This document shows positions 1 to 64,000 of a stretch of DNA of 64,000 bases, in pieces (positions within the stretch are counted from its first letter, which is position 1; every line of letters begins with the position of its first letter). Location of the stretch: NCBI GenBank assembly GCA_002245135.1, contig NGBS01000871.1:372001-436000 (forward strand), written 5' to 3'. The stretch comes from Proteromonas lacertae. Lineage: Eukaryota. The position numbers were made by a program, and so were the translations under genes. A model generated the notes under the pieces. That model searched no databases. It saw nothing but the letters and a program-made list of their open reading frames with translations, and had not been told where the DNA came from.

Positions 1-2
1 GA

Positions 3-3000
3 AGATGCGTAGTTTCAATATTACCAGTATTAAAGCCAATATCAGGAATTATTACAGTGAAGACTGGTGAAGATAAGATATATTTAAGTGAATATTGGAA
101 TATTTATAATTTCAATAAGAATTTGATCAGAATAGAAGTTGGTGATTATATATGGATTGCTGATGATCGATATGAGATTAAAAATATAACAAATAATGAA
201 GTGGAAATATATCCAAGTTTCATTAAAGAAAGTGGTGAATATACAGTATTTAAACAAGTAAAAGGTAAAAAGATATTAATACATTTAAGATCAGTAGTTG
301 GATATGAAAATTTACAGACATTTAATATAAAACCTGATCCAGTAACTCCACTAAAAGGATATGGTATAAAGTTACAATTAATTACTCCATTCTCAATACC
401 AAAATATGAATATCATATTGGAAATAATCTGAATACATATGTATTGACATTAGAAACAAAAGGCGTTAAAGAAAATAGTGAATTGTATTATAAAATAGAT
501 GTTGATGACATTTATAATAATAATAATCCATCAATTTGTATAAAATACGATTGGAAAGATGAAATTATTAAGAATCGATTCCATGAGAAAGGTTATAAAG
601 TGAATATTAAATCTTACACATTTGGTAATGATTATTGTGAACATGTAATTAATTTATATGGAAGATATGAAACACCATTACCAGTATTTATATTCAGTGG
701 ATATTATAAAGATTCTGACTGTAATACAGTAATAGAAAGTAATAAAAATGATGGTGAAGAAACATATTATAAAGGAGAAATATCACATGAAGTAACATCC
801 TCCTCTTATTCATCTTATAATCGTATTTACAATGCATTAAAACCAAATACAGAATATATAATTAGAGTAAGTTGTAGTAATTCAAGAGGATATGGTAATA
901 CAACTGTAATAAAACATAGAACATTAAATCAACCAATTCGACCAGATCCTCCTAGTTCAATTGCTTTAGGAATATACAGAGTGAATAATAAAGTGAGTAT
1001 CAATTATAAACCACCATTGATTAGTCATGGATATCCTATTTATATGTATAGAATAGAGTATGATAGAACTCCAACATTTGAAAATGCTGAAATTATGAAT
1101 ATAACTAGAATACAAGAGATTCAGGAGATTAAAATAACTGAATTGAAACATCCATTTAGTGGAAACTTTACATTGAAATTCTTAGGTGTAGAAAGTGATC
1201 CAATATCAATATTTGCTAGTGAAGATGATGTTAGAATTCAAATTGAAAATATCACTCAAACCTCTAACAAACCTGGTACTCCAATAATGGTGAGATATAT
1301 TGATGGTTATAATACAAAGAGATGGATGATTACATTTTCATGGTTTAAAGGAACAATTCCTAAGTTAGAAATTGATGATAAAAATATTGAAAATGGATAT
1401 GGAGTAATCAATAGAATAAGAAGAGGAAGAAATGATATAATTCCATTAGATTATACAGATGAAACTCAAATATTGAATTTGAATGGTTATACAGGAAAAT
1501 TCTTATTATCATTTGAAGGATATAATACAAACGAATTAGATACTAGTAATTTGAATAAAACAACATTGAAAGATGAATTAGAAAAATTACCAACAATTGA
1601 TTTAGTTACAATAGAAAGTAACAGTAATGATAATGAATATATAATTACATTCCATTATTTAGGACATGAATTAATAATGGGAACAGGATCAATACAATTA
1701 TTAATACCAAAATCAAGTTCAACGTTTGAAGTTATTGAAGAAATTAAAATACAGAAATATATAACTGGAACATTACCATTAGAATTATATACCAAAGAAT
1801 TAGATATAAATGAAAATTACTATTTCAGATTTGCATCTTATAATTATAGGAGTGGTTGGAGTTATTATTCTGACTATTATATGTTAAATGCAATAGAAAA
1901 ACCACCATTACCATTGAATGTATCAGTTTCAAGACTGAATATAAGTGAAATAGAATTGAAGATAGAATTAGAACCAAATTCATTGGTAGTGGATAATAAA
2001 ATGGATGGTTTAACTATAGAATATTATTCAAAGAGAGATGAACCAGAAATTCAAATTGTGTCATTAATTTCAAACGATTTTACAGAGGAAGAAAAAGTGA
2101 ATTACAATGAAATTCAAAGAATCATATCAACCTCAACAAATGGTAGTTTTTATATACAAGTAAATGATGAAATAACAATGCCAATCAATTACAATGCAAC
2201 AGCTGAAGAATTAAAAACAAAGTTAAACAGATTAACATCAGTAGTTGGAGATATAATTGTAACAATACCAAATGATGTATTTAATGATGATGAAAATGAT
2301 TATTACAAGTGGGATATTACATTCAAATCATTACATTATGAAAGAAATATGAAATTACTCAAAGGATTGAATTATTATGGTAATTTATATATAAGAAATA
2401 TTCGTAAAGGACATACTCCAATTAAAGGATATTTTACACTCTGTTTTAATAAAAGTGAAATATTAGAAACATCCATACAATGTACTCAGAATATGGTATA
2501 TAATATCTCCGCTGAAGATATGAAAGAATCATTATTAATGTTAAAAGGAATAGGAAATAATATTACAGTGGAAAGATATAATAATTATAATGGAAATGGA
2601 TTTGATTGGTATATTACTTTTAATGATTTGAATTATGATATAAATATGTTAATTCCAACTGTAGCTCATATTACAGGTCCAAAACCAATGATATATGTTT
2701 CTGAACTTAGAAAATGTGTTGGTAATTCAGAATATATTGTGTTATATAAAGAAGATTTATTAGAATCAGAATCTACATTTAGAAATATGTTTGAATATTC
2801 CAACAATGTTGTTAAAGTGAATATTACTGACTTAGAATATGATGAGTTATATTATTTCATTGTGAATATATTCAATGATATTGTTATAGTGAATAATCCA
2901 TTTGTTCCTGCAATTATACCTTGTGGAAGACCAGATATAGCTAAATCAACAAATCCAACAAAGATTAACAAAGATGTAATGAAATTAGAAATAGAATTAG

Positions 3001-6000
3001 GTGATATGAAAGGATGTGAATTGAGTGAAATAAAGATATACTTTTATGATAATACAAGAACATTAATATCAACAGAAAACTTTACTGAATTTACAATTGA
3101 TGAAAATAATACAATTATGTTATTTGTAGATTTACCTGAAGGAAGTTCATTTGGATATTATCAAAAATATAGTGTACAATTAATCAATGATGCTGGAGAG
3201 AGTGATTTAACTGAAATAGTTGAAGTTTACTGTCCAGATGATCAAAAAGTGTCAAATTTACCTGAAGAGTTTAATGTAATATTTTTATCAGAATCTCAAG
3301 TATTAGTCAATTGGACAACTCCAGTAAATCCAATAGAAGAAAACCGACCATTTATATACAATTATACTATAAATTATACCTCTGAAGAAATAAGTGAAAG
3401 TTTCACATTATCAAATGAAACAAATGAATTAATTATTGGTAAGAGGAATATCTATAATGGAATGGAAACTCCAAAATTGAATAATTTGAAATTAGATTTC
3501 TATGTATGGAATTCTATTGGTTATAATAAAACAAGTTTCAGTGGAAATGATGCAGAGATTGTAGCACCATCAGTACCAACCGATGTAAATTTAACTGTTG
3601 GAAGTTATAACAATTTAACATTGAATTGGAATATTCCATTATATGATGGTGGTTCTTTATTAGATCATTTTGAAGTGAATTATACTAAAGATAATGAAAC
3701 ATTTGAAAGTGTTATTTTACCAATAATTCACGAATCACATTTATTAGAAGTAAAACCATCTCAGAATTGTAGTTATTATGATCAAGAAAGACCAATTATT
3801 CCAGAAGTACAACAATTAAATATTGAACTAACTGAAGAACCAAAGAATCCAATATTTGAATATAGTATATATGTAGATGGTGAAATTACTCCTCAAATAT
3901 CTGAGATTGTAATAGGTGATTTTGATGGTGATAAATATAATCAAAATGAAGTTCAAAGTGTTGCAATTACTGGATTTATTGTTCCTGCTGAAAAGATAAT
4001 AGTTTTCCCTAATGAAGAAATAACAATACAAGTTATACAGAATAATAGAAGAAGAATGTTAGTGGATGGTGTTTATAAGAATGAAGAAAATGATGATGAA
4101 ATATTAAAATCAAAATTAAGTTCAACACAAGCATCAACAGGAAATACTTGTAAATATAATTTCTGTGATAAAAATGAAACTGAAAGTGCAAAAGACTGTA
4201 TTAAACAGATATTAGTTGAGAATATAATAGATGATGATTATGAAAATACAACAGATGTTGCAATCGATATTGATTATTTAGAAGAAGGAAAATGTGAATA
4301 TAAAATTACTTATTCAGGAATAAGAAGTAAAGTACCAAATGTAGAAATAGAGAAAGTGACAAATGGTAGAATGTTACAAACTACTGATAATGATAATATT
4401 TTAGTATCACAAAATCAAGGTAATATTATTACAGGTTCAATATCATTGATATTAGGAGATAAAGAAACTGAATCAATAGATTTAGATGATAAAATGTGTG
4501 AAAAAGTAGAAGAAGCATTTAAAACAATATATGAGAAAAGAGTAAATTGTACAATGGATGAAGAAAAAACATTTGGAAATGGTTATACATTACATATAAC
4601 ATTTGTTAATAGTACACATGAAGTTCCATTATTAAAAAGAGGTGTTAAAAATACACATTTAGAGGGATTATATCCATCCATATCAATCATAAGAGAAAGT
4701 CAAGGAAGTGAAATTTCTGGAAAATTCTCATTAAAACATCCATTAGATTTATGGCCAGAAGTAGAGTTTGAATATAATGATAAAGATTATGTAATAATTG
4801 AAAAATTACAGAAATTATATCATACACCATATGGTATTAAAGCCTTTGATGTGAAGATAGTTAATGATATAAAATCAAGTTCAAAGAAGTGGATAATAAC
4901 ATCATATCCATGTGAATACTGTCAACATATAGGAAGTGAAAATATACCAGTAATAACAAGTAATAATTTAACAACAAATGTAATAAAATCAAATAATGAA
5001 GAAGTGAATGTTTCTATTATTATAACTGATTCAGGAAATAGACCAATCAATGGTTATTATACATTAACATTAGATTTAACAGAATGTTATGGTTGTAGAA
5101 ATCCAATATCAGCAACAACTGATTTAATACCATATAACGCTAGTGAAAGTGAATTGAGAGAAAAGATAGAAGAATTACCCAATATTGAGTCAATAAGAGT
5201 AAAAAGAGAAGTAATAAATGGAGATTATGGATTTTATCGATATTATGTTGAATTAGTAGAAGATTTAGATTTACATTCATTTGGTAGATTGTGTTATATT
5301 AGTGATGAAGATTTAGATGATAATGATGAAGAAGATAGTAAATATTATAAATATATTAATAATACTAATAATAATGAAGATGAAGATTATAATAATAGTT
5401 GTAGTCATGTTTTATATGTAAATACAACGAATCTGTATGGAGGAAAAGAAGTGAGAATGTTGGAAGATAATGAAGATGGTAATGATGATGAAATATTAGT
5501 AAATGTGACATTAATACAAAATGGAAATACAATTGATGGAAATATTACACTGGATTATGGATATGGATGTGAAATATTTATTAAACATCATTATACAAAT
5601 GAAACAGAAGTAATCAATCAATATTTAGATGAAAAATGTAAAATGTTCTTTACAAATGTTACAGTAACAAAAGAGGAGTTTGGATTCTATGGTAATACAA
5701 CTTGGAATATATCAATATATGAGAATTATGTCACTCGTTTACCCAATATCACTAACAACACCTTTGAAGATTCAGTTAGAGTTACTGTTTTATCATTATT
5801 ACATCCTGATTATGATTATACCTATACATTAGCAGAAGAAACTAGTAGTAGTAGTAATAGTGGATTAGATGAAGATTATTACTCTACAATTACTCCTCAT
5901 CCTTATGGTGATAAAACAATAGAAAGTTTAGTAAGATGTGATGTTGATGATGAAAATGATGAATTATATTTCACTGTAAATACAACCGAGTTTAGTACAA

Positions 6001-9000
6001 TAATAGAATATGAAAAAGAATCAAATCTTACTGATGAATTGATTGATGTTTTCCTAAATATTTCAACTGTTAATGATATTAATATAACAATGATTCCTGT
6101 ATATGATGTCCCAGTTCCTTATATTAGAGTGAAAGTGTATAGAGGTTCAAAGAATGTTACATTATTAAATGAAGGTTATGATTTGAAGGAATTATTTAGA
6201 AGTCAAAAGAGATTTATATTAAAACCAATACCAGTAGAAGTAGAAGAAGAAGAAAGTGAAGAAGAAGAAGAAGAAGAAGGAGATAGTAATAGAATATTAG
6301 AAATGAGTGAAACTGAAGATGGAGAATATTATTATTTAGGAAATATAATACAATACAACGGAACAGATATAAGACTAAGTGAAAAGATATATGATATAAT
6401 TGATATTAAAGATAGTTTAAGAATATTTGGTGAAGAATATGAAGTTGTTGATATGAATATATTTACACAGAAATTAACCATACCAATTGATATCAATAAT
6501 GAAGAAGAAAATCAAGAAGAAGATGAAGAAGAAATTATGTTTTTAATTAATAATGAAACTGCAACTAATTGTATATCTATTAGAGCAAATTCGTCTGTAT
6601 ATGAAGAAGAATTTAAACAAATGTTTAAGAATGATAATATCGTAGTTAATATATTGAAAAATGGTAAAGAAATGATAATCAATATATCTTATTATGATGA
6701 AATATTCTATAATTTAGACAATCCAGCAAGTGAATATGATTGGAAAGTAGTTTTATGTAATAAAACAACAACAACAACAACAACAACAGAACCAATAACA
6801 ACAACAGATAGTACAATTACTACTACATCTGGAGGTGATAATGAAGAATTAAATCCATCAAAAGTTTCATTAATTGAAAGATTACTAGTTGAAATGAATG
6901 AAGATGATTATGATGGAATAGAGATAGTAATTGATAATATTGGTGATATAACAAAATACAATACAATTACACTAAACAGAGCATTTAATAATCCATATGG
7001 AGATATGAATAAACCAATTCCAATATATAAAGAAGCACAAATATTTGAATATGATGTTGATTGTGGATGTTTAACTGAAGAAGTAAGAGCAATGCCAAGT
7101 TATGATAATTTAGGAATCTATATCAATTATAACAATTATAATTATAGAATAGATTTTATTAGTATTATAGGAAGAGATGAAGTACCAAAGATTGAGTTTA
7201 TACCTTCCAGTGGATTGAATATTACGTATAATACTGAATATATACCATCAGTTATACCATCAAAGTTTACTCTATATTTGAATAACTCATTTGAATATTA
7301 CAGTTTCAAAATCAGGTCGCATAATGAAGAAGATCTTTACAGTGAATATTCTGAAGTTATTTCTGCAGAAACAACAAGTGTTCCATCACCAGTAACAAAA
7401 TACAACTTAGAAAGAGCAAAGCATATAAATGAAATACAGAAATTAGAGACTTCTACTCAATATATTGAAGAAATTCATGAAATTATAACATCAGCTCCAG
7501 AGATGTATAAAGTTCAATCAATTCATACCTATTCAGATGAATCTTATACAGATGTAGAACTTTCATTTACATTTAATTTCTCAATGTTTGATTGGGAAGA
7601 TAATTATGTGAATATTACAAGTGATAATTATAAAATTTATAAGATAATATTCCCTCTTGATAATGATGATGTTAATAATAATACAGAAAATACTGTATTA
7701 ATAAATAATACATGTATTAATATAAATAACAATACTGAATTAGGTGAAATAATTATTGAATTAGTAGATGAATTAGTAAATGATAAATATGAATTGTTTA
7801 TCAATGAAGTTAAAGGTTCTTATAAAATGATAACTGTAGTTTATGATATAGATGAAGAAGAAAATAGTGGAAATAAAGATATAGAATTATCCATCACAAC
7901 ATCATCAACATGTAATGGATATAAAAATCAACCAATCATATTGAATGGAACAAATAATGAAATTAGAGTCAGTAGTAATGATACAATTTATAAAGATGAT
8001 AGTGTAGAAAATATGATAAAACAATCATTAGAATTACTACCTGGTATAAAGACAGTAAATGTTGAAAAATCATTGGCTGATACAGAAAACGGATATTATT
8101 ATACAATATTATACAGTGAAATAGATAATAATACTCCTGAAATAGGAATTAATATATTAAATGAAGATAATCTTGCAAATGAGAATAGTAAATGTGAAAT
8201 AATTGATGTGATTTTACCCAATATGATTGATGGTTATTTCAGTTTATATTTATTCGATTCTGTTATTGATATTCCATACAATGTTAGTGAAGATGGTTTA
8301 TCATCATTATTAAGACCACTAGTTGAAAAAACACAAATCACTAGGGAAGGACCAGATTCAGTGAATGGATATAAATGGTTGATTACATATATCGATTTTA
8401 ATGATAAATTGTTAAAATTCCCAGAAGTAAGAGTTTCTCAAACTTTAGGTGGATTTAAATCAAAAGTTGAATATAATATATTGTCAAAAGTCAATACAAT
8501 AAGTGGTACATTTAGATTAGGTTTGAATAATCAATATACAAATGATTTACCATTCAATATAACAGCTGAAAGTCTTAAATATGAATTAGAAACTACAGTT
8601 CCAGATATAAAGAATGTTAGTATTAGTAGAGTAGAAAAAGAGCATTTTAACCAAGGTTATATTTGGATGATTACATTTTTAGATATGTATCAATTACCAG
8701 CTGATGTTCCAATGTTACAGATTGTTAATAATTTGAATGGAATTAAATCAATGGTAAGTGTTCAAGAATATATGAAAGGATCAAATCCAACTAATGAATA
8801 TTTATCTGTTTCATTTGAATTACCTGAGAATGAGAATGGTTATAATATTGAAGGTTATTTGATTAAATACTATAGTGTGAATGATGAAAGTAGAGAAATA
8901 TTAGAATACAATTATACAGAAGGTGATTTATTCAATGAAAATCAAATTATTCGATTTGTAAAAAATAATAATAATAATAGAAGATTGATAAAAGAAACAG

Positions 9001-12000
9001 ATTATGATGATGGTGATACAACTACAGAAATATTACAACCGACAACCACTTCAGCAGATACAACAACAACTACTACAAGTAGTGATAATAATAATGAAGA
9101 TGAAGAAGAAGAAGAAGAAAGTATATTTAAACCAAATGAGAAATTTATTATTCGATATGGTAATGAAATAATCGAAAATATTCCAGCAAATGTAAAGACA
9201 AATGAATTGAGAGAAATTTTAGAGAAATTAGAAAATATAAATGTAGTATCAATAACAAAGGATGTAGAAAGAGGAATGAATTACTTATGCACAGCTGAAT
9301 ATGTCAATAATACAAACAAAATATTAGTGAATACTTATATAAAGTTGGAGATAAATGAAATGCTTATTATTGAGAATAAAAGATACAGTGTGGTTAGTTA
9401 TAATAGGAATAATGGTGAAGTTGTATTACATCCATTTGATAGAAGTGTTAATCCATTCCAATTCAGTTTTAATAGTGAAAATAGATTCGTTAATGTTTAT
9501 ACATTTTCACCAGAATCTTATGAATATAAAATATCAATCTTAAGTGGAAAAAGACCATTCCAAAGATTCTATTTCTCCACTAATAATAATAATGATGATT
9601 ATTCAATAGAATATCATTCACTTGGTTGTAATAAATGTTTGTATATACCAACCAAACCTGGAGAAGAGTATGTAGCAGTAATCTTGCCATATAATAAGGT
9701 AGGAATCTCTTTAATAGAAGATTATAGTATAAATACACCTGTTTTATCTGAAGAAATACCCTCTGAAGTTACAAATATGTATATAGAACCAATATCTGAT
9801 TATGAATTTGAAATATTCTGGAATGAACCATATTCGAATGGTGGTAGTGAAATATTGAGATATAGAGTAGAATGGAGTGAATATGATAACTTTACAACTC
9901 AGCCATTAGAATCGCCAATATATATAGATGTAAATAAACAACAAAGTCCTTATCATACATTCATTTCTCACTTACAATATAATAAAAGATATTATATAAG
10001 AATATGTGCTGAAAATAGAGTTCCATTTGAAGTAATTGCCCATGATGACAACCCACCTAATAATCGTAAATGGTCTTATTATAATGAGAATAAAGGATAT
10101 TTACCAACAGAACAAATATCATTACCTTTACCACCATCAAATGTAGAATTAATGGAGTTGAATTTAACATCAGTTCGATTAATAATATCTTCGCCTAAAA
10201 GAAGTGGTAATTATAAATTAAGAGGATTTAATATAAGATATTCATTATCAAGTGATTTTAGTGAATATAAAGTTGAAAGTTTTAATGTTTCGAATGAAGA
10301 TTATTTATTTGATTATTATTATGAAATGCCTTCAAGATTTATATATGATATTCACAATTTACAATCAGGCAGTATAGTGTATGTAGAAGTACAAACAATA
10401 AATGAAGGAGAATATGTGAGTAATTATATCAGAACAACTCCATCTTATGTAATATTAGAAGGACCTTCTGATGGAATAACAAACTTGAAGTTAATACCAA
10501 AAGAAGATGAAATTAATGGAACAAAAACAGATTACAATAAACTAAATATCTATTGGAATCAACCAACATATGATGGTGAAGAAAAATTGTTATATTATGA
10601 AGTAGAATATTGGTTAACAAAATTAGTAACTCCAACAATTCATCGATTAGAATGTAATGTAGATGTGAATAGTGATGATGAACCAATCATATTCAATTTA
10701 GGTGGATCTCCAATCGAATTACCTGTAGATGAAAGTGAATTGAGATATATACTAATGACCTATTATGGATATCATAATGTTAAAGTAAATATGACAATTG
10801 AAGGTGGTAATAAATATATTTATGATATCAGTTACTTGGAAGATACTCAAAATAGAGTTGTAGTTCCATTAATCAGTAGTGATGTTAATATATGTAATAT
10901 AACAATGATAAGAGTTGGTAATAGAGCAAGTGGAGGTAATGAAGTTCAAACAATCGAATTGAATGGTAAGAAAGGTGGATATTTCAGAGTAAAGCATAAT
11001 AATAAATATGGCAATTATGTACATTATAGAGATTGTGAAGAATCAGCCAAAGAATTAGAAGATTCTATTATTTTATTAGATGGATTTATAGTTAAAGTGA
11101 CAGTAGATAAAAATGAATATGACAATGAAATATTGACATGTAAATATTTGATTGATTATATTGGATCATTTGATGATATTGAACCAATAGAAGTGGATTT
11201 ACAATATATGAAGAATATGATAACAAAAGAATATGTTTGTGATGGAACAATTGATCCAATTAAATCACATTGTGATCCAATCAGATCACATATAGCTGAA
11301 AAGCCTTATAAATACAATGTAATAAAGTATTATAACATTGGATATAATGAAATGACAATTGGTAATAATGATTATGATGATGAAGAGAATTATAGTTTAA
11401 TTCCTGGTGAAGAATATTCTGTAAGAATCACTCCAGTTACTTATTTTGGTAAAGGATATTCAAGTGAAGTGAAATCAGTAATATTACCACTAAAGAATCC
11501 ATTACCACCTTCAAATTTCACATCCACTATCATCTATAATGAAATGGATAAATTAATGGTGAAATATACAAAGCCAATATCAGATGGTGGTTCTACAATA
11601 ATGAAATATTCAATACAATGGAGTAAAGATCCAGAATTCACTCATATCGAGCCAAACCGTCAAGTATTAATTGGTAATGAGATAGTTGATGCTGATAATA
11701 TAATATGTAGTGGTTTTTATCAATATGATATTTGGGAGATAATAATGCCTTATAATCTCAATGAAAATATCACTGGTAGATGGATGTTAAGAGTATTAAA
11801 AGATGATGTAGTAGTTGGTAGAACAGGAAATATGATGTATAATTTAACTGGAAAAATTGAAGATGAAGATGATGAAAGAAATATATATAACAAAGATATA
11901 GGAAGTGGTTCATTGGAATATTATTTAAGAGAATTGAATATAGATATAAATATAACCAGATACGATTATGACAATGAAACTATTTATATGGTTACTTTCT

Positions 12001-12899
12001 TTGATGATGTTGGTTATGCTATAGAATTAGAAAATACTCCAACACTTCGATTCTTAAATGAAGATGAAGATATTGAAGATGATAATGATGATAGAGATAC
12101 TAGTAGTAGAAGTATAAATGGAATAATTTATCCCAAAATCAACCAAGTAAGAAAAGGTAAAAAGAGTAGTTATACTCAATGTGATGATATGGAAATAACT
12201 TTATTAAACTTAGAAAGAAATGATATTTATTACATCAGAGTAATGTGTATGAATAACATTGGATATAGTCTCAGTACCGTTTCGAATGAATTTATTAAAC
12301 CAAGTGGAAGACTTTTACCACCATTACATGTAGTATTATTGAAATATAGATATGGAATGTTACGAGTATTATATCATCCAACAACTGATGATGGTGGATC
12401 TCCTATTGTTAAATACATTGTGATAGTAAAAGTAGAAAATACAAATGAGACATTTTCAATTGAAAGGAATAATCTATTAGATCCATCACCTTATATTCAT
12501 ACAATTAAGAATTTGGAGTATAAAAAGAGTTATTGTGTAGAAGTGGTTGCTTGTTCAAGGTTGAATTGTAGTGAAGGTGAGAAATCAGATCCATACTGCT
12601 TATCTCCACTAAGTCCATTAAACAGTGAAATTACTAGTGATAAGATTAAAGAAACTGTTAATCCATTAAGAAGATTGAAGCAAAAAGTCAATAATGAAAG
12701 AAATAAAAATAATATAAATGAAGAAAATTATATGAATAAAAATTATAAAAACAAAGTAGAGAATAAACGAAATAGTTTGTTTGAAAAATTAAGAATAAAG
12801 AAAGAAATAGATGAAAGAGAAAAGGAAGTAAATTCTTTAGTGAATAAAATAAATAAAAATGATAAAATACTAGATGAAGAAGACTTGTTAATTTCTTAA
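3..12899 (+). CDS. Giant (>4300 aa) fibronectin type III + 'EVQ...G.F.L...W.ITF' repeat protein (titin-like, probably extracellular); 5' end lies outside the window
   Basis: The frame is open from position 3 (RCVVSILPVLK...), so GTG at 57 is not the real start. It has multiple FN3 motifs (e.g. LTLNWNIPLYDGGSLLDHFEV, FWNEPYSNGGSEILRYRVEW, YYIRVMCMNNIGYS) and many EIQ/EVQ-initiated repeats. No intron is evident in 12.9 kb. Confidence 0.85.
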   Translation, partial: RCVVSILPVLKPISGIITVKTGEDKIYLSEYWNIYNFNKNLIRIEVGDYIWIADDRYEIKNITNNEVEIYPSFIKESGEYTVFKQVKGKKILIHLRSVVGYENLQTFNIKPDPVTPLKGYGIKLQLITPFSIPKYEYHIGNNLNTYVLTLETKGVKENSELYYKIDVDDIYNNNNPSICIKYDWKDEIIKNRFHEKGYKVNIKSYTFGNDYCEHVINLYGRYETPLPVFIFSGYYKDSDCNTVIESNKNDGEETYYKGEISHEVTSSSYSSYNRIYNALKPNTEYIIRVSCSNSRGYGNTTVIKHRTLNQPIRPDPPSSIALGIYRVNNKVSINYKPPLISHGYPIYMYRIEYDRTPTFENAEIMNITRIQEIQEIKITELKHPFSGNFTLKFLGVESDPISIFASEDDVRIQIENITQTSNKPGTPIMVRYIDGYNTKRWMITFSWFKGTIPKLEIDDKNIENGYGVINRIRRGRNDIIPLDYTDETQILNLNGYTGKFLLSFEGYNTNELDTSNLNKTTLKDELEKLPTIDLVTIESNSNDNEYIITFHYLGHELIMGTGSIQLLIPKSSSTFEVIEEIKIQKYITGTLPLELYTKELDINENYYFRFASYNYRSGWSYYSDYYMLNAIEKPPLPLNVSVSRLNISEIELKIELEPNSLVVDNKMDGLTIEYYSKRDEPEIQIVSLISNDFTEEEKVNYNEIQRIISTSTNGSFYIQVNDEITMPINYNATAEELKTKLNRLTSVVGDIIVTIPNDVFNDDENDYYKWDITFKSLHYERNMKLLKGLNYYGNLYIRNIRKGHTPIKGYFTLCFNKSEILETSIQCTQNMVYNISAEDMKESLLMLKGIGNNITVERYNNYNGNGFDWYITFNDLNYDINMLIPTVAHITGPKPMIYVSELRKCVGNSEYIVLYKEDLLESESTFRNMFEYSNNVVKVNITDLEYDELYYFIVNIFNDIVIVNNPFVPAIIPCGRPDIAKSTNPTKINKDVMKLEIELGDMKGCELSEIKIYFYDNTRTLISTENFTEFTIDENNTIMLFVDLPEGSSFGYYQKYSVQLINDAGESDLTEIVEVYCPDDQKVSNLPEEFNVIFLSESQVLVNWTTPVNPIEENRPFIYNYTINYTSEEISESFTLSNETNELIIGKRNIYNGMETPKLNNLKLDFYVWNSIGYNKTSFSGNDAEIVAPSVPTDVNLTVGSYNNLTLNWNIPLYDGGSLLDHFEVNYTKDNETFESVILPIIHESHLLEVKPSQNCSYYDQERPIIPEVQQLNIELTEEPKNPIFEYSIYVDGEITPQISEIVIGDFDGDKYNQNEVQSVAITGFIVPAEKIIVFPNEEITIQVIQNNRRRMLVDGVYKNEENDDEILKSKLSSTQASTGNTCKYNFCDKNETESAKDCIKQILVENIIDDDYENTTDVAIDIDYLEEGKCEYKITYSGIRSKVPNVEIEKVTNGRMLQTTDNDNILVSQNQGNIITGSISLILGDKETESIDLDDKMCEKVEEAFKTIYEKRVNCTMDEEKTFGNGYTLHITFVNSTHEVPLLKRGVKNTHLEGLYPSISIIRESQGSEISGKFSLKHPLDLWPEVEFEYNDKDYVIIEKLQKLYHTPYGIKAFDVKIVNDIKSSSKKWIITSYPCEYCQHIGSENIPVITSNNLTTNVIKSNNEEVNVSIIITDSGNRPINGYYTLTLDLTECYGCRNPISATTDLIPYNASESELREKIEELPNIESIRVKREVINGDYGFYRYYVELVEDLDLHSFGRLCYISDEDLDDNDEEDSKYYKYINNTNNNEDEDYNNSCSHVLYVNTTNLYGGKEVRMLEDNEDGNDDEILVNVTLIQNGNTIDGNITLDYGYGCEIFIKHHYTNETEVINQYLDEKCKMFFTNVTVTKEEFGFYGNTTWNISIYENYVTRLPNITNNTFEDSVRVTVLSLLHPDYDYTYTLAEETSSSSNSGLDEDYYSTITPHPYGDKTIESLVRCDVDDENDELYFTVNTTEFSTIIEYEKESNLTDELIDVFLNISTVNDINITMIPVYDVPVPYIRVKVYRGSKNVTLLNEGYDLKELFRSQKRFILKPIPVEVEEEESEEEEEEEGDSNRILEMSETEDGEYYYLGNIIQYNGTDIRLSEKIYDIIDIKDSLRIFGEEYEVVDMNIFTQKLTIPIDINNEEENQEEDEEEIMFLINNETATNCISIRANSSVYEEEFKQMFKNDNIVVNILKNGKEMIINISYYDEIFYNLDNPASEYDWKVVLCNKTTTTTTTTEPITTTDSTITTTSGGDNEELNPSKVSLIERLLVEMNEDDYDGIEIVIDNIGDITKYNTITLNRAFNNPYGDMNKPIPIYKEAQIFEYDVDCGCLTEEVRAMPSYDNLGIYINYNNYNYRIDFISIIGRDEVPKIEFIPSSGLNITYNTEYIPSVIPSKFTLYLNNSFEYYSFKIRSHNEEDLYSEYSEVISAETTSVPSPVTKYNLERAKHINEIQKLETSTQYIEEIHEIITSAPEMYKVQSIHTYSDESYTDVELSFTFNFSMFDWEDNYVNITSDNYKIYKIIFPLDNDDVNNNTENTVLINNTCININNNTELGEIIIELVDELVNDKYELFINEVKGSYKMITVVYDIDEEENSGNKDIELSITTSSTCNGYKNQPIILNGTNNEIRVSSNDTIYKDDSVENMIKQSLELLPGIKTVNVEKSLADTENGYYYTILYSEIDNNTPEIGINILNEDNLANENSKCEIIDVILPNMIDGYFSLYLFDSVIDIPYNVSEDGLSSLLRPLVEKTQITREGPDSVNGYKWLITYIDFNDKLLKFPEVRVSQTLGGFKSKVEYNILSKVNTISGTFRLGLNNQYTNDLPFNITAESLKYELETTVPDIKNVSISRVEKEHFNQGYIWMITFLDMYQLPADVPMLQIVNNLNGIKSMVSVQEYMKGSNPTNEYLSVSFELPENENGYNIEGYLIKYYSVNDESREILEYNYTEGDLFNENQIIRFVKNNNNNRRLIKETDYDDGDTTTEILQPTTTSADTTTTTTSSDNNNEDEEEEEESIFKPNEKFIIRYGNEIIENIPANVKTNELREILEKLENINVVSITKDVERGMNYLCTAEYVNNTNKILVNTYIKLEINEMLIIENKRYSVVSYNRNNGEVVLHPFDRSVNPFQFSFNSENRFVNVYTFSPESYEYKISILSGKRPFQRFYFSTNNNNDDYSIEYHSLGCNKCLYIPTKPGEEYVAVILPYNKVGISLIEDYSINTPVLSEEIPSEVTNMYIEPISDYEFEIFWNEPYSNGGSEILRYRVEWSEYDNFTTQPLESPIYIDVNKQQSPYHTFISHLQYNKRYYIRICAENRVPFEVIAHDDNPPNNRKWSYYNENKGYLPTEQISLPLPPSNVELMELNLTSVRLIISSPKRSGNYKLRGFNIRYSLSSDFSEYKVESFNVSNEDYLFDYYYEMPSRFIYDIHNLQSGSIVYVEVQTINEGEYVSNYIRTTPSYVILEGPSDGITNLKLIPKEDEINGTKTDYNKLNIYWNQPTYDGEEKLLYYEVEYWLTKLVTPTIHRLECNVDVNSDDEPIIFNLGGSPIELPVDESELRYILMTYYGYHNVKVNMTIEGGNKYIYDISYLEDTQNRVVVPLISSDVNICNITMIRVGNRASGGNEVQTIELNGKKGGYFRVKHNNKYGNYVHYRDCEESAKELEDSIILLDGFIVKVTVDKNEYDNEILTCKYLIDYIGSFDDIEPIEVDLQYMKNMITKEYVCDGTIDPIKSHCDPIRSHIAEKPYKYNVIKYYNIGYNEMTIGNNDYDDEENYSLIPGEEYSVRITPVTYFGKGYSSEVKSVILPLKNPLPPSNFTSTIIYNEMDKLMVKYTKPISDGGSTIMKYSIQWSKDPEFTHIEPNRQVLIGNEIVDADNIICSGFYQYDIWEIIMPYNLNENITGRWMLRVLKDDVVVGRTGNMMYNLTGKIEDEDDERNIYNKDIGSGSLEYYLRELNIDINITRYDYDNETIYMVTFFDDVGYAIELENTPTLRFLNEDEDIEDDNDDRDTSSRSINGIIYPKINQVRKGKKSSYTQCDDMEITLLNLERNDIYYIRVMCMNNIGYSLSTVSNEFIKPSGRLLPPLHVVLLKYRYGMLRVLYHPTTDDGGSPIVKYIVIVKVENTNETFSIERNNLLDPSPYIHTIKNLEYKKSYCVEVVACSRLNCSEGEKSDPYCLSPLSPLNSEITSDKIKETVNPLRRLKQKVNNERNKNNINEENYMNKNYKNKVENKRNSLFEKLRIKKEIDEREKEVNSLVNKINKNDKILDEEDLLIS

Positions 12900-13112
12900 T
12901 TACTTAATTAAATCTTATTATTTTATTATATAAAAATTAAAATAATTCTTTATGTTTTTGTATAGTTGGGTAGTTGTCTATTCATTAACATATTCTATTC
13001 TATTTTAATTGTTGAATGTTATTTTGTAATACGAAAATGTTTAATATTTTTTTATGTTTTTAAAAACAACATTTAATAACATTATAAATAATAATAATAA
13101 CAGTAAAACAAT

Positions 13113-13993
13113 TTAAAACATTGATGATAAAGCTTCTTCAGAACGAGGTTTTTCAATTTTTTCTAAATTCTTTGTAATAATATCATGTAATATTGCATAA
13201 TGGTTTCTCAAATCAACTAAACCAAGTTTTAAGTTTGTATATTCCATTTGATCATATTCTATAACACTTTGATAATAGTCTCTAATCTGTGGATGTTTTA
13301 TTACCTTAGTTATTAGTTCACCTCTTGCTGGAAATATCTTAGAAGTATGTTCTAACATTGAAAAACTCATATCTTCTGCTTTATTACATTCATCAACACA
13401 TTCCTCTTGAATTCCTACTCCAAAGTTATTTCCATCTTCAATTTTGGGGATTTTGAGCTGAATCCACATTTTTATACCTGATATCATGTCAAGACTTTTT
13501 ACTACTGCATTTCTTATTTTTGTGACTAGATTTACTAACACACTATTGGCTGGAATTACTTCTACTTCTTCGTTTTTATTTAAGTTTAGTTGCTTCAATT
13601 CGTCTAATTCTTTTTCTATCTCTTTCACTGCTTTCATCTTAGTTTCATCAGATTTATCTTCTAGTAATGATTCCTTGGCTTTCAACAAGGATTTTGCCGC
13701 TAATATTTTGGCTTTTTCTAGTGTCATTTCAGATTCTGCAAATATAGCGGATTTAGGTATTTCTGTTGTTGAAACACTTTTATCTTCAGTATTATACATT
13801 TCACTTCCAAATTCCTATAAATATAATTGTCATATAATCATACTTGGATAAGATTATCAAAAAATAAAACTATCTCTGGTAATTCGTTTTGATAAGCGTT
13901 TTCTCCTTTAGATGATATATCCTTTTGAATGTCATCGATTTTTTGTAATTTTGGTTTTGGTGATTTATTTGATGATGAGTTTCTTCTTTTCAT
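13113..13993 (-). CDS. PSME3: Proteasome activator PA28/REG (11S regulator, PSME3-like); 2 exons, intron 13815-13843
   Basis: MWIQLKIPKIEDGNNFGVGIQEE activation-loop motif and C-terminal KNLEKIEKPRS. Splicing the 29-nt GT-AG intron joins MKRRNSSSNK...DNLIQ in frame to the ORF at 13799. Confidence 0.92.
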
Positions 13994-14149
13994 ATGATTT
14001 TTTTGATTTACTCAAGCTTCTATTTTAAAGCTTGATATTTAAATTGTTGTTTATTGTTGTTGTAGAGGTTATTGCTTGATAAATATAGTGAATACTCATT
14101 TTAGTTGGTTATATAATTACAGATATTAAGTATAAAACATTGTTTGTTA

Positions 14150-14440
14150 AAAATAGCTATTAAACCATTTTAAAGGTTGTGAGATATTAAAAATGAGAGA
14201 TACAGACAATAGATCAAAGAAAATATAAAATAATGGTATTTAAAATATGTTTAATAGAGTATAAAACTCTATTAACCCTTTGAAATATTTAGAAGAGAAT
14301 GGTATATTCAAAGTATTGAGTAGAATATTGAATCTATTAAAGAGTTTAAATGAAAGTGGAACAAATCACAGTGATTTTAAACCCTCCAATATCTAGTAAG
14401 TAGATGAAATGACAATGTTAAAGGAAATCGATTTGTACAA
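14150..14440 (+). pseudogene. Decayed Ser/Thr protein kinase fragment
   Basis: Collinear kinase motif remnants: KIAIKPF (14150), EILK, ICLIEY, HSDFKPSNI (14367-14393) followed by TAG TAA, then LKEIDL. The region is broken by stops and frameshifts. Confidence 0.65.
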
Positions 14441-14742
14441 GTGTAGAGTCGTACAAATATTACACGTGGAAGGAAATAGTGCATTTAATTATGATAGTTC
14501 AAAATATATTGAATAAAATATGAAAGACAAACATCCAAGCAAAAGTTTATATATTAAAAAGTGAGTAATAATCTTTCATATGTTATTAAATGTATTTCTT
14601 CACTGTTGTGTATTTTGGTGTATTAAATAAACTTGGCTTGAGTCGTTACGAAATATTTTGTTGATTTTCTTTTTTAGCTTTACATCAATAAATTCATTAT
14701 ATGATTATTTATATATACAAGTAAAATCATAATCAAAAGAAA

Positions 14743-15899
14743 ATGTCAAATTTTATTAATCCAAAACACAAGAAATCAGTATAACCTTATTTTTAAATTG
14801 AAATAGAATAAAACGATAGTGGAAACTCCAGAGAGGAAGAGAAGTATATTAATTTTGTTTTAATATCTAATAGCGTCCATTCTTGTTCCTTCCATAACTC
14901 CTTTAAACCTTGCATCATTGATGAACTCAGAAAGTAACTCTTCTTTGGTTAATACTCCTTCTCCAATGACCACAGCAGTATTTCACTTAATTTATATTTA
15001 TAATCGTATAGAAGTGTTTTCCATTAACTCCAGTTTGTGTATATTTTAAATAATATAATATGTGTTTAATAGAAGGTCAGTGAAGAAGATAAAGCAGAAA
15101 TTCGTCATAATTTAATTCAACAAAGAGCTGATGATTATCGAACAAGATTAGCAGCAGAATTAGAAACAAAAGCGAACGAAGAATATCAAAAAGAATACGA
15201 AGCTCTGACAGCTGCACAATTAAAGAAGAAATATGATCCATTAATTCAAAGAGAGAAAAGAATTCAATTAGAAAAATTCAGACATAGCGCCTTTAAACGA
15301 GTTAGAGACATAATAACAAAAGAATTAGATGAATGGGATAAGGAATATGATCGTCGAAGAAAAGAAATTGAAGAAAAATGCAAAAGAAATATGTTTAATG
15401 CTGACAAAGGAAAAAAGATGAGTTTAAGCCATTTAGCTGAATATAGAGAAAAACAAAAAGAATTAGAAAGAGAAGAATTGTTAAGAAAACGTATAGTTAT
15501 TATATTTATTTATTGCTTATTATAATAGTTGATGAAGAAAAAGCTAATAAAGAGAAATTATTATTAGCCAAAGCTACTGAAGAAGAAAGAAAAGAAAATG
15601 AGAAAAGAATTCGTGAAGAAACAGCGAAAAGATTGAAAAGATTGGAAGATGTACAGAGAAAAGTAGATGAAGAAGATAATGAGATAGCTGAGAAGAAAAG
15701 ACAAGAATTTGAAGAGAGAAAAAGAAGATTATCAGTATATACAGGTAGAAAAGATATGTTGAAAAACATAGCTGCAAAGAATGAAGAAACTTCAAAAACA
15801 AATGAAAATGATGGAAATACAGACAGTACAGAAAAGACAAATACAAATGAAAATATAGAAAAGACAAAAGAAACTGAGAATAAAGATGAAATTCCAAAC

Positions 15900-15940
<41 letters not shown>

Positions 15941-16496
15941 ATCTCCTACGAATCATGATAATGATAATAATAATCAAATATCATCATTATCTTCCTCAAT
16001 CAATACAACTACATCTTCAACAACAGTATTATTCTCACCAATTCCAACACAATCTCCTACTTTACAACTATCCAATATATCCAATTTTAATAATAATAAA
16101 AATTATAATTACAATTCTATTACATCAACAAATAGTAGTGTTTCATCTAGTAGAAATCTACCTCCTTTAAGTGGTAAAAGTCATCATAATTCTTATCCTA
16201 TGTCTGAATATGACTTATTACCAACCTCACCAATATCTAGTTTTAAGACAAGTCAGAGTTTGCCTTCATTAAGTGGTAGATCTACTCCAACTGAAGTGAT
16301 AGTGAAGACAAGGTATTTGAATTATAGTTGCTGTGGTAATAGAAGGTATAATGGTATGAGAAGAAGAGTAAAGATGAAGATATTAACCCCAATTCAGCAA
16401 ACACCGACTTATCCTACACTTGATCAGATGAGTGATACTAATTCTAATATTTCAGCATATTTACCTCCCAATGTTACTGTGTCACCCATAAAGTAA
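14743..16496 (+). CDS. Uncharacterised multi-exon protein: E/K/R-rich coiled coil followed by a Ser/Thr/Asn low-complexity tail
   Basis: ATG at 14743 (MSNFINPKHKK), several short GT-AG introns between ~14779 and ~15530, coiled-coil exon at ~15073-15490, last exon ends with TAA at 16496. Confidence 0.65.
15900..15938 (+). repeat. (ACA)13 microsatellite encoding poly-Thr
   Basis: Direct inspection. It explains the spurious poly-Q, poly-L and poly-C ORFs in other frames. Confidence 0.9.
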
Positions 16497-16668
16497 ATGA
16501 TAGAATATTTTTTAGTATATAAAAATAGTATTTCTGAGATTTTATACATTCTTGTAATTGAAGTATAATAGTAAAGTATTCGTTTCTAGTTTATTATATT
16601 GTTTTTTTGGTGTGTGTAATTTTGATTAATTCTGACATGTAAAAGTGTAATTCAAATTATTTTGAAAA

Positions 16669-18192
16669 ATGATTAATACTGGTTTATATTTAGGAATTGA
16701 TTTAGGATCAGCCTATTCTTCTGCTGCATTTATGAAGAATGGTGATTTAGAAATGGTTTATTTTGGATCGCAAATGAATAGTGTTGCTTCAAGTGTTACT
16801 TACAATCCAAAAGAAAAGGGAGAAGTTATAATAGGTGATATTGTGAAATATTCTTTTAAAAATATTCCTGGAATGGCTTATGATTCAAAACGGTTTATAG
16901 GATTAAGTTATGATGATATTGATCAAGAAGAATTGAAGAAATATTTATTCAAATTAACTACAGATAGTCAAAGAAGAATCTATTACGAATTACAATATAA
17001 CAAAAGACAAATCCATGTAACTCCAACAGAAATATCTGCAGAGATGTTGAAATTTCTAAAAAAGACAGCAATACCACAAATATCACACAAGAATGATGAA
17101 AACAATACAGTATTAGCAGTAATTACAATTCCAACGCACTACAAGCTAAGCCAAAGAGAAGCAATACTGGAAGCAGCTAAACTGGCAGGAATAAATGTAT
17201 TACAATTAATAAACGAACCAATAGCAGCAGTATTATCTTATTTAAATTCAAATGAAGTAAAAAAAGAAAAATGTAAAATTTTAGTTTTTGATTTTGGTGG
17301 TGGAACATTGGATGTAAGTGTAATGAATAAAGAAGACAAAAATATAAAAATGATATCAACTTATGGAGATAGTCGCTTTGGAGGCCAAAATATAACAAAT
17401 TGTTTAGTGGATTACTGTGAAAAATTAATAGAAAATGAAATTGGCAAAAATATATTTGTTGATAATATAAGATATAAAATGAGATTAACTAAAGAATGTG
17501 AAAATGTAAAGAAATTATTATCTATGAATGAAGATGATAAGGTATCAGTCGATTTTGGAAATGATATTGAATGGGAAAGAGAAATAAAAAGAACAGAATT
17601 GGAAGATATATGTAGTGAATTGTTTCAAAAGACAATAGAAATAGTGAATAAAACACTCGAAATAGGTAAATTGACAGATAATGACATTGATTATGTGATA
17701 TTAGTAGGAGGGAGTAGTAGAATACCAAAAATACAAGAAATGATAAGAAATAAGTTTAAAAAGGCAGAAATATGTAAAAGTGTAAATTCTGAAGAATGTG
17801 TAGCATTAGGTGCAACCATTTATTCAAAAATGTTTCAGACACCTGAAACGGATAGAAAATTTATAATTAAAGATATATTGAATCATACAATAGGTATAGA
17901 ACTTAATAGTGCATTAATAAAAGGATTAATAAAACCAATATTTAAGAAATTTACATCTTTACCTTGTGAGACTGTAGAAATGTTTAATATGAGGAAGAAA
18001 AGAGCAAATATAAAAGTATATGAAGGTGAAGGAAAATATGTAGAGAATAATAAATGTTTAGGAAGTTTAGTGTTTGATTTAAAACCTGATCAAATTGAAG
18101 TTAAAGTGATCTTTAGTATTGATATTAATGGAGTTCTTCATATTGAAGTAGAAAATGGTGATGGGAAATTTATGAAAGATTTTCAATTTTAG
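16669..18192 (+). CDS. Divergent Hsp70-family protein, intronless, C-terminally truncated (no lid, no EEVD)
   Basis: Motifs GIDLGSAYS, DSKRFIG, LINEPIAA, VFDFGGGTLDVS, VILVGGSSRIPKIQ, IKVYEGE and FSIDINGVLHIEV; 507 aa. Confidence 0.9.
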   Translation: MINTGLYLGIDLGSAYSSAAFMKNGDLEMVYFGSQMNSVASSVTYNPKEKGEVIIGDIVKYSFKNIPGMAYDSKRFIGLSYDDIDQEELKKYLFKLTTDSQRRIYYELQYNKRQIHVTPTEISAEMLKFLKKTAIPQISHKNDENNTVLAVITIPTHYKLSQREAILEAAKLAGINVLQLINEPIAAVLSYLNSNEVKKEKCKILVFDFGGGTLDVSVMNKEDKNIKMISTYGDSRFGGQNITNCLVDYCEKLIENEIGKNIFVDNIRYKMRLTKECENVKKLLSMNEDDKVSVDFGNDIEWEREIKRTELEDICSELFQKTIEIVNKTLEIGKLTDNDIDYVILVGGSSRIPKIQEMIRNKFKKAEICKSVNSEECVALGATIYSKMFQTPETDRKFIIKDILNHTIGIELNSALIKGLIKPIFKKFTSLPCETVEMFNMRKKRANIKVYEGEGKYVENNKCLGSLVFDLKPDQIEVKVIFSIDINGVLHIEVENGDGKFMKDFQF

Positions 18193-18335
18193 TTGTATAA
18201 TATTTTGTATTTTGTATAGTTTATTTGAATTTTGTGGTTGTTATTAGTTTTTCATTTTTACATGAGAAGATAAAAGTTTAAAAAATAATAGGCGTTTCAT
18301 ATATCGTTTTTTTGATCAAAATTTCAAAATAGAAA

Positions 18336-21300
18336 ATGGACAATATATACGATCCGCATAAGCGAACAGTTACATTTTATAAAATACATAAGTATTGTTT
18401 TATTGTTTTATAGTAAATAGAGATGCGGTCGATAAGTCTAATGCAAAATTGAATGCTTTAACACCTGTATTGATTATAAATAGCTAATTATGTTTTAGAT
18501 GCCTGAAACAATAGATATATTAGAACAACAGCTTAGAGAAAGACCTCACTATGTAACAAAAGGGTCCTATCCAAATTTTGGTACTTCTCGATATTTAAAT
18601 ACACCCAAATCAGTTCCAAATACATCACGAAAAAAGAATAAAGTGAATTTACCACGAATACGTCATTCATCTTCAGAATCGAGAGCTTTTGCTACAACAA
18701 ATTTAGATTATGTTCTAACACCAGCTCCAGCAAATTATGGCACATACAATTCAGAAACAAACTCAATAGAAAGTAGAAGTCCACTTCCAAGCAGTATGTA
18801 CTTATTATTAATATGTTATGTATATAGAGCCAGGTTCTCCAGTATCTCCAACACTTCCTCTAGTAGGTGAAAACCCATTACCTATCTACAATCCACTTCC
18901 ATTTTCAGAAAAAGATACATTCTGTGTTACAGCGGCAGGAAAAACATCATTTCTTAATCCTAATAAATCAGTACCAGCAATAATTAAATCAAAATACCCA
19001 AGCGAGTCATACAGAGATTTTCAATTACAAAATCGGTTGTGTTATGAGATGTTCCAGTTGAGAAAAGATCATGCATTAAAGTTCCTTCAGTTTAATAGGA
19101 AATTGCATTTAAATGACTATAGTATAGTAACTAGACAGAGATTATTAACAAATGGCTTGCTTCATAGTCCAAGAGAGCAAATTAGTTTGAATAATATAAC
19201 AGTTAGTTTAGATCATGTATTTTATAGATATTAATTTATTCTTTAATATAGATTTCTTCAAAAGGTGTATCTGAAGGTGAAGAAGTGAAAGAAGAAAAAA
19301 GAATATTCCAATGTTTCGTATGTCAAAAGATATTTGAAACTGATTATAAGTTAAGATTGCACATAATTGAGCATTATCGTGTTGCAACCCCAGATGTTGA
19401 TATATACTACCCAGAGAGTGAGATGGTAAAGAAATTAAACAAAATCGTCGAAGAATTAGAAAGACCCATTGTTAAACAAGTTCAAGATAATTGGGCATTT
19501 TTTGAATTGGCATATTTTCCAAACCCCAAATTAGTTGGTGCGAAAAGAAGATGGAAAATAAAAAGAAATAATAATAAAAAGGAAGATAATAACAGTAAAA
19601 ATGAAGAAGGAGATGGTGAAATAAAAGTTGAGTATTTAATTTCATTATTATGTTCTCCAATCTTACCAAAACCATTCGATGAAGATAATTTAGAATTTGC
19701 CATCAATCGAATTGGAAGGTATTTAGATGCAGCTGGTGAAACTAGTACAATGTCATTTGATACATTTCTAAAGTGTTTTGGACCAGCTCCACCTGCTTCT
19801 AATCAAGTGAAAAGAACAATTGATAAATTGAAAAATGATATGATTGCTGTGATTGAACCAAATTTGACATTATTTGGAACAAGTGGAAAAGCTCGAGAAG
19901 ATTTGATTAAAGAATATTTAGAGGATAAAAGTGTATATATATTTATTTATTATTATTTATTATTATTAATTAGATTGATTTACAACAAATGGAAAGAGAC
20001 ATTTATATAGATTCAATTGTCACAATGCAAGTATATATATATATATATTATTAATTTAAATAGTCATTCTTCCGTTTAGTAAAAGCCAAACTCATTGTCA
20101 AAGGAATGAATGATGATAGAAAGGCCTACAGATTGTACAAACAGAATCAACGTAAATATCTTCGATTAGTCTTAACCAGTTGGAGTAGAAGAGCGCATTA
20201 CCATCAAGAATTATTACGAAGATGTCATAGACACTTTGCATCATGGAAATTCTATTGTAAAATACAAAGACAGAAGAGATATATGTATAGAATGTGTTTC
20301 TGGCCATTATATGTGTGGAGAAGGTATGTTAGAAAGATGATGAAAGCAAGAGCAAAAGCACAATTCTTGAAGAAGATATTTGAGACTTACATTCAAATTG
20401 ATATGATTAGAAGATATAAAAGATGTGTTGATAATTGTATTATATATTATTTTATTTATTTATTTATTTATTAGCTGTGAAATTAAGAGAAATTATTGTT
20501 GGACATAGAAGAAAAATGAATAAGAGATTGTTAAAAGATGTATTCTTTTATATATATATTTATTTTTATTAATAGTGTTTCAAAGGATGGTTAGCTGTAA
20601 TATTAGATAAAAAGAGAATTATGGAGACTTGGAAGAGTAAAGGATTGTTCTTAATGAGAAAACAATTAAGTGGAAGAGTCAGGACTCCATTTTCTATATT
20701 GGCATATTATTCATATGTTAGACATTATTTAAATACAAAATATGTTTATCAGTATGATATTCATATATTCTTATTTACTGTTTAATAGAGTAACACGATA
20801 TGATTGTTCAAGTGAAGAATCACGAGTAGAATTAAAGAAACCTGAACTACCACCAGTACCATCCAAATACAACAGATTATCAATGACAATTGTCGGATTT
20901 GATGTTATCTGTAAACCAATGAGAGACAAAATGATTGAATCATTTGAACATAATCATATTTTACCTATGAAACATTATTATACACATCGATTTAGAACAT
21001 TATTAACATACTGGAAGATAGGTGCTACTGAAGCGAGAAAAGAAAAAGTTTGTTTGATTCATGGATCATTATTAATATTGAAACATGGATTTGAGAAGTG
21101 GTTAACTTATCATGTAAATTATAAAGAGAAATTAAGACAAATTGAATTGTTGAAGAAACAATTATCTGATAAATATCAAGTCAAGTTTGATGCAATTGAA
21201 TCTGAATTTAATGAAAAAGCTAGAAGAGTTAATGTATATTATATATATATATATATTATTTGTAAAATAGTCTGAGTTAGAAGGAACATTTGCTTTATTA

Positions 21301-21906
21301 ACAGTCTGTAAAATAGAATACCAACAAAGTTCTGATTATAGAGAAGGTGTAGAAAAAGAATTAGTTAATGATTTACAAAATGCAGAATTACAAGCAAGAT
21401 TCATTGAAACACAAACAGCAGAAAACCAAGCAAAAGCTGCCTTAGATGACACTCAAAAAGCATATGAAGGTTTACAAAAATCCTTAACAAATGTCTTAGA
21501 AGAAAAAGAAAAAAGAATTCAATATTATAAAGACGAAATGAATCGATTATTAGAAGAAGGTATTTATCGAATCACAGAGTTATTAGAAGGTAAAGAATCA
21601 GCAATTAGTGACTTAAGACGTGAACAAGATAATGCAGAGAGAAGAGCCAGGAGAATATTATTAGGAAAAAGACATGAAGATCGTATAGAGTACTTTGCAC
21701 AAATTAAAGATCAACAACATGAAGAACATATTCAAAGATTACAAGGTCCAGTTACTGCAGCTGAAGCGAGATCATTCTCTCAGAAGATTCATAATACAGT
21801 AAATAGTGCAATTAATGATCATAAGTTTAAAACGGATAGTACTACAACACTTACTAATGAATGGACGAATGATGCTGATACTTTGAAGAAACAACAAGAT
21901 GCAATC

Positions 21907-21947
<41 letters not shown>

Positions 21948-24309
21948 TATTGTAATAGTCTAACGAATATAAAGAGAATATAATCTCAACTGCTGAAGAT
22001 TTGAATTTCAAAAAAGGAGCCGTTATGGTTGATGTATTTTACAAAATTTCACAAGAGATTGAAAAGAAGAATATCATTCATTATCAAAAGTTATTTATTA
22101 AGAGATTGAGAATTATTATTTTAATAAAGAAAGCCAATAAAAACAGAGTAAAGAGAGAATTGAAGAGTTTGTGTAGAATATGTGCAAGATATCAATACTT
22201 ATATAAAGCTATGCCAGTGTATATATATAATATTATGATGATTCTATAATAGATATCATTGTTTAAGGACAAAATATATATGTTTCAAAAAATGGTTATT
22301 CTACATGAAGAACTTATATCAATACGAATCAAGTGGATTAAATATGAAGATTGCTCGAAGATCTCATTTCGTAAAGGAATTCTCCAAGTATTTACAGATT
22401 AGAGATAAGAATAAAGAGAATCAAAATAAACTATTTGAAATTGTATATATTTATATACCAATTAATTTATCATTATTAAATAGAAATTAAATACTTTATG
22501 GATAAGATGGAAAGAATTTACTTATACTCAAAAGTGTTATAAATCATTACTTGATTTATTCCATCAGAAACATAATATTCGATTATTAAGAAGAATCTTC
22601 TTCGCTTGGAAATTCCACTTGAAACCAAGATATGATATTAATCCAACTCACTGCTTCAAAGAATTGAATATTGTTTATGATTTACAGAGATATAAATCAA
22701 AATATTTGATGGTTGTATGAATATAAATAATATAAATAATATATATATATATATTTAAAATAGATTCATCGTAATTATTCTCAGGTAATTAGAAAAAGAA
22801 ATGAAGATGAAAGTAGAAGATTACAAGAAATTAATGAACATAAACAGACACTTAGAAAATTACAACAAAAACAATCTGAGAAAATCGATGCAAGACTTAA
22901 AATGGAAAAGAGATTACTATTCTCAGAATTTGTGGATAGAAAAATATCAAAGTATATATTTACTATTATATATATATTTATTTATTAATAATAGTCGTCG
23001 TGATGAAGAAACTGAAATATTCGGTGGTGGATGGAATGGTGCAACAATCTCAGATCCTGTCATGCCTTTAAGAGAAAAAGTTAAAGAGATAATCATCTAC
23101 ACTAGTTATACAGTAGAAGGCTTACAAATGATAACTACTGATTTAGCGCAAGATGTTGCTTTACTATTTCATGGGAAATACAATAGCCAATCATCAACTA
23201 AAGAAATATTTGAACTTAACTACAACGAACATCTTATAGCAATGGATATTTCAGCTACAAATCTAATAGGAGCAGTTCGATTCTATACTTCAAAAGGAAG
23301 AGTAAGTAAATGGTATGGTAAAGGAATTGTCAAACCTTATCATAAGGTAGGTGATTTAGAAGCATGTCGAGGAAGAATTAGTGATTGTACAACCACAATT
23401 ATTGGATTTATCACACGTAGTACTGCTGATGATATAGCTGGCTTAGGTATTAGATTAAGAAAAGTGGTAGAACAGAAAGTATTTATGAATTGTTTCCATG
23501 AAATTAATATGAATGTCTCTCAGAAGAAACAAGATGAAGATGATGAAGAATTATTAACAACAATAATACGTATGAGATCATGTGATGTAAAAGCAATATT
23601 ACGTAGAGCACAAAACTTAGCGAAGAGAGTGAAGAAAGGCGAAGGAGATGTTCCAGAAGAATTGAAATCCTTAAAAATTGCATTTCATTTATCAGAATGG
23701 TTTTTTAATGCTTTAACTCCTGGATTAGTCAGAGCTCCAACTATACAAGAGGAATCAGAAGGCAGACAGTTGGTATATCAAGGAAAAGATTTACTCGATA
23801 AAGCTAAGGAAAGAATGGATGAAGCTGAATTAATACTTGAAAATATAAAACAGTATGTGAATGACGAAAATGAAGATTTTGATATGAAGTTAGGGTTGTT
23901 AGGTACTAGACAGCAGAAACAGATTATGCAGATAGCTAATCAGGCAAGAGATTTGAAGAAACAAGCAAAAGAGTTGGAAGAAAGAGGAAATGCGTTGATA
24001 AAAGAAGGACAGGATAAAATGCCTAAATTCAATGTTACTACTAGTATATTTTGTATATTTATTTATATCAATAGAATTCAGAGAATACTTTGAGAAATTG
24101 TATCGATTGTCAAGAACATTGTTTGTGCTTAAGCAGAGTGGTGTTGATGTCAATAAATTGGTTGAAGAAACTGAAGTATTTTTATATTTGTTGTTTATTC
24201 ATAATAGGATCAAGAATTTAATTTAGATGAGTTTGAAGAAGAAATTAAATCATTGAAGATTCAACAGTCTGCGTTATTATTACTTCATAGAGATGAAGGG
24301 GTTTTGTAA
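18336..24309 (+). CDS. Large multi-exon protein: C2H2 zinc finger, Trp-containing Sfi1-like (centrin-binding-type) repeats, coiled coils and a jacalin-like beta-prism domain
   Basis: ATG at 18336, about 15 short GT-AG introns (not all junctions checked), stop at 24307-24309. FQCFVCQKIFETDYKLRLHIIEH; LVLTSWSR, HFASWKF, GFEKWLTY, RRIFFAWKF; jacalin-like IFGGGWNG...GAVRFYTSKGRVSKWYG...IIGFITRS...IAGLG (~23020-23455). Confidence 0.7.
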
Positions 24310-24517
24310 ATTAATATATATTATATTTTATGTACTATTTCGTTGTGTAATTTGGGGAAATGCTAAATGTTATTCATTCACTGCTTATCTCACAACAATC
24401 GTTTTTAATATTATCAAACCTGTTCAAGCCTTTTTTATCGTTTTTTTAATTTCAAGATTTTCTATAACTTCTACTTATTTATTAAACATATTTATATTTG
24501 AATAGTTATCTTTATAA

Positions 24518-27500
24518 ATGCCATCGTATGATTAACATATTTTTATTTTTGTAATGTTAGTAAGGATTTAATTTTTGATGAATACAATTTCTTCACCAAT
24601 GGAAGGTCATACAGATTCTCTGAAAATTCATTATTTATTTTTGACACAGATAGTAGGTTTCGTAAGATTTGTGTTAAAATAGTAACACACAAAATCTTTG
24701 ATATTTTTATACTACTGCTTATATTGCTTAATTCAATTTTATTGGCAATAGGAGATTATAATTGTGTTGATCTAAAGACTTTAGTATATTCAGTGGTGTT
24801 AATATATGTATATAGTCTCCAACACATGCTGGTATTAATCCATACACATTAGAAAAATGCAAATCATTTCGAAATAGTTTTTCTGATGAATTAGATCTTC
24901 CTTTCACTATTATATTCACATTAGAATGTGTTTTGAAAATAGTTGCAATGGGATTTATATTAGGAAAGTATATATTTTCATTTGTATATATTTATTATTT
25001 ATATAGAGGTTCTTATTTAAGAGATGGTTGGAATTGGATTGATTTTATTGTGGTAGTAACAAGCTTATTATCAAGTCTTCCAGGATTTCCTAAGATCTCT
25101 TTCGTAAGAGCACTTCGAGTTTTAAGGCCTTTAAGAACATTAAATAGAGTTCCAAGAATGAAACTGCTTATAACAGCTTTATTAACTTCAATACCAGATT
25201 TAGCAAATGTATTGGTTTTATTAGTTTTTGTTTTTGCTATTTTTGGTATTTTAGCACTTAATTTTTTGATTGGAACAACTCATTATAGATGCAGATTAAC
25301 TCCATATCCTATAGCTGTGAATAAAACACTTTATAGTATTTATACAGATTTAGAAATGGATTGGTATACTGATGGTAAACCAAATAATTCAATAGTTTAT
25401 GATATTATTTATAATAGAGAAAAATTTCCATTTTGTCATTATGATAATAATGTATCAGCTATTATTCCATTGGATGATAAATCATGGAATCAAGGTACTT
25501 CTGATTGGACAACACCTCGAACTTGTGTTTGGCCAACTGATCAAGAAACAATACGATTATGTGGTGATAAGAATGGAGGTGATTATAAATGTCCAAGTAA
25601 TATGTATTGTGAATCAAATTATGATAATTATGGCAATCCAAGATTTGTATCAGATGTAAGGAATTACATGCAAGAAGCGACTTTCTATGAAGAATTTGGT
25701 TATGGTTATCCTATCTTTGATAATATAGGAGATGTAGCAATGTCTGTTATTCAAGCATTGACATTAGAAGGTTGGAGTGATTTGATGTATGCTTATATGG
25801 ATTGCTATTCACAATGGTTTCCTATTATTTGGTATTGTTTATTAGTTATTTGTGGTAATTATTTTGTATTAAACTTAATGTTAGCTGTTATTTTCACCAA
25901 ATTTAATGAAGCTCAAGAAGAATCAAGGCTTATGAAGAAGTTAGAACTACAAACTAAAAATCAAAATAGTGCTATTTATAAAGCAAGAACAAGTCAACAA
26001 ATCAGACAATTATATGATCAACCAAACTTCATAAGAAGATGGTGTTATAGAATATCAAGTCATTCTTATTTTCAAGCTTTTATTATATTATGTATTTTGA
26101 TTAATTCTGTTACATTGGCACTTGATAAATACCCGCCAAATGATGCAATGACAGCAAAAGCAGAATATATTAACTTTACATTAACCTGTATATTTATGTT
26201 AGAAATGGTATTGAAATTAATTGGATATGGTCCATTCTTATATGTAAAAGATGGTTTTAATATATTTGATGCAATTATTGTAATTGTTAGTATTGTTGAA
26301 TTGATTATGGTTCCTCCTGAATTTTTAGTTGCAACAGGTGAAATGAATACTTCAGGTATATCAGCTTTGAGAACATTTAGATTGTTTCGTTTATTCAAAT
26401 TAGCAAGATCATGGAAATCTTTGCAAGAGATTTTAAAAACATTAGGAAAATCAGTTGAAGATATTTTAAACTTTTCTGTTTTATTGATGTTATATATGTT
26501 TGTTGAAACATTAACAGGATGTACATTTTTTTCACATTTATTTCATTTTGATCCAGTTAGTGGTTATGTTATTCATATTCAAGAAGAAGGATATCTTGAA
26601 GCAGATATTCCACGATCTAGATATGATGATTTTTATTATTCATTAATGACAGTTTTTCAACATTTGGCTGTTGATAATTATAACTTAGTAATGTATGATC
26701 AAAGAAGAGCTACAACTTGGGTGAGTGAAATTTATACATTCAATTTGATTATTGTTGGTAATTGGGTTGTATTGAACTTATTCTTAGCTATCTTACTTGG
26801 TAATTTCGATGAAGGTGATACATTCTCAACATCAAAAGGTGATTCAACAATGAGTAGAATGGTAAAATCAGTTTATAAAGGTGTAAAATTTGTGGTTTGT
26901 TGTTGTAGAAGATCAAAAGTTGCTCCAGATTCATCAACAACTATGTCAACTCAAGAAGGGTCAGTTCATGTTACTAGTCAAGAAAGCATGTCATTAAAAC
27001 ATTCAACAAGTGCACTTGAAATAAAAGTAACAAACGCTGGTTCTCCTCGTCTATTTAAGCATGTTTCATCATTAGGATTAGTGGGTGATAATAATAATAG
27101 TGTCACAGCTGGTATTCCTGCTACCCCAAATAAGGGACTTTTAAAAGCAGCAAATTATGATAAACATAAACCAAGAATTAATACTAATCTTAGTCGTGGT
27201 CCATCCAGACAAAATTCAACAATCAGTCCTCATGATAATGATGAATTAGTAATTAATACACCTAACAACAACCATTCTAGTATGAGTAATAATCTTCCAT
27301 TGAAAAGATCAGCGACTGCTGATAAAAGAGGAATTTTATTATTAAAAGCACAACAAGTAAATTTATTTATTTTTTATTTATTTATTTTATAGAAAATTGA
27401 TGGTACTACCGTTACATCTTCCACTCCAATGTCAAGAACAACAAGTATGATGAATGTAAAAGATAAAAAGAAAAATGATCTAAAAAATATTACAGCTGCT

Positions 27501-30176
27501 GCATTTTTAAAGAAACAAAGATTAGAAACACAGAGATCAGCAGTTTCTACTCCACAAAAATCTGGAATGTTTAGTAAATCTACAACTCCCAGAAAAAGTA
27601 AAAGCAGCAGAATGTCTTCAGGTACTTCTATGAGTAGTGATAGTGGTGATGATGTTACAGCTGATTATTTTATGACAAACATGTCAGTAACTGATGATAC
27701 AAAAATACCAATAGAAGGAAAAGCATTCTTTTTATTATCACCAGATAATTGGTTAAGAGAACATATAGCTGGAATGGTACAAACTAAAATATTTGATAAT
27801 ATTGTTCTTGCACTTATTTTGATTAGTTCAGTATGTTTAGCAATAGAAAATCCACTTCGTGATCCTGATAGTGTTATTTCTGATATTTTAGAAGTTCTTG
27901 ATATTGTTTTGACTGTATTATTTGCCATTGAAATGGTAATGAAAATGATAACTTATGGTTTGATTCTAGGTCAACATGCTTATTTAAGAAGTGCTTGGAA
28001 TTTTCTTGATTGTTTTGTGGTTATTGTTTCAATATTAGCTTTAATTCCATCAGTAAGTGTAAGTTCAAATTTAACTGCTTTAAGAGCATTACGTACATTT
28101 AGAGCATTAAGACCTTTAAGAATGATTAGTAGAAATCCTGGTTTGAAATTAGTTGTTAATGCATTAATATCATCAGTGCCAGGTATTGTAAATGTTGCAT
28201 TGATTGCTTTGTTGATATTCTTAATATTCTCAATTGTTGGTGTTAATTATATGAAAGGTTTGAATGGTGGTTGTATGGGTGATTGTTTTGATGCATTAAG
28301 TGAAGATCAAGTTGATTTAATTACATATCCAAGATATTATAGTAATTTAACAGATGCAGAAAGATTATGGGGTGATGGAAGTTATAAAGGTAAAAAATCA
28401 AAAGCTGTTTGTGAATGGATGGGATGTGAATGGAATGAAGAATTTCATTGTCCACAAAACTTTAATAATGTATTTCAAGCATTATCAACATTCTTTCAAT
28501 TAATTACAACAGAAGGATGGATGGATGTAATGTATATAGCTACAGATGGAAGAGGAATTGGTATGCAACCTATTCCTGATAGTCAAATTGCTTGGTCATT
28601 CTTTTTTATGGCATTTATTGTTGTTGGTGCATTCTTCGTATTGAATCTATTTACTGGTGTTGTGATTGATAATTTCAATAATATGAAAAGAAAATTAGGT
28701 AAAGATCATGTGTTTTTAACAGATGAACAAAGAGAATGGGTAGAATTACAAGAAGCATTATTAGCAATGAAAGTACAAAGACCTTTAAAAAGACCAAAGA
28801 GTAGATTTAGAAGAAGATGTTTCAATTTGATAAGATCAACTATATTTGATTGGGTTATAATGATTTCCATTATCATTAACACAGTTTTCATGGCAGCTAA
28901 ATCATTTGGTGAACCACATGAGTTTACAAAAGCCGTAGAAATATTGAATTATATATTTGCTAGTCTTTTCACAATAGAAATGATATTGAAGTTACTTGGA
29001 CTTGGTTTAAAACAATATTTTAGTGATGGTTGGAATATATTTGATTTCTTAGTTACTATTGGTTCTGATATTGGTATTATATTACAATTGACGATGGGTA
29101 ATGCAAATCTTAGTGCATTATTAGTTGTAAGAACATTTAGAATTGGTAGAGTATTTAGATTAGTTCAATCTGCAAAAGCACTTCGAACATTATTCAATAC
29201 ATTAGTTTTGACTTTACCATCAATGGCAAATGTAACAGGTATTTTAATATTAATGTTTTTCATCTTTGCTGTGATGGGAGTTCAATTATTTGCAACAGTA
29301 AAAAATGGTGTAGTTTTGAATTATGCAATTCATTTCCGATCATTTGGTAGATCATTCTTAACACTATTCAGATGTGCTACTGGTGAAATTTGGGATTTAT
29401 TGATGTATGATTGTTTGAATAGTGAAGAATGTGATCCTAATTTAACATATAATCCACATATGTGTGGTTTTAATGATAGTCCTGATTGTATTCCATTAAA
29501 TGGATGTGGTACTTGGATGGCTTATATATTTTTCTTTGGTTTTACCACAGTAGTAACATTTGTACTTTTACAATTATTTATTGGAGTTATTCTTGATGGA
29601 TTTGGTAATATTTCTAACTCTGAGAATGCAAAATTAACTCCAGAACAATATGATCAATTTGTAACAGCTTGGAATCGTATATTAATTATTATATATATCT
29701 TTTATTAAATAGAAATTGATGTTGATGCAAAATGTTCAATTCCTTTATCTCAAATTGATGATTTATTTCTTCTTATTCCGCCTCCAATGGGCTTTGGTGA
29801 AGGAATAATTGGACCAGATCTGAGAGAAAGAATCTCAAAACTTCGAATTCCTATGTATAAAAGAGGTGGTGATGAACCAAGAGTTTATTTCAGTGATGTT
29901 GTTTTAGCATGTGCCAGAAGAATTGTTGAAGATGATTTAAGAGAGAGAGGAGTTGAAGATATTGATTTAGATTTACCACCAGAACATAGAGCCAATAAAG
30001 CCTGGAAAAAGAAATTTAAAAAGCTGAAGCATGTTACTGATAAGGATATTGTATATAATATTCAACATTATGCTGCTGTTTATAAATTACTATCTGCTTA
30101 TCATTGTTATAAATTCAGAAAACAAATGATGATTCAAGAAGAATTAAGTCCTAAAATTCCTCCTATCGATTTGTAA
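24518..30176 (+). CDS. Four-domain (4x6TM) voltage-gated Ca2+/Na+ channel alpha subunit; introns 24526-24560, 24784-24815, 24968-25006, 27357-27392, 29677-29712
   Basis: Four S4 segments (RALRVLRPLR, LRTFRLFRLFK, RALRTFRALRPLR, RTFRIGRVFR) and four P-loops (TLEGW, AVDNY, TTEGW, TGEIW). C-terminal EF-hand-like region (WNQIDVDAKCSI...PPPMGFG) and IQ-like segment. All five introns restore frame. Confidence 0.95.
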
Positions 30177-30288
30177 ATTAATATAGAAATAAAAATAGTT
30201 ATAAATCTATCTATATATTCATATGATAATCTGTGTTTCGTAATGCAAACAAATACATTTTAAACACTTTCTCAAACATTGCTTGAAA

Positions 30289-31480
30289 ATGAATAATCCA
30301 TTAACTTACGAACAAAGGAATTATTACTGCTCTAAATTCGCTGATTATTATAGAAAGTATACTATCATTTGAATAATTGTATAGATTACACGGCTTAACA
30401 GAAGATGACAAAAGAATCCTAAATAAACTAGCTATCAGTCAATTCTTATCATCAGCTGTCTATGGAGCATTTATAGGTTTCATAGGCTCTACTACAAGAT
30501 CCAAAATAGTCATTTCAGTAGTAACTACTGCTTTGGTGTATATGAATGATCCAATAAAGTATGAGTTTATGAGAAAAAGTACTCCATATTATTATGCAAT
30601 CAATTCATAGTATAATAATACAAATTATTCTAAAAATCTAGTTACAATATAGCAGGTCGAGTAACAAAACAATTTCCAGAAGTGAAATTATCTCTAAATA
30701 CTAAATCGACACCCAATCAACCTCTAACATTTATAGATAAATATGTTTATGGTTTTTCAGATGTTAAACAAATACCATTAGATGTTTTAAATTCTACTGA
30801 TCCTTTATTACAATATCTTAGGCATTTGCCATTAACAAGTGAACATCATAAATTAATGAATCAAGACGTGCCACTTTATAATTTAGATTATAGTGATTAT
30901 GATAGAATAACAAATTATCCAAAGATTATATCAAATGATAAAAGCAGTATGTTTCTACTTAATGAAAACAGTAATACTATAACATTCATTGCAAATTCAT
31001 CTTCAATGGATAATAATAATAATAAAGCAATAGAAAAACTTGTTGAAAATGAAAATCAAAGTAAATTCAATAATATAAAGAATAATCAAAGTGAAACAAA
31101 CGAAGATAATAGAATAATAATACATAAAAATGAAAATGTTGAGAATGAAGAAATAAAGAATGATATTGTGATTAATTTAAATGAAATTGGCAATAATGAT
31201 GATTTATACGATAAATATTCTTCCAGTTATTCGTATTATCCAACATTTTCTCCAACTATTCATGATCATGGTATATATTTTATGATTATATTTTAATTTT
31301 ATAGAAGAAGATATTTCTTTGAGTGAATATTTGGATGAGAGAAATAAAACTGATGGAGAACATTCTATGAGAATAATTGATCCTATAAAAGAGAAGAAGA
31401 AGAAATATATCAAAGCATTAAGTGATGGAGATGAATGGGCTGTGAAATATTATGAATATAATGAAGCTAAAAGAAAATAA
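30289..31480 (+). CDS. Uncharacterised protein with an N-terminal hydrophobic hairpin; 4 exons
   Basis: ATG at 30289 (MNNPLTYEQ); three short GT-AG introns near 30357, 30610 and 31272 link the ORF fragments; hydrophobic AVYGAFIGFIG...IVISVVTTALVY; stop at 31478-31480. Confidence 0.6.
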
Positions 31481-31564
31481 AACTAATTAATTGAGTATAA
31501 AAACAATTTAAGAATAACATGGTTATATAATAATAAAAATAATATCATAAACTAAAACAGATGT

Positions 31565-34500
31565 TTATAATGCAGTTTCTTCTTCAGAACTATCATCATC
31601 TTCACTATCTTCTTCTTCTTCAGAACTTTCTTCTTTCTTTGCTTTTCTCTTCTTTTCAGTCTTTACATATGTTTCTTTTTTATTATTATCATCATCATCA
31701 TCACTTTTCTTTATTTCTACATTCTTTTCATCTTTCATTTCATCTCCACCTACTAAATTATTATAATTATCACCTGTTTTACCTATTCTAACTCCTTTAC
31801 CTTTAGCTGCTACTGGTTTTGAAGGTCTTCTCATCACAACTGAATGATTTCTTAAGAAGAATATAATTATCACAGCAATTATCAAAAATCCAAATATTCC
31901 ACCAAATACTCCTCCAACTATTGCTCCTGTATTACTAGAGCTTTTTACTTTTTCAATTGTCGTGGGTTTATCAAAACTAACTGAACTGCTTTGGAATGAA
32001 GTTGTATATTCTGATCCTTTTAATCCTGTTCTTATTTTTAATTGAATTGAGGAGGAAGATATATCAGATGAAATACTTGATGGATTATTTGTTTCTATAT
32101 ACACATCTAATATTACTGTTCTTGATTGTAATAATCTTAAACGAGATGTATGTTGTTCAACAATTACACTATTTACTTCTATATTTAATGATTCAGCTAC
32201 ACTTATTTGAACTGCTAGCTTCATCATATTATTTAGAGAACCTATTACACTAGATATTGTAATGGTGATTTTTACATATTCTTTATTTACATCAGGTATA
32301 AACACATCACTACTTCTACATTGACTAGTATCAATATTACCCCAATGACCAGATACACCACTTGCATCAGATTCACATAATCTTATCATCATTCCATATC
32401 CTTCATCACAAAGCGCTTGAGCATATTTATTTATATCTGTGGAAGGCCATCTACCATCAGCTGGACATTTTGGAAGGGTTATTGAGAATGTAAGTATTAC
32501 TGGAGTGGATGATCCTAAACTACTTGATCCTGTTACTCTACACACTGAACTCATTGCTTTGGATGCTTTTCCTGTAAATGTTCCTGTGGTTGTACTGAAA
32601 TCAATTCCTTCTAAAGTAGGTAAACAACTATAACTCCATGATGTTATTGGACCATTTACTATATTTTGAGGTGAAATTATTCCAATATCTTCATTATAAG
32701 TGAATGAATATGAGGATTTAGGATAAGTGAAAGATGGTAACTTTGGTGTACAAGTTCCACTTTCTTGTCCCCATACTGGATCTTTACCTTCACCACATAT
32801 TCTTGTTTTACTACCCTCATATCCTGTAGGACAATCCATTTTTACTGTTTCTCCTGCATTGGTTGCTGGCCAGGATATTGAACTTGATATTGTAGCTGGA
32901 CATTTAGGTTGAATCACTTCGATTGTAATTGTTGTTGTTACTGAAGTACCAGATACAGCTGCAGATACTACATATGATTTTGATGATTCAGCTGTTCCTT
33001 TAGTTGCTCTACCATATATTTTTCCTGAATCAGAGGTTATACTCAATCCTGATGGTAATGATGGATTAATTGAATAAGATTTTACTACACCATTAGCTAT
33101 TGGAGGATCATATTTACTCTCTTCTATGTCAACATAAAATCTCATTGTTGTTTCTGGATATGTTATTGTAGTTGCATAATTCTCAGTTATAGTTATTCCT
33201 ATTGTAGCTGTGTAAGTTTTATCATCATTACCAGTTCCTGATACTGTATAAGTTCTTCTTGCTTGCTCAGATGCACCAGATCCACTTATTGTTCCTGTCT
33301 TTGGATCAAATTGGAAATTGGGCGGTAATGATGGATTTATACTTAAATCTCCTTTAATTTCAGTTAATATTGGTTGGATTGGTATTATAGCAGTATTCTT
33401 CAATTGAATGATTTCTTTTGTACGATATTCAATTGATGGATTTATCTTTACACAATTATCTATGATGCTTTGCCAAGCAGGATTTCCAAATCTATCATAA
33501 CCACAATATCTTTGTTTTTGACCTGTATAACCAGCATCACAATTCAATGTTGATAATGTTCCAGGATTTGTATCTGGGAATCCATCAGCTGCTTCACATA
33601 CTTTTGGTTTTTCTTTACATGTTGATATTTCTTCACTCCAAGATGGATTTATATCATTTGTACAAGTTCGACTTTTAGATCCTGTTTGACCTTCTGGACA
33701 ATCTACTGTAACAGTTACACCTGCATTAGTTGTGGGATAATCTGAATCAATACTTTGACATTTGGGTTGAACTAATTGGATTGTTATTTCATTACTTTCA
33801 ACAGCTACTGAGTTTTGTAAACCTTGAACTCGATATTTTTCTGTACCTTCACTTTGACCAGCTAATGGAGTTCCTGATATTATTCCACTTGTCACATCTA
33901 ATACTATACCTGGTGGAAGTGGCGGAACTGTATAAGTCAATATTATTGAACCTACTAAAGTTGGAGCAGATGTTTGATTCATAAATCCAATATTGAATAT
34001 ATATGATGATGGATTATATTTTATTGATGAAACTGTATTTTTCACTTTTATATTTAATGTTGTTGTTACTTGTAATTTCTGTTGCATTACTGTTACTGTT
34101 ATTTCCATACCTGCTTCTGCTGTTGCAGCTGTTGTTGTACCAGATATAACACCAGTATTTGTACTTATTGCTAATCCAGTTGGTAATGCTGTACTATATA
34201 TTAAGATAATCTCAGCACCAACTAAATTGGGAGTAATAAACACAGGATCATTCAAATTGAATGTATATTCAGCTGGAGAATACTCAATTGTTGCAGGTAA
34301 TAATATACAAGTTGATCTATCAGGGAATGACCAAACTGGTGCTCCACTTGATCCATCACAATATCTGCTTTGCTTACCTTCATATCCAACACCACAATCT
34401 TTTGTTGCATATGTTCCAGCTATTGTATCTTCAAATAAACCATCATTTAAACATTTCATTTCTTTTGCATATATTGTCACTTGAGTTATAAATGATGTAT

Positions 34501-37500
34501 CTCCTGTATATGCTGTTACTTGACAATTTGTTGCAATATCAGATTCTTCTGTTGCTAAACCTAATATTCTACCATATCTTGGATTGAATATTATACCATT
34601 TGGAAGAATACAATCTATTGAATAACTATCAATCCCACCATTTATTGTTGGAGTATAATTGCCATATGCTTGAGTATAGAAAGTCAAAATATTATTCATT
34701 CCATAAGTTAATGATGTTGCTTTTGTTGCTGAACAATGATTTTCTTCATTAAGGAATGCAGCACTATTAGTATTAGGTATTTTGTAACATAATCTTTCTT
34801 TATAACCATATTGTCCAGTTGGACATTTTACAAATGCTCTTTGGTTTGCTACTGTTTCTTTATATTCACCATCTGCTGAACATATTGCTGGTTTACATAT
34901 TTGAATATGCATTTCTGCAAGTCTTATATAATATTCATTATATTTCACTTTCATAGATAATACTTGAATTTTGTAAGCTTCAAATGATCTAATATTATTC
35001 TCCATTTCAAATATGAAATCTCTTCCTGCTGTAGTAGCAGTTATAACAGGAGTAAATTGTTTTATTTTCAACCATTCTGGATTATCTCTATTAAATGCAC
35101 CATATACTATTATATCATTTATCAAATACCAATCATATAAATAAAGACCATTTGGGTTTCTTAATAATAGAGTATTAAAGAATTCAGCAGTTCCAACTGG
35201 CCATTTGAATATTATTTCTCCTGGAAAATTGTAGTCGTGTAATATATCAGTACTATAATATGTTCCAGAACTCCAATCATAACCTAGCTCTAATGGATTA
35301 TAATAATTTGATGGAAATGTAGTTGATGCATCCATTGTTGGTTTAGATGAAGAAGATATCGTTCTTATCGAACAATCACCTTCTGAATCAGCAGCTAATA
35401 ATGGAGTTAATAAAACAGTTAATGGATCTTCATTTAATGATTTGGAATGTTTATGAACTTCTATGGCAAAATAGTTTGTTCCAGTTTGTAATAAATGTTT
35501 TCCTATTGTTATACTCATTAATCTTGGTGGACTGAATAATTCATTTGATGTAAGAGTTGTTGTAACACCAGTCATTGGTAAGTTTCTTCTATAGAATTCA
35601 TTTCCATTTAAATAACAAATTATACCAGCATCAAATCTCAATGATAATTGCAATTGAGCAACTGTTGATATTGAACTTGAATATTCAAATTTTGTTCTAT
35701 AATATGTTGTTACTGCAGTTCTTGAAGGATATACACTTCCTGATATTGTTTGCCAATTAAATGCGTTTGGAAGATATTCATTATACCAGCCACTTGATGG
35801 TTGAATACTTGACACTTGCCATTCAGATTTCTTATCTATCAATGTATTTAATGATATTAATTTTGGTAATGTAGGTTTATCATATTCTAATTTTAATGAC
35901 ATTAAATTAATCCCTTCAACTAATACTGTTACAGAAGTACCATCACTCCAATGTCTGCTACTTGTACTTCCTAAAGTAAACATATAAGCACCACTATCTT
36001 CACAGAATGAATATGTTCTTTCAGTATTATCGTTTAGAATAGCTAAATCTAATAAATTAACATCTGAAGTTTGTTGCTTGAATTGAATTATTTTATCACT
36101 GGCTGATGTTCCTGCTTTTACTGTTACTCCAATTAACATTTTAGCACAAGCTGTTGCTGATAAGGTTAATGGATATGGTGTTCCTTTCTCACCTTTATTA
36201 TTAATTGGAGTTATTGATAATGTTAATGGATTACTTGAAAGTGTTCCTTTTATCACACCTGTTGTTGTATCAAATGATAATGTTTCTGGTAATTCACCTG
36301 AACTGATTTCAAAACTTGTAGCTGGAGTGGTTAATGTTGGATAGAATGAATAATATATTCCAGCGATTAATGGAGTTGGTTGGGAATAACTAAATATTGT
36401 TGATGATCCACTAACTGCCGATACTGTAAATGGATAATTTACAGTATCGCTTCCATCTTTCCATTCACCCATTCTTAACAATTCACCTTCAATATAAACA
36501 CTATATGTTCCTCCTGATTTAGCTGCACTGGTTATTGTTAATGTAGCTATACCAGTTGGCAAACACTTTGATTCTTTTCCTGTTGCGTAATCATTATATG
36601 AGCCTGATGCAATATTAACGAATGAAGCAGAAGCTGAATCAACTATAGTAATACCAACTTGTTTATTTCCTAATTCAAATGAAAAACTAACATACACTTT
36701 TCCATCTGCACATCCACCTATAGTAATCTGTACATCAACTTCTATTGAACCAGATGGATTACTACATTTTACTTTAATTGTACCTTCAAATGAATGACTT
36801 GGTATTCCTGTTATTGCACCTGTCATGGCATTCAGTTCTAAACCAACGGGTAATTTATCTTTTGTTGAATACCTCACATTTTCACCAGATCCTAATGTTG
36901 GAGTATTATCTTTCATTATTACACCAACAGTTCCAGTTATTGGAGTGTATGTTAAATTCATTGGTGGACTATAAGGATTTACTACTATTGATAATGCATA
37001 ACTTAATGTTGATCCATCTGTATGTGTTGTTGTTACTGTATATAATGATGTTAATGCTGCTTTCTTTGGAGTACCAGATATTACACCAGATTTAGTATTA
37101 AGATTTATACCTTTTGGTAATGGTGGTTCTACATAGAAACTAGTATAAGAATCTTTTGATACTTGGAAGAATACTGGAGAATTATCAGCTATTTTCACAT
37201 TCACTGTATAAGTTGCAACACTGTATTCATATGAAAATGAGGAACTTTCTATATGATATAAATTAGCTACAGGCAATTCTGTTTTGGGAATTATTTTACT
37301 TCCATATAGTTTTTCCCATTGAATACTAATAGCAGTCATAGCATTCAATTCAGTTTTCCAAAAATTTACTTGAATTGGATTTAAACCAGCTTCTAATCTA
37401 ACTACACCTATTCCACTACTGAATGCACAACTTTGTAATGGAGTTATGATATTACCATTTATATCGAATCTAACACCATCCATTCCACTCACTGTAAAGG

Positions 37501-40500
37501 TATAACTTCCTTCTTCTGGAACATCTAAATAACCAACCCATTTAGCTGCAAATTGAAGAGAAAATTCACCTGATAATCCTGTCCAAATCTCAGTTGATGC
37601 TGCATGATAATAAGTTGGAATTGTTCTTTGATATTTCAACGAAAAACCACCTGAATCAACATCAATATAATTACATCCTAAATAATTACTGTATGTATAA
37701 TAACTTCCAGTTAAGCCACTTAACAAATTATCTTTTGATAAATTCACTATGGTTATATAAATTGATGTTTCAATTGTTGTTGTATAACTTTCACATTTGA
37801 ATGTGTATTTTGTTCTTTTAGAAGCTGTTGTTGGTGTTCCTGTTATTATAGCATTATCAAACACTAAACCATCTGGTAATGTATCTTTAGATATAAATTG
37901 AATGAAATTACCTTGAACATCTGGTACAATTCTTCCTATATCAACACCAATTATAAATACATAATCATTTGATGGATATGAATATACTGTAAGTAATTCT
38001 GGTGTATGAAACAATACAGAATCTGGAACATATTCAAAATCTGTAGCACCTGGTAGTTTCCATTGTAACATCATTATATGATCATTAATTCCTTGGTAAT
38101 AATATAAACCAAATGGATGAGTTCCAGCTGACAATTGCTTTGTAAACGTTACAATTTCATTCCAGACATTATTTTTAGATACAATTGTGTCAAATGTATC
38201 AAAAAATATAGCAGCTCTATCATCACCTCTAAGTTTAAATTCATAACTTCCAGTTACATTCAATACAATATATCCTTTCCATTGAGCACAATAATATTTT
38301 GATCTTTTTACACTTGAACCAAATGTACATTCATCTTGTTTTACATTCCAGTTTGATAAATCTGTTGGACTATCAGCCCACTCATATTCGATTGTTCCAT
38401 CATCTAAACCTCTCCATATTGCAAATATATCTGATGGAGGATCTCCATACACTTCTTTTGTATATTTACCAAATAATTTAGGAGTTAATATAACATTAAA
38501 CACATTTATCTTTACATTGAATGTAATACTATTTACTGGATTGGAGGCTGTAATCTTTGTTGTGTAGTTGTGGACTGTGTTTGGAATACCTTTTATTATA
38601 CCATCTTTAGATATTGTTAAACCATCTGGTAAAGATGAAGCTGTGAAATTTTGAACTTCAAAATTACAAGTTGGAGCAGATAGACTTATTTGAGTATCTT
38701 TAACTACATTTATATCACCAACAAAAACATATGAGCATTTTGTTAATTTTCCCCAAACTGTTATATGAATTTCAACATTAAAATAACCTCCTGTTGCAGA
38801 TTTGAACTTGACTGTATAAATATTCTTTCTTAAAGGAGAAGTTGGACTTCCAGTTATAGCACCAGTTTGTTCATTAAATGTTAATCCAGTTGGTAAACCT
38901 GAATCAATTTCAGCTGCAATTGAAGCAGCTCCACTACTACTACATGTAGGAGTCATTGTTGTTGTTACATCAGTATATAAACCCAATACATATTCTGATT
39001 GAGGATATGAACAATCTGGAGCGTCACCTAAATCACAATTAGATAAATCCCATGCATCCCAAGATGGTGGATTTGTAGCCAAACAGACTCTAGTCTTTGT
39101 ACCACTATAACCTTTATCACATTTTGTAGTTAACATCTCATTAACTGGCGTTTCTGGGAATGTATCAAATGCTGGACAAGATGGTAATGCTGTTTCTAAT
39201 TCTATTGATGCTGTTATACTTCCAATTCCTTCATATGTATCACCTATAATTTGATATGTTTTACTTGGATTAATTGTGTCAGAGATAAATCCTGAAATAA
39301 TGCCTGTTGTTGAATCTATTGATAAATCACTAGGTAGTGAAGGATTTGTTCTAAAATTAATTATTGTTCCTTTCATTGTTGGTATTATTGGAGTAATAAA
39401 TTGATTTACTTTTAAAAGAGCAACTTCTGGATATGTCAAAGATGGTTGAACAGAATTACATCCACTTAAATCAATAGCTCCCCAAGTTCCATCATCATTA
39501 CACGTTCTTCTCATAATTCCTGCAACTCCATTTGTACAAATAGCCATTGCTGTTGAACCTGATTTGGTAGTTGGGAATGGATTACTTGCAGGACATAACA
39601 ATACACTACAAACAGCTGGATAGAAATCAGAGAATGACATTCGATAGTCTCTTACACAACGTTGTGTGTAAGTATATTTCACTCTTTCATTATGAAATTT
39701 AATATATTGAAATGCCATTTTAGGTGCATTTAAAGCTTCAAATTTTACAGAAACTTGTCTACCAGTCCAAGCATATTCTGCAGTCTCTGCACCAGGCAAT
39801 GCATTATCATTATCAACTCTATCTATTTCAACCCAAACATCGCTTGAAGTTCCTGTATATGTGTTTGTGCCATATATTGTCCATGCAGCTGGATCACGAT
39901 TTACACAATCATTAGCTGTTACAATAAAATATGTATTAAAATATATAGCTTTTGTTAATTTTAAAACAAGATCTGCAACTCCTCCATTAGTGGTTCTTAA
40001 ACCTTTTGTATTTTTATTTACATCAAAATAATAAGCGGAACATTCTGGACATGTATAATCTGTAGCTGTTGGCGCTGTTGAATCATATATAAGTTCAACA
40101 TCTGCATTATTTGATACTGTCCCACTATACATTGTTTCACATCCTGAACCTGAATTACCAATCATTGCCATTCTTACTTGGAATGGATCAGATGCTGCTG
40201 TTGTAGTAGGTGCTTTATGAGTTTCAAATGCTATATAATTTTCACTGTTTGCAATTAATAATGAAGTAACAGCTACAATATTAAAATCTTTACCACCTTC
40301 TGTTCCACTTGTAGCTTGTGTTTGGTCAGTTACTGCTCCTTCTGGCATGTTGATTCTATAAAATTCTACACCATTTATATATCCAATTAAACCACCATCA
40401 CTTCTTACTTTTATTGAGAAACTAGAATATTCTTCTAAACTAGCCATTGTGATTGTAGTTCTATAATACATTGATATACTTGATCTTTGAAAACTACCTG

Positions 40501-43500
40501 GTTTGGCTTTTGACCATCCTTTTTGACCAATTGCATTCCAATTTTGAGCAAATGTGTCACTATATTCCCAATCATGAGCTGTTGGTATTTCAATTGATAA
40601 TACTGCTGTATATAAAGCTTCATCTCCACCTTTGAATGATAAAGTAGACATAAGCTCATCACGATTTTGAACTATTACATAACTATTTGAATCCCAAGCT
40701 ACTCTATCAGTACTACCATAATATATTGAATATGAACCTTTCAGTATACATTCTGAATAAGTGGTTCTTGAATATGGTTTTACTCCTTTGACTGAATATG
40801 TTTCATTACCAAAACTATCAACTACTCTTAATGACATTTCTCCTGAACTTAATCCTCCATTAATTGTTATTCTAAATAACACATGATTCTCTGCACATCC
40901 TACTGTATGAGTGTAAATAATTGTAACTGGAGAACTTAAGACTTGACCATTTTTAGCTGTTATTGAAATTGTACCACTTGCTTTATCAACTTCACCAACT
41001 GTTCCATATATCAATCCAGTTGTACTATTCAAAGATAAACCAGGTGGAAGTTCAGTTGCTGAAAATTCTGTTACTGCATTTGATAATATCTCTGGATATA
41101 ATTCATAATATTCACCTGTTACTATTGATATACTTCCACTTCCATATGCAATTTTTGGAATTCCATCAACATTTTTAAGATTCAATGTAATTATTGTCAT
41201 TTGAGTATTTGACCATTTTCCATATTTTAACATTTTCTTTCCTTCTTGACTAATGATATATGTTCCTACCCTTCCTTGTCTTTGTGTAAATGTCACTGTT
41301 ATAGTTTCAGTTGGAATACATTTTGAAAAACTGTAGTAAGTGTCATCTTGATGATTATCTTGAGAATATATTCTACTAGAAAAAGCATCAGTTATTAAAA
41401 CTGTAAAATCTCTTCCATAACCAGTAATATAAGCAAATTGTAAAAAATAAGAACCTTCATTACAACGACTAATTGTTATTGTCACACTTCCATCCTTACT
41501 ACCTAATGCATTTGTCGCTGTTACTTTAATCACTCGATTTGTTACTGATTCTGTTGGTTTTCCAGATATTACACCAGTAATGGAATTAATTGATAAACCA
41601 CTTGGTAATTCACCTTCACTGATTTGAACAGTATAATAATTACCATCTATTACTGGAGTTATTTCTAAATATGTATCTAATGCACCTGTTACTATTGGAG
41701 GGTTGAATGTAACTGATGTAATTTCTTGATATGATTTGTAGGATAATGTCATTCTACTTTGTAATTTCACATTTTGAGATGCTTCTGCTATTATGGTAAA
41801 GAATGTCGGTTCTAATGATTCTTCATCTGCTGTTATAGTTCCAGAAATACATCCTTTAGTTGCTGCATCTTCACTAATTATTAATCCAGCAGGTAATTCA
41901 GGAGAAGATGAAAACTTCACAAATACACTTGTATCACTCATTCCTTGATAAATTGGACAGTTTTGTGGTATTGCAACATTCTTTATATATTCGGCAGTTT
42001 CATAATTGTAACTGAATGAATATCTTGGCATACGTAAGAAATAAGCATCAGGAATTGGCGTATTTGCAATTCCAGCAGTTGTACATTCCCATTGAAGCTG
42101 AATACTCTTTAAGGCGTTTCCAGTTGATTTCCAATAGGTTATTTCTATATCATTAAAACCAGTGACTAAATTAACAGTTCCTGTAACATAAAACATGCCA
42201 TTGTTACCACAACCAGATGTTTGAATTACTATTTTATTACCTATTTTGATTCTAATACCACCGTATGTTGTTGATGTTATTGTATAACTGCCACTAACAT
42301 CAGCTTTTAATACACCAGTCCAAACAACAGTAAATTGATTAATAAAATCACCACTTAAGCCTTCCCATGCTGCTGCACTAAATCCTTTAGGTAATACTTT
42401 ATCAAATCTTCTAAACTTCAAAGTATCATAAAATGAAGAGATTTCACGATAATCACATTCTCTCTCTGGTGATGAATAATACAAACCATCTAAACCAGCA
42501 GCCATATTAGCTGCTGAATTTTCTAATACTTGAATAGTAATAAAATTTGTTATTGTATAAGATGAATCCCAATTCTTCATTGAGAGTGCATATGGTTGAG
42601 CAACAGCTATCTCAGTTGGTTTTCCACTTATCTTACCCCAATTATCCATTCCTAAACCTTTTGGTAAATCAGGAACTGATGATAATTCATTCATTAAACC
42701 TGTTACAACTGGTGTTAGAGTTTGTTCCTCACCTTTAATCATTAACATATCTAAAGTTCTCCATTCAACATATTGTAATGGCGGAGGCATGGCTTTTGCA
42801 CCATTTGCAGTTGACATTACTGAGACTTCACTTTCTCCAGCTCTTTTCCATTTTACATAAAATGTACCTGAATTCTCCAAATTCTTTCCTATAAAGCTAA
42901 TGAAATGAGTTCCTCTAGACAATGTTTCTGTTGAGGTAAGCTTTTCATTCCAAATAGTACCATATTTCCATACTCTATTCATATTATCAAGATATACCCA
43001 TGCTCTATCATCTATATTTATCTCAAAATATATTTCTTCTGTTTCTTCAGTTACTTCAAAAGCTACAGTAAAAAAATAATGCAATTGCGCTGTCTTTAGG
43101 TTTGGTCCACATTGAATAGTATTTCCTCCACATTCATATTGAGCTGTATTTAGCTTCATTGAGTAAAAAACAACTTCTCCATTTAATATACTATTCACAA
43201 TGTCTTGTTTTATATCATCTCCTCTATCTGAAGTTTCTATAAAAGACAGAGGAAGCATTGAAGGAAATTCAGCAAATCCAACTGTTTTCAAGTTTAAAAC
43301 AATGCTAGTACCAGATAAACTTATAACCATATTATAAGTCGTTGCTACACCAGTAGCTACTCCAGATATTAAACCACTTGATGGATTTAATGAATAACCA
43401 GGAGGTAAAGTTGACGTGGTTGTGAATGTTCCAACGACTTTTTGTTCACATTTAGGTGGTTGAATGATGTAAAACTGACCTAAAGGAACTGGAATGAATG

Positions 43501-43614
43501 ATGTAGTGCCATAACTACAGATCTGATACTGTGCATGGCAAGATAATAGTGCTAAGATTGATATAATTTAAGAATTATACATATAACAATAAGCAAAACA
43601 GACTTACAGATCAT
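31565..43614 (-). CDS. ~4000-aa type I cell-surface protein: signal peptide, many He_PIG (putative Ig) repeats, four PA14-like domains, galactose-binding/discoidin-like domains, Cys-rich sushi/hormone-receptor-like modules, TM helix, basic then acidic tail; intron 43552-43580
   Basis: Spliced N-terminus MICKSVLLIVISLLSCHA-QYQ; repeated LPxGLxxxxxTGxISGTP; PA14-type WxGYxxxxxxGSYxF; CPxGYxGxxxRxCxxxxxPxW modules; TM AIVGGVFGGIFGFLIIAVIIIFFL. Confidence 0.88.
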
Positions 43615-44045
43615 TTCAAAGTTATATCTTTTTATTGATGACGAGCTTAGAATAGATCCTTCTAGAACATTTTTTGTAATTAGTGACGTGGCACTGCTTC
43701 AGCACTTCAGATAAAATAAAATCTTAAATATGCTGATTTTACGCTTTGTATCATTTCTGTACTAACTCTTTGATAAATTACTGAATTAATTCCCCAAAAA
43801 ATAGTGATTTTACGTTTATATAATGGCATATTAAATCATTCTTTGTTTATTTTCTTTTTGATGGGAAAATAATCAAATAATTCAGTGAAGAAGGATAAAT
43901 AGCTTTTGCAGCTGTTTGTTACTGGCATTAATGACTTTAGTAAAATTATTGGACTAAAGAAATGTCTTTTTTATGTATCAGGTATAGTTAATTAACTATT
44001 TCTAAATTAAAATACACATATATTAGAATAGTGATAAAATTCATA

Positions 44046-45704
44046 TTAAATTAATACATTCTTCAAATTATCATCACCATTTTCTCTTCTTCTAAATATG
44101 TACAAATAAATATAAATATTATATACTTATGATCTTCAGTATAACTTCCTTCAGTTGTCCATTGCATACTATCACTCAATTTACCTTTATTCTCATTCCA
44201 TCGAAGTTCAGTTTGAAGTGTAGAAAACCATTCATTATTTATACCACCTTTTTGATTTTTTTCATCCTGATTACTAATTGAAGAAAGTGGATAACTAGAC
44301 ACAGATATATAAATACAATCACCACGATGTAATTCACAACATTGTTTACCATCAGATATTAACAGTGCTTCACCTCTTGCTTTGGATGGTATATCTATTC
44401 TTAACGAAACAGGATCAGGTAAAATCATAGGTCTGAATGAAAGACTATGTGGACATATGGGTGTCAATAGCATTCCTGGAACAGCAGGATGAACCATACT
44501 GCCACCAGCAGAAACAGAATAAGCAGTTGAACCAGTGGGTGTTGCTATAATAATACCATCTGCAAATATTTTTGTAACTTTTTGGTCATAGAGAAAGCAG
44601 TCTAAATCTACCATTGTTGTTCCTTTTCTTTGTATTGTAAAATCATTTAGACATAAGAAAGTTTCACTTACACCTTCTATGTCATATGCTGAACTATTTC
44701 TTTCAGTGGGTGATGGTGATGGTGATGGTAATAATAGATCATCGTTTAATGATATATTCAAACCAGACTAGTATATAAATATAATAAAAAGAAAATTAAT
44801 AATATATATAAAACAATTAAGAAATATAAAATATAAAATATAAATTATATACAAAATCTATTGTATCACTTCTAATAGTTGGAGGTATTGCCCTATTCTC
44901 ATTTCTTACCACTTGTGCTAATAACCTCGTTCTCAATGTTATACAAACTGATTCATGTAATGTATATTCTATTGCTCTAATATAATCTTTAACATTATAA
45001 GGAGTTAGAAAACCACCAACAGAAGAAGTACAAAATCCTAATACTGGAGGACAATGTTCTGGAAATAAAGAAGATAAGTGACAAAGAGTACTATCTCCAC
45101 CTATTGTTATGGAGAAATCAATTAAATGTGCTAATTGTGAACCATCTTCATAAGTATGGAACATATGTAACTCTTCGTATTTTTCTGGTATTATATACAC
45201 TGTTACACCTTTACTTTCTAAATATCTACCTATTTTTATAAAATTATCGTTTGAATTTCCTCTTCTTGTTTTTTGAAATAACAACACAGTTTTTGGCTGT
45301 CCTTTCCATCTTAGTTTAACTGCAGTATAAGATTTATGTGACATATATATTAATGTTCCGGTCAATATGGTAGTTTCACTAGATTCATTAGAACCACATT
45401 GTACTAAACTGAATTGAGATTTTGGGACTGTAGGAGTTGTATTACTACGTTCAGGAGAGTCTGAAAGATTGTCTATTGAGTTATTCTGCTTATCCAACTT
45501 ATTCTTCCATGCATCCCTTTCTTGTCTAACTCTTTTTTCTACATAACGCAGACGTTGTATTCTTGTATTTATTTCTTGAATTTGGTTCTTTAAATCTTCT
45601 TCAGAGTTACATTCATTCTTCCATTCTGGTTTAAATGGTTCTACTTCATCTCTAGGTGTACTTACCATAGGAGATATAGATTTATCATGGGGAGGGCTTA
45701 ACAT
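44046..45704 (-). CDS. NADK: NAD(+)/NADH kinase with N-terminal coiled-coil extension; introns 44768-44852 and ~44092-44126
   Basis: DFSITIGGDSTL, CLNDFTIQR, ADGIIIATPTGSTAYSVSAGG, LLTPICPHSLSFRP and WFSTLQTELRWN. The likely ATG is 45704; the TTG start at 45734 is an ORF-caller artefact. Confidence 0.92.
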
Positions 45705-45827
45705 TATTATGATTTTTAATTTTGGGGGTTTCAAATTTTAATGAAAAATATTCTCAAAAACCATAAGATATAAAAAAACCTATATACAACATTGAATGCA
45801 AAAATAAAATAATATTAATGTAATAAT

Positions 45828-48800
45828 TTAGTTATCTGACTTGTCATTTTCTTTCAATTCTTCATTAGGAGTTCCATCGTTACTATTAAACTCCAGCGAC
45901 TTTACATCAGCTTCAGTGTCATTCTTTTCTATCCAAGTCTCAAATAAGGGATCTTGATGATTAATCTCTTTTTCAGGATCTGCTTCAGATAAAAGGTACA
46001 AAATAATTTCTTTCATATTCTCTAAATCAGAAGGTTGTGTATTTTCATCTTTTGATTTTTCTAAGTATATATCTTCTGCAAATTGAATGGCATTTCCTCC
46101 TGTTAGTTGATATGTCATATGTAAAAATCGTTTCTATTCATATATTATCATAAAAAAAATAAATAATACTGCTCCAGCTTCCATAATCATCTTAATACAT
46201 TCTAAATTCTCACCTTTAACAGCATAATACAACACATTATATTTATCATAATTCAAAGCACAAGAATCAGCTTTATTTCTCAACAATACTTCCACTACTT
46301 CTGAATATCCCTTCAAACAACTGATCATCAAAGGACTCATGTCAGAAGTCTTACAGAATTGATTTGGTTGAATTCCTTTCACTTCTAACAGTGAATCTAT
46401 TATTTCAGGCTTGTTTAATTTACAGGCTATATAGAGTAAACTGCCTTCAAAATCCATTCCCTATTTGAAATATATAAAATAATATATATAACAATATACA
46501 TGATAAACTCCAACTCCAGATATATTTGGATCTGGCATTGCTTGTGCCAATTTCATTATAATTTCGTTACTATAATTCTTATACAAAGCAATATGAGCTG
46601 GTGGTGGTGAACAAGATGGTGTATATAAAATACAATTATTATCAATAAAACTCCAACCTAAATATTCATCATTCAATAAAGCAAAATGTAAAGGTGAAAA
46701 ATTAAAAATATTATCAGTTTCTGTGTCTTTTTCTTGACAAATTGCATTTACATTTGCTCCAGCTTTGATTAATGAAGTAATCATCTTATATGCAAGTGTA
46801 GGTGATGTAATATAACAAGCATTGTGTAAAACTGTTTTTCCACCATCCAACACACTTTTTACACCATCATTAGTTAAACCTAATAAATATTCACATAATT
46901 TATATTTTCCCAACCATCGCTTATTCTCATCATCACATTTTACACACCACTGTGGCATGTTTTCATCTTTGTATCTATCTGGTAGTGGTATTCTTCCTAT
47001 TACTAAATGAAGAGGTAATATTCCACTGGATGTGATATAAGTGGATAGTTTTGAATCTGATAATGGTTGTAATATGATTTCTCTTGGAGATCTCAAATTC
47101 TATATATAATATACTATAATATATATATTATACTCTATATTTATATTCAAATATTTCAGCTATTTCATGTTCTTTCTTTTCCTCTTGAGTTAATCCCAAA
47201 TTAGAATTATCATAAACAGGAGTAAATACTCCTCTCTTTTCACCATTCTTTACTAATATCTTTACAATATCAACAATATCATTCTCATCACCAGTTTTAC
47301 CTACAATTCTTCCAAAACAAGCACAATGAATGGGTAAATAATGATCAACATCTTGAATATTCACATCTGCACCATAATCTAATAACAATTTAATAACAGG
47401 AACATGTCCTAGACTTAACGCATAATGTAAAGGTGTACAACCGTATTTATCCACTTTATTTATCTTAGCACCACAATCAATCAATTCTTTTACTGTATCT
47501 GTTAGTATTGTTGGTGGATTATTTGATTCTTTACCTTCTGTATTGATTATACCATTACTTATCCATTTTAATCTTGTATTGAGTGTAACTCCTTTTATTA
47601 GCATATGAAGTGGGAATAATCCATCAGAATCAGCTACATTTGGATCAGCACCAGCTTTTAATAATGTTAATACCATTCTTGAATTACCAGTAATGGATGG
47701 AATATTACTATCTTCAACACCTTCAAAATGTTTGATTTGTAAATCTTCTACGGATTGATTATCTGGAGAAACAATGGAGAATTTGATCAACGGATCTCCA
47801 CTAACAGTTACACTATTAACATCAGCTTTACCTTCATTGATTAATATATCAACAATATTATCATAACCTAACGATAAAGCAGTCATTAATGGACTAACAC
47901 CAGTTTTATCACTAATTGAAACATTACCATGATTTTGTATCAATAACTTCACTAATTCTTCATTTCCTAAGTTTACAGCACAATGTAATGGAGTAGATTC
48001 TGGAATATTCCATACTTCATATTCTTTCACTTTATTTAAAACAATTGTCCAATCATCTTCCATTGGGCCAAATACACCAGCTGGGAATGATGGTTTTTGT
48101 AATGAAGATGGTGATATTAATGAACCATCTAAATTGTCTTTACCTTTTTGACTGGTTTGCCTTGCTGTTGCTGGTTTTGAATTCCTTTTTTGTTTTTTAT
48201 TCCCTGTATCAGCAGGTTCTGCTTCTACTTGTTTCAATGTCTCTGGTGGATTTGCTTTTAGTTCTGTTTTATGTACACCTCTTGTGATTAAATATATTGC
48301 ATTTCTTTTAACTCTTTCTAAAAATCCATCAACATCGTCTATTTGAATATTTGCATATTTCAAAGGTCTATAATCTAATATGGATATGAAATAATTCAAT
48401 ATTCCATCATCTAATATTTTGTATGTAATATTATCTTTCATATACAATAATAATGCATCTTCTTTATCATCACATACACAAAGTGGTTCAAATAAATTCA
48501 ATGCTTTTATTAAATAGTCAATCTTATTACAAGGATTCTTAAATAATCTTGTAATTACATTTAATACATTAGACATTGTATTTCCTTGTACTGTACTCAA
48601 TTCAACCAATTGTTTTGCATAATTTTCATTCAATTCATCACATTGTCTTTGATACTCAGCATCAATCTGAGCTTTTTCTTCCTCAGTATATTTCTTAGGA
48701 TAAACCAATTCAGGTTTATTTTCTATTGTTGGTACTTCCACAGCTTGATGATTCAAATTATACATCACGAACAATATTCCATCAGGTAATAAAATCATCT

Positions 48801-51800
48801 CTTTTAAAGTATCAATTGCATATAATATACCTTTCTCATTATCATCATTAATTGGTAATAAAGCTACTGTAGTTAAATAAGGAATATGTTTTAATAAAGT
48901 TCTAGAGGAAAGTAAAGATGGTGGTTCTTGTGTCAATGTTGGATCAACTTGAGAAGCTTTCTTTCCTTTTGCATTTTCATTTTCTGGGATTGGATTTTCT
49001 AATGGTTCTTCGATATATTCATTTCCACCTTTTGATAGATTATTAATCAATTCCATTGATAGTGTAAATAGTGGACAATGTTCAATGAAATTTACAGCAC
49101 TGGTAGTTTGAATTTCATATTTCCACTCAGGTGAGATATTTTTCATCCACTGGATAATTACATCAACTAATGGATATGGTGTAACGGATGCATTTGTAAT
49201 TACTGAAGAATCTTTTCCACCTGCACCTTTTTTCACTTCTTTTTTTGGTGCTTTTGGCTTTTCTTTTTTTGGCTTTGGTTTTTTCGCACCACCTCCTTTT
49301 CCTTGATTTGCTACTATCAAATCATCAATTTCTGTATCTGATTCATAATCTGTTTCAACGTAATCATCAATATTGTATGGAGATATTAAACCATTTCTGA
49401 AGTAGAAATGTGCTTTAGGTGAAAAACAAATGAGATAATTTAACTATAAATTATATATATATATAATTAATATACTGTTTTTATAATTGAAATGTAAATA
49501 TTATAATGTAATGGTGTTAATGGTTCTAGTGGATTCTCTAGTGTAACATTTGATTCAGATTGCTCCATTTCTTTACATTCTTCTCTTTCTATTCCTTCAT
49601 TTACTTTAACTTCTTCATTTAATCCATTATCATCTTTTTTCTCCTCTCCTTCAGTTGATTGTTTTGATTCTTCTACTACTAGTGGTGGTTCTATTTTTGT
49701 TTCTTCACTGTAATTTTGATTATTATTATTATTAATCTCTTCATTTTCTTTATTTATTTCATCTTCAATTGGATATACAGGTAATAATACTTGTAATAAA
49801 ACAGGAATAATATCAGCAGAGATTATAACAGAGGCATTATCTTCATTCTTTATTATTAAATACACAAATCTACAAATTCTACACTTCATATCCAAATCAG
49901 TTTGCTCACTTTCCAGTAAACTTCTTATTAAGTTTACATTTAAATATGGAATTTCCTCACCTTTTAAAATTGTTTGAATTTCTTCATCTGTTGATGGTTT
50001 TACAATTGTATGAATTTTTACTTTTTCTTTTTCACATTCTTCATTTTCTTTACTCTCTTCTCCTTCATTATCTTTCTTTTCTTCTTCTTCTTCTTCTTGT
50101 AATGGCTTTTCTGTTGATTCTACTGTAATATTTTCATTCATTTTACTTTCTTCTTCTATTCCATAACCATCATCATCATCAATCTTTCCTTCTTCATAAC
50201 CATATTCTTCTTCTTTTCTTTCTTCTTTTTCTGCTTCTCTATTCTCATTATTATTCAATAACATTTCTTCTTCTTTTTCATATTTACATAATAAAGTTAA
50301 CAACACTTCAATCTTATTTCTAATCTCAAAATCATTATCTTTCAATTGTCTTAATAATACCTTCAACATTCTCGCATCTTTTGCTATATCTCTTACCCAC
50401 TTTCTTGGCTTGAATAATTCAATTAATCCATCTAAAACTCTATGAAATAATACACTACAATGTTTTGAATTTATATTTTCAATTAAGCGGTTAATTTCAC
50501 GTAATAATCTAAATACTATTTTCTTTAATTTATCATTTTCACTTTCTGGAACTTCTTCTTCTACTTTTCCTTTCTTTTCTTTCTTCTCTACTTTTTCAGA
50601 CTCTTTAGTTTCATTTTCTTTACTTTCTTCTTCATTTGGGTTTGGATTGTTTGAATTATCAACTAATTCATTTGGTAATACAGTACAGAGTGTACTACAA
50701 GTTGTATTAACTGCCCAATAACTCCATTCTAATAGAATATTAAAATTGAATATTTCTTTTGGAATTCCAAGGCTTGCTGCTGATTCAAACTCTTCATCAT
50801 TATTACTCTTTAAATCATCTTTTAGACTTTTCTTTGATGCATTCTTTGATTTTTGTGATTTCAACGTATCTGTGGATTCTTTTTTGTTCATTTTCTTACC
50901 TCCTCCATCTTCTTCTGAATAGATAATATTGCCATTATCATCACGAGGCAAGTCCATAATTGGTATTTGTTCAATAAAAGATAGTCTAGATCGTCTAATT
51001 GCAGCAACATAAATGTCAAACACGTTTGAAATTTGTGGATGAGATTCTTTATACTGGCAAATACCATCCAGTAGATATAATGCAATTCTATTCTCATCAC
51101 TTACTTCTTCTGGATTTGGGTAAAATTTTGATAGGTAATTGGAACACTCAGGATTACTATACATAATCTCAAACACTTTGGGAGTATATTCTAATAATTG
51201 GGTATTTTGAGTATTTTTTTCAGTTGGAGTTAAATAGTATAACGTGTGTAATGCATTACTTCTCACTTCTTGATTTTCATTTCCTAAGTGAGTTGTCAAT
51301 GAATAAACTGGATCTATTATTTGTATAGAATATAATCAATATATATACCACTTTTTATAAATATATTCTCAGTATATTTTGCTCTTTTCTCATCTTCTTC
51401 TGGTGGTAATTTATACACAGACTGCATAACAAATTTAATGCATCTTACAGCAGCAACTTGAACTGCAGGATCTTCATCATTCAAAAAGGCTGAAAACCTT
51501 TCACATCCTTCCCATTTTGTAGTAGATTTCTCACCTTCTGTCATAACTTCTAAAGCTAATTTTAAAGGCTCTGGATGAAGGGATAACAGCTCTGCAAACT
51601 TCAAAATTACTGATTTAATAATTTCTGGTTTCTAATAATATAATACTTTTGGATATACATTATTTGGTCTTAAATTATTCAAAAGAGTAGGTACACTATT
51701 ATCAGTATTGATAAAATCTAGATTGACTTTTTTAATTGCATCGGTTAAAATATCTGGCTTTGTAGATCTCAAGCATTTGCCTAATTCTTTAAGTTGCTCC

Positions 51801-51835
51801 TTAGATGATACCACTGTCTTTGATTTATTAGGCAT
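45828..51835 (-). CDS. Large (~1900 aa) multi-exon protein: ARM/HEAT-like helical N-terminal region with Glu-rich inserts and C-terminal ankyrin repeats
   Basis: Seven consecutive ORF fragments separated by short GT-AG introns. Ankyrin motifs TPLHCAVNLGNEELVKLLIQNHGNV, GCTPLHYALSLGHVPVIKLLLDYGADVN and MSPLMISCLKGYSEVVEVLL. Confidence 0.8.
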
Positions 51836-51934
51836 TATTTAAAGAATTAATAAAAAATAACGATTAGAAACTCCTATATTTTTGAAATTGTATTGGTGTG
51901 TATTTTTCTTTTTCTTTTTTATTCGTCTAAATAT

Positions 51935-52645
51935 ATGGATAATAAGTCTTCAAAAACATTAGAACAGATATATTCTTACAAATTTTTATATTTTTATATT
52001 CCTATTGTATTTTTACAGCTATGACTCATTAGTTTATTGCCTGGATTATAGGCTTTGGATTTAGTATGTACGCACGTGCATGGGAGTTTTATATAATTTT
52101 AACAATTATAGCATTTGTATTGAACAATCTGTTTTTATACTTTAGTTAATATATGCATTAATATACAGAGATTGCTTTCATCCACATTATCAAGTTCCTC
52201 TGTTTGCTTATATGCGAGTATATATTTTTGCATTTTAATTCTACGTTTAGAGTGAAGAAGAAAGTGGATCTATGGTAGATATACTTGACAATACATTTGA
52301 TACTCCTACACCTACACCTAGGCCTGATGAAGCAAATCACAATAAAAGAAATCAATTTAGTGAGAGAACTGACGAACTTGTAGTTAATAAGTCACCATCT
52401 AGCACTACATCAGAAGATTTATATAATGAGATGATTAAAAAGTATATTCACTCTTTCTATACAAATATTAGAAACAGCCATTTAATAGCTACTAAAAGAT
52501 TGAATAATAGAAAGTTTTCTATTCATGGTGAACAATTAAAACGTATTAAAGATATTGCTTTATTGTATGATTAGAAGAATTACAAAGAGATAATCAAGAT
52601 TGCCCTTGTGGATCTGGTTTGAAATACAAAGATTGCTGTAAATAG
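51935..52645 (+). CDS. Small membrane protein with a C-terminal SEC-C (SecA-type zinc-binding) motif; 6 exons
   Basis: Introns 52007-52032, ~52131-52168, ~52218-52250, 52442-52471 and 52543-52574 give MDNKSSK...FIAWIIGFGFSMYARAWEFYIILTIIAFVLNNL...RDNQDCPCGSGLKYKDCCK*. Confidence 0.75.
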
Positions 52646-52832
52646 ATATAGTTTAATCAATTTAACGATTGTTTTTAATTTAAAACATTTTTCTCTTTTT
52701 TAATTAAAAAATACCCAGTTAAAATAATATATTCGTTTTGAAAACCAACGAGGCTTAAATTGTATTTAGACACGAACAATGTTGAAACACATGAAACGAC
52801 TATATTTAAAAAGTGAGTCAACACAACGATAT

Positions 52833-54309
52833 ATGGACAGATATTACTTTTTTCTTCTATTTTTGGTGATAGTTGGTGTGAATTGTGATGGTTCTGGAGT
52901 TTCTTTGACAATTGATATCAGTATGTTTACAGAAGACATAGCCAAAGATGTGTTGCTTTTAGATTATGGTGTAGCTGATAAGGAAATCATCAGATTAGCA
53001 GGAGCTGTAGCAATTCCAGATAACATGACATTTGCTAGTTTTTCATGGTGGACTGATGAAGCAGAAGATTATACAGAAAAATATGAGTTCATAATATCTC
53101 CAGTAGATCCAACACTTCTGATGGGATATTTAGACATTCCAATGAGTGGATATGTTCCAAAACAACAACAAAAGTATAAATATGTTTTTATTGATAATAA
53201 TGAATAGATGGATGTTTAATATGAGATGTTTAAATAAAGTTGGTGAATCTCAAAAAGTAGAAATTGCTTTACAGTTGAGATTATGGACTCATGATGGAGT
53301 AAGAGAATATAGTGGAGTAAATGTGAAACCATCCAAAATATGTAATCATATTGATTATCCTGCTTGTACAATATATCCCAAAACAAAATTAAGTACAAGA
53401 AAAACCTTGACAATAACCACAATCGATATGTTTGGTGAAACAAATGAAGCCAATGATATTGAAAGAATCAAAGATGTATATTATTCATTACAAGATACAA
53501 ATACAATAATCTCAATTCAAAATGCTCCAAAACATCTACAAGAATTATTTATTCTAAACACATTTAATAGTTATAAATATCACATTGCAATGCCAAGAAG
53601 TGATGAAAACTCAAAAGATGATAATGGCTTATTAATATTAAGTAAATATCCAATAACAATTTGTAATTATATAAATCTGGGAGTAGATGAAGAATATAAT
53701 CGAATTTATGGAGCAGTGATAAGTGGAATAGATATAGGAAGTAATCGAATAGTATTTTTAATCAACAGTATATTGCCAAATGATGAAAGTAGTTATATAG
53801 CTAGTTTAAATGATTATTTAATAAAGATTGAAAATGAAGTGAGTAAAACAATAAAAGAATTTAAAAAGAATAATGAAGAATATAATATAATGACAATCTA
53901 CAGTGGAGATTTAGGTCAAGACAGTGGAACAATGGATGAACAAACTGATGCTTATTTAAGTTTATTAGAATTATTAAAAGCAAATGATTTATACAATACA
54001 AGTGGTGATAATCGATTAATAACTGATCATTTAAAACATATTCGAAGTGAATTTTTATTGAGAAGTAATAATGAAGAATTCTTTAATAATGAAATTCAAA
54101 TTCGAAGTATTTCAACATTGAATATAAGTAGTTCAATTAGTGTAGACTATAATGAAGAAGAATTTTTATTAGCAACTCCAAACAGTGGTTTAAGTGTGAC
54201 TTTTGAATTTTGGCCAATTGGAACTAATAATGATGAAAGTAATATTTATATGGAATTTGGATTGAAGAATATGATATTGTTATTGTTGATGGTGTTATTG
54301 TATTTATAA
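52833..54309 (+). CDS. Secreted, probably GPI-anchored protein: WIF-like domain + degenerate endonuclease/exonuclease/phosphatase (sphingomyelinase-like) domain; intron 53174-53207
   Basis: Signal peptide MDRYYFFLLFLVIVGVNC; WIF-like VSLTID...AIPDNMTFASFSW...KYEF...LDIPMSGYVP...MRCLNK...SKIC; EEP-like DNGLLILSKYPI and IYSGDLG; hydrophobic C-terminus MILLLLMVLLYL*. Confidence 0.75.
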
Positions 54310-54650
54310 GATTAATTATAAAGTAAATGATTATATTGCACATTGTTTGTTTGTATATATTCTTCGATATTCTCTAATAACTACTTCAAATATAAACAAT
54401 TTGTAAAAGATTTGCACAGTTTGTATCATTTATTGTAAATATTTGTATACACATATTATTTGATTTAATTATTCATTTTGTATAACTATACAATGAATTG
54501 TTCTTAACAATTTGAATAATGAAAGAAAAAATAGTATTACCACAATATCAGTTATTTATCTTCTTACACCATCCTAACTCAAGTATAACTATAAAAGTGT
54601 TTATGCCATAATTAATTAAATAAATACACACACAAATATATATATAGTAT

Positions 54651-55353
54651 TTAATTAGTTTTAGTACAACTATAATGACTTATCTTACCATTTGGTTGTC
54701 TACTAAAAATCACATCTCTACCAATAGATTTACCACATATTGAACACTTAGTATTTTCATCAATCAAAAATGATGATCTTTTCTTCGAATTCAATAATAA
54801 TGAATATCTCAAATACTCCATTCTTTCTAATTGCAACACAATTTTACCTGTTCTTAACTGATGAATATGATGAGGTATAATTTTTATAAGGTAATTCAAA
54901 ATATCATTCGTTTCGTAATATTCAGGTAATGTAGAAAGCAAATAAATTGGATCAATTATAGTGAAATATTTATTAATAATATTGATGACTTCATCTTTAT
55001 TTTCTTTAGTATTTGATTCATATAGTATAGAGAGAAATATATTAAACGGTTCAGAATCATTTATATCACTAATACAATAAGTTTCGGCGAGTTTAAAATC
55101 GTGTAAGACATTGATATCATATTCTAAGGCTTTTTTATGTTCATGATGCTAATATAATATATATATATATATACTTTATAGTGTATCAATCCAATTTCAT
55201 AATACAATTTATGATTTTTCAATTGTTCAATTAAATGATTTGAATTATAACAATTACAAACATGTATGAAATTGATTAATTTACTTCTAATTGTACCAAC
55301 TTCACCACTTTCTTTACCAGGAATAAGATTATGATTATCTATTGAAATAATAA

Positions 55354-55401
<48 letters not shown>

Positions 55402-57619
55402 CATAATTCTATATTATTCTTTTGAGCAGATTCTGTTAATTGTTTTGCATAAATATCACCTAATTCATTGGATAGTACTTCATCACTGTATCTTTGTTGG
55501 ACTAATAAATACTCCAAATACTTATATAATATATCATTCTTTATAAATTCATTCAAAATGTTGTTTATTATTGATAATATTGTGTTGATATATGTATCTG
55601 AGAGTGGAATATCTGGATTTGTATATATCTAAATAATAATAATAATAATAATATATACTGATAATGTTTCATTTGGATTTTTTTCCAATACCCAAGGGCT
55701 ATAATCAATAATTAACTTGGTATTTTTACAATTCTTTAAATAAGTAATTGTATCATTTATTCCATTATAGTCTTTTTGAATATACTCTCCTGTACCAAGT
55801 TTTTTCCATATATTTAATGCATCTTCACTTTTACCAATTGTACAGTAATAATGGCCTAACTCATTATAACACTATTAAATTAAAATTATTAAAAGTTAAT
55901 ATATATATATATATATATACTTGATTATCCAACAAGTATTCAATCACATCATTCGGTTGGCAATACAATTTCTTTGATAATAACGAATAAAGTTGTTTAG
56001 GATATATCATATGAGTGACTTTAACATATACCAAATCAATAATTGGAGCTAAATCAACTATCTTTATATACTTTTCTCTATTTTGTTCAATCATATTATG
56101 AAACCCAATATAACTATCATTTAATATTTCTTTTATTTTTGGATGATTTGGTGGATATGAATCTATAGATTGTCCTGTTCTTTGTGCACATTTTGTTCTT
56201 GCTATTGTGATTATATCATTCGTTTTTCCTGGAACTAATTCTTTCTTTATATGAATAGGATTATAATCGTATAATTTGTTGTATAAATTAGGATAATAAT
56301 ATAATATTTCTTTTGGATCTATACTGGATTGTGTAAAGTGATTAAATGCTTCTTTTATATTCACTGAATAGAATAATGATAAACCTGCATTCATGTGAAA
56401 TTGAGGTAATTTTGTTGGCTAAATATATTAAAAATAAATAAAATAAATGTGAAAAATATACTGCATCTGCTGGTGTTAATACCAATTGTAATAATTCATA
56501 AGCTTCACTGATATTTCCTCTTCTTAATAACATTTCAATTTGAGCATCAACTGGTAATGGTTGGAATATCATAATTCCGCCACCTGGAGCTGAGAGAAGT
56601 ATATATTTCCTATTTGAATTCTTTATATCACTATATGTCATAATTCCATCACTTAATATACAATCTGTAGGTACAGTAAACTATAAAATGAATAAATAAT
56701 ATTTTATACAGTTTGTACCAATGTTTGATCAACAGCTGAATGTAATATAACAGAAGTTGAACATAAACTGAAAATATAGGGGTTACAATAACTCATTTGT
56801 AACGGATAGTCTCTATTAAATACAATAGTGTTCTTTGGAGCAGGAAATCCTTCATTATTCATATATACACATGTACTAGAGCTAATGCTAAATATAGTCT
56901 CATCTTCACTAATAGTTTTTACACACAATGGTTGTTTACTATCTAAATAAGCGTCAATCATTTGAGGTTTGCTTTGCATCATTGTATTGATCATCCAATA
57001 ATTGTGTTTGTTTATATAAAACAATGTATTTCCTGACCATACTATTTGATTGGGTGATGTTATTGTATCTGCTATACTATGCTCTTGTGTCTGTTGGAAT
57101 AAGTTTCTTGTATAATCTAATAATACTAACTTCTTTTTTATTGCTAAACAAAGTCTTGGAGTTGGTGAATCTTTCATATTATAAGCAAAAGCGGTTACAT
57201 TCTTATATTTTAATCCCAAAAATGTTTCTCTGTTTGTCTCCATACTCCATGTTTGAGGAACACCATCACATATTGTCAAATAAGAGTTTACTGCAGTCAT
57301 TACACAAATATGAGAGACTGGTTTCTTTGAAGATATTGAAAATATAACTGGCTCTTTACTAGTATATTTTGCCTAAACTAATGAATAATAAACTTATACT
57401 GATTCACTAAATGTAGGTGGAACACTCTGTATAATTCTAAAAATGCATAAATGACCTTTTTCACATCCAACATAAACATCAAATGTCATATCATCAACAG
57501 CTATTGAGAATATAGTGTGATTAAGTAATACCATTATAAGCAAAGCATGTAATTCTACCAGGAATTGATTTATAATCAATAAGCTGTTCTAATTTAAACG
57601 CTTCTCGAGTGCTTTCCAT
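54651..57619 (-). CDS. Vps39/TGFBRAP1 (Vam6/Vps3)-family HOPS/CORVET subunit: CNH domain, helical repeats, C-terminal zinc-finger-like domain; multi-exon
   Basis: N-terminus MESTREAFKLEQLIDYKSIPGRITCFAYN; LCLAIKKKLVLL; PLPVDAQIEMLL; FTQSSIDPKEILYYYP; C-terminal IDENTKCSICGKSIG...SRQPNGKISHYSC. Vps39 and TGFBRAP1 cannot be told apart by eye. Confidence 0.85.
55356..55398. repeat. (TA)n microsatellite inside a 64-nt intron (55339-55402, minus strand)
   Basis: Direct inspection. A similar run lies at ~21908-21942 inside a plus-strand intron. Confidence 0.9.
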
Positions 57620-57697
57620 AGATTTTGAGAAAGATCGGATAACTGAACATCAAAAAGCTTTGAATTATCATCATTTTTTCAAAGTTATATTTTTCAT

Positions 57698-58843
57698 ATG
57701 ACTCAAGGAATGTTATTTGCTATGCCTCTCATAGTTATCAATATGGGAGGTGAAATGACCTATATTTTGGAACAACGTCTTCGAGCACAAAAGATATCAC
57801 CAGATAAGAGCACAAAAGGTATATTGTTGATATAATAATCACATGTAGTTCTTGCTGATGTTGTAAAAGCAATGTACAATGAAAAATTCATGAACGAATT
57901 GTTTAAACCACAAACTGTTTATTCCAATCACAGTACAAGACAAATATTCAGTAGATTAGCTCATTCATCAATAATGCGTTTAAATACTGCAAGTATGGAA
58001 AAATTGTACGATTTAATGACAATGGGTTTTAAATATCAGTTATTAACAATCCCTCATCCACGACATTTATTAGATGTGACAATCAACCACATGAACACCA
58101 TAATGAACATCATAAAAGGTGAAGCAAAAATCGTATCAGTGGTAGAAGCAAGCAAACAAAGATTCATCAAGTTGTACAATGATTTCACAGATGGAGATTT
58201 TTATATGTTAAAGCATGTATTATGCAGATTCTTCCAAGGAAGAAGAGTTAAAGTATCTCTATTCTTACAAGATCATATCCAAAATCTTGACGGTTCTATC
58301 ATATTAGACGCAAGTGGACAATTACCAAAAGGTACTGATGTTCCTGGAACAATTCGTCATTTTACTGCTGATGGTAAATCCAATGGAACTTCAACAATTC
58401 AAATTATCGATTCTGAAAAAGTTCAACCCTATAAGAACTTAACTACCACATTAGGAGGTAATTTATATTCTAAAGAAAGAAAACCAGCAGCAGCTGATAA
58501 ATCTAAAGGAGAAATGAAATTGAAAAAACCAACTGAACCTGTTGAAGAACCAACCATTATATCTGAATCAGGTAAAGCTGAAATGAATTTATTGGCTGAT
58601 CTGATTGGTACAAAAGATGCAGCTGGTGATAAAGTGCATATCGACTTATTCGCAGCTAAAGATCCCTATGGAACAAAAGGTGGAACTGATAGAACAGCTG
58701 ATATTATCTTAATTGATACAGCTGAAGGTAAAAAAGCTGCTTGTAAGGAGTTAGAAAAGTTATATGGTATGAATATCGAAGAAACTTACGATGAGAAGGT
58801 TGATGATGATGATTTATTGGCTTTGATGGATTCTGCGAAGTAA
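57698..58843 (+). CDS. OSCP1: OSCP1 (organic solute carrier partner 1) homologue; intron 57819-57848
   Basis: Spliced MPLIVINMGGEMTYILEQRLRAQKI...KFMNELFKPQ...LAHSSIMRLNTASMEKLYDLMTMGFKYQ, RVKVSLFLQDHIQNLDG, LGGNLY and C-terminal DDDLLALMD match OSCP1 family motifs. Confidence 0.92.
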
Positions 58844-58959
58844 AATATGTATAACTAATAAGATTATGCTTTTATTCATTTTACAGAAGATTTTTTGTTT
58901 GTTTTTACATAAAATGATGTAAAAAGTACCATTTTTATGTAATTACGTTTTTATTCAAA

Positions 58960-61900
58960 ATGAGCAATTTAAATGGGAAAATTAAAGTTAAAATTCATCT
59001 TAACAGCGAATTATATGTACATGAAGTGGATAAAAATATAACAGGGAGTGATCTTTCTGCATTTATATGTGTATAAACCTATTTATTTATCTATAGAGAA
59101 TTTTTAATGCTACTAAAATAATAGCAACATGTGAACAACAAAGCATTCCAAATAGTTCACTGTATGATTATTATCATAAGAATGAGTTGGATATTTATGT
59201 TAGTGTATTACATTCATACAATCAACAATATTTAAATCAACAACAGTATTTTAATCCAATGCAACAACGAAATTTACAGTATCAGCCACCACCACCGTTG
59301 CAACATCCCCAACCACCAAAAACAGACTCGCAGCAACAAATTTTATATCAACAAAACTATCCACCAACACTTCAACAACAACTAATTAAAAGTCACACTC
59401 AACCTCAACCTCAATTATATACTCCACAACAACAAGCTGTTCAGATGCAGAGGCAAAGTTCATTTCAAACTAATCAATATCAACAACAACATTTTAATCA
59501 AGAAGTATCTCCTCCACTTCCTCCACCTCCACCTCCACCTCCGCCTCCTCTACAACAACCTCCACCTCAAATGCAAAGACAAAATTCCTATCAAACAAAT
59601 CAATGTCAACAACAATATTATCAACAACCTGTAACAAATTCGCAATTAGCTTCTGTTGCTCCTCCTCCTCCTCCTCCTCCTCCTCCTCCTCCTCCACCAC
59701 CACCACCACCACCACCACCACCACCACCACCACCACCACCACCACCACCACCAATTCAGCAACAACCACAAATACCACCACAACATATATATTCTCAAAC
59801 TGAACCACAACCTCACCTATTACAACAGATAGAAAGACAGAATGTATTTCAAAGAATTCAATATCAACAACAATGTCAACATTATTCTCCACAAACACTT
59901 CAGCCTCAACCACAGATGCAAAAACAAAATTCCTTACAAGGAAATATATTTCAGCAATATCCACAGAATATACATCAATCACACTACCAGCAACAACAGC
60001 AACTGCAACAAAATCTACAACAACTAAATATCAATAAACAGATAGATCAACATCCTCCACCTCCTCCACCTCCAAATCAACCACAACAATTACAACAACT
60101 TCCAATAATAGAATCTCCAACATCTGAAGACTATTTACACATTCTCGTTGAAGATAGTAAAACTAATGAAGTATTTGCTTTGCCAATTGATAATAATGAC
60201 ATTGAAATATGTATAGATAAAGAATATACAAAATCCTTACCATCATCATTAATTTATGGAATTAATAAAGCCGTAAAATTCAAATTAGGAAAAGATGGAA
60301 AAGTATATAAATTACCATTTGTAGATAAAGGTAGTAAATGCTTTTATTTTTATGAATTAATTGGATATAAAGGAAAGAATATATCATTTGATGATGATGA
60401 AGTTGTTTTTCCCTGTAATAATAATAGATTATTAGTTCATAGTGATAATCCAGTATTAAAAATAACAATAGATAATGAATCTAAAGAAATCCAACCAAAT
60501 CGATTCATGCCCAGACAAAAGCAACATCATAAGTATTTTGAATGGAAAGATAGTTATATTTCAAAAATATTTAGTAATATGATTATTTACAAAGATATTC
60601 CTGTGTTAATATCATCTCCAAAGTCTACTTTAAAGTCATCATTGGTTATTCAAGGGTGTAAAGTCTATCATTTACCATATACTCATTATTATTGTACAAG
60701 TGACTGTAGTGAAGAGGAATTTTTAAATGAATGTTTTTATGATGCATTTTTGAAAGGAAAAGTATTGGTATTAGATAATTTTCACTATTTACCAACAAAT
60801 ATATTAAATGTAATATATCACTGTATTATTTCAAATAGAAAGTCTTTCTATTCAGAAGATGAAAAAGTAGTTGAAAAACATAATGATTTCAGATTGATAT
60901 GTATTGTAGATAGTGAAGAGAATAGTTATTTATATGGCCATGCTATTTATCAGTTGTTCCATATAGAAACAAACTTAATGGATGATTATAAAATAATAAT
61001 ATCAAATATATTAACTAAAACATATAATATTAAAGATAATGGTTTGATAGACGATATTAATAGCAGATATAATGAAGAGAATAACATAAAGGATAATTCT
61101 TTAACTATGAATCAATGTTTCATTATAGGTAAATATTTATCTGAAGGAAGTGAAACTAAAAGAGATGATATCTACAGATTAGTGTTTGATAATAGTATGT
61201 TAATTCCACCAAATGATGTAGAAATTCCCAAATGTAATACAATAATGGAATTTGATAATAAAATCTGGAAAATGTTTTATTATACTATGAAAATGTATTT
61301 AAAATATACATATCCAGTAATTATAGTTGGTAAAAGTAATGAAATCATATACAAATATTTGAATGGATTTATTAATAGTGATAATAATAATAATAAATAT
61401 GAATATATTCATTGTGCTTTCCAGTACAACAGTGATGAATATTTTGACAAAAACAATGGTTTTATAGAAAAGGGAATTGAAAATGGTAAAACCGTTGTGT
61501 TAGAATCTATTGAATCTATTCCATATTACACATTACATCATTTGTATCGTTTAATTGATAATTTAGGTGATAGTTCATATCTTAAGAATATATCAAATTT
61601 GAATAGTGATTTTAGATTGATTTTAACAACAGCATCAAATGTGAATCTCATTCCCCAAAAACTGATGAGAAAATGTCAAGTAGTAACAATTCCAGAAGAA
61701 GGTAAAGATGGAGATATTAATCCTGAAAAGATTAATAGAGAAGAATTAAAAGTTACATTCGTAGAAAAACATCCAGAAATGAGAAACGATGAAGAAAATA
61801 AAGTATTAAGAAAAGAAGTATCTGATGAAATTTACAACAATTTACTTTATAATAGATCTGTTACATTGTTTGGTGAAAAGAATAGTGGAAAATCAAATAT

Positions 61901-64000
61901 AGCTGTTAATACTTTGGCAGATATCGGAAGAAATATCAATTCAATCAGTTTATTTATTAACCCAAATACTTCAATTAAAGAATTATGTGGATATTATGAT
62001 AATGATAATGGTGTTTTCTGTTATGGAAAGTTACTAAAAGCAATTATGAATGGTTATGTTGTAATTATTGAAAATACTCATTTATTGGATAGGAATGTTT
62101 TATTAGTATTGAATATATTATCAAATCCAGAAATTAAATCATTTAAATATTATGATAAAGACATTTTAGTAAACGATGGATTTAGATTATTGTTTCTATA
62201 TACAACATCAACAACAATTGAAAATAATAAAGAGATTATTCAACTAAGTAATATTATATCTCCATATACAAAATATATTTATCTTCCATCATTTTCTGAT
62301 GAAGAAAAAGAACAAATATTAAATGAATACAAAGTCTTATATGATAATGAATTATTTTCAATGACTCAGATTTATTATTTGACAGAAATTAAGAAAGAAT
62401 TGAAAATTAAAGATGAAGAATTCCCACTTTTAGTATCACTGTTTCTACCTGAAGAGAAAATTAGTATTTTGGGGAATATTTACAATAATAAAGAAAGAAT
62501 TGAAAGATTTTTGAGTGAGAAAGTTAAAATAGAAAAATCATATTTAGTTAAAGAAGGATTTAAAGTGAGTGTAGATGATGATGAAATGAAATATTCAAAA
62601 GATATTGAATATTTGGAAGTATTATTTCGATTAAAGATAGTCGATAAAGTGAAGAAACCAACATTGATTTGCTATAATGATATATCTCAAGTGTATACTG
62701 TCAATGATAGCATTTTGTTAGATATGAATTATCCATTTAATAAAGAAGAATTATTTGGTAAAAGTGAGTATAAAACAAAATATGAATTAATAAATATGAA
62801 AATGGATGATGAAAATGAATTTAATGAAATGATTAATAATGTAGTTGATAATAGTAAAAATGAAAAAGATAGAATATTCTTTTATAATTCAGGATATATA
62901 ACATCTAGTTTGTGTAATTTCAAACCTATAGTAATGAATGATATTGATTTCATAACTAATAATTGCATTAATGAGTTTATTGGATTATTACATTATTCAG
63001 AAGGTAGTATTTTAACAAATGGTACTTGTTCTATAGCTATAACTGAAGAATTGACTGAAAGTTATGAAACTAAGAATGATCGTTCAAAAGCATATTACAA
63101 TAAAAAGTATATGTTGACTGGAACAATTCAAAAAGAAAGACTATTTGGTTATGAATTGAAAGATAAATTTCTACATATTTATTCTAATCATAGTAATAGT
63201 TATTACAATAATATGAATATGCTTTATAAAGATTGTTTTATAAAGGAAGGAACATTAGTTGGATTTATTCATTATGTTATATCAAATGAAGAAGAAAGAA
63301 AATTCTTTGAAGATTATCTACATTTAGAAGAATTGTTGGATAAAAAGAAATGTAAAATGTTATTAAAAATACATTTCAATAATGATTTAGTAGAATTATT
63401 TAAGAGTGTACATTTCCAAGAATCTTTCTATTTTGCATCATCAACAGTGAAAATGATGGTTTCATTACTAATATCAATAAGTAAATCTACTCCATTAATA
63501 ATGGAAGGATCTTTTGGAATAGGGAAAACTTTATTAACTGATTTGATACTTAAGTCATTGAATAAGAAGTATGAATTTATTACAATCAATGAATCAACAG
63601 ATACAAAAGAGATTATAATGAATTATAAAAGAATAATCGATAAATATATGAAAGAAGAGGAAGTTGATGGTGATGATGATGATAGTGATAGTAATGATGA
63701 TAGAATTACTGAATTGTTTATTGTAATTGATGGTATAAATGATTCAATATCAACTGCCACTTTTCTATTAATAACACAATTGTTTAATAGATGTATTACA
63801 TTTAAAGGATTTGAAACAATTAGAATACCAGATTATTTGAAAGTAAATAATATACTGATATGTGATTCAAACTATAATATGAATAATAGTTATAACAAAT
63901 CGAAGATTACTCAAAGCATTAAGAATTTTGCTATCATGAATCACATCTTGTATTATGGAGATATAGGAATAAAAGAAAAGGAAATAATTGAGATATTTAA
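58960..64000 (+). CDS. Midasin-like tandem AAA+ protein with degenerate modules, preceded by a ubiquitin-like N-terminus and a Gln/Pro-rich region; intron 59071-59096; runs off the window end
   Basis: The frame appears open from 59097 to 64000 (absent from the ORF track because there is no stop). Repeated P-loop/AAA_5-type units: PVLISSPKSTLKS..GKVLVLDN..HNDFRLICI; TLFGEKNSGKS..YGKLLKAIMNGYVVIIEN..DGFRLLF; PLIMEGSFGIGKT..FIVIDGIN. Confidence 0.75.
59661..59753 (+). repeat. (CCT)11(CCA)20 encoding 31 consecutive prolines
   Basis: Direct count, in frame with the midasin-like CDS. Confidence 0.9.

What the first reader, a model, noticed from the sequence alone, without database searches (positions are those of the whole stretch)
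52833..53343. Apparent WIF (Wnt-inhibitory-factor) domain on a secreted protein of a non-animal protist
Seen: the ORF track splits this gene. Removing the 34-nt GT-AG intron (53174-53207) gives a signal peptide followed by VSLTIDISMFTEDIAKDVLLLDYGVADKEIIRLAGAVAIPDNMTFASFSWWTDEAEDYTEKYEFIISPVDPTLLMGYLDIPMSGYVPKQQQKWMFNMRCLNKVGESQKVEIALQLRLWTHDGVREYSGVNVKPSKIC. This aligns block by block with the WIF1/RYK WIF domain as I recall it: LWID~LTID, EDILIVSEG~KDVLLLDYG, AIPVNIHSMNFTW~AIPDNMTFASFSW, YEF~YEF, VNVPLLGTVP~LDIPMSGYVP, FPCLGK~MRCLNK, KTC~KIC. Both disulfide cysteines are retained. Established: WIF domains (WIF1, RYK/Derailed, Drosophila Shifted) bind lipid-modified Wnt/Hedgehog ligands, have a lipid pocket and are known from animals. 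Inference: either the fold predates Wnt as a lipid-binding module, or a gut protist displays a Wnt-binding decoy, possibly host-derived, that could modulate intestinal Wnt signalling. The tiny native-style intron and AT-rich codon usage argue against contamination.
Basis: partly seen in the sequence, partly recalled or inferred. Interest (0 to 1): 0.92.

Follow-up and report, generated by a model that had tools for sequence, protein, structure and literature searches.

The report
Protist WIF–sphingomyelinase-like surface protein
A protist, likely gut-dwelling, encodes a protein that joins a domain matching the 'animal-only' Wnt-inhibitory-factor family to a predicted, likely inactive sphingomyelinase-like domain and a predicted membrane anchor, so it more likely binds lipids at the cell surface than blocks host Wnt signals.

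Summary
Splicing the 34-nt intron gives a 480-aa protein: signal peptide, WIF-like domain, DNase-I-fold (EEP) domain and GPI-type tail.

WIF call: exon 1 alone has Pfam WIF as its only hit (E=0.0019, below the cut-off). An uninterrupted homolog, found through exon 2, is colinear across the intron, and 6 of 6 members of its cluster pass the Pfam WIF cut-off. Structure prediction could not confirm the WIF fold (pLDDT<50).

In the homolog's model it ranks neutral and bacterial sphingomyelinases first (Z 22-23), but the metal-binding Glu and both catalytic His look lost in the window protein. The two aromatic residues that RYK-type WIF domains need for Wnt binding are also absent.

Best reading: a GPI-anchored pseudo-sphingomyelinase with a WIF module that likely binds phosphocholine lipids (0.42). 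A Wnt decoy is unlikely (0.1). A supplementary InterProScan table already counts six WIF hits in Proteromonas lacertae, without comment in the text. I found no description of the WIF+EEP+GPI architecture. Origin (transfer from a host or older than animals) is untested.

The parts
52833..52886 (+). Predicted signal peptide (aa 1-18); two further in-frame ATGs lie upstream at 52779 and 52791
   Evidence: Hydropathy peak; aligns with the N-terminus of homolog P0004; upstream ATGs
52899..53173 (+). Exon 1 part of the WIF-like domain (aa 23-113)
   Evidence: Pfam PF02019 E=0.0019, only hit; 30% identical to P0004 over 73 columns, pairwise E=4e-6
53174..53207 (+). 34-nt GT-AG intron, phase 2
   Evidence: Restores an open frame; gap-free colinearity with P0004 favours it over the 52-nt alternative; not checked with RNA
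53208..53343 (+). Exon 2 part of the WIF-like domain (aa 114-159), with C121 and C159, the predicted WIF disulfide
   Evidence: Aligned to P0004 C125 and C160. P0004 C125 aligns to a Drl-2 Cys, and P0004 residue 160 is at the end of the Pfam model. No Pfam hit on its own
53344..53403 (+). Linker (aa 160-179) with conserved C167, a possible disulfide partner of C266
   Evidence: Both Cys nearly invariant in the family; the pairing is inferred
53404..54213 (+). EEP/DNase-I-fold domain, sphingomyelinase-like, catalytic residues apparently degenerate (aa 180-449)
   Evidence: Homolog P0004: Pfam PF03372 E=0.0037, Atlas EEP clusters 0.93, fold matches Z 22-23 to sphingomyelinases; motif positions
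54214..54309 (+). Predicted GPI-anchor signal: small polar residues, then a hydrophobic stretch that ends the protein; stop at 54307-54309
   Evidence: Hydropathy; same pattern in 5 of 5 homologs examined that reach a natural end; no GPI predictor was run

Best explanation
The gene encodes a 480-aa protein, predicted to be GPI-anchored on the cell surface, in which a WIF-family domain is fused to a predicted sphingomyelinase-like domain that has likely lost catalysis, and it likely works as a non-enzymatic binder of phosphocholine lipids (sphingomyelin or phosphatidylcholine). Proposed history (inferred): an active surface sphingomyelinase-type enzyme carried the WIF sandwich as a built-in lipid-binding module; paralogs then lost different catalytic residues while keeping both folds and the anchor. 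In the present protein the WIF core would hold acyl chains and the dead enzyme cleft would hold headgroups, serving lipid capture or adhesion to lipid surfaces in the gut. Shown: gene structure, domain order, family membership with P0004, HMM match to WIF. Predicted: EEP fold, signal peptide, GPI anchor, loss of catalysis. Inferred only: lipid binding, cellular role, history.
For: Architecture is shared with an uninterrupted homolog found through exon 2 alone. WIF cut-off passed by 6 of 6 cluster members. The EEP domain's top structural matches are sphingomyelinases: B. cereus SMase Z 22.6, rmsd 2.7, 222 aligned; human nSMase2 Z 22.1, rmsd 2.9, 239 aligned; best non-SMase (TDP2) Z 20.9; same order in the independent wide search and Foldseek. 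The E53-like position is Glu in 0 of 6 and the H151-like position is His in 0 of 8 aligned sequences; the window protein also lacks the N197- and H296-like residues (residue roles from PMC9710629 passages and reference titles). WIF-1's domain binds DPPC, a phosphocholine lipid, in its core. RYK-type Wnt-binding aromatics are absent. P. lacertae has 6 WIF hits and 7 sphingomyelinase-like hits, against 0 and 0-1 in the nine other genomes of the table, which fits a fused family, though the table gives counts only.
Against: No lipid binding was shown. The WIF part of both models is unreliable (pLDDT<50), so a cavity could not be assessed. The protein has only 2 extra residues where WIF-1 has a 6-residue insert that helps open the pocket, and Drl-2, which lacks that insert, has no cavity. 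The sphingomyelinase lead over other EEP proteins is only 1-2 Z units, so substrate class is weakly fixed. The fold was obtained for P0004 (27% identical), not for the window protein. Catalytic positions were assigned from motifs and predicted strands, not from a residue-level superposition.
Confidence: 0.42

Rival explanations
1. Surface-coat or adhesion protein: both domains are real but serve as scaffolds for protein or glycan contacts, with a closed RYK-like WIF core and no lipid binding.
For: Drl-2's WIF domain has no cavity; the spacing after the second strand is nearer Drl-2 (+2) than WIF-1 (+6); predicted GPI anchor; the WIF part varies about twice as much as the EEP part within the P0004 cluster (17 of 140 vs 14 of 242 sites, p=0.03).
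Against: It does not explain why both partners belong to families that handle phosphocholine lipids; the variable sites are mostly hydrophobic swaps.
Confidence: 0.25
2. The N-terminal domain is not a WIF homolog but another beta-sandwich that scores on the WIF HMM by convergence or chance.
For: Exon 1 is below the cut-off; single-sequence searches of the PDB miss WIF chains; profile hits to Drl-2 are not significant (E=1.1-1.3) and absent with a third profile.
Against: 6 of 6 homologs pass the cut-off, 4 of them over model positions 20-131 of 131; WIF is the only family hit in that region; a cysteine and several blocks align with Drl-2; an independent InterProScan run counts WIF in a related lineage.
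Confidence: 0.12
3. Decoy for host Wnt or Hedgehog: the surface WIF domain captures lipidated morphogens and alters gut epithelial signalling.
For: WIF-1's alkyl-binding site contributes to Wnt binding, and WIF1 binds Shh, so a lipid pocket could catch lipidated ligands; the acidic residue equivalent to Drl-2 D45 is kept (D39), and P0004 keeps the F61 equivalent; the location is extracellular (predicted).
Against: No aromatic residue in residues 46-62; the Y57 equivalent is Glu, a change that abolished binding in Derailed; no EGF repeats; fusion to an enzyme-like domain; about 27% identity between family members, with no sign of a conserved ligand surface.
Confidence: 0.1
4. Active surface phosphodiesterase (sphingomyelinase or other) that uses non-canonical catalytic residues, with WIF presenting the substrate.
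For: The fold is intact; the Asp of the GDxN motif is kept (D348), and some homologs keep further motif residues.
Against: No catalytic position is conserved across the family; the metal-binding Glu and first His are missing in every member that covers them, whereas central metal-binding residues are over 99% conserved in bacterial SMases.
Confidence: 0.08

Closest known systems
WIF domain (Pfam PF02019; WIF1/Shifted, RYK/Derailed/LIN-18)
   Same: HMM match over most of the model in homologs; signal peptide directly before the domain; two cysteines in place; predicted all-beta sandwich with a short helix after the first strand.
   Different: Non-animal host; fused to an EEP domain and a GPI-type tail instead of EGF repeats or a transmembrane pseudokinase; RYK-type Wnt-binding aromatics absent in the window protein; WIF-1's 6-residue insert absent; fold and cavity not confirmed.
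Mg-dependent neutral sphingomyelinases (SMPD2/SMPD3) and bacterial sphingomyelinase C; EEP/DNase I superfamily (PF03372)
   Same: Top structural matches of the homolog's second domain (Z 22-23, rmsd under 3.5, 220-240 residues).
   Different: 13-20% identity; catalytic Glu and His residues apparently lost; extracellular and GPI-type anchored; carries a WIF domain.
Six InterPro WIF hits in Proteromonas lacertae (PMC12129017, Supplemental Table S5)
   Same: WIF domain in a gut stramenopile of the lineage the window probably belongs to.
   Different: Only a count in a table; no architecture, function or discussion. Whether these are the same family, or include this gene, was not tested.

Membership tests
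WIF domain (PF02019) | Score at or above the Pfam gathering cut-off (25 bits) | tested here: met
   Met by 6 of 6 full-length homologs (25.6-31.8 bits). The window's exon 1 alone gives 18.4 bits; the spliced protein was not scored.
WIF domain (PF02019) | Conserved disulfide cysteines | tested here: met
   C121 and C159 match P0004 C125 and C160, which fall on a Drl-2 Cys and at the end of the Pfam model. The bond itself was not shown.
WIF domain (PF02019) | WIF beta-sandwich topology by structural match | tested here: inconclusive
   pLDDT<50 in both models; only generic beta-sandwich matches, Z up to 7.4.
WIF1/Shifted subfamily | Five EGF repeats after the WIF domain | tested here: not met
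   An EEP domain follows instead; only 5 Cys in the whole protein. Definition from PMC7565927.
WIF1/Shifted subfamily | Lipid cavity, aided by a 6-residue insert after strand 2 and a bulge in strand 9 | tested here: inconclusive
   The insert is +2, not +6, relative to Drl-2; strand 9 was not covered by the Drl-2 alignment; the model is too poor for a cavity.
RYK/Derailed subfamily | Conserved Wnt-binding Tyr and Phe (Drl-2 Y57, F61) | tested here: not met
   E51 and L55 in the window protein, no aromatic in 46-62; P0004 has Val and Phe. The mapping runs through a weak alignment (E=1.1).
RYK/Derailed subfamily | Transmembrane helix and cytoplasmic pseudokinase | tested here: not met
   The protein ends in its hydrophobic tail.
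WIF domain (function) | Binds Wnt or Hedgehog | not testable with these tools
   No animal ligand could be supplied for co-folding; needs an experiment.
EEP/DNase I superfamily | DNase-I-like four-layer fold | tested here: met
   For homolog P0004: Foldseek E=6e-11, Z 14-22 for 38 EEP-type chains then a drop to 7.5, Atlas 0.93. Transferred to the window protein by homology (E=1e-35).
Neutral sphingomyelinase / SMase C (active enzymes) | Central metal and acid-base residues (N16, E53, H151, D195, N197, H296; B. cereus numbering) | tested here: not met
   The window protein has D187, N219, I302, D348, G350, N439, so 1 of 6 is kept. Positions were assigned by recalled motif patterns and predicted strands; D195 numbering is recalled, the rest.
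Neutral sphingomyelinase / SMase C | Closer to sphingomyelinases than to other EEP families | tested here: inconclusive
   Ranked first in three searches, but only 1-2 Z units above TDP2 and bacterial EEPs; no phylogeny.
GPI-anchored proteins | Signal peptide plus small-residue omega region and terminal hydrophobic stretch without a cytosolic tail | tested here: met
   Pattern seen by eye in the window protein and 5 of 5 homolog ends examined; no predictor or experiment.

The most novel reading that the evidence does not exclude
An ancestor of these gut stramenopiles took a WIF domain from an animal host, fused it to its own sphingomyelinase and now displays it as a GPI-anchored trap whose lipid pocket captures lipid-modified host Wnt or Hedgehog: a protist surface protein that tunes intestinal developmental signalling.
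Probability: 0.1. Interest if true: 0.9.

Novelty: new variant of a known kind. Interest (0 to 1): 0.62.

Why it matters
WIF is catalogued as a domain gained in animals (PMC3753549, Table S4). A native, intron-bearing protist family that carries it means either a rare animal-to-protist transfer of a developmental-signalling domain or an origin before animals. Its fusion to a sphingomyelinase-like domain gives a concrete test of whether WIF is basically a lipid-binding module, independent of Wnt, and offers a surface protein family for studying how gut protists deal with host lipids.

Tried and rejected
RNA check of the intron: no RNA holder was listed, so no reads were laid. No whole genome is held for the window, so paralogs were sought only within the 64 kb; none was found.

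Word-based homolog searches found nothing for exon 2 (3264 candidates) or exon 1 (364 candidates, longer proteins only), and only P0004 and P0001 with a profile. DNA scans found no relatives in metagenome contigs or prokaryote genomes; plasmids gave only E=5 hits. NCBIfam gave nothing meaningful.

No WIF structure was listed in any fold search. The Atlas gave no usable hit for the WIF part of P0004. PDB sequence searches never reached an EEP chain, so no residue-level alignment to an active enzyme was obtained. Several MAFFT runs misplaced exon 1 against the C-terminal half; these were not used for the WIF argument.

The 52-nt alternative intron was rejected. The TGTTTGTT motif at 54344 was not used as a lineage marker: 6 copies in the window is about what its composition predicts (my estimate, about 5-6). 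No complex prediction was run, because no Wnt or Hedgehog partner was available. Three look-ups of earlier scan findings were empty.

Full report
Gene structure. The spliced frame runs to a stop at 54307-54309 and gives 480 aa with hydrophobic stretches at both ends and five cysteines (18, 121, 159, 167, 266). The finding's coordinates therefore cover only a third of the gene. A second frame-restoring intron of 52 nt is possible but fits the homolog worse (118 vs 127 bits). RNA could not be checked.

Context. Neighbours are ordinary eukaryotic genes: OSCP1, a Vps39-type CNH protein, ankyrin proteins, NAD kinase, PA28, an HSP70-like protein, an ion channel and a 4000-aa He_PIG/PA14/HRM membrane protein; 10 of 13 ORFs scanned had Pfam hits. 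GC is 22-34% along the window. The gene's GC3 (0.165) lies within the range of six neighbours (0.12-0.23), and junctions show short AT-rich introns, so contamination by animal DNA is unlikely. I infer a gut stramenopile of the Blastocystis/Proteromonas lineage: HRM domains are counted at 3-34 per Blastocystis genome, 10 in Proteromonas and 0 in Cafeteria; the link between He_PIG proteins and Blastocystis is recalled. OSCP1 is absent from all eight Blastocystis strains of that table. This is a lineage-level inference only.

The WIF call. Exon 1 hits only Pfam WIF among 24,736 models (E=0.0019, 18.4 bits, cut-off 25). A phmmer search with exon 2 against 1.84 billion representatives gave 6 proteins at E up to 0.001, all unnamed Logan sequences in clusters of 1-17 members. 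One of the six, P0004 (451 aa), is full length; the other five begin after most or all of the WIF region. P0004 was found without exon 1, yet its N-terminus aligns to exon 1 (30%, pairwise E=4e-6) and runs without a gap across the splice junction. P0004 scores 27.4 bits on WIF over model positions 20-131 of 131, and its five cluster mates score 25.6-31.8; these six are 93-100% identical, so they count as about one independent observation. A profile of exon 1 with P0004 lists Drl-2 (7ME5) weakly (E=1.1-1.3), with a cysteine and several blocks in register; a third profile did not. Against this: single-sequence PDB searches missed WIF chains, and the fold test was inconclusive because the domain was modelled at pLDDT under 50. 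I put WIF homology at about 85-90%.

The missed domain. P0004 residues 212-361 match Exo_endo_phos weakly (E=0.0037), and 26 of 30 Atlas hits for residues 175-430 are clusters carrying that family alone (best 0.93). An AlphaFold2 model from a 7-row alignment that includes the window's exon 2 (mean pLDDT 58.9, mostly 60-90 in this domain) matches human neutral sphingomyelinase first in Foldseek (E=6e-11). VIA-align ranks B. cereus SMase (Z 22.6, rmsd 2.7, 222 aligned) and human nSMase2 (Z 22.1, rmsd 2.9, 239 aligned) above TDP2 (Z 20.9); the wide search gives the same order. The fold is secure; the sphingomyelinase subfamily is a lean, not a proof.

Catalysis looks lost. Using recalled EEP motif patterns and the predicted strands, the window protein has D187, N219, I302, D348, G350 and N439 at the positions of N16, E53, H151, D195, N197 and H296 of B. 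cereus SMase. Across the eight aligned sequences, Glu is present in 0 of 6 that cover the E53 position, His in 0 of 8 at H151 and 3 of 7 at H296, Asp in 5 of 8 at D195 and Asn in 4 of 8 at N197. Central metal-binding residues are over 99% conserved in bacterial SMases (PMC9710629, passages). Different members keep different remnants, as expected for decay from an active ancestor. The tail is GPI-like in the window protein and in 5 of 5 homolog ends examined.

Wnt or lipid. In Derailed, Glu substitutions at the equivalents of Drl-2 Y57, F61 and V63 abolish DWnt-5 binding, and WIF-1 uses the same area (bioRxiv 10.1101/2021.04.29.442059, section 14). Mapped through P0004, the window protein has E51 and L55 there and no aromatic residue in 46-62, though it keeps the D45 equivalent; P0004 keeps the Phe but not the Tyr. 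WIF-1 binds DPPC in a large cavity, Drl-2 has no cavity, and a 6-residue insert and a strand-9 bulge make the difference (section 10). The protist domain has +2 residues at the first site, so a pocket is neither shown nor excluded. Both partner families handle phosphocholine lipids, which is why I favour a lipid-binding surface pseudo-enzyme (0.42) over a plain coat or adhesin (0.25), non-homology (0.12), a Wnt/Hedgehog decoy (0.1) or an active enzyme (0.08).

What is known. WIF is listed under 'Metazoa - gain' in PMC3753549 Table S4 (supplement part read); WIF1 proper is described as bilaterian (PMC7565927 and PMC2959043, passages). However, Supplemental Table S5 of PMC12129017 counts 6 WIF hits in P. 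lacertae and 0 in Cafeteria and eight Blastocystis strains, and 7 sphingomyelinase-like hits in P. lacertae against 0-1 elsewhere. The main text has no 'WIF' or 'Wnt'. If the window comes from that lineage, this gene's family may be among those hits; I did not test this. Searches for a description found none: 'WIF domain' with 'Blastocystis' 0 papers; 'WIF domain' 65 papers, 40 listed, none on protists by title; 'PF02019' 2 papers (PMC6343361 passage read, on loss in Myxosporea); (listings only). PMC5608401 and PMC6792448 main texts lack the term. Unseen material may bear on novelty: most supplements of PMC5608401, 4 of 16 of PMC6040629, bioRxiv supplements, and the P. lacertae genome paper, which is not held. 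PMC8699845 was seen as passages.

Verdict. Real gene, probable WIF domain outside animals, in an architecture (WIF + degenerate sphingomyelinase-like EEP + GPI-type tail) for which I found no description. Origin and ligand are untested. New variant of a known kind; interest 0.62.

Noticed in passing
window 31565-43567 (-): 4000-aa single-ORF membrane protein with He_PIG, PA14 and HRM domains. HRM, like WIF, is listed as a metazoan gain yet is counted 3-34 times in Blastocystis genomes and 10 times in Proteromonas: a second 'animal' domain on this lineage's surface proteins.
   Followed up: partly
window 57839-58843 (+): OSCP1 gene (Pfam E=1e-56); the family is absent from eight Blastocystis strains but present in Proteromonas and Cafeteria.
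   Followed up: partly
P0004 cluster (P0004, P0022-P0026): The WIF part is about twice as variable as the EEP part (17 of 140 vs 14 of 242 sites, p=0.03), mostly hydrophobic swaps in predicted strands.
   Followed up: partly
window 24816-30176 (+): Large voltage-gated-type cation channel with several Ion_trans repeats, split by short introns.
   Followed up: no
window 16666-18192 (+): Divergent HSP70-like ORF covering only model positions 2-484 of 599.
   Followed up: no
window 22789-24093 (+): Jacalin-like lectin domain inside a long coiled-coil-looking gene (E=1.8e-6).
   Followed up: no
window 59494-60037: Long trinucleotide-type low-complexity tracts giving homopolymeric peptide runs in several frames.
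   Followed up: no
window 52251-52574 (+): 107-aa ORF directly upstream of the gene, probably the last exon of a small intron-rich gene; no Pfam hit.
   Followed up: no

Follow-up and report, generated by a model that had tools for sequence, protein, structure and literature searches.

A WIF domain joined to an EEP-fold pseudoenzyme domain in a predicted GPI-anchored protein from a likely gut protist

The WIF domains that have been characterized to date belong to animal Wnt and Hedgehog signaling, and to our knowledge no WIF domain is otherwise found outside animals. A gene within a 64,000-nucleotide stretch of genomic DNA, hereafter the window, therefore raises the question of what such a domain might be doing in what is likely a gut protist, where it is fused to a dead enzyme domain of the sphingomyelinase type. 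The same gene also raises the question of whether the WIF domain was taken from a host or is older than animals, and what its partner could be in an organism that has no Wnt of its own. A first-pass annotation, entered at positions 53404 to 54309, had described a WIF domain fused to a catalytically dead sphingomyelinase/EEP-like domain with a GPI-like tail.

The reading frame at these positions does run to a TAA stop codon at 54309, but what it holds is just the C-terminal two thirds of the gene (Table 1). Likewise, the fusion of WIF and EEP domains is real, but the WIF domain lies outside the annotated region (approximately 52902 to 53346) and is split by a short predicted intron. We predict a gene of two exons, whose spliced product of 480 amino acids carries, in order, a signal peptide, the WIF domain, the EEP-fold domain and a GPI-type tail.

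Table 1. Features of the WIF-EEP gene and its immediate neighbors, in window coordinates.
Feature	Coordinates	Strand	Basis or remark
HEAT/Arm-acidic-ankyrin gene, long, spliced, flanking	47128-51838	-	
Exon 1, predicted	52833-53173	+	aa 1-113 plus two bases of codon 114
Signal peptide, predicted (aa 1-19; hydrophobic core ~aa 5-17)	52833-52889	+	Hydropathy
WIF domain (~aa 24-160; Cys121, Cys159)	52902-53346	+	Pfam match of exon 1 and alignment to P0004
Intron, predicted, 34 nt, phase 2, GTAT...ATAG, 15% GC, inside WIF domain	53174-53207	+	Frame-joining scan
Exon 2, predicted, ends at stop TAA	53208-54309	+	ORF
Linker with Cys167-Thr-x-Tyr	53347-53403	+	Family alignment
EEP-fold pseudoenzyme domain (aa 180-448)	53404-54210	+	Atlas, models, alignments
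GPI attachment signal, predicted	54217-54306	+	Heuristic rule
Vps39-like CNH + zinc-finger gene, flanking	54651-57588	-	
Oscp1, flanking	57647-58843	+	

The upstream part of the gene is an open reading frame that extends from an ATG at 52833 to a stop codon at 53207 and begins with a stretch resembling a signal peptide. In-frame ATG codons are also present at 52779 and 52791, and the start at 52833 is favored because the hydrophobic signal stretch comes directly after it, as is the case for P0004, an intron-free homolog of 451 amino acids. Among 14 frame-joining GT-AG pairs, a single one (53174 to 53207) passes a filter for AT-rich introns of the form GTA..YAG. Its signature is like that of the other candidate introns in the window, where a GT-AG frame-joining scan yields 49 candidates at approximately 25 places, most of which start with GTAT and end with TAG. 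This splice form also aligns best of six with P0004 (score of 149 versus 103 to 129) and is ungapped at the joint. From these sequence features we infer that the transcript is spliced at this site.

Evidence for the fusion comes from P0004, which, being free of introns, bears both domains in one frame (WIF at 27.4 bits, cut-off 25; PF03372 at an E value of 0.0037, which is below the cut-off for that model). P0004 is complete, with signal peptide, WIF domain, EEP domain and tail, and it aligns with the spliced window protein over amino acids 25 to 422 at 26.5% identity (E = 1.5e-38). Two other homologs, P0002 and P0003, begin within the last strands of the WIF domain and continue directly into the EEP domain. 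In total, the fusion is present in four of the five groups into which the homologs and the window protein fall, and the fifth (P0006) is represented by a C-terminal fragment. The WIF-EEP fusion is thus almost certainly genuine. We also considered an arrangement of two separate genes, which is ruled out by the fused P0004.

These homologs were recovered by a phmmer search with the EEP domain against 1.84 billion representative sequences, which gave six matches at E values up to 0.001, and by a profile search, limited to scoring the 7,993 best candidates, which added at least three further clusters, all belonging to the P0003/P0005 group. The family comprises at least nine clusters of 1 to 17 members each, all of them unnamed Logan proteins, and the five groups are 18 to 37% identical to one another; the window protein and P0001 share 68% identity. 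Most homologs are exon-sized fragments, and the ends of P0002, P0005 and P0047 to P0049, together with a stretch in P0003/P0036, are likely intron read-through and were left out of the conclusions on tails and on the RxDY motif. Word-index protein searches with exon 2 and P0004 as queries yielded no further relatives. Pattern scans of JGI metagenomes, GTDB genomes and IMG/VR did not find the locus and tblastn of plasmids gave no match, both being searches that reach close relatives only. The 64-kb window holds no paralog of the gene, and exact look-up of 11 window open reading frames in a protein collection found none of them present. Apparently, this is a small, divergent family with an undescribed architecture made of known parts.

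The two domains were identified by different routes. For the WIF domain of the window protein, exon 1 alone matches positions 34 to 91 of the Pfam model at an E value of 0.0019 and 18.4 bits, short of the 25-bit cut-off, and the 47 residues 3′ of the intron, when scanned alone, match no Pfam model. The P0004 cluster has six members, of which four were scanned, and all four exceed the cut-off for WIF (PF02019) at 27.4, 31.8, 25.6 and 30.6 bits, with matches that cover positions 20 to 131 of the 131-position model. The window and P0004 WIF domains align with a score of 111, compared with a mean of 27 and a maximum of 63 for 1,000 shuffles. In both proteins a Cys pair closes the C-terminal strands of the domain (Cys121/Cys159 in the window protein, Cys125/Cys160 in P0004), and we take a pair at similar spacing to be a feature of WIF domains. 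In a predicted structure of P0004, the WIF part is all-beta with pLDDT below 50 and matches only generic beta-sandwich structures at Z scores of ~6. PDB sequence searches gave chance matches only and no solved WIF chain, no solved WIF structure appears among the matches listed for the P0004 model, which are filled by its EEP domain, and ESM Atlas returned no usable match for P0004 residues 22 to 175. The WIF assignment therefore stands on the Pfam matches and the Cys pair, since PDB, Atlas and structure comparison gave no WIF match.

The EEP domain is better served by structure. Seven landmark motifs of the fold had been proposed from the sequence, and all seven do occur in one frame and in order, at 53407, 53506, 53620, 53758, 53899, 54043 and 54175. 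Pfam and NCBIfam scans of the window's own sequence give no EEP match. When the window sequence was searched against ESM Atlas, the first match scored 0.96 and PF03372 clusters account for 25 of the 30 matches. A single-sequence model of exon 2 (pLDDT of 45) matches EEP structures with a best Z score of 12.6 (rmsd of 3.6 over 187 aligned residues). The P0004 model, which was built from 13 sequences (mean pLDDT of 57.6, with most of the EEP part at 55 to 85), matches over the whole EEP domain with a best Z score of 20.6 (rmsd of 3.2 over 223 aligned residues). Residues 179 to 425 of this model match 38 EEP representatives at Z scores of 12.1 to 20.6, and the next fold follows at 6.4. Structure searches of both predicted models thus agree on the EEP fold, which is a four-layer alpha/beta sandwich of ~250 residues.

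The proposed sphingomyelinase character of this domain holds in part. Sphingomyelinases do come first among the structural matches of P0004, with human nSMase1 at a Z score of 20.6, nSMase2 at 20.4 and the Bacillus cereus enzyme at 19.9, and the highest identity in these matches is also to B. cereus sphingomyelinase (20 to 21%). However, TDP2 is effectively tied with them at 19.7, within 1 Z. PDB sequence searches with the EEP region gave no match beyond chance. These model-based comparisons favor an origin of the EEP domain in a neutral-sphingomyelinase-like enzyme, which falls short of settled because TDP2 ranks directly behind the sphingomyelinases.

Has this domain retained the residues needed for catalysis? 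The canonical EEP motifs are LQE, NTH, GDxN, RxDY and SDH. We placed them with the aid of Escherichia coli XthA and YbhP, using profile comparisons that are below significance (probability <1%) and serve for motif placement only. At the eight canonical positions the window protein carries D187, N219, I302, D348, G350, E395, P438 and N439, among which only D348 is the canonical residue and Asp187 and Glu395 are acidic substitutions. The metal-binding Glu of LQE is kept in none of the four groups that cover it, where it is replaced by Asn219 in the window protein and by Asn or Gly elsewhere. The His of NTH, which is Tyr in ExoIII/APE1, is kept in none of five groups and is Ile302 in the window protein. 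The Asp of SDH is kept in none of four groups and its His in two of four, and Pro438-Asn439 occupy these positions in the window protein. Retention is greater for GDxN, whose Asp is kept in three of five groups and whose Asn in two of five. Both residues occur together only in the P0003/P0005 group, and the window protein keeps Asp348 and has Gly350 for the Asn. The first Asn is kept in two of the four groups covered. The Asp of RxDY is found in one of four groups (P0006) and is Glu395 in the window protein, in a register that is uncertain because the XthA/YbhP alignment leaves this strand unplaced and the assignment follows motif order.

The claim that the catalytic residues have been replaced is therefore borne out, as evident by the retention of only one of eight in the window protein. 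The homologs appear to constitute a family of pseudoenzymes because no group retains the LQE Glu, the NTH His or the SDH Asp where its sequences cover these positions. Judged from these sequences, the EEP domain is very probably devoid of catalysis. That it might instead be an atypical but active phosphodiesterase or lipid-remodeling enzyme with a different catalytic set is highly improbable: the domain has been kept whole and P0006 retains three of the six canonical positions it covers, but neither the metal-binding Glu nor the SDH Asp survives in any covered group, and no common alternative set emerges because the replacements differ between groups.

The positions that have been conserved lie elsewhere. 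Twenty-five columns are invariant among the covering groups (at least four of five), located in the final strands of the WIF domain, the linker and the core strands of the EEP domain, and no catalytic position is among them; indeed, all eight canonical active-site positions vary among the five groups. The linker residues Cys167, Thr168 and Tyr170 are invariant in the four groups that cover the linker. Overall, the invariant columns include four Cys, Thr or Tyr positions of the linker and WIF end in addition to Cys266, and those in the EEP core include Cys266, Tyr268, Gly282, Gly287 and Arg294. The linker residue Cys167 may pair with Cys266 of the EEP domain as a disulfide. This pattern supports the view that a dead enzyme has been kept for its structure, and it offers no support for a headgroup site shared by the family. 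The earlier proposal that the dead domain retains lipid-headgroup binding is accordingly left unsupported.

The C-terminus of the protein bears on where it might act. Hydropathy of the spliced product peaks at the two ends only, with no internal transmembrane helix. The protein ends with 12 to 13 uncharged hydrophobic residues that extend to the TAA stop codon with nothing behind them. Candidate omega sites 25 to 29 residues from the end are followed by a polar spacer and then by this hydrophobic end, which lacks a cytosolic tail. By a rule that is a hand-made heuristic, the C-termini of the window protein and of all seven homologs examined consist of a small-residue site, then a spacer, then an uncharged tail of 12 to 23 residues, consistent with the GPI-like tail noted initially, although the omega site of the window protein fits less well than those of its homologs. 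GPI anchoring is thus probable on these sequence features. A type I membrane protein was considered as well, and is ruled out by the short tail without a cytosolic part.

Because the invariant residues sit in the WIF end, the linker and the EEP core strands, they suggest a rigid surface binding protein. The mechanism that we tentatively favor, giving it as a whole somewhat short of an even chance, is that of a surface binding protein, GPI-anchored and without catalysis, whose dead EEP domain presents the WIF domain. The EEP domain would adjoin the membrane as a rigid base, and the putative disulfide would tie it to the linker. The WIF domain would be held outward as the working end that captures an extracellular partner, and the protein would bind this partner rather than cut it. 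The likeliest partner would be a molecule that carries lipid or is bound to a membrane, from either the host gut or gut bacteria, and the protein would serve adhesion or capture. Within the six-member P0004 cluster, variable positions are more frequent in the WIF domain than in the EEP domain (18/140 versus 14/240; Fisher p = 0.02). This is a weak sign that the WIF domain may be the exposed tip, although in six close relatives the higher variation could instead reflect relaxed constraint.

A receptor for lipid or lipoprotein with two pockets, in which a phosphocholine-type headgroup would sit in the dead EEP domain and an acyl chain in the WIF domain, is the alternative that survives best, and we nevertheless consider it unlikely. 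It draws on the leading rank of sphingomyelinases in the structure searches, on the binding of DPPC in the WIF domain of human WIF-1 (PMC7458405; PMC6292148) and on the persistence of D187, D348 and E395 in the window protein, which lie near the old active site and could bind a cation or a headgroup. However, the tie with TDP2 weakens the first of these arguments, and the old active-site positions all vary among the five groups. Furthermore, the reported Drl-2/RYK-type WIF domain has no lipid pocket (a cavity of 77 cubic angstroms versus 1,510 in WIF-1; 10.1101/2021.04.29.442059), and therefore lipid binding by a WIF domain is not to be assumed.

Quite unlikely, in our judgment, is a variable surface coat or decoy that has no specific ligand, with the cell covered by paralogs that share a stable scaffold of two domains. 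Groups that are merely 18 to 37% identical, GPI-type tails and a more variable outer WIF domain are what such a coat would lead one to expect. Families of variant antigens, however, are unlike the WIF-EEP family, which looks small. There are at least nine clusters, six WIF proteins were counted in the related-looking genome of Proteromonas lacertae (PMC12129017), and no paralog lies within the window.

A trap for host morphogens, in which host Wnt (or Hedgehog) at the gut surface would be bound by the WIF domain, with a change in epithelial signaling, is very unlikely. The characterized WIF domains of WIF-1, RYK/Drl and Shifted are reported to act on Wnt or Hedgehog, and only a host could supply a Wnt partner, since the InterPro table for P. 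lacertae has no row for Wnt ligands (PMC12129017). However, the WIF domain described here is remote from those of animals, as evident by the lack of a match in PDB sequence searches, the EGF repeats that WIF-1 is reported to require for strong Wnt binding (PMC6292148) are absent from this protein, and the host and lineage are themselves presumed. The broader scenario in which a gut protist carries a family of WIF proteins built on a dead sphingomyelinase and uses them at the gut surface to capture Wnt or other lipidated morphogens of its host, with the WIF domain being either host-derived or pre-animal, is similarly doubtful. If the ligand does prove to be a host morphogen or lipid, then the protein would constitute a new route of contact between a gut eukaryote and the host epithelium. 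The sequences also describe an entire family of pseudoenzymes whose catalytic residues have been lost in different ways while the fold and the anchor have been kept.

The gene lies in eukaryotic DNA, and the window has 22 to 34% GC per 2-kb block, densely packed genes and short AT-rich introns. The source is presumably an AT-rich protist with flagella that resembles Proteromonas. An upstream neighbor at ~51935 to 52645 (plus strand) is apparently spliced and ends in a CPCGSG..KDCC cysteine motif, which is presumably SEC-C-like, and nothing in it points to a connection with the WIF gene. Elsewhere the window contains a PA28 gene, an Hsp70-like protein of 507 amino acids (16669 to 18192, plus strand) without the last ~115 positions of the Pfam HSP70 model, a Jacalin-like lectin domain inside a protein that looks like a coiled coil (22789 to 24093, plus strand) and a spliced four-domain voltage-gated cation channel with four Ion_trans stretches (24816 to 30176, plus strand). 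An uninterrupted open reading frame of 4,000 codons on the minus strand (31565 to 43567) encodes a giant surface protein with nine He_PIG Ig domains, three PA14 domains and an HRM match, and ends with an apparent transmembrane helix and an acidic tail. The sequence TGTTTGTT, which we take to be a Blastocystis element, occurs on the plus strand at 54344 to 54351 and at 58896 to 58903, 34 nucleotides after the WIF-EEP stop codon and 52 nucleotides after that of Oscp1. It follows two of the nine stop codons examined and shows no enrichment in the window (6 matches versus 6.8 expected), so we rejected it as evidence of lineage.

Published counts of protein families provide a further perspective. 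Supplemental Table S5 of one comparative study, which is based on InterProScan, gives P. lacertae six WIF proteins, whereas Cafeteria and eight Blastocystis have none (PMC12129017). It also lists seven SMPD2-like proteins in P. lacertae, one in Cafeteria and none or one in Blastocystis, and it includes GPI transamidase subunits for P. lacertae. According to the same source, Oscp1 is present in P. lacertae and absent from the eight Blastocystis, and the window also carries Oscp1. The term 'wnt' appears in the table once, for Wntless in Cafeteria. Frizzled cysteine-rich-domain superfamily proteins number three in P. lacertae and one to three in each Blastocystis, and sphingomyelin-synthase-like proteins number 13 to 14 in P. 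lacertae, representing other modules of lipid- or Wnt-binding type in gut stramenopiles. The table gives counts and no architectures; its six WIF proteins may be members of the WIF-EEP family. The main text of that study does not mention WIF. Loss of WIF has been reported in Myxosporea (PMC6343361). Our search of the literature on WIF/PF02019 in protists, non-metazoans, Blastocystis and choanoflagellates found no account of a WIF-EEP architecture or of WIF in protists, consistent with the initial impression that this architecture is unknown from described proteins; the original Proteromonas genome paper and 30 of the 33 supplements of PMC5608401 lay outside this search and could mention WIF.

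Several known systems resemble the WIF-EEP protein in part. The neutral sphingomyelinases (SMPD2, 8j2f; nSMase2, 5uvg; B. cereus, 2ddt) are alike in whole-domain fold and in motif order, and share with it a glycine-rich core strand before SKxPI. In contrast to these enzymes, to which it is 13 to 21% identical, the WIF-EEP protein is without the catalytic Glu, His and Asp and adds an N-terminal WIF domain and a predicted GPI anchor at the outer surface. Cimex nitrophorin (1ntf) and Pseudomonas Crc (4jg3) are repurposed EEP-fold proteins with non-hydrolytic roles, and match the P0004 model at Z scores of 13.6 and 14.2, respectively. However, both are soluble, single-domain proteins that have neither a WIF domain nor a GPI tail. 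The secreted proteins WIF-1 and Shifted likewise carry, after a signal peptide, an N-terminal WIF domain that closes with a Cys pair, but there the WIF domain is followed by EGF repeats, whereas here their place is taken by the dead EEP domain with its GPI-type tail, in an organism that is likely not an animal. RYK/Derailed offers a parallel in that a WIF domain at the cell surface is joined to a catalytically dead enzyme domain. In RYK/Derailed, however, the dead enzyme is an intracellular pseudokinase, whereas the EEP domain of the WIF-EEP protein would be extracellular, and direct signaling is not expected of the latter because it has no transmembrane helix with a cytosolic part.
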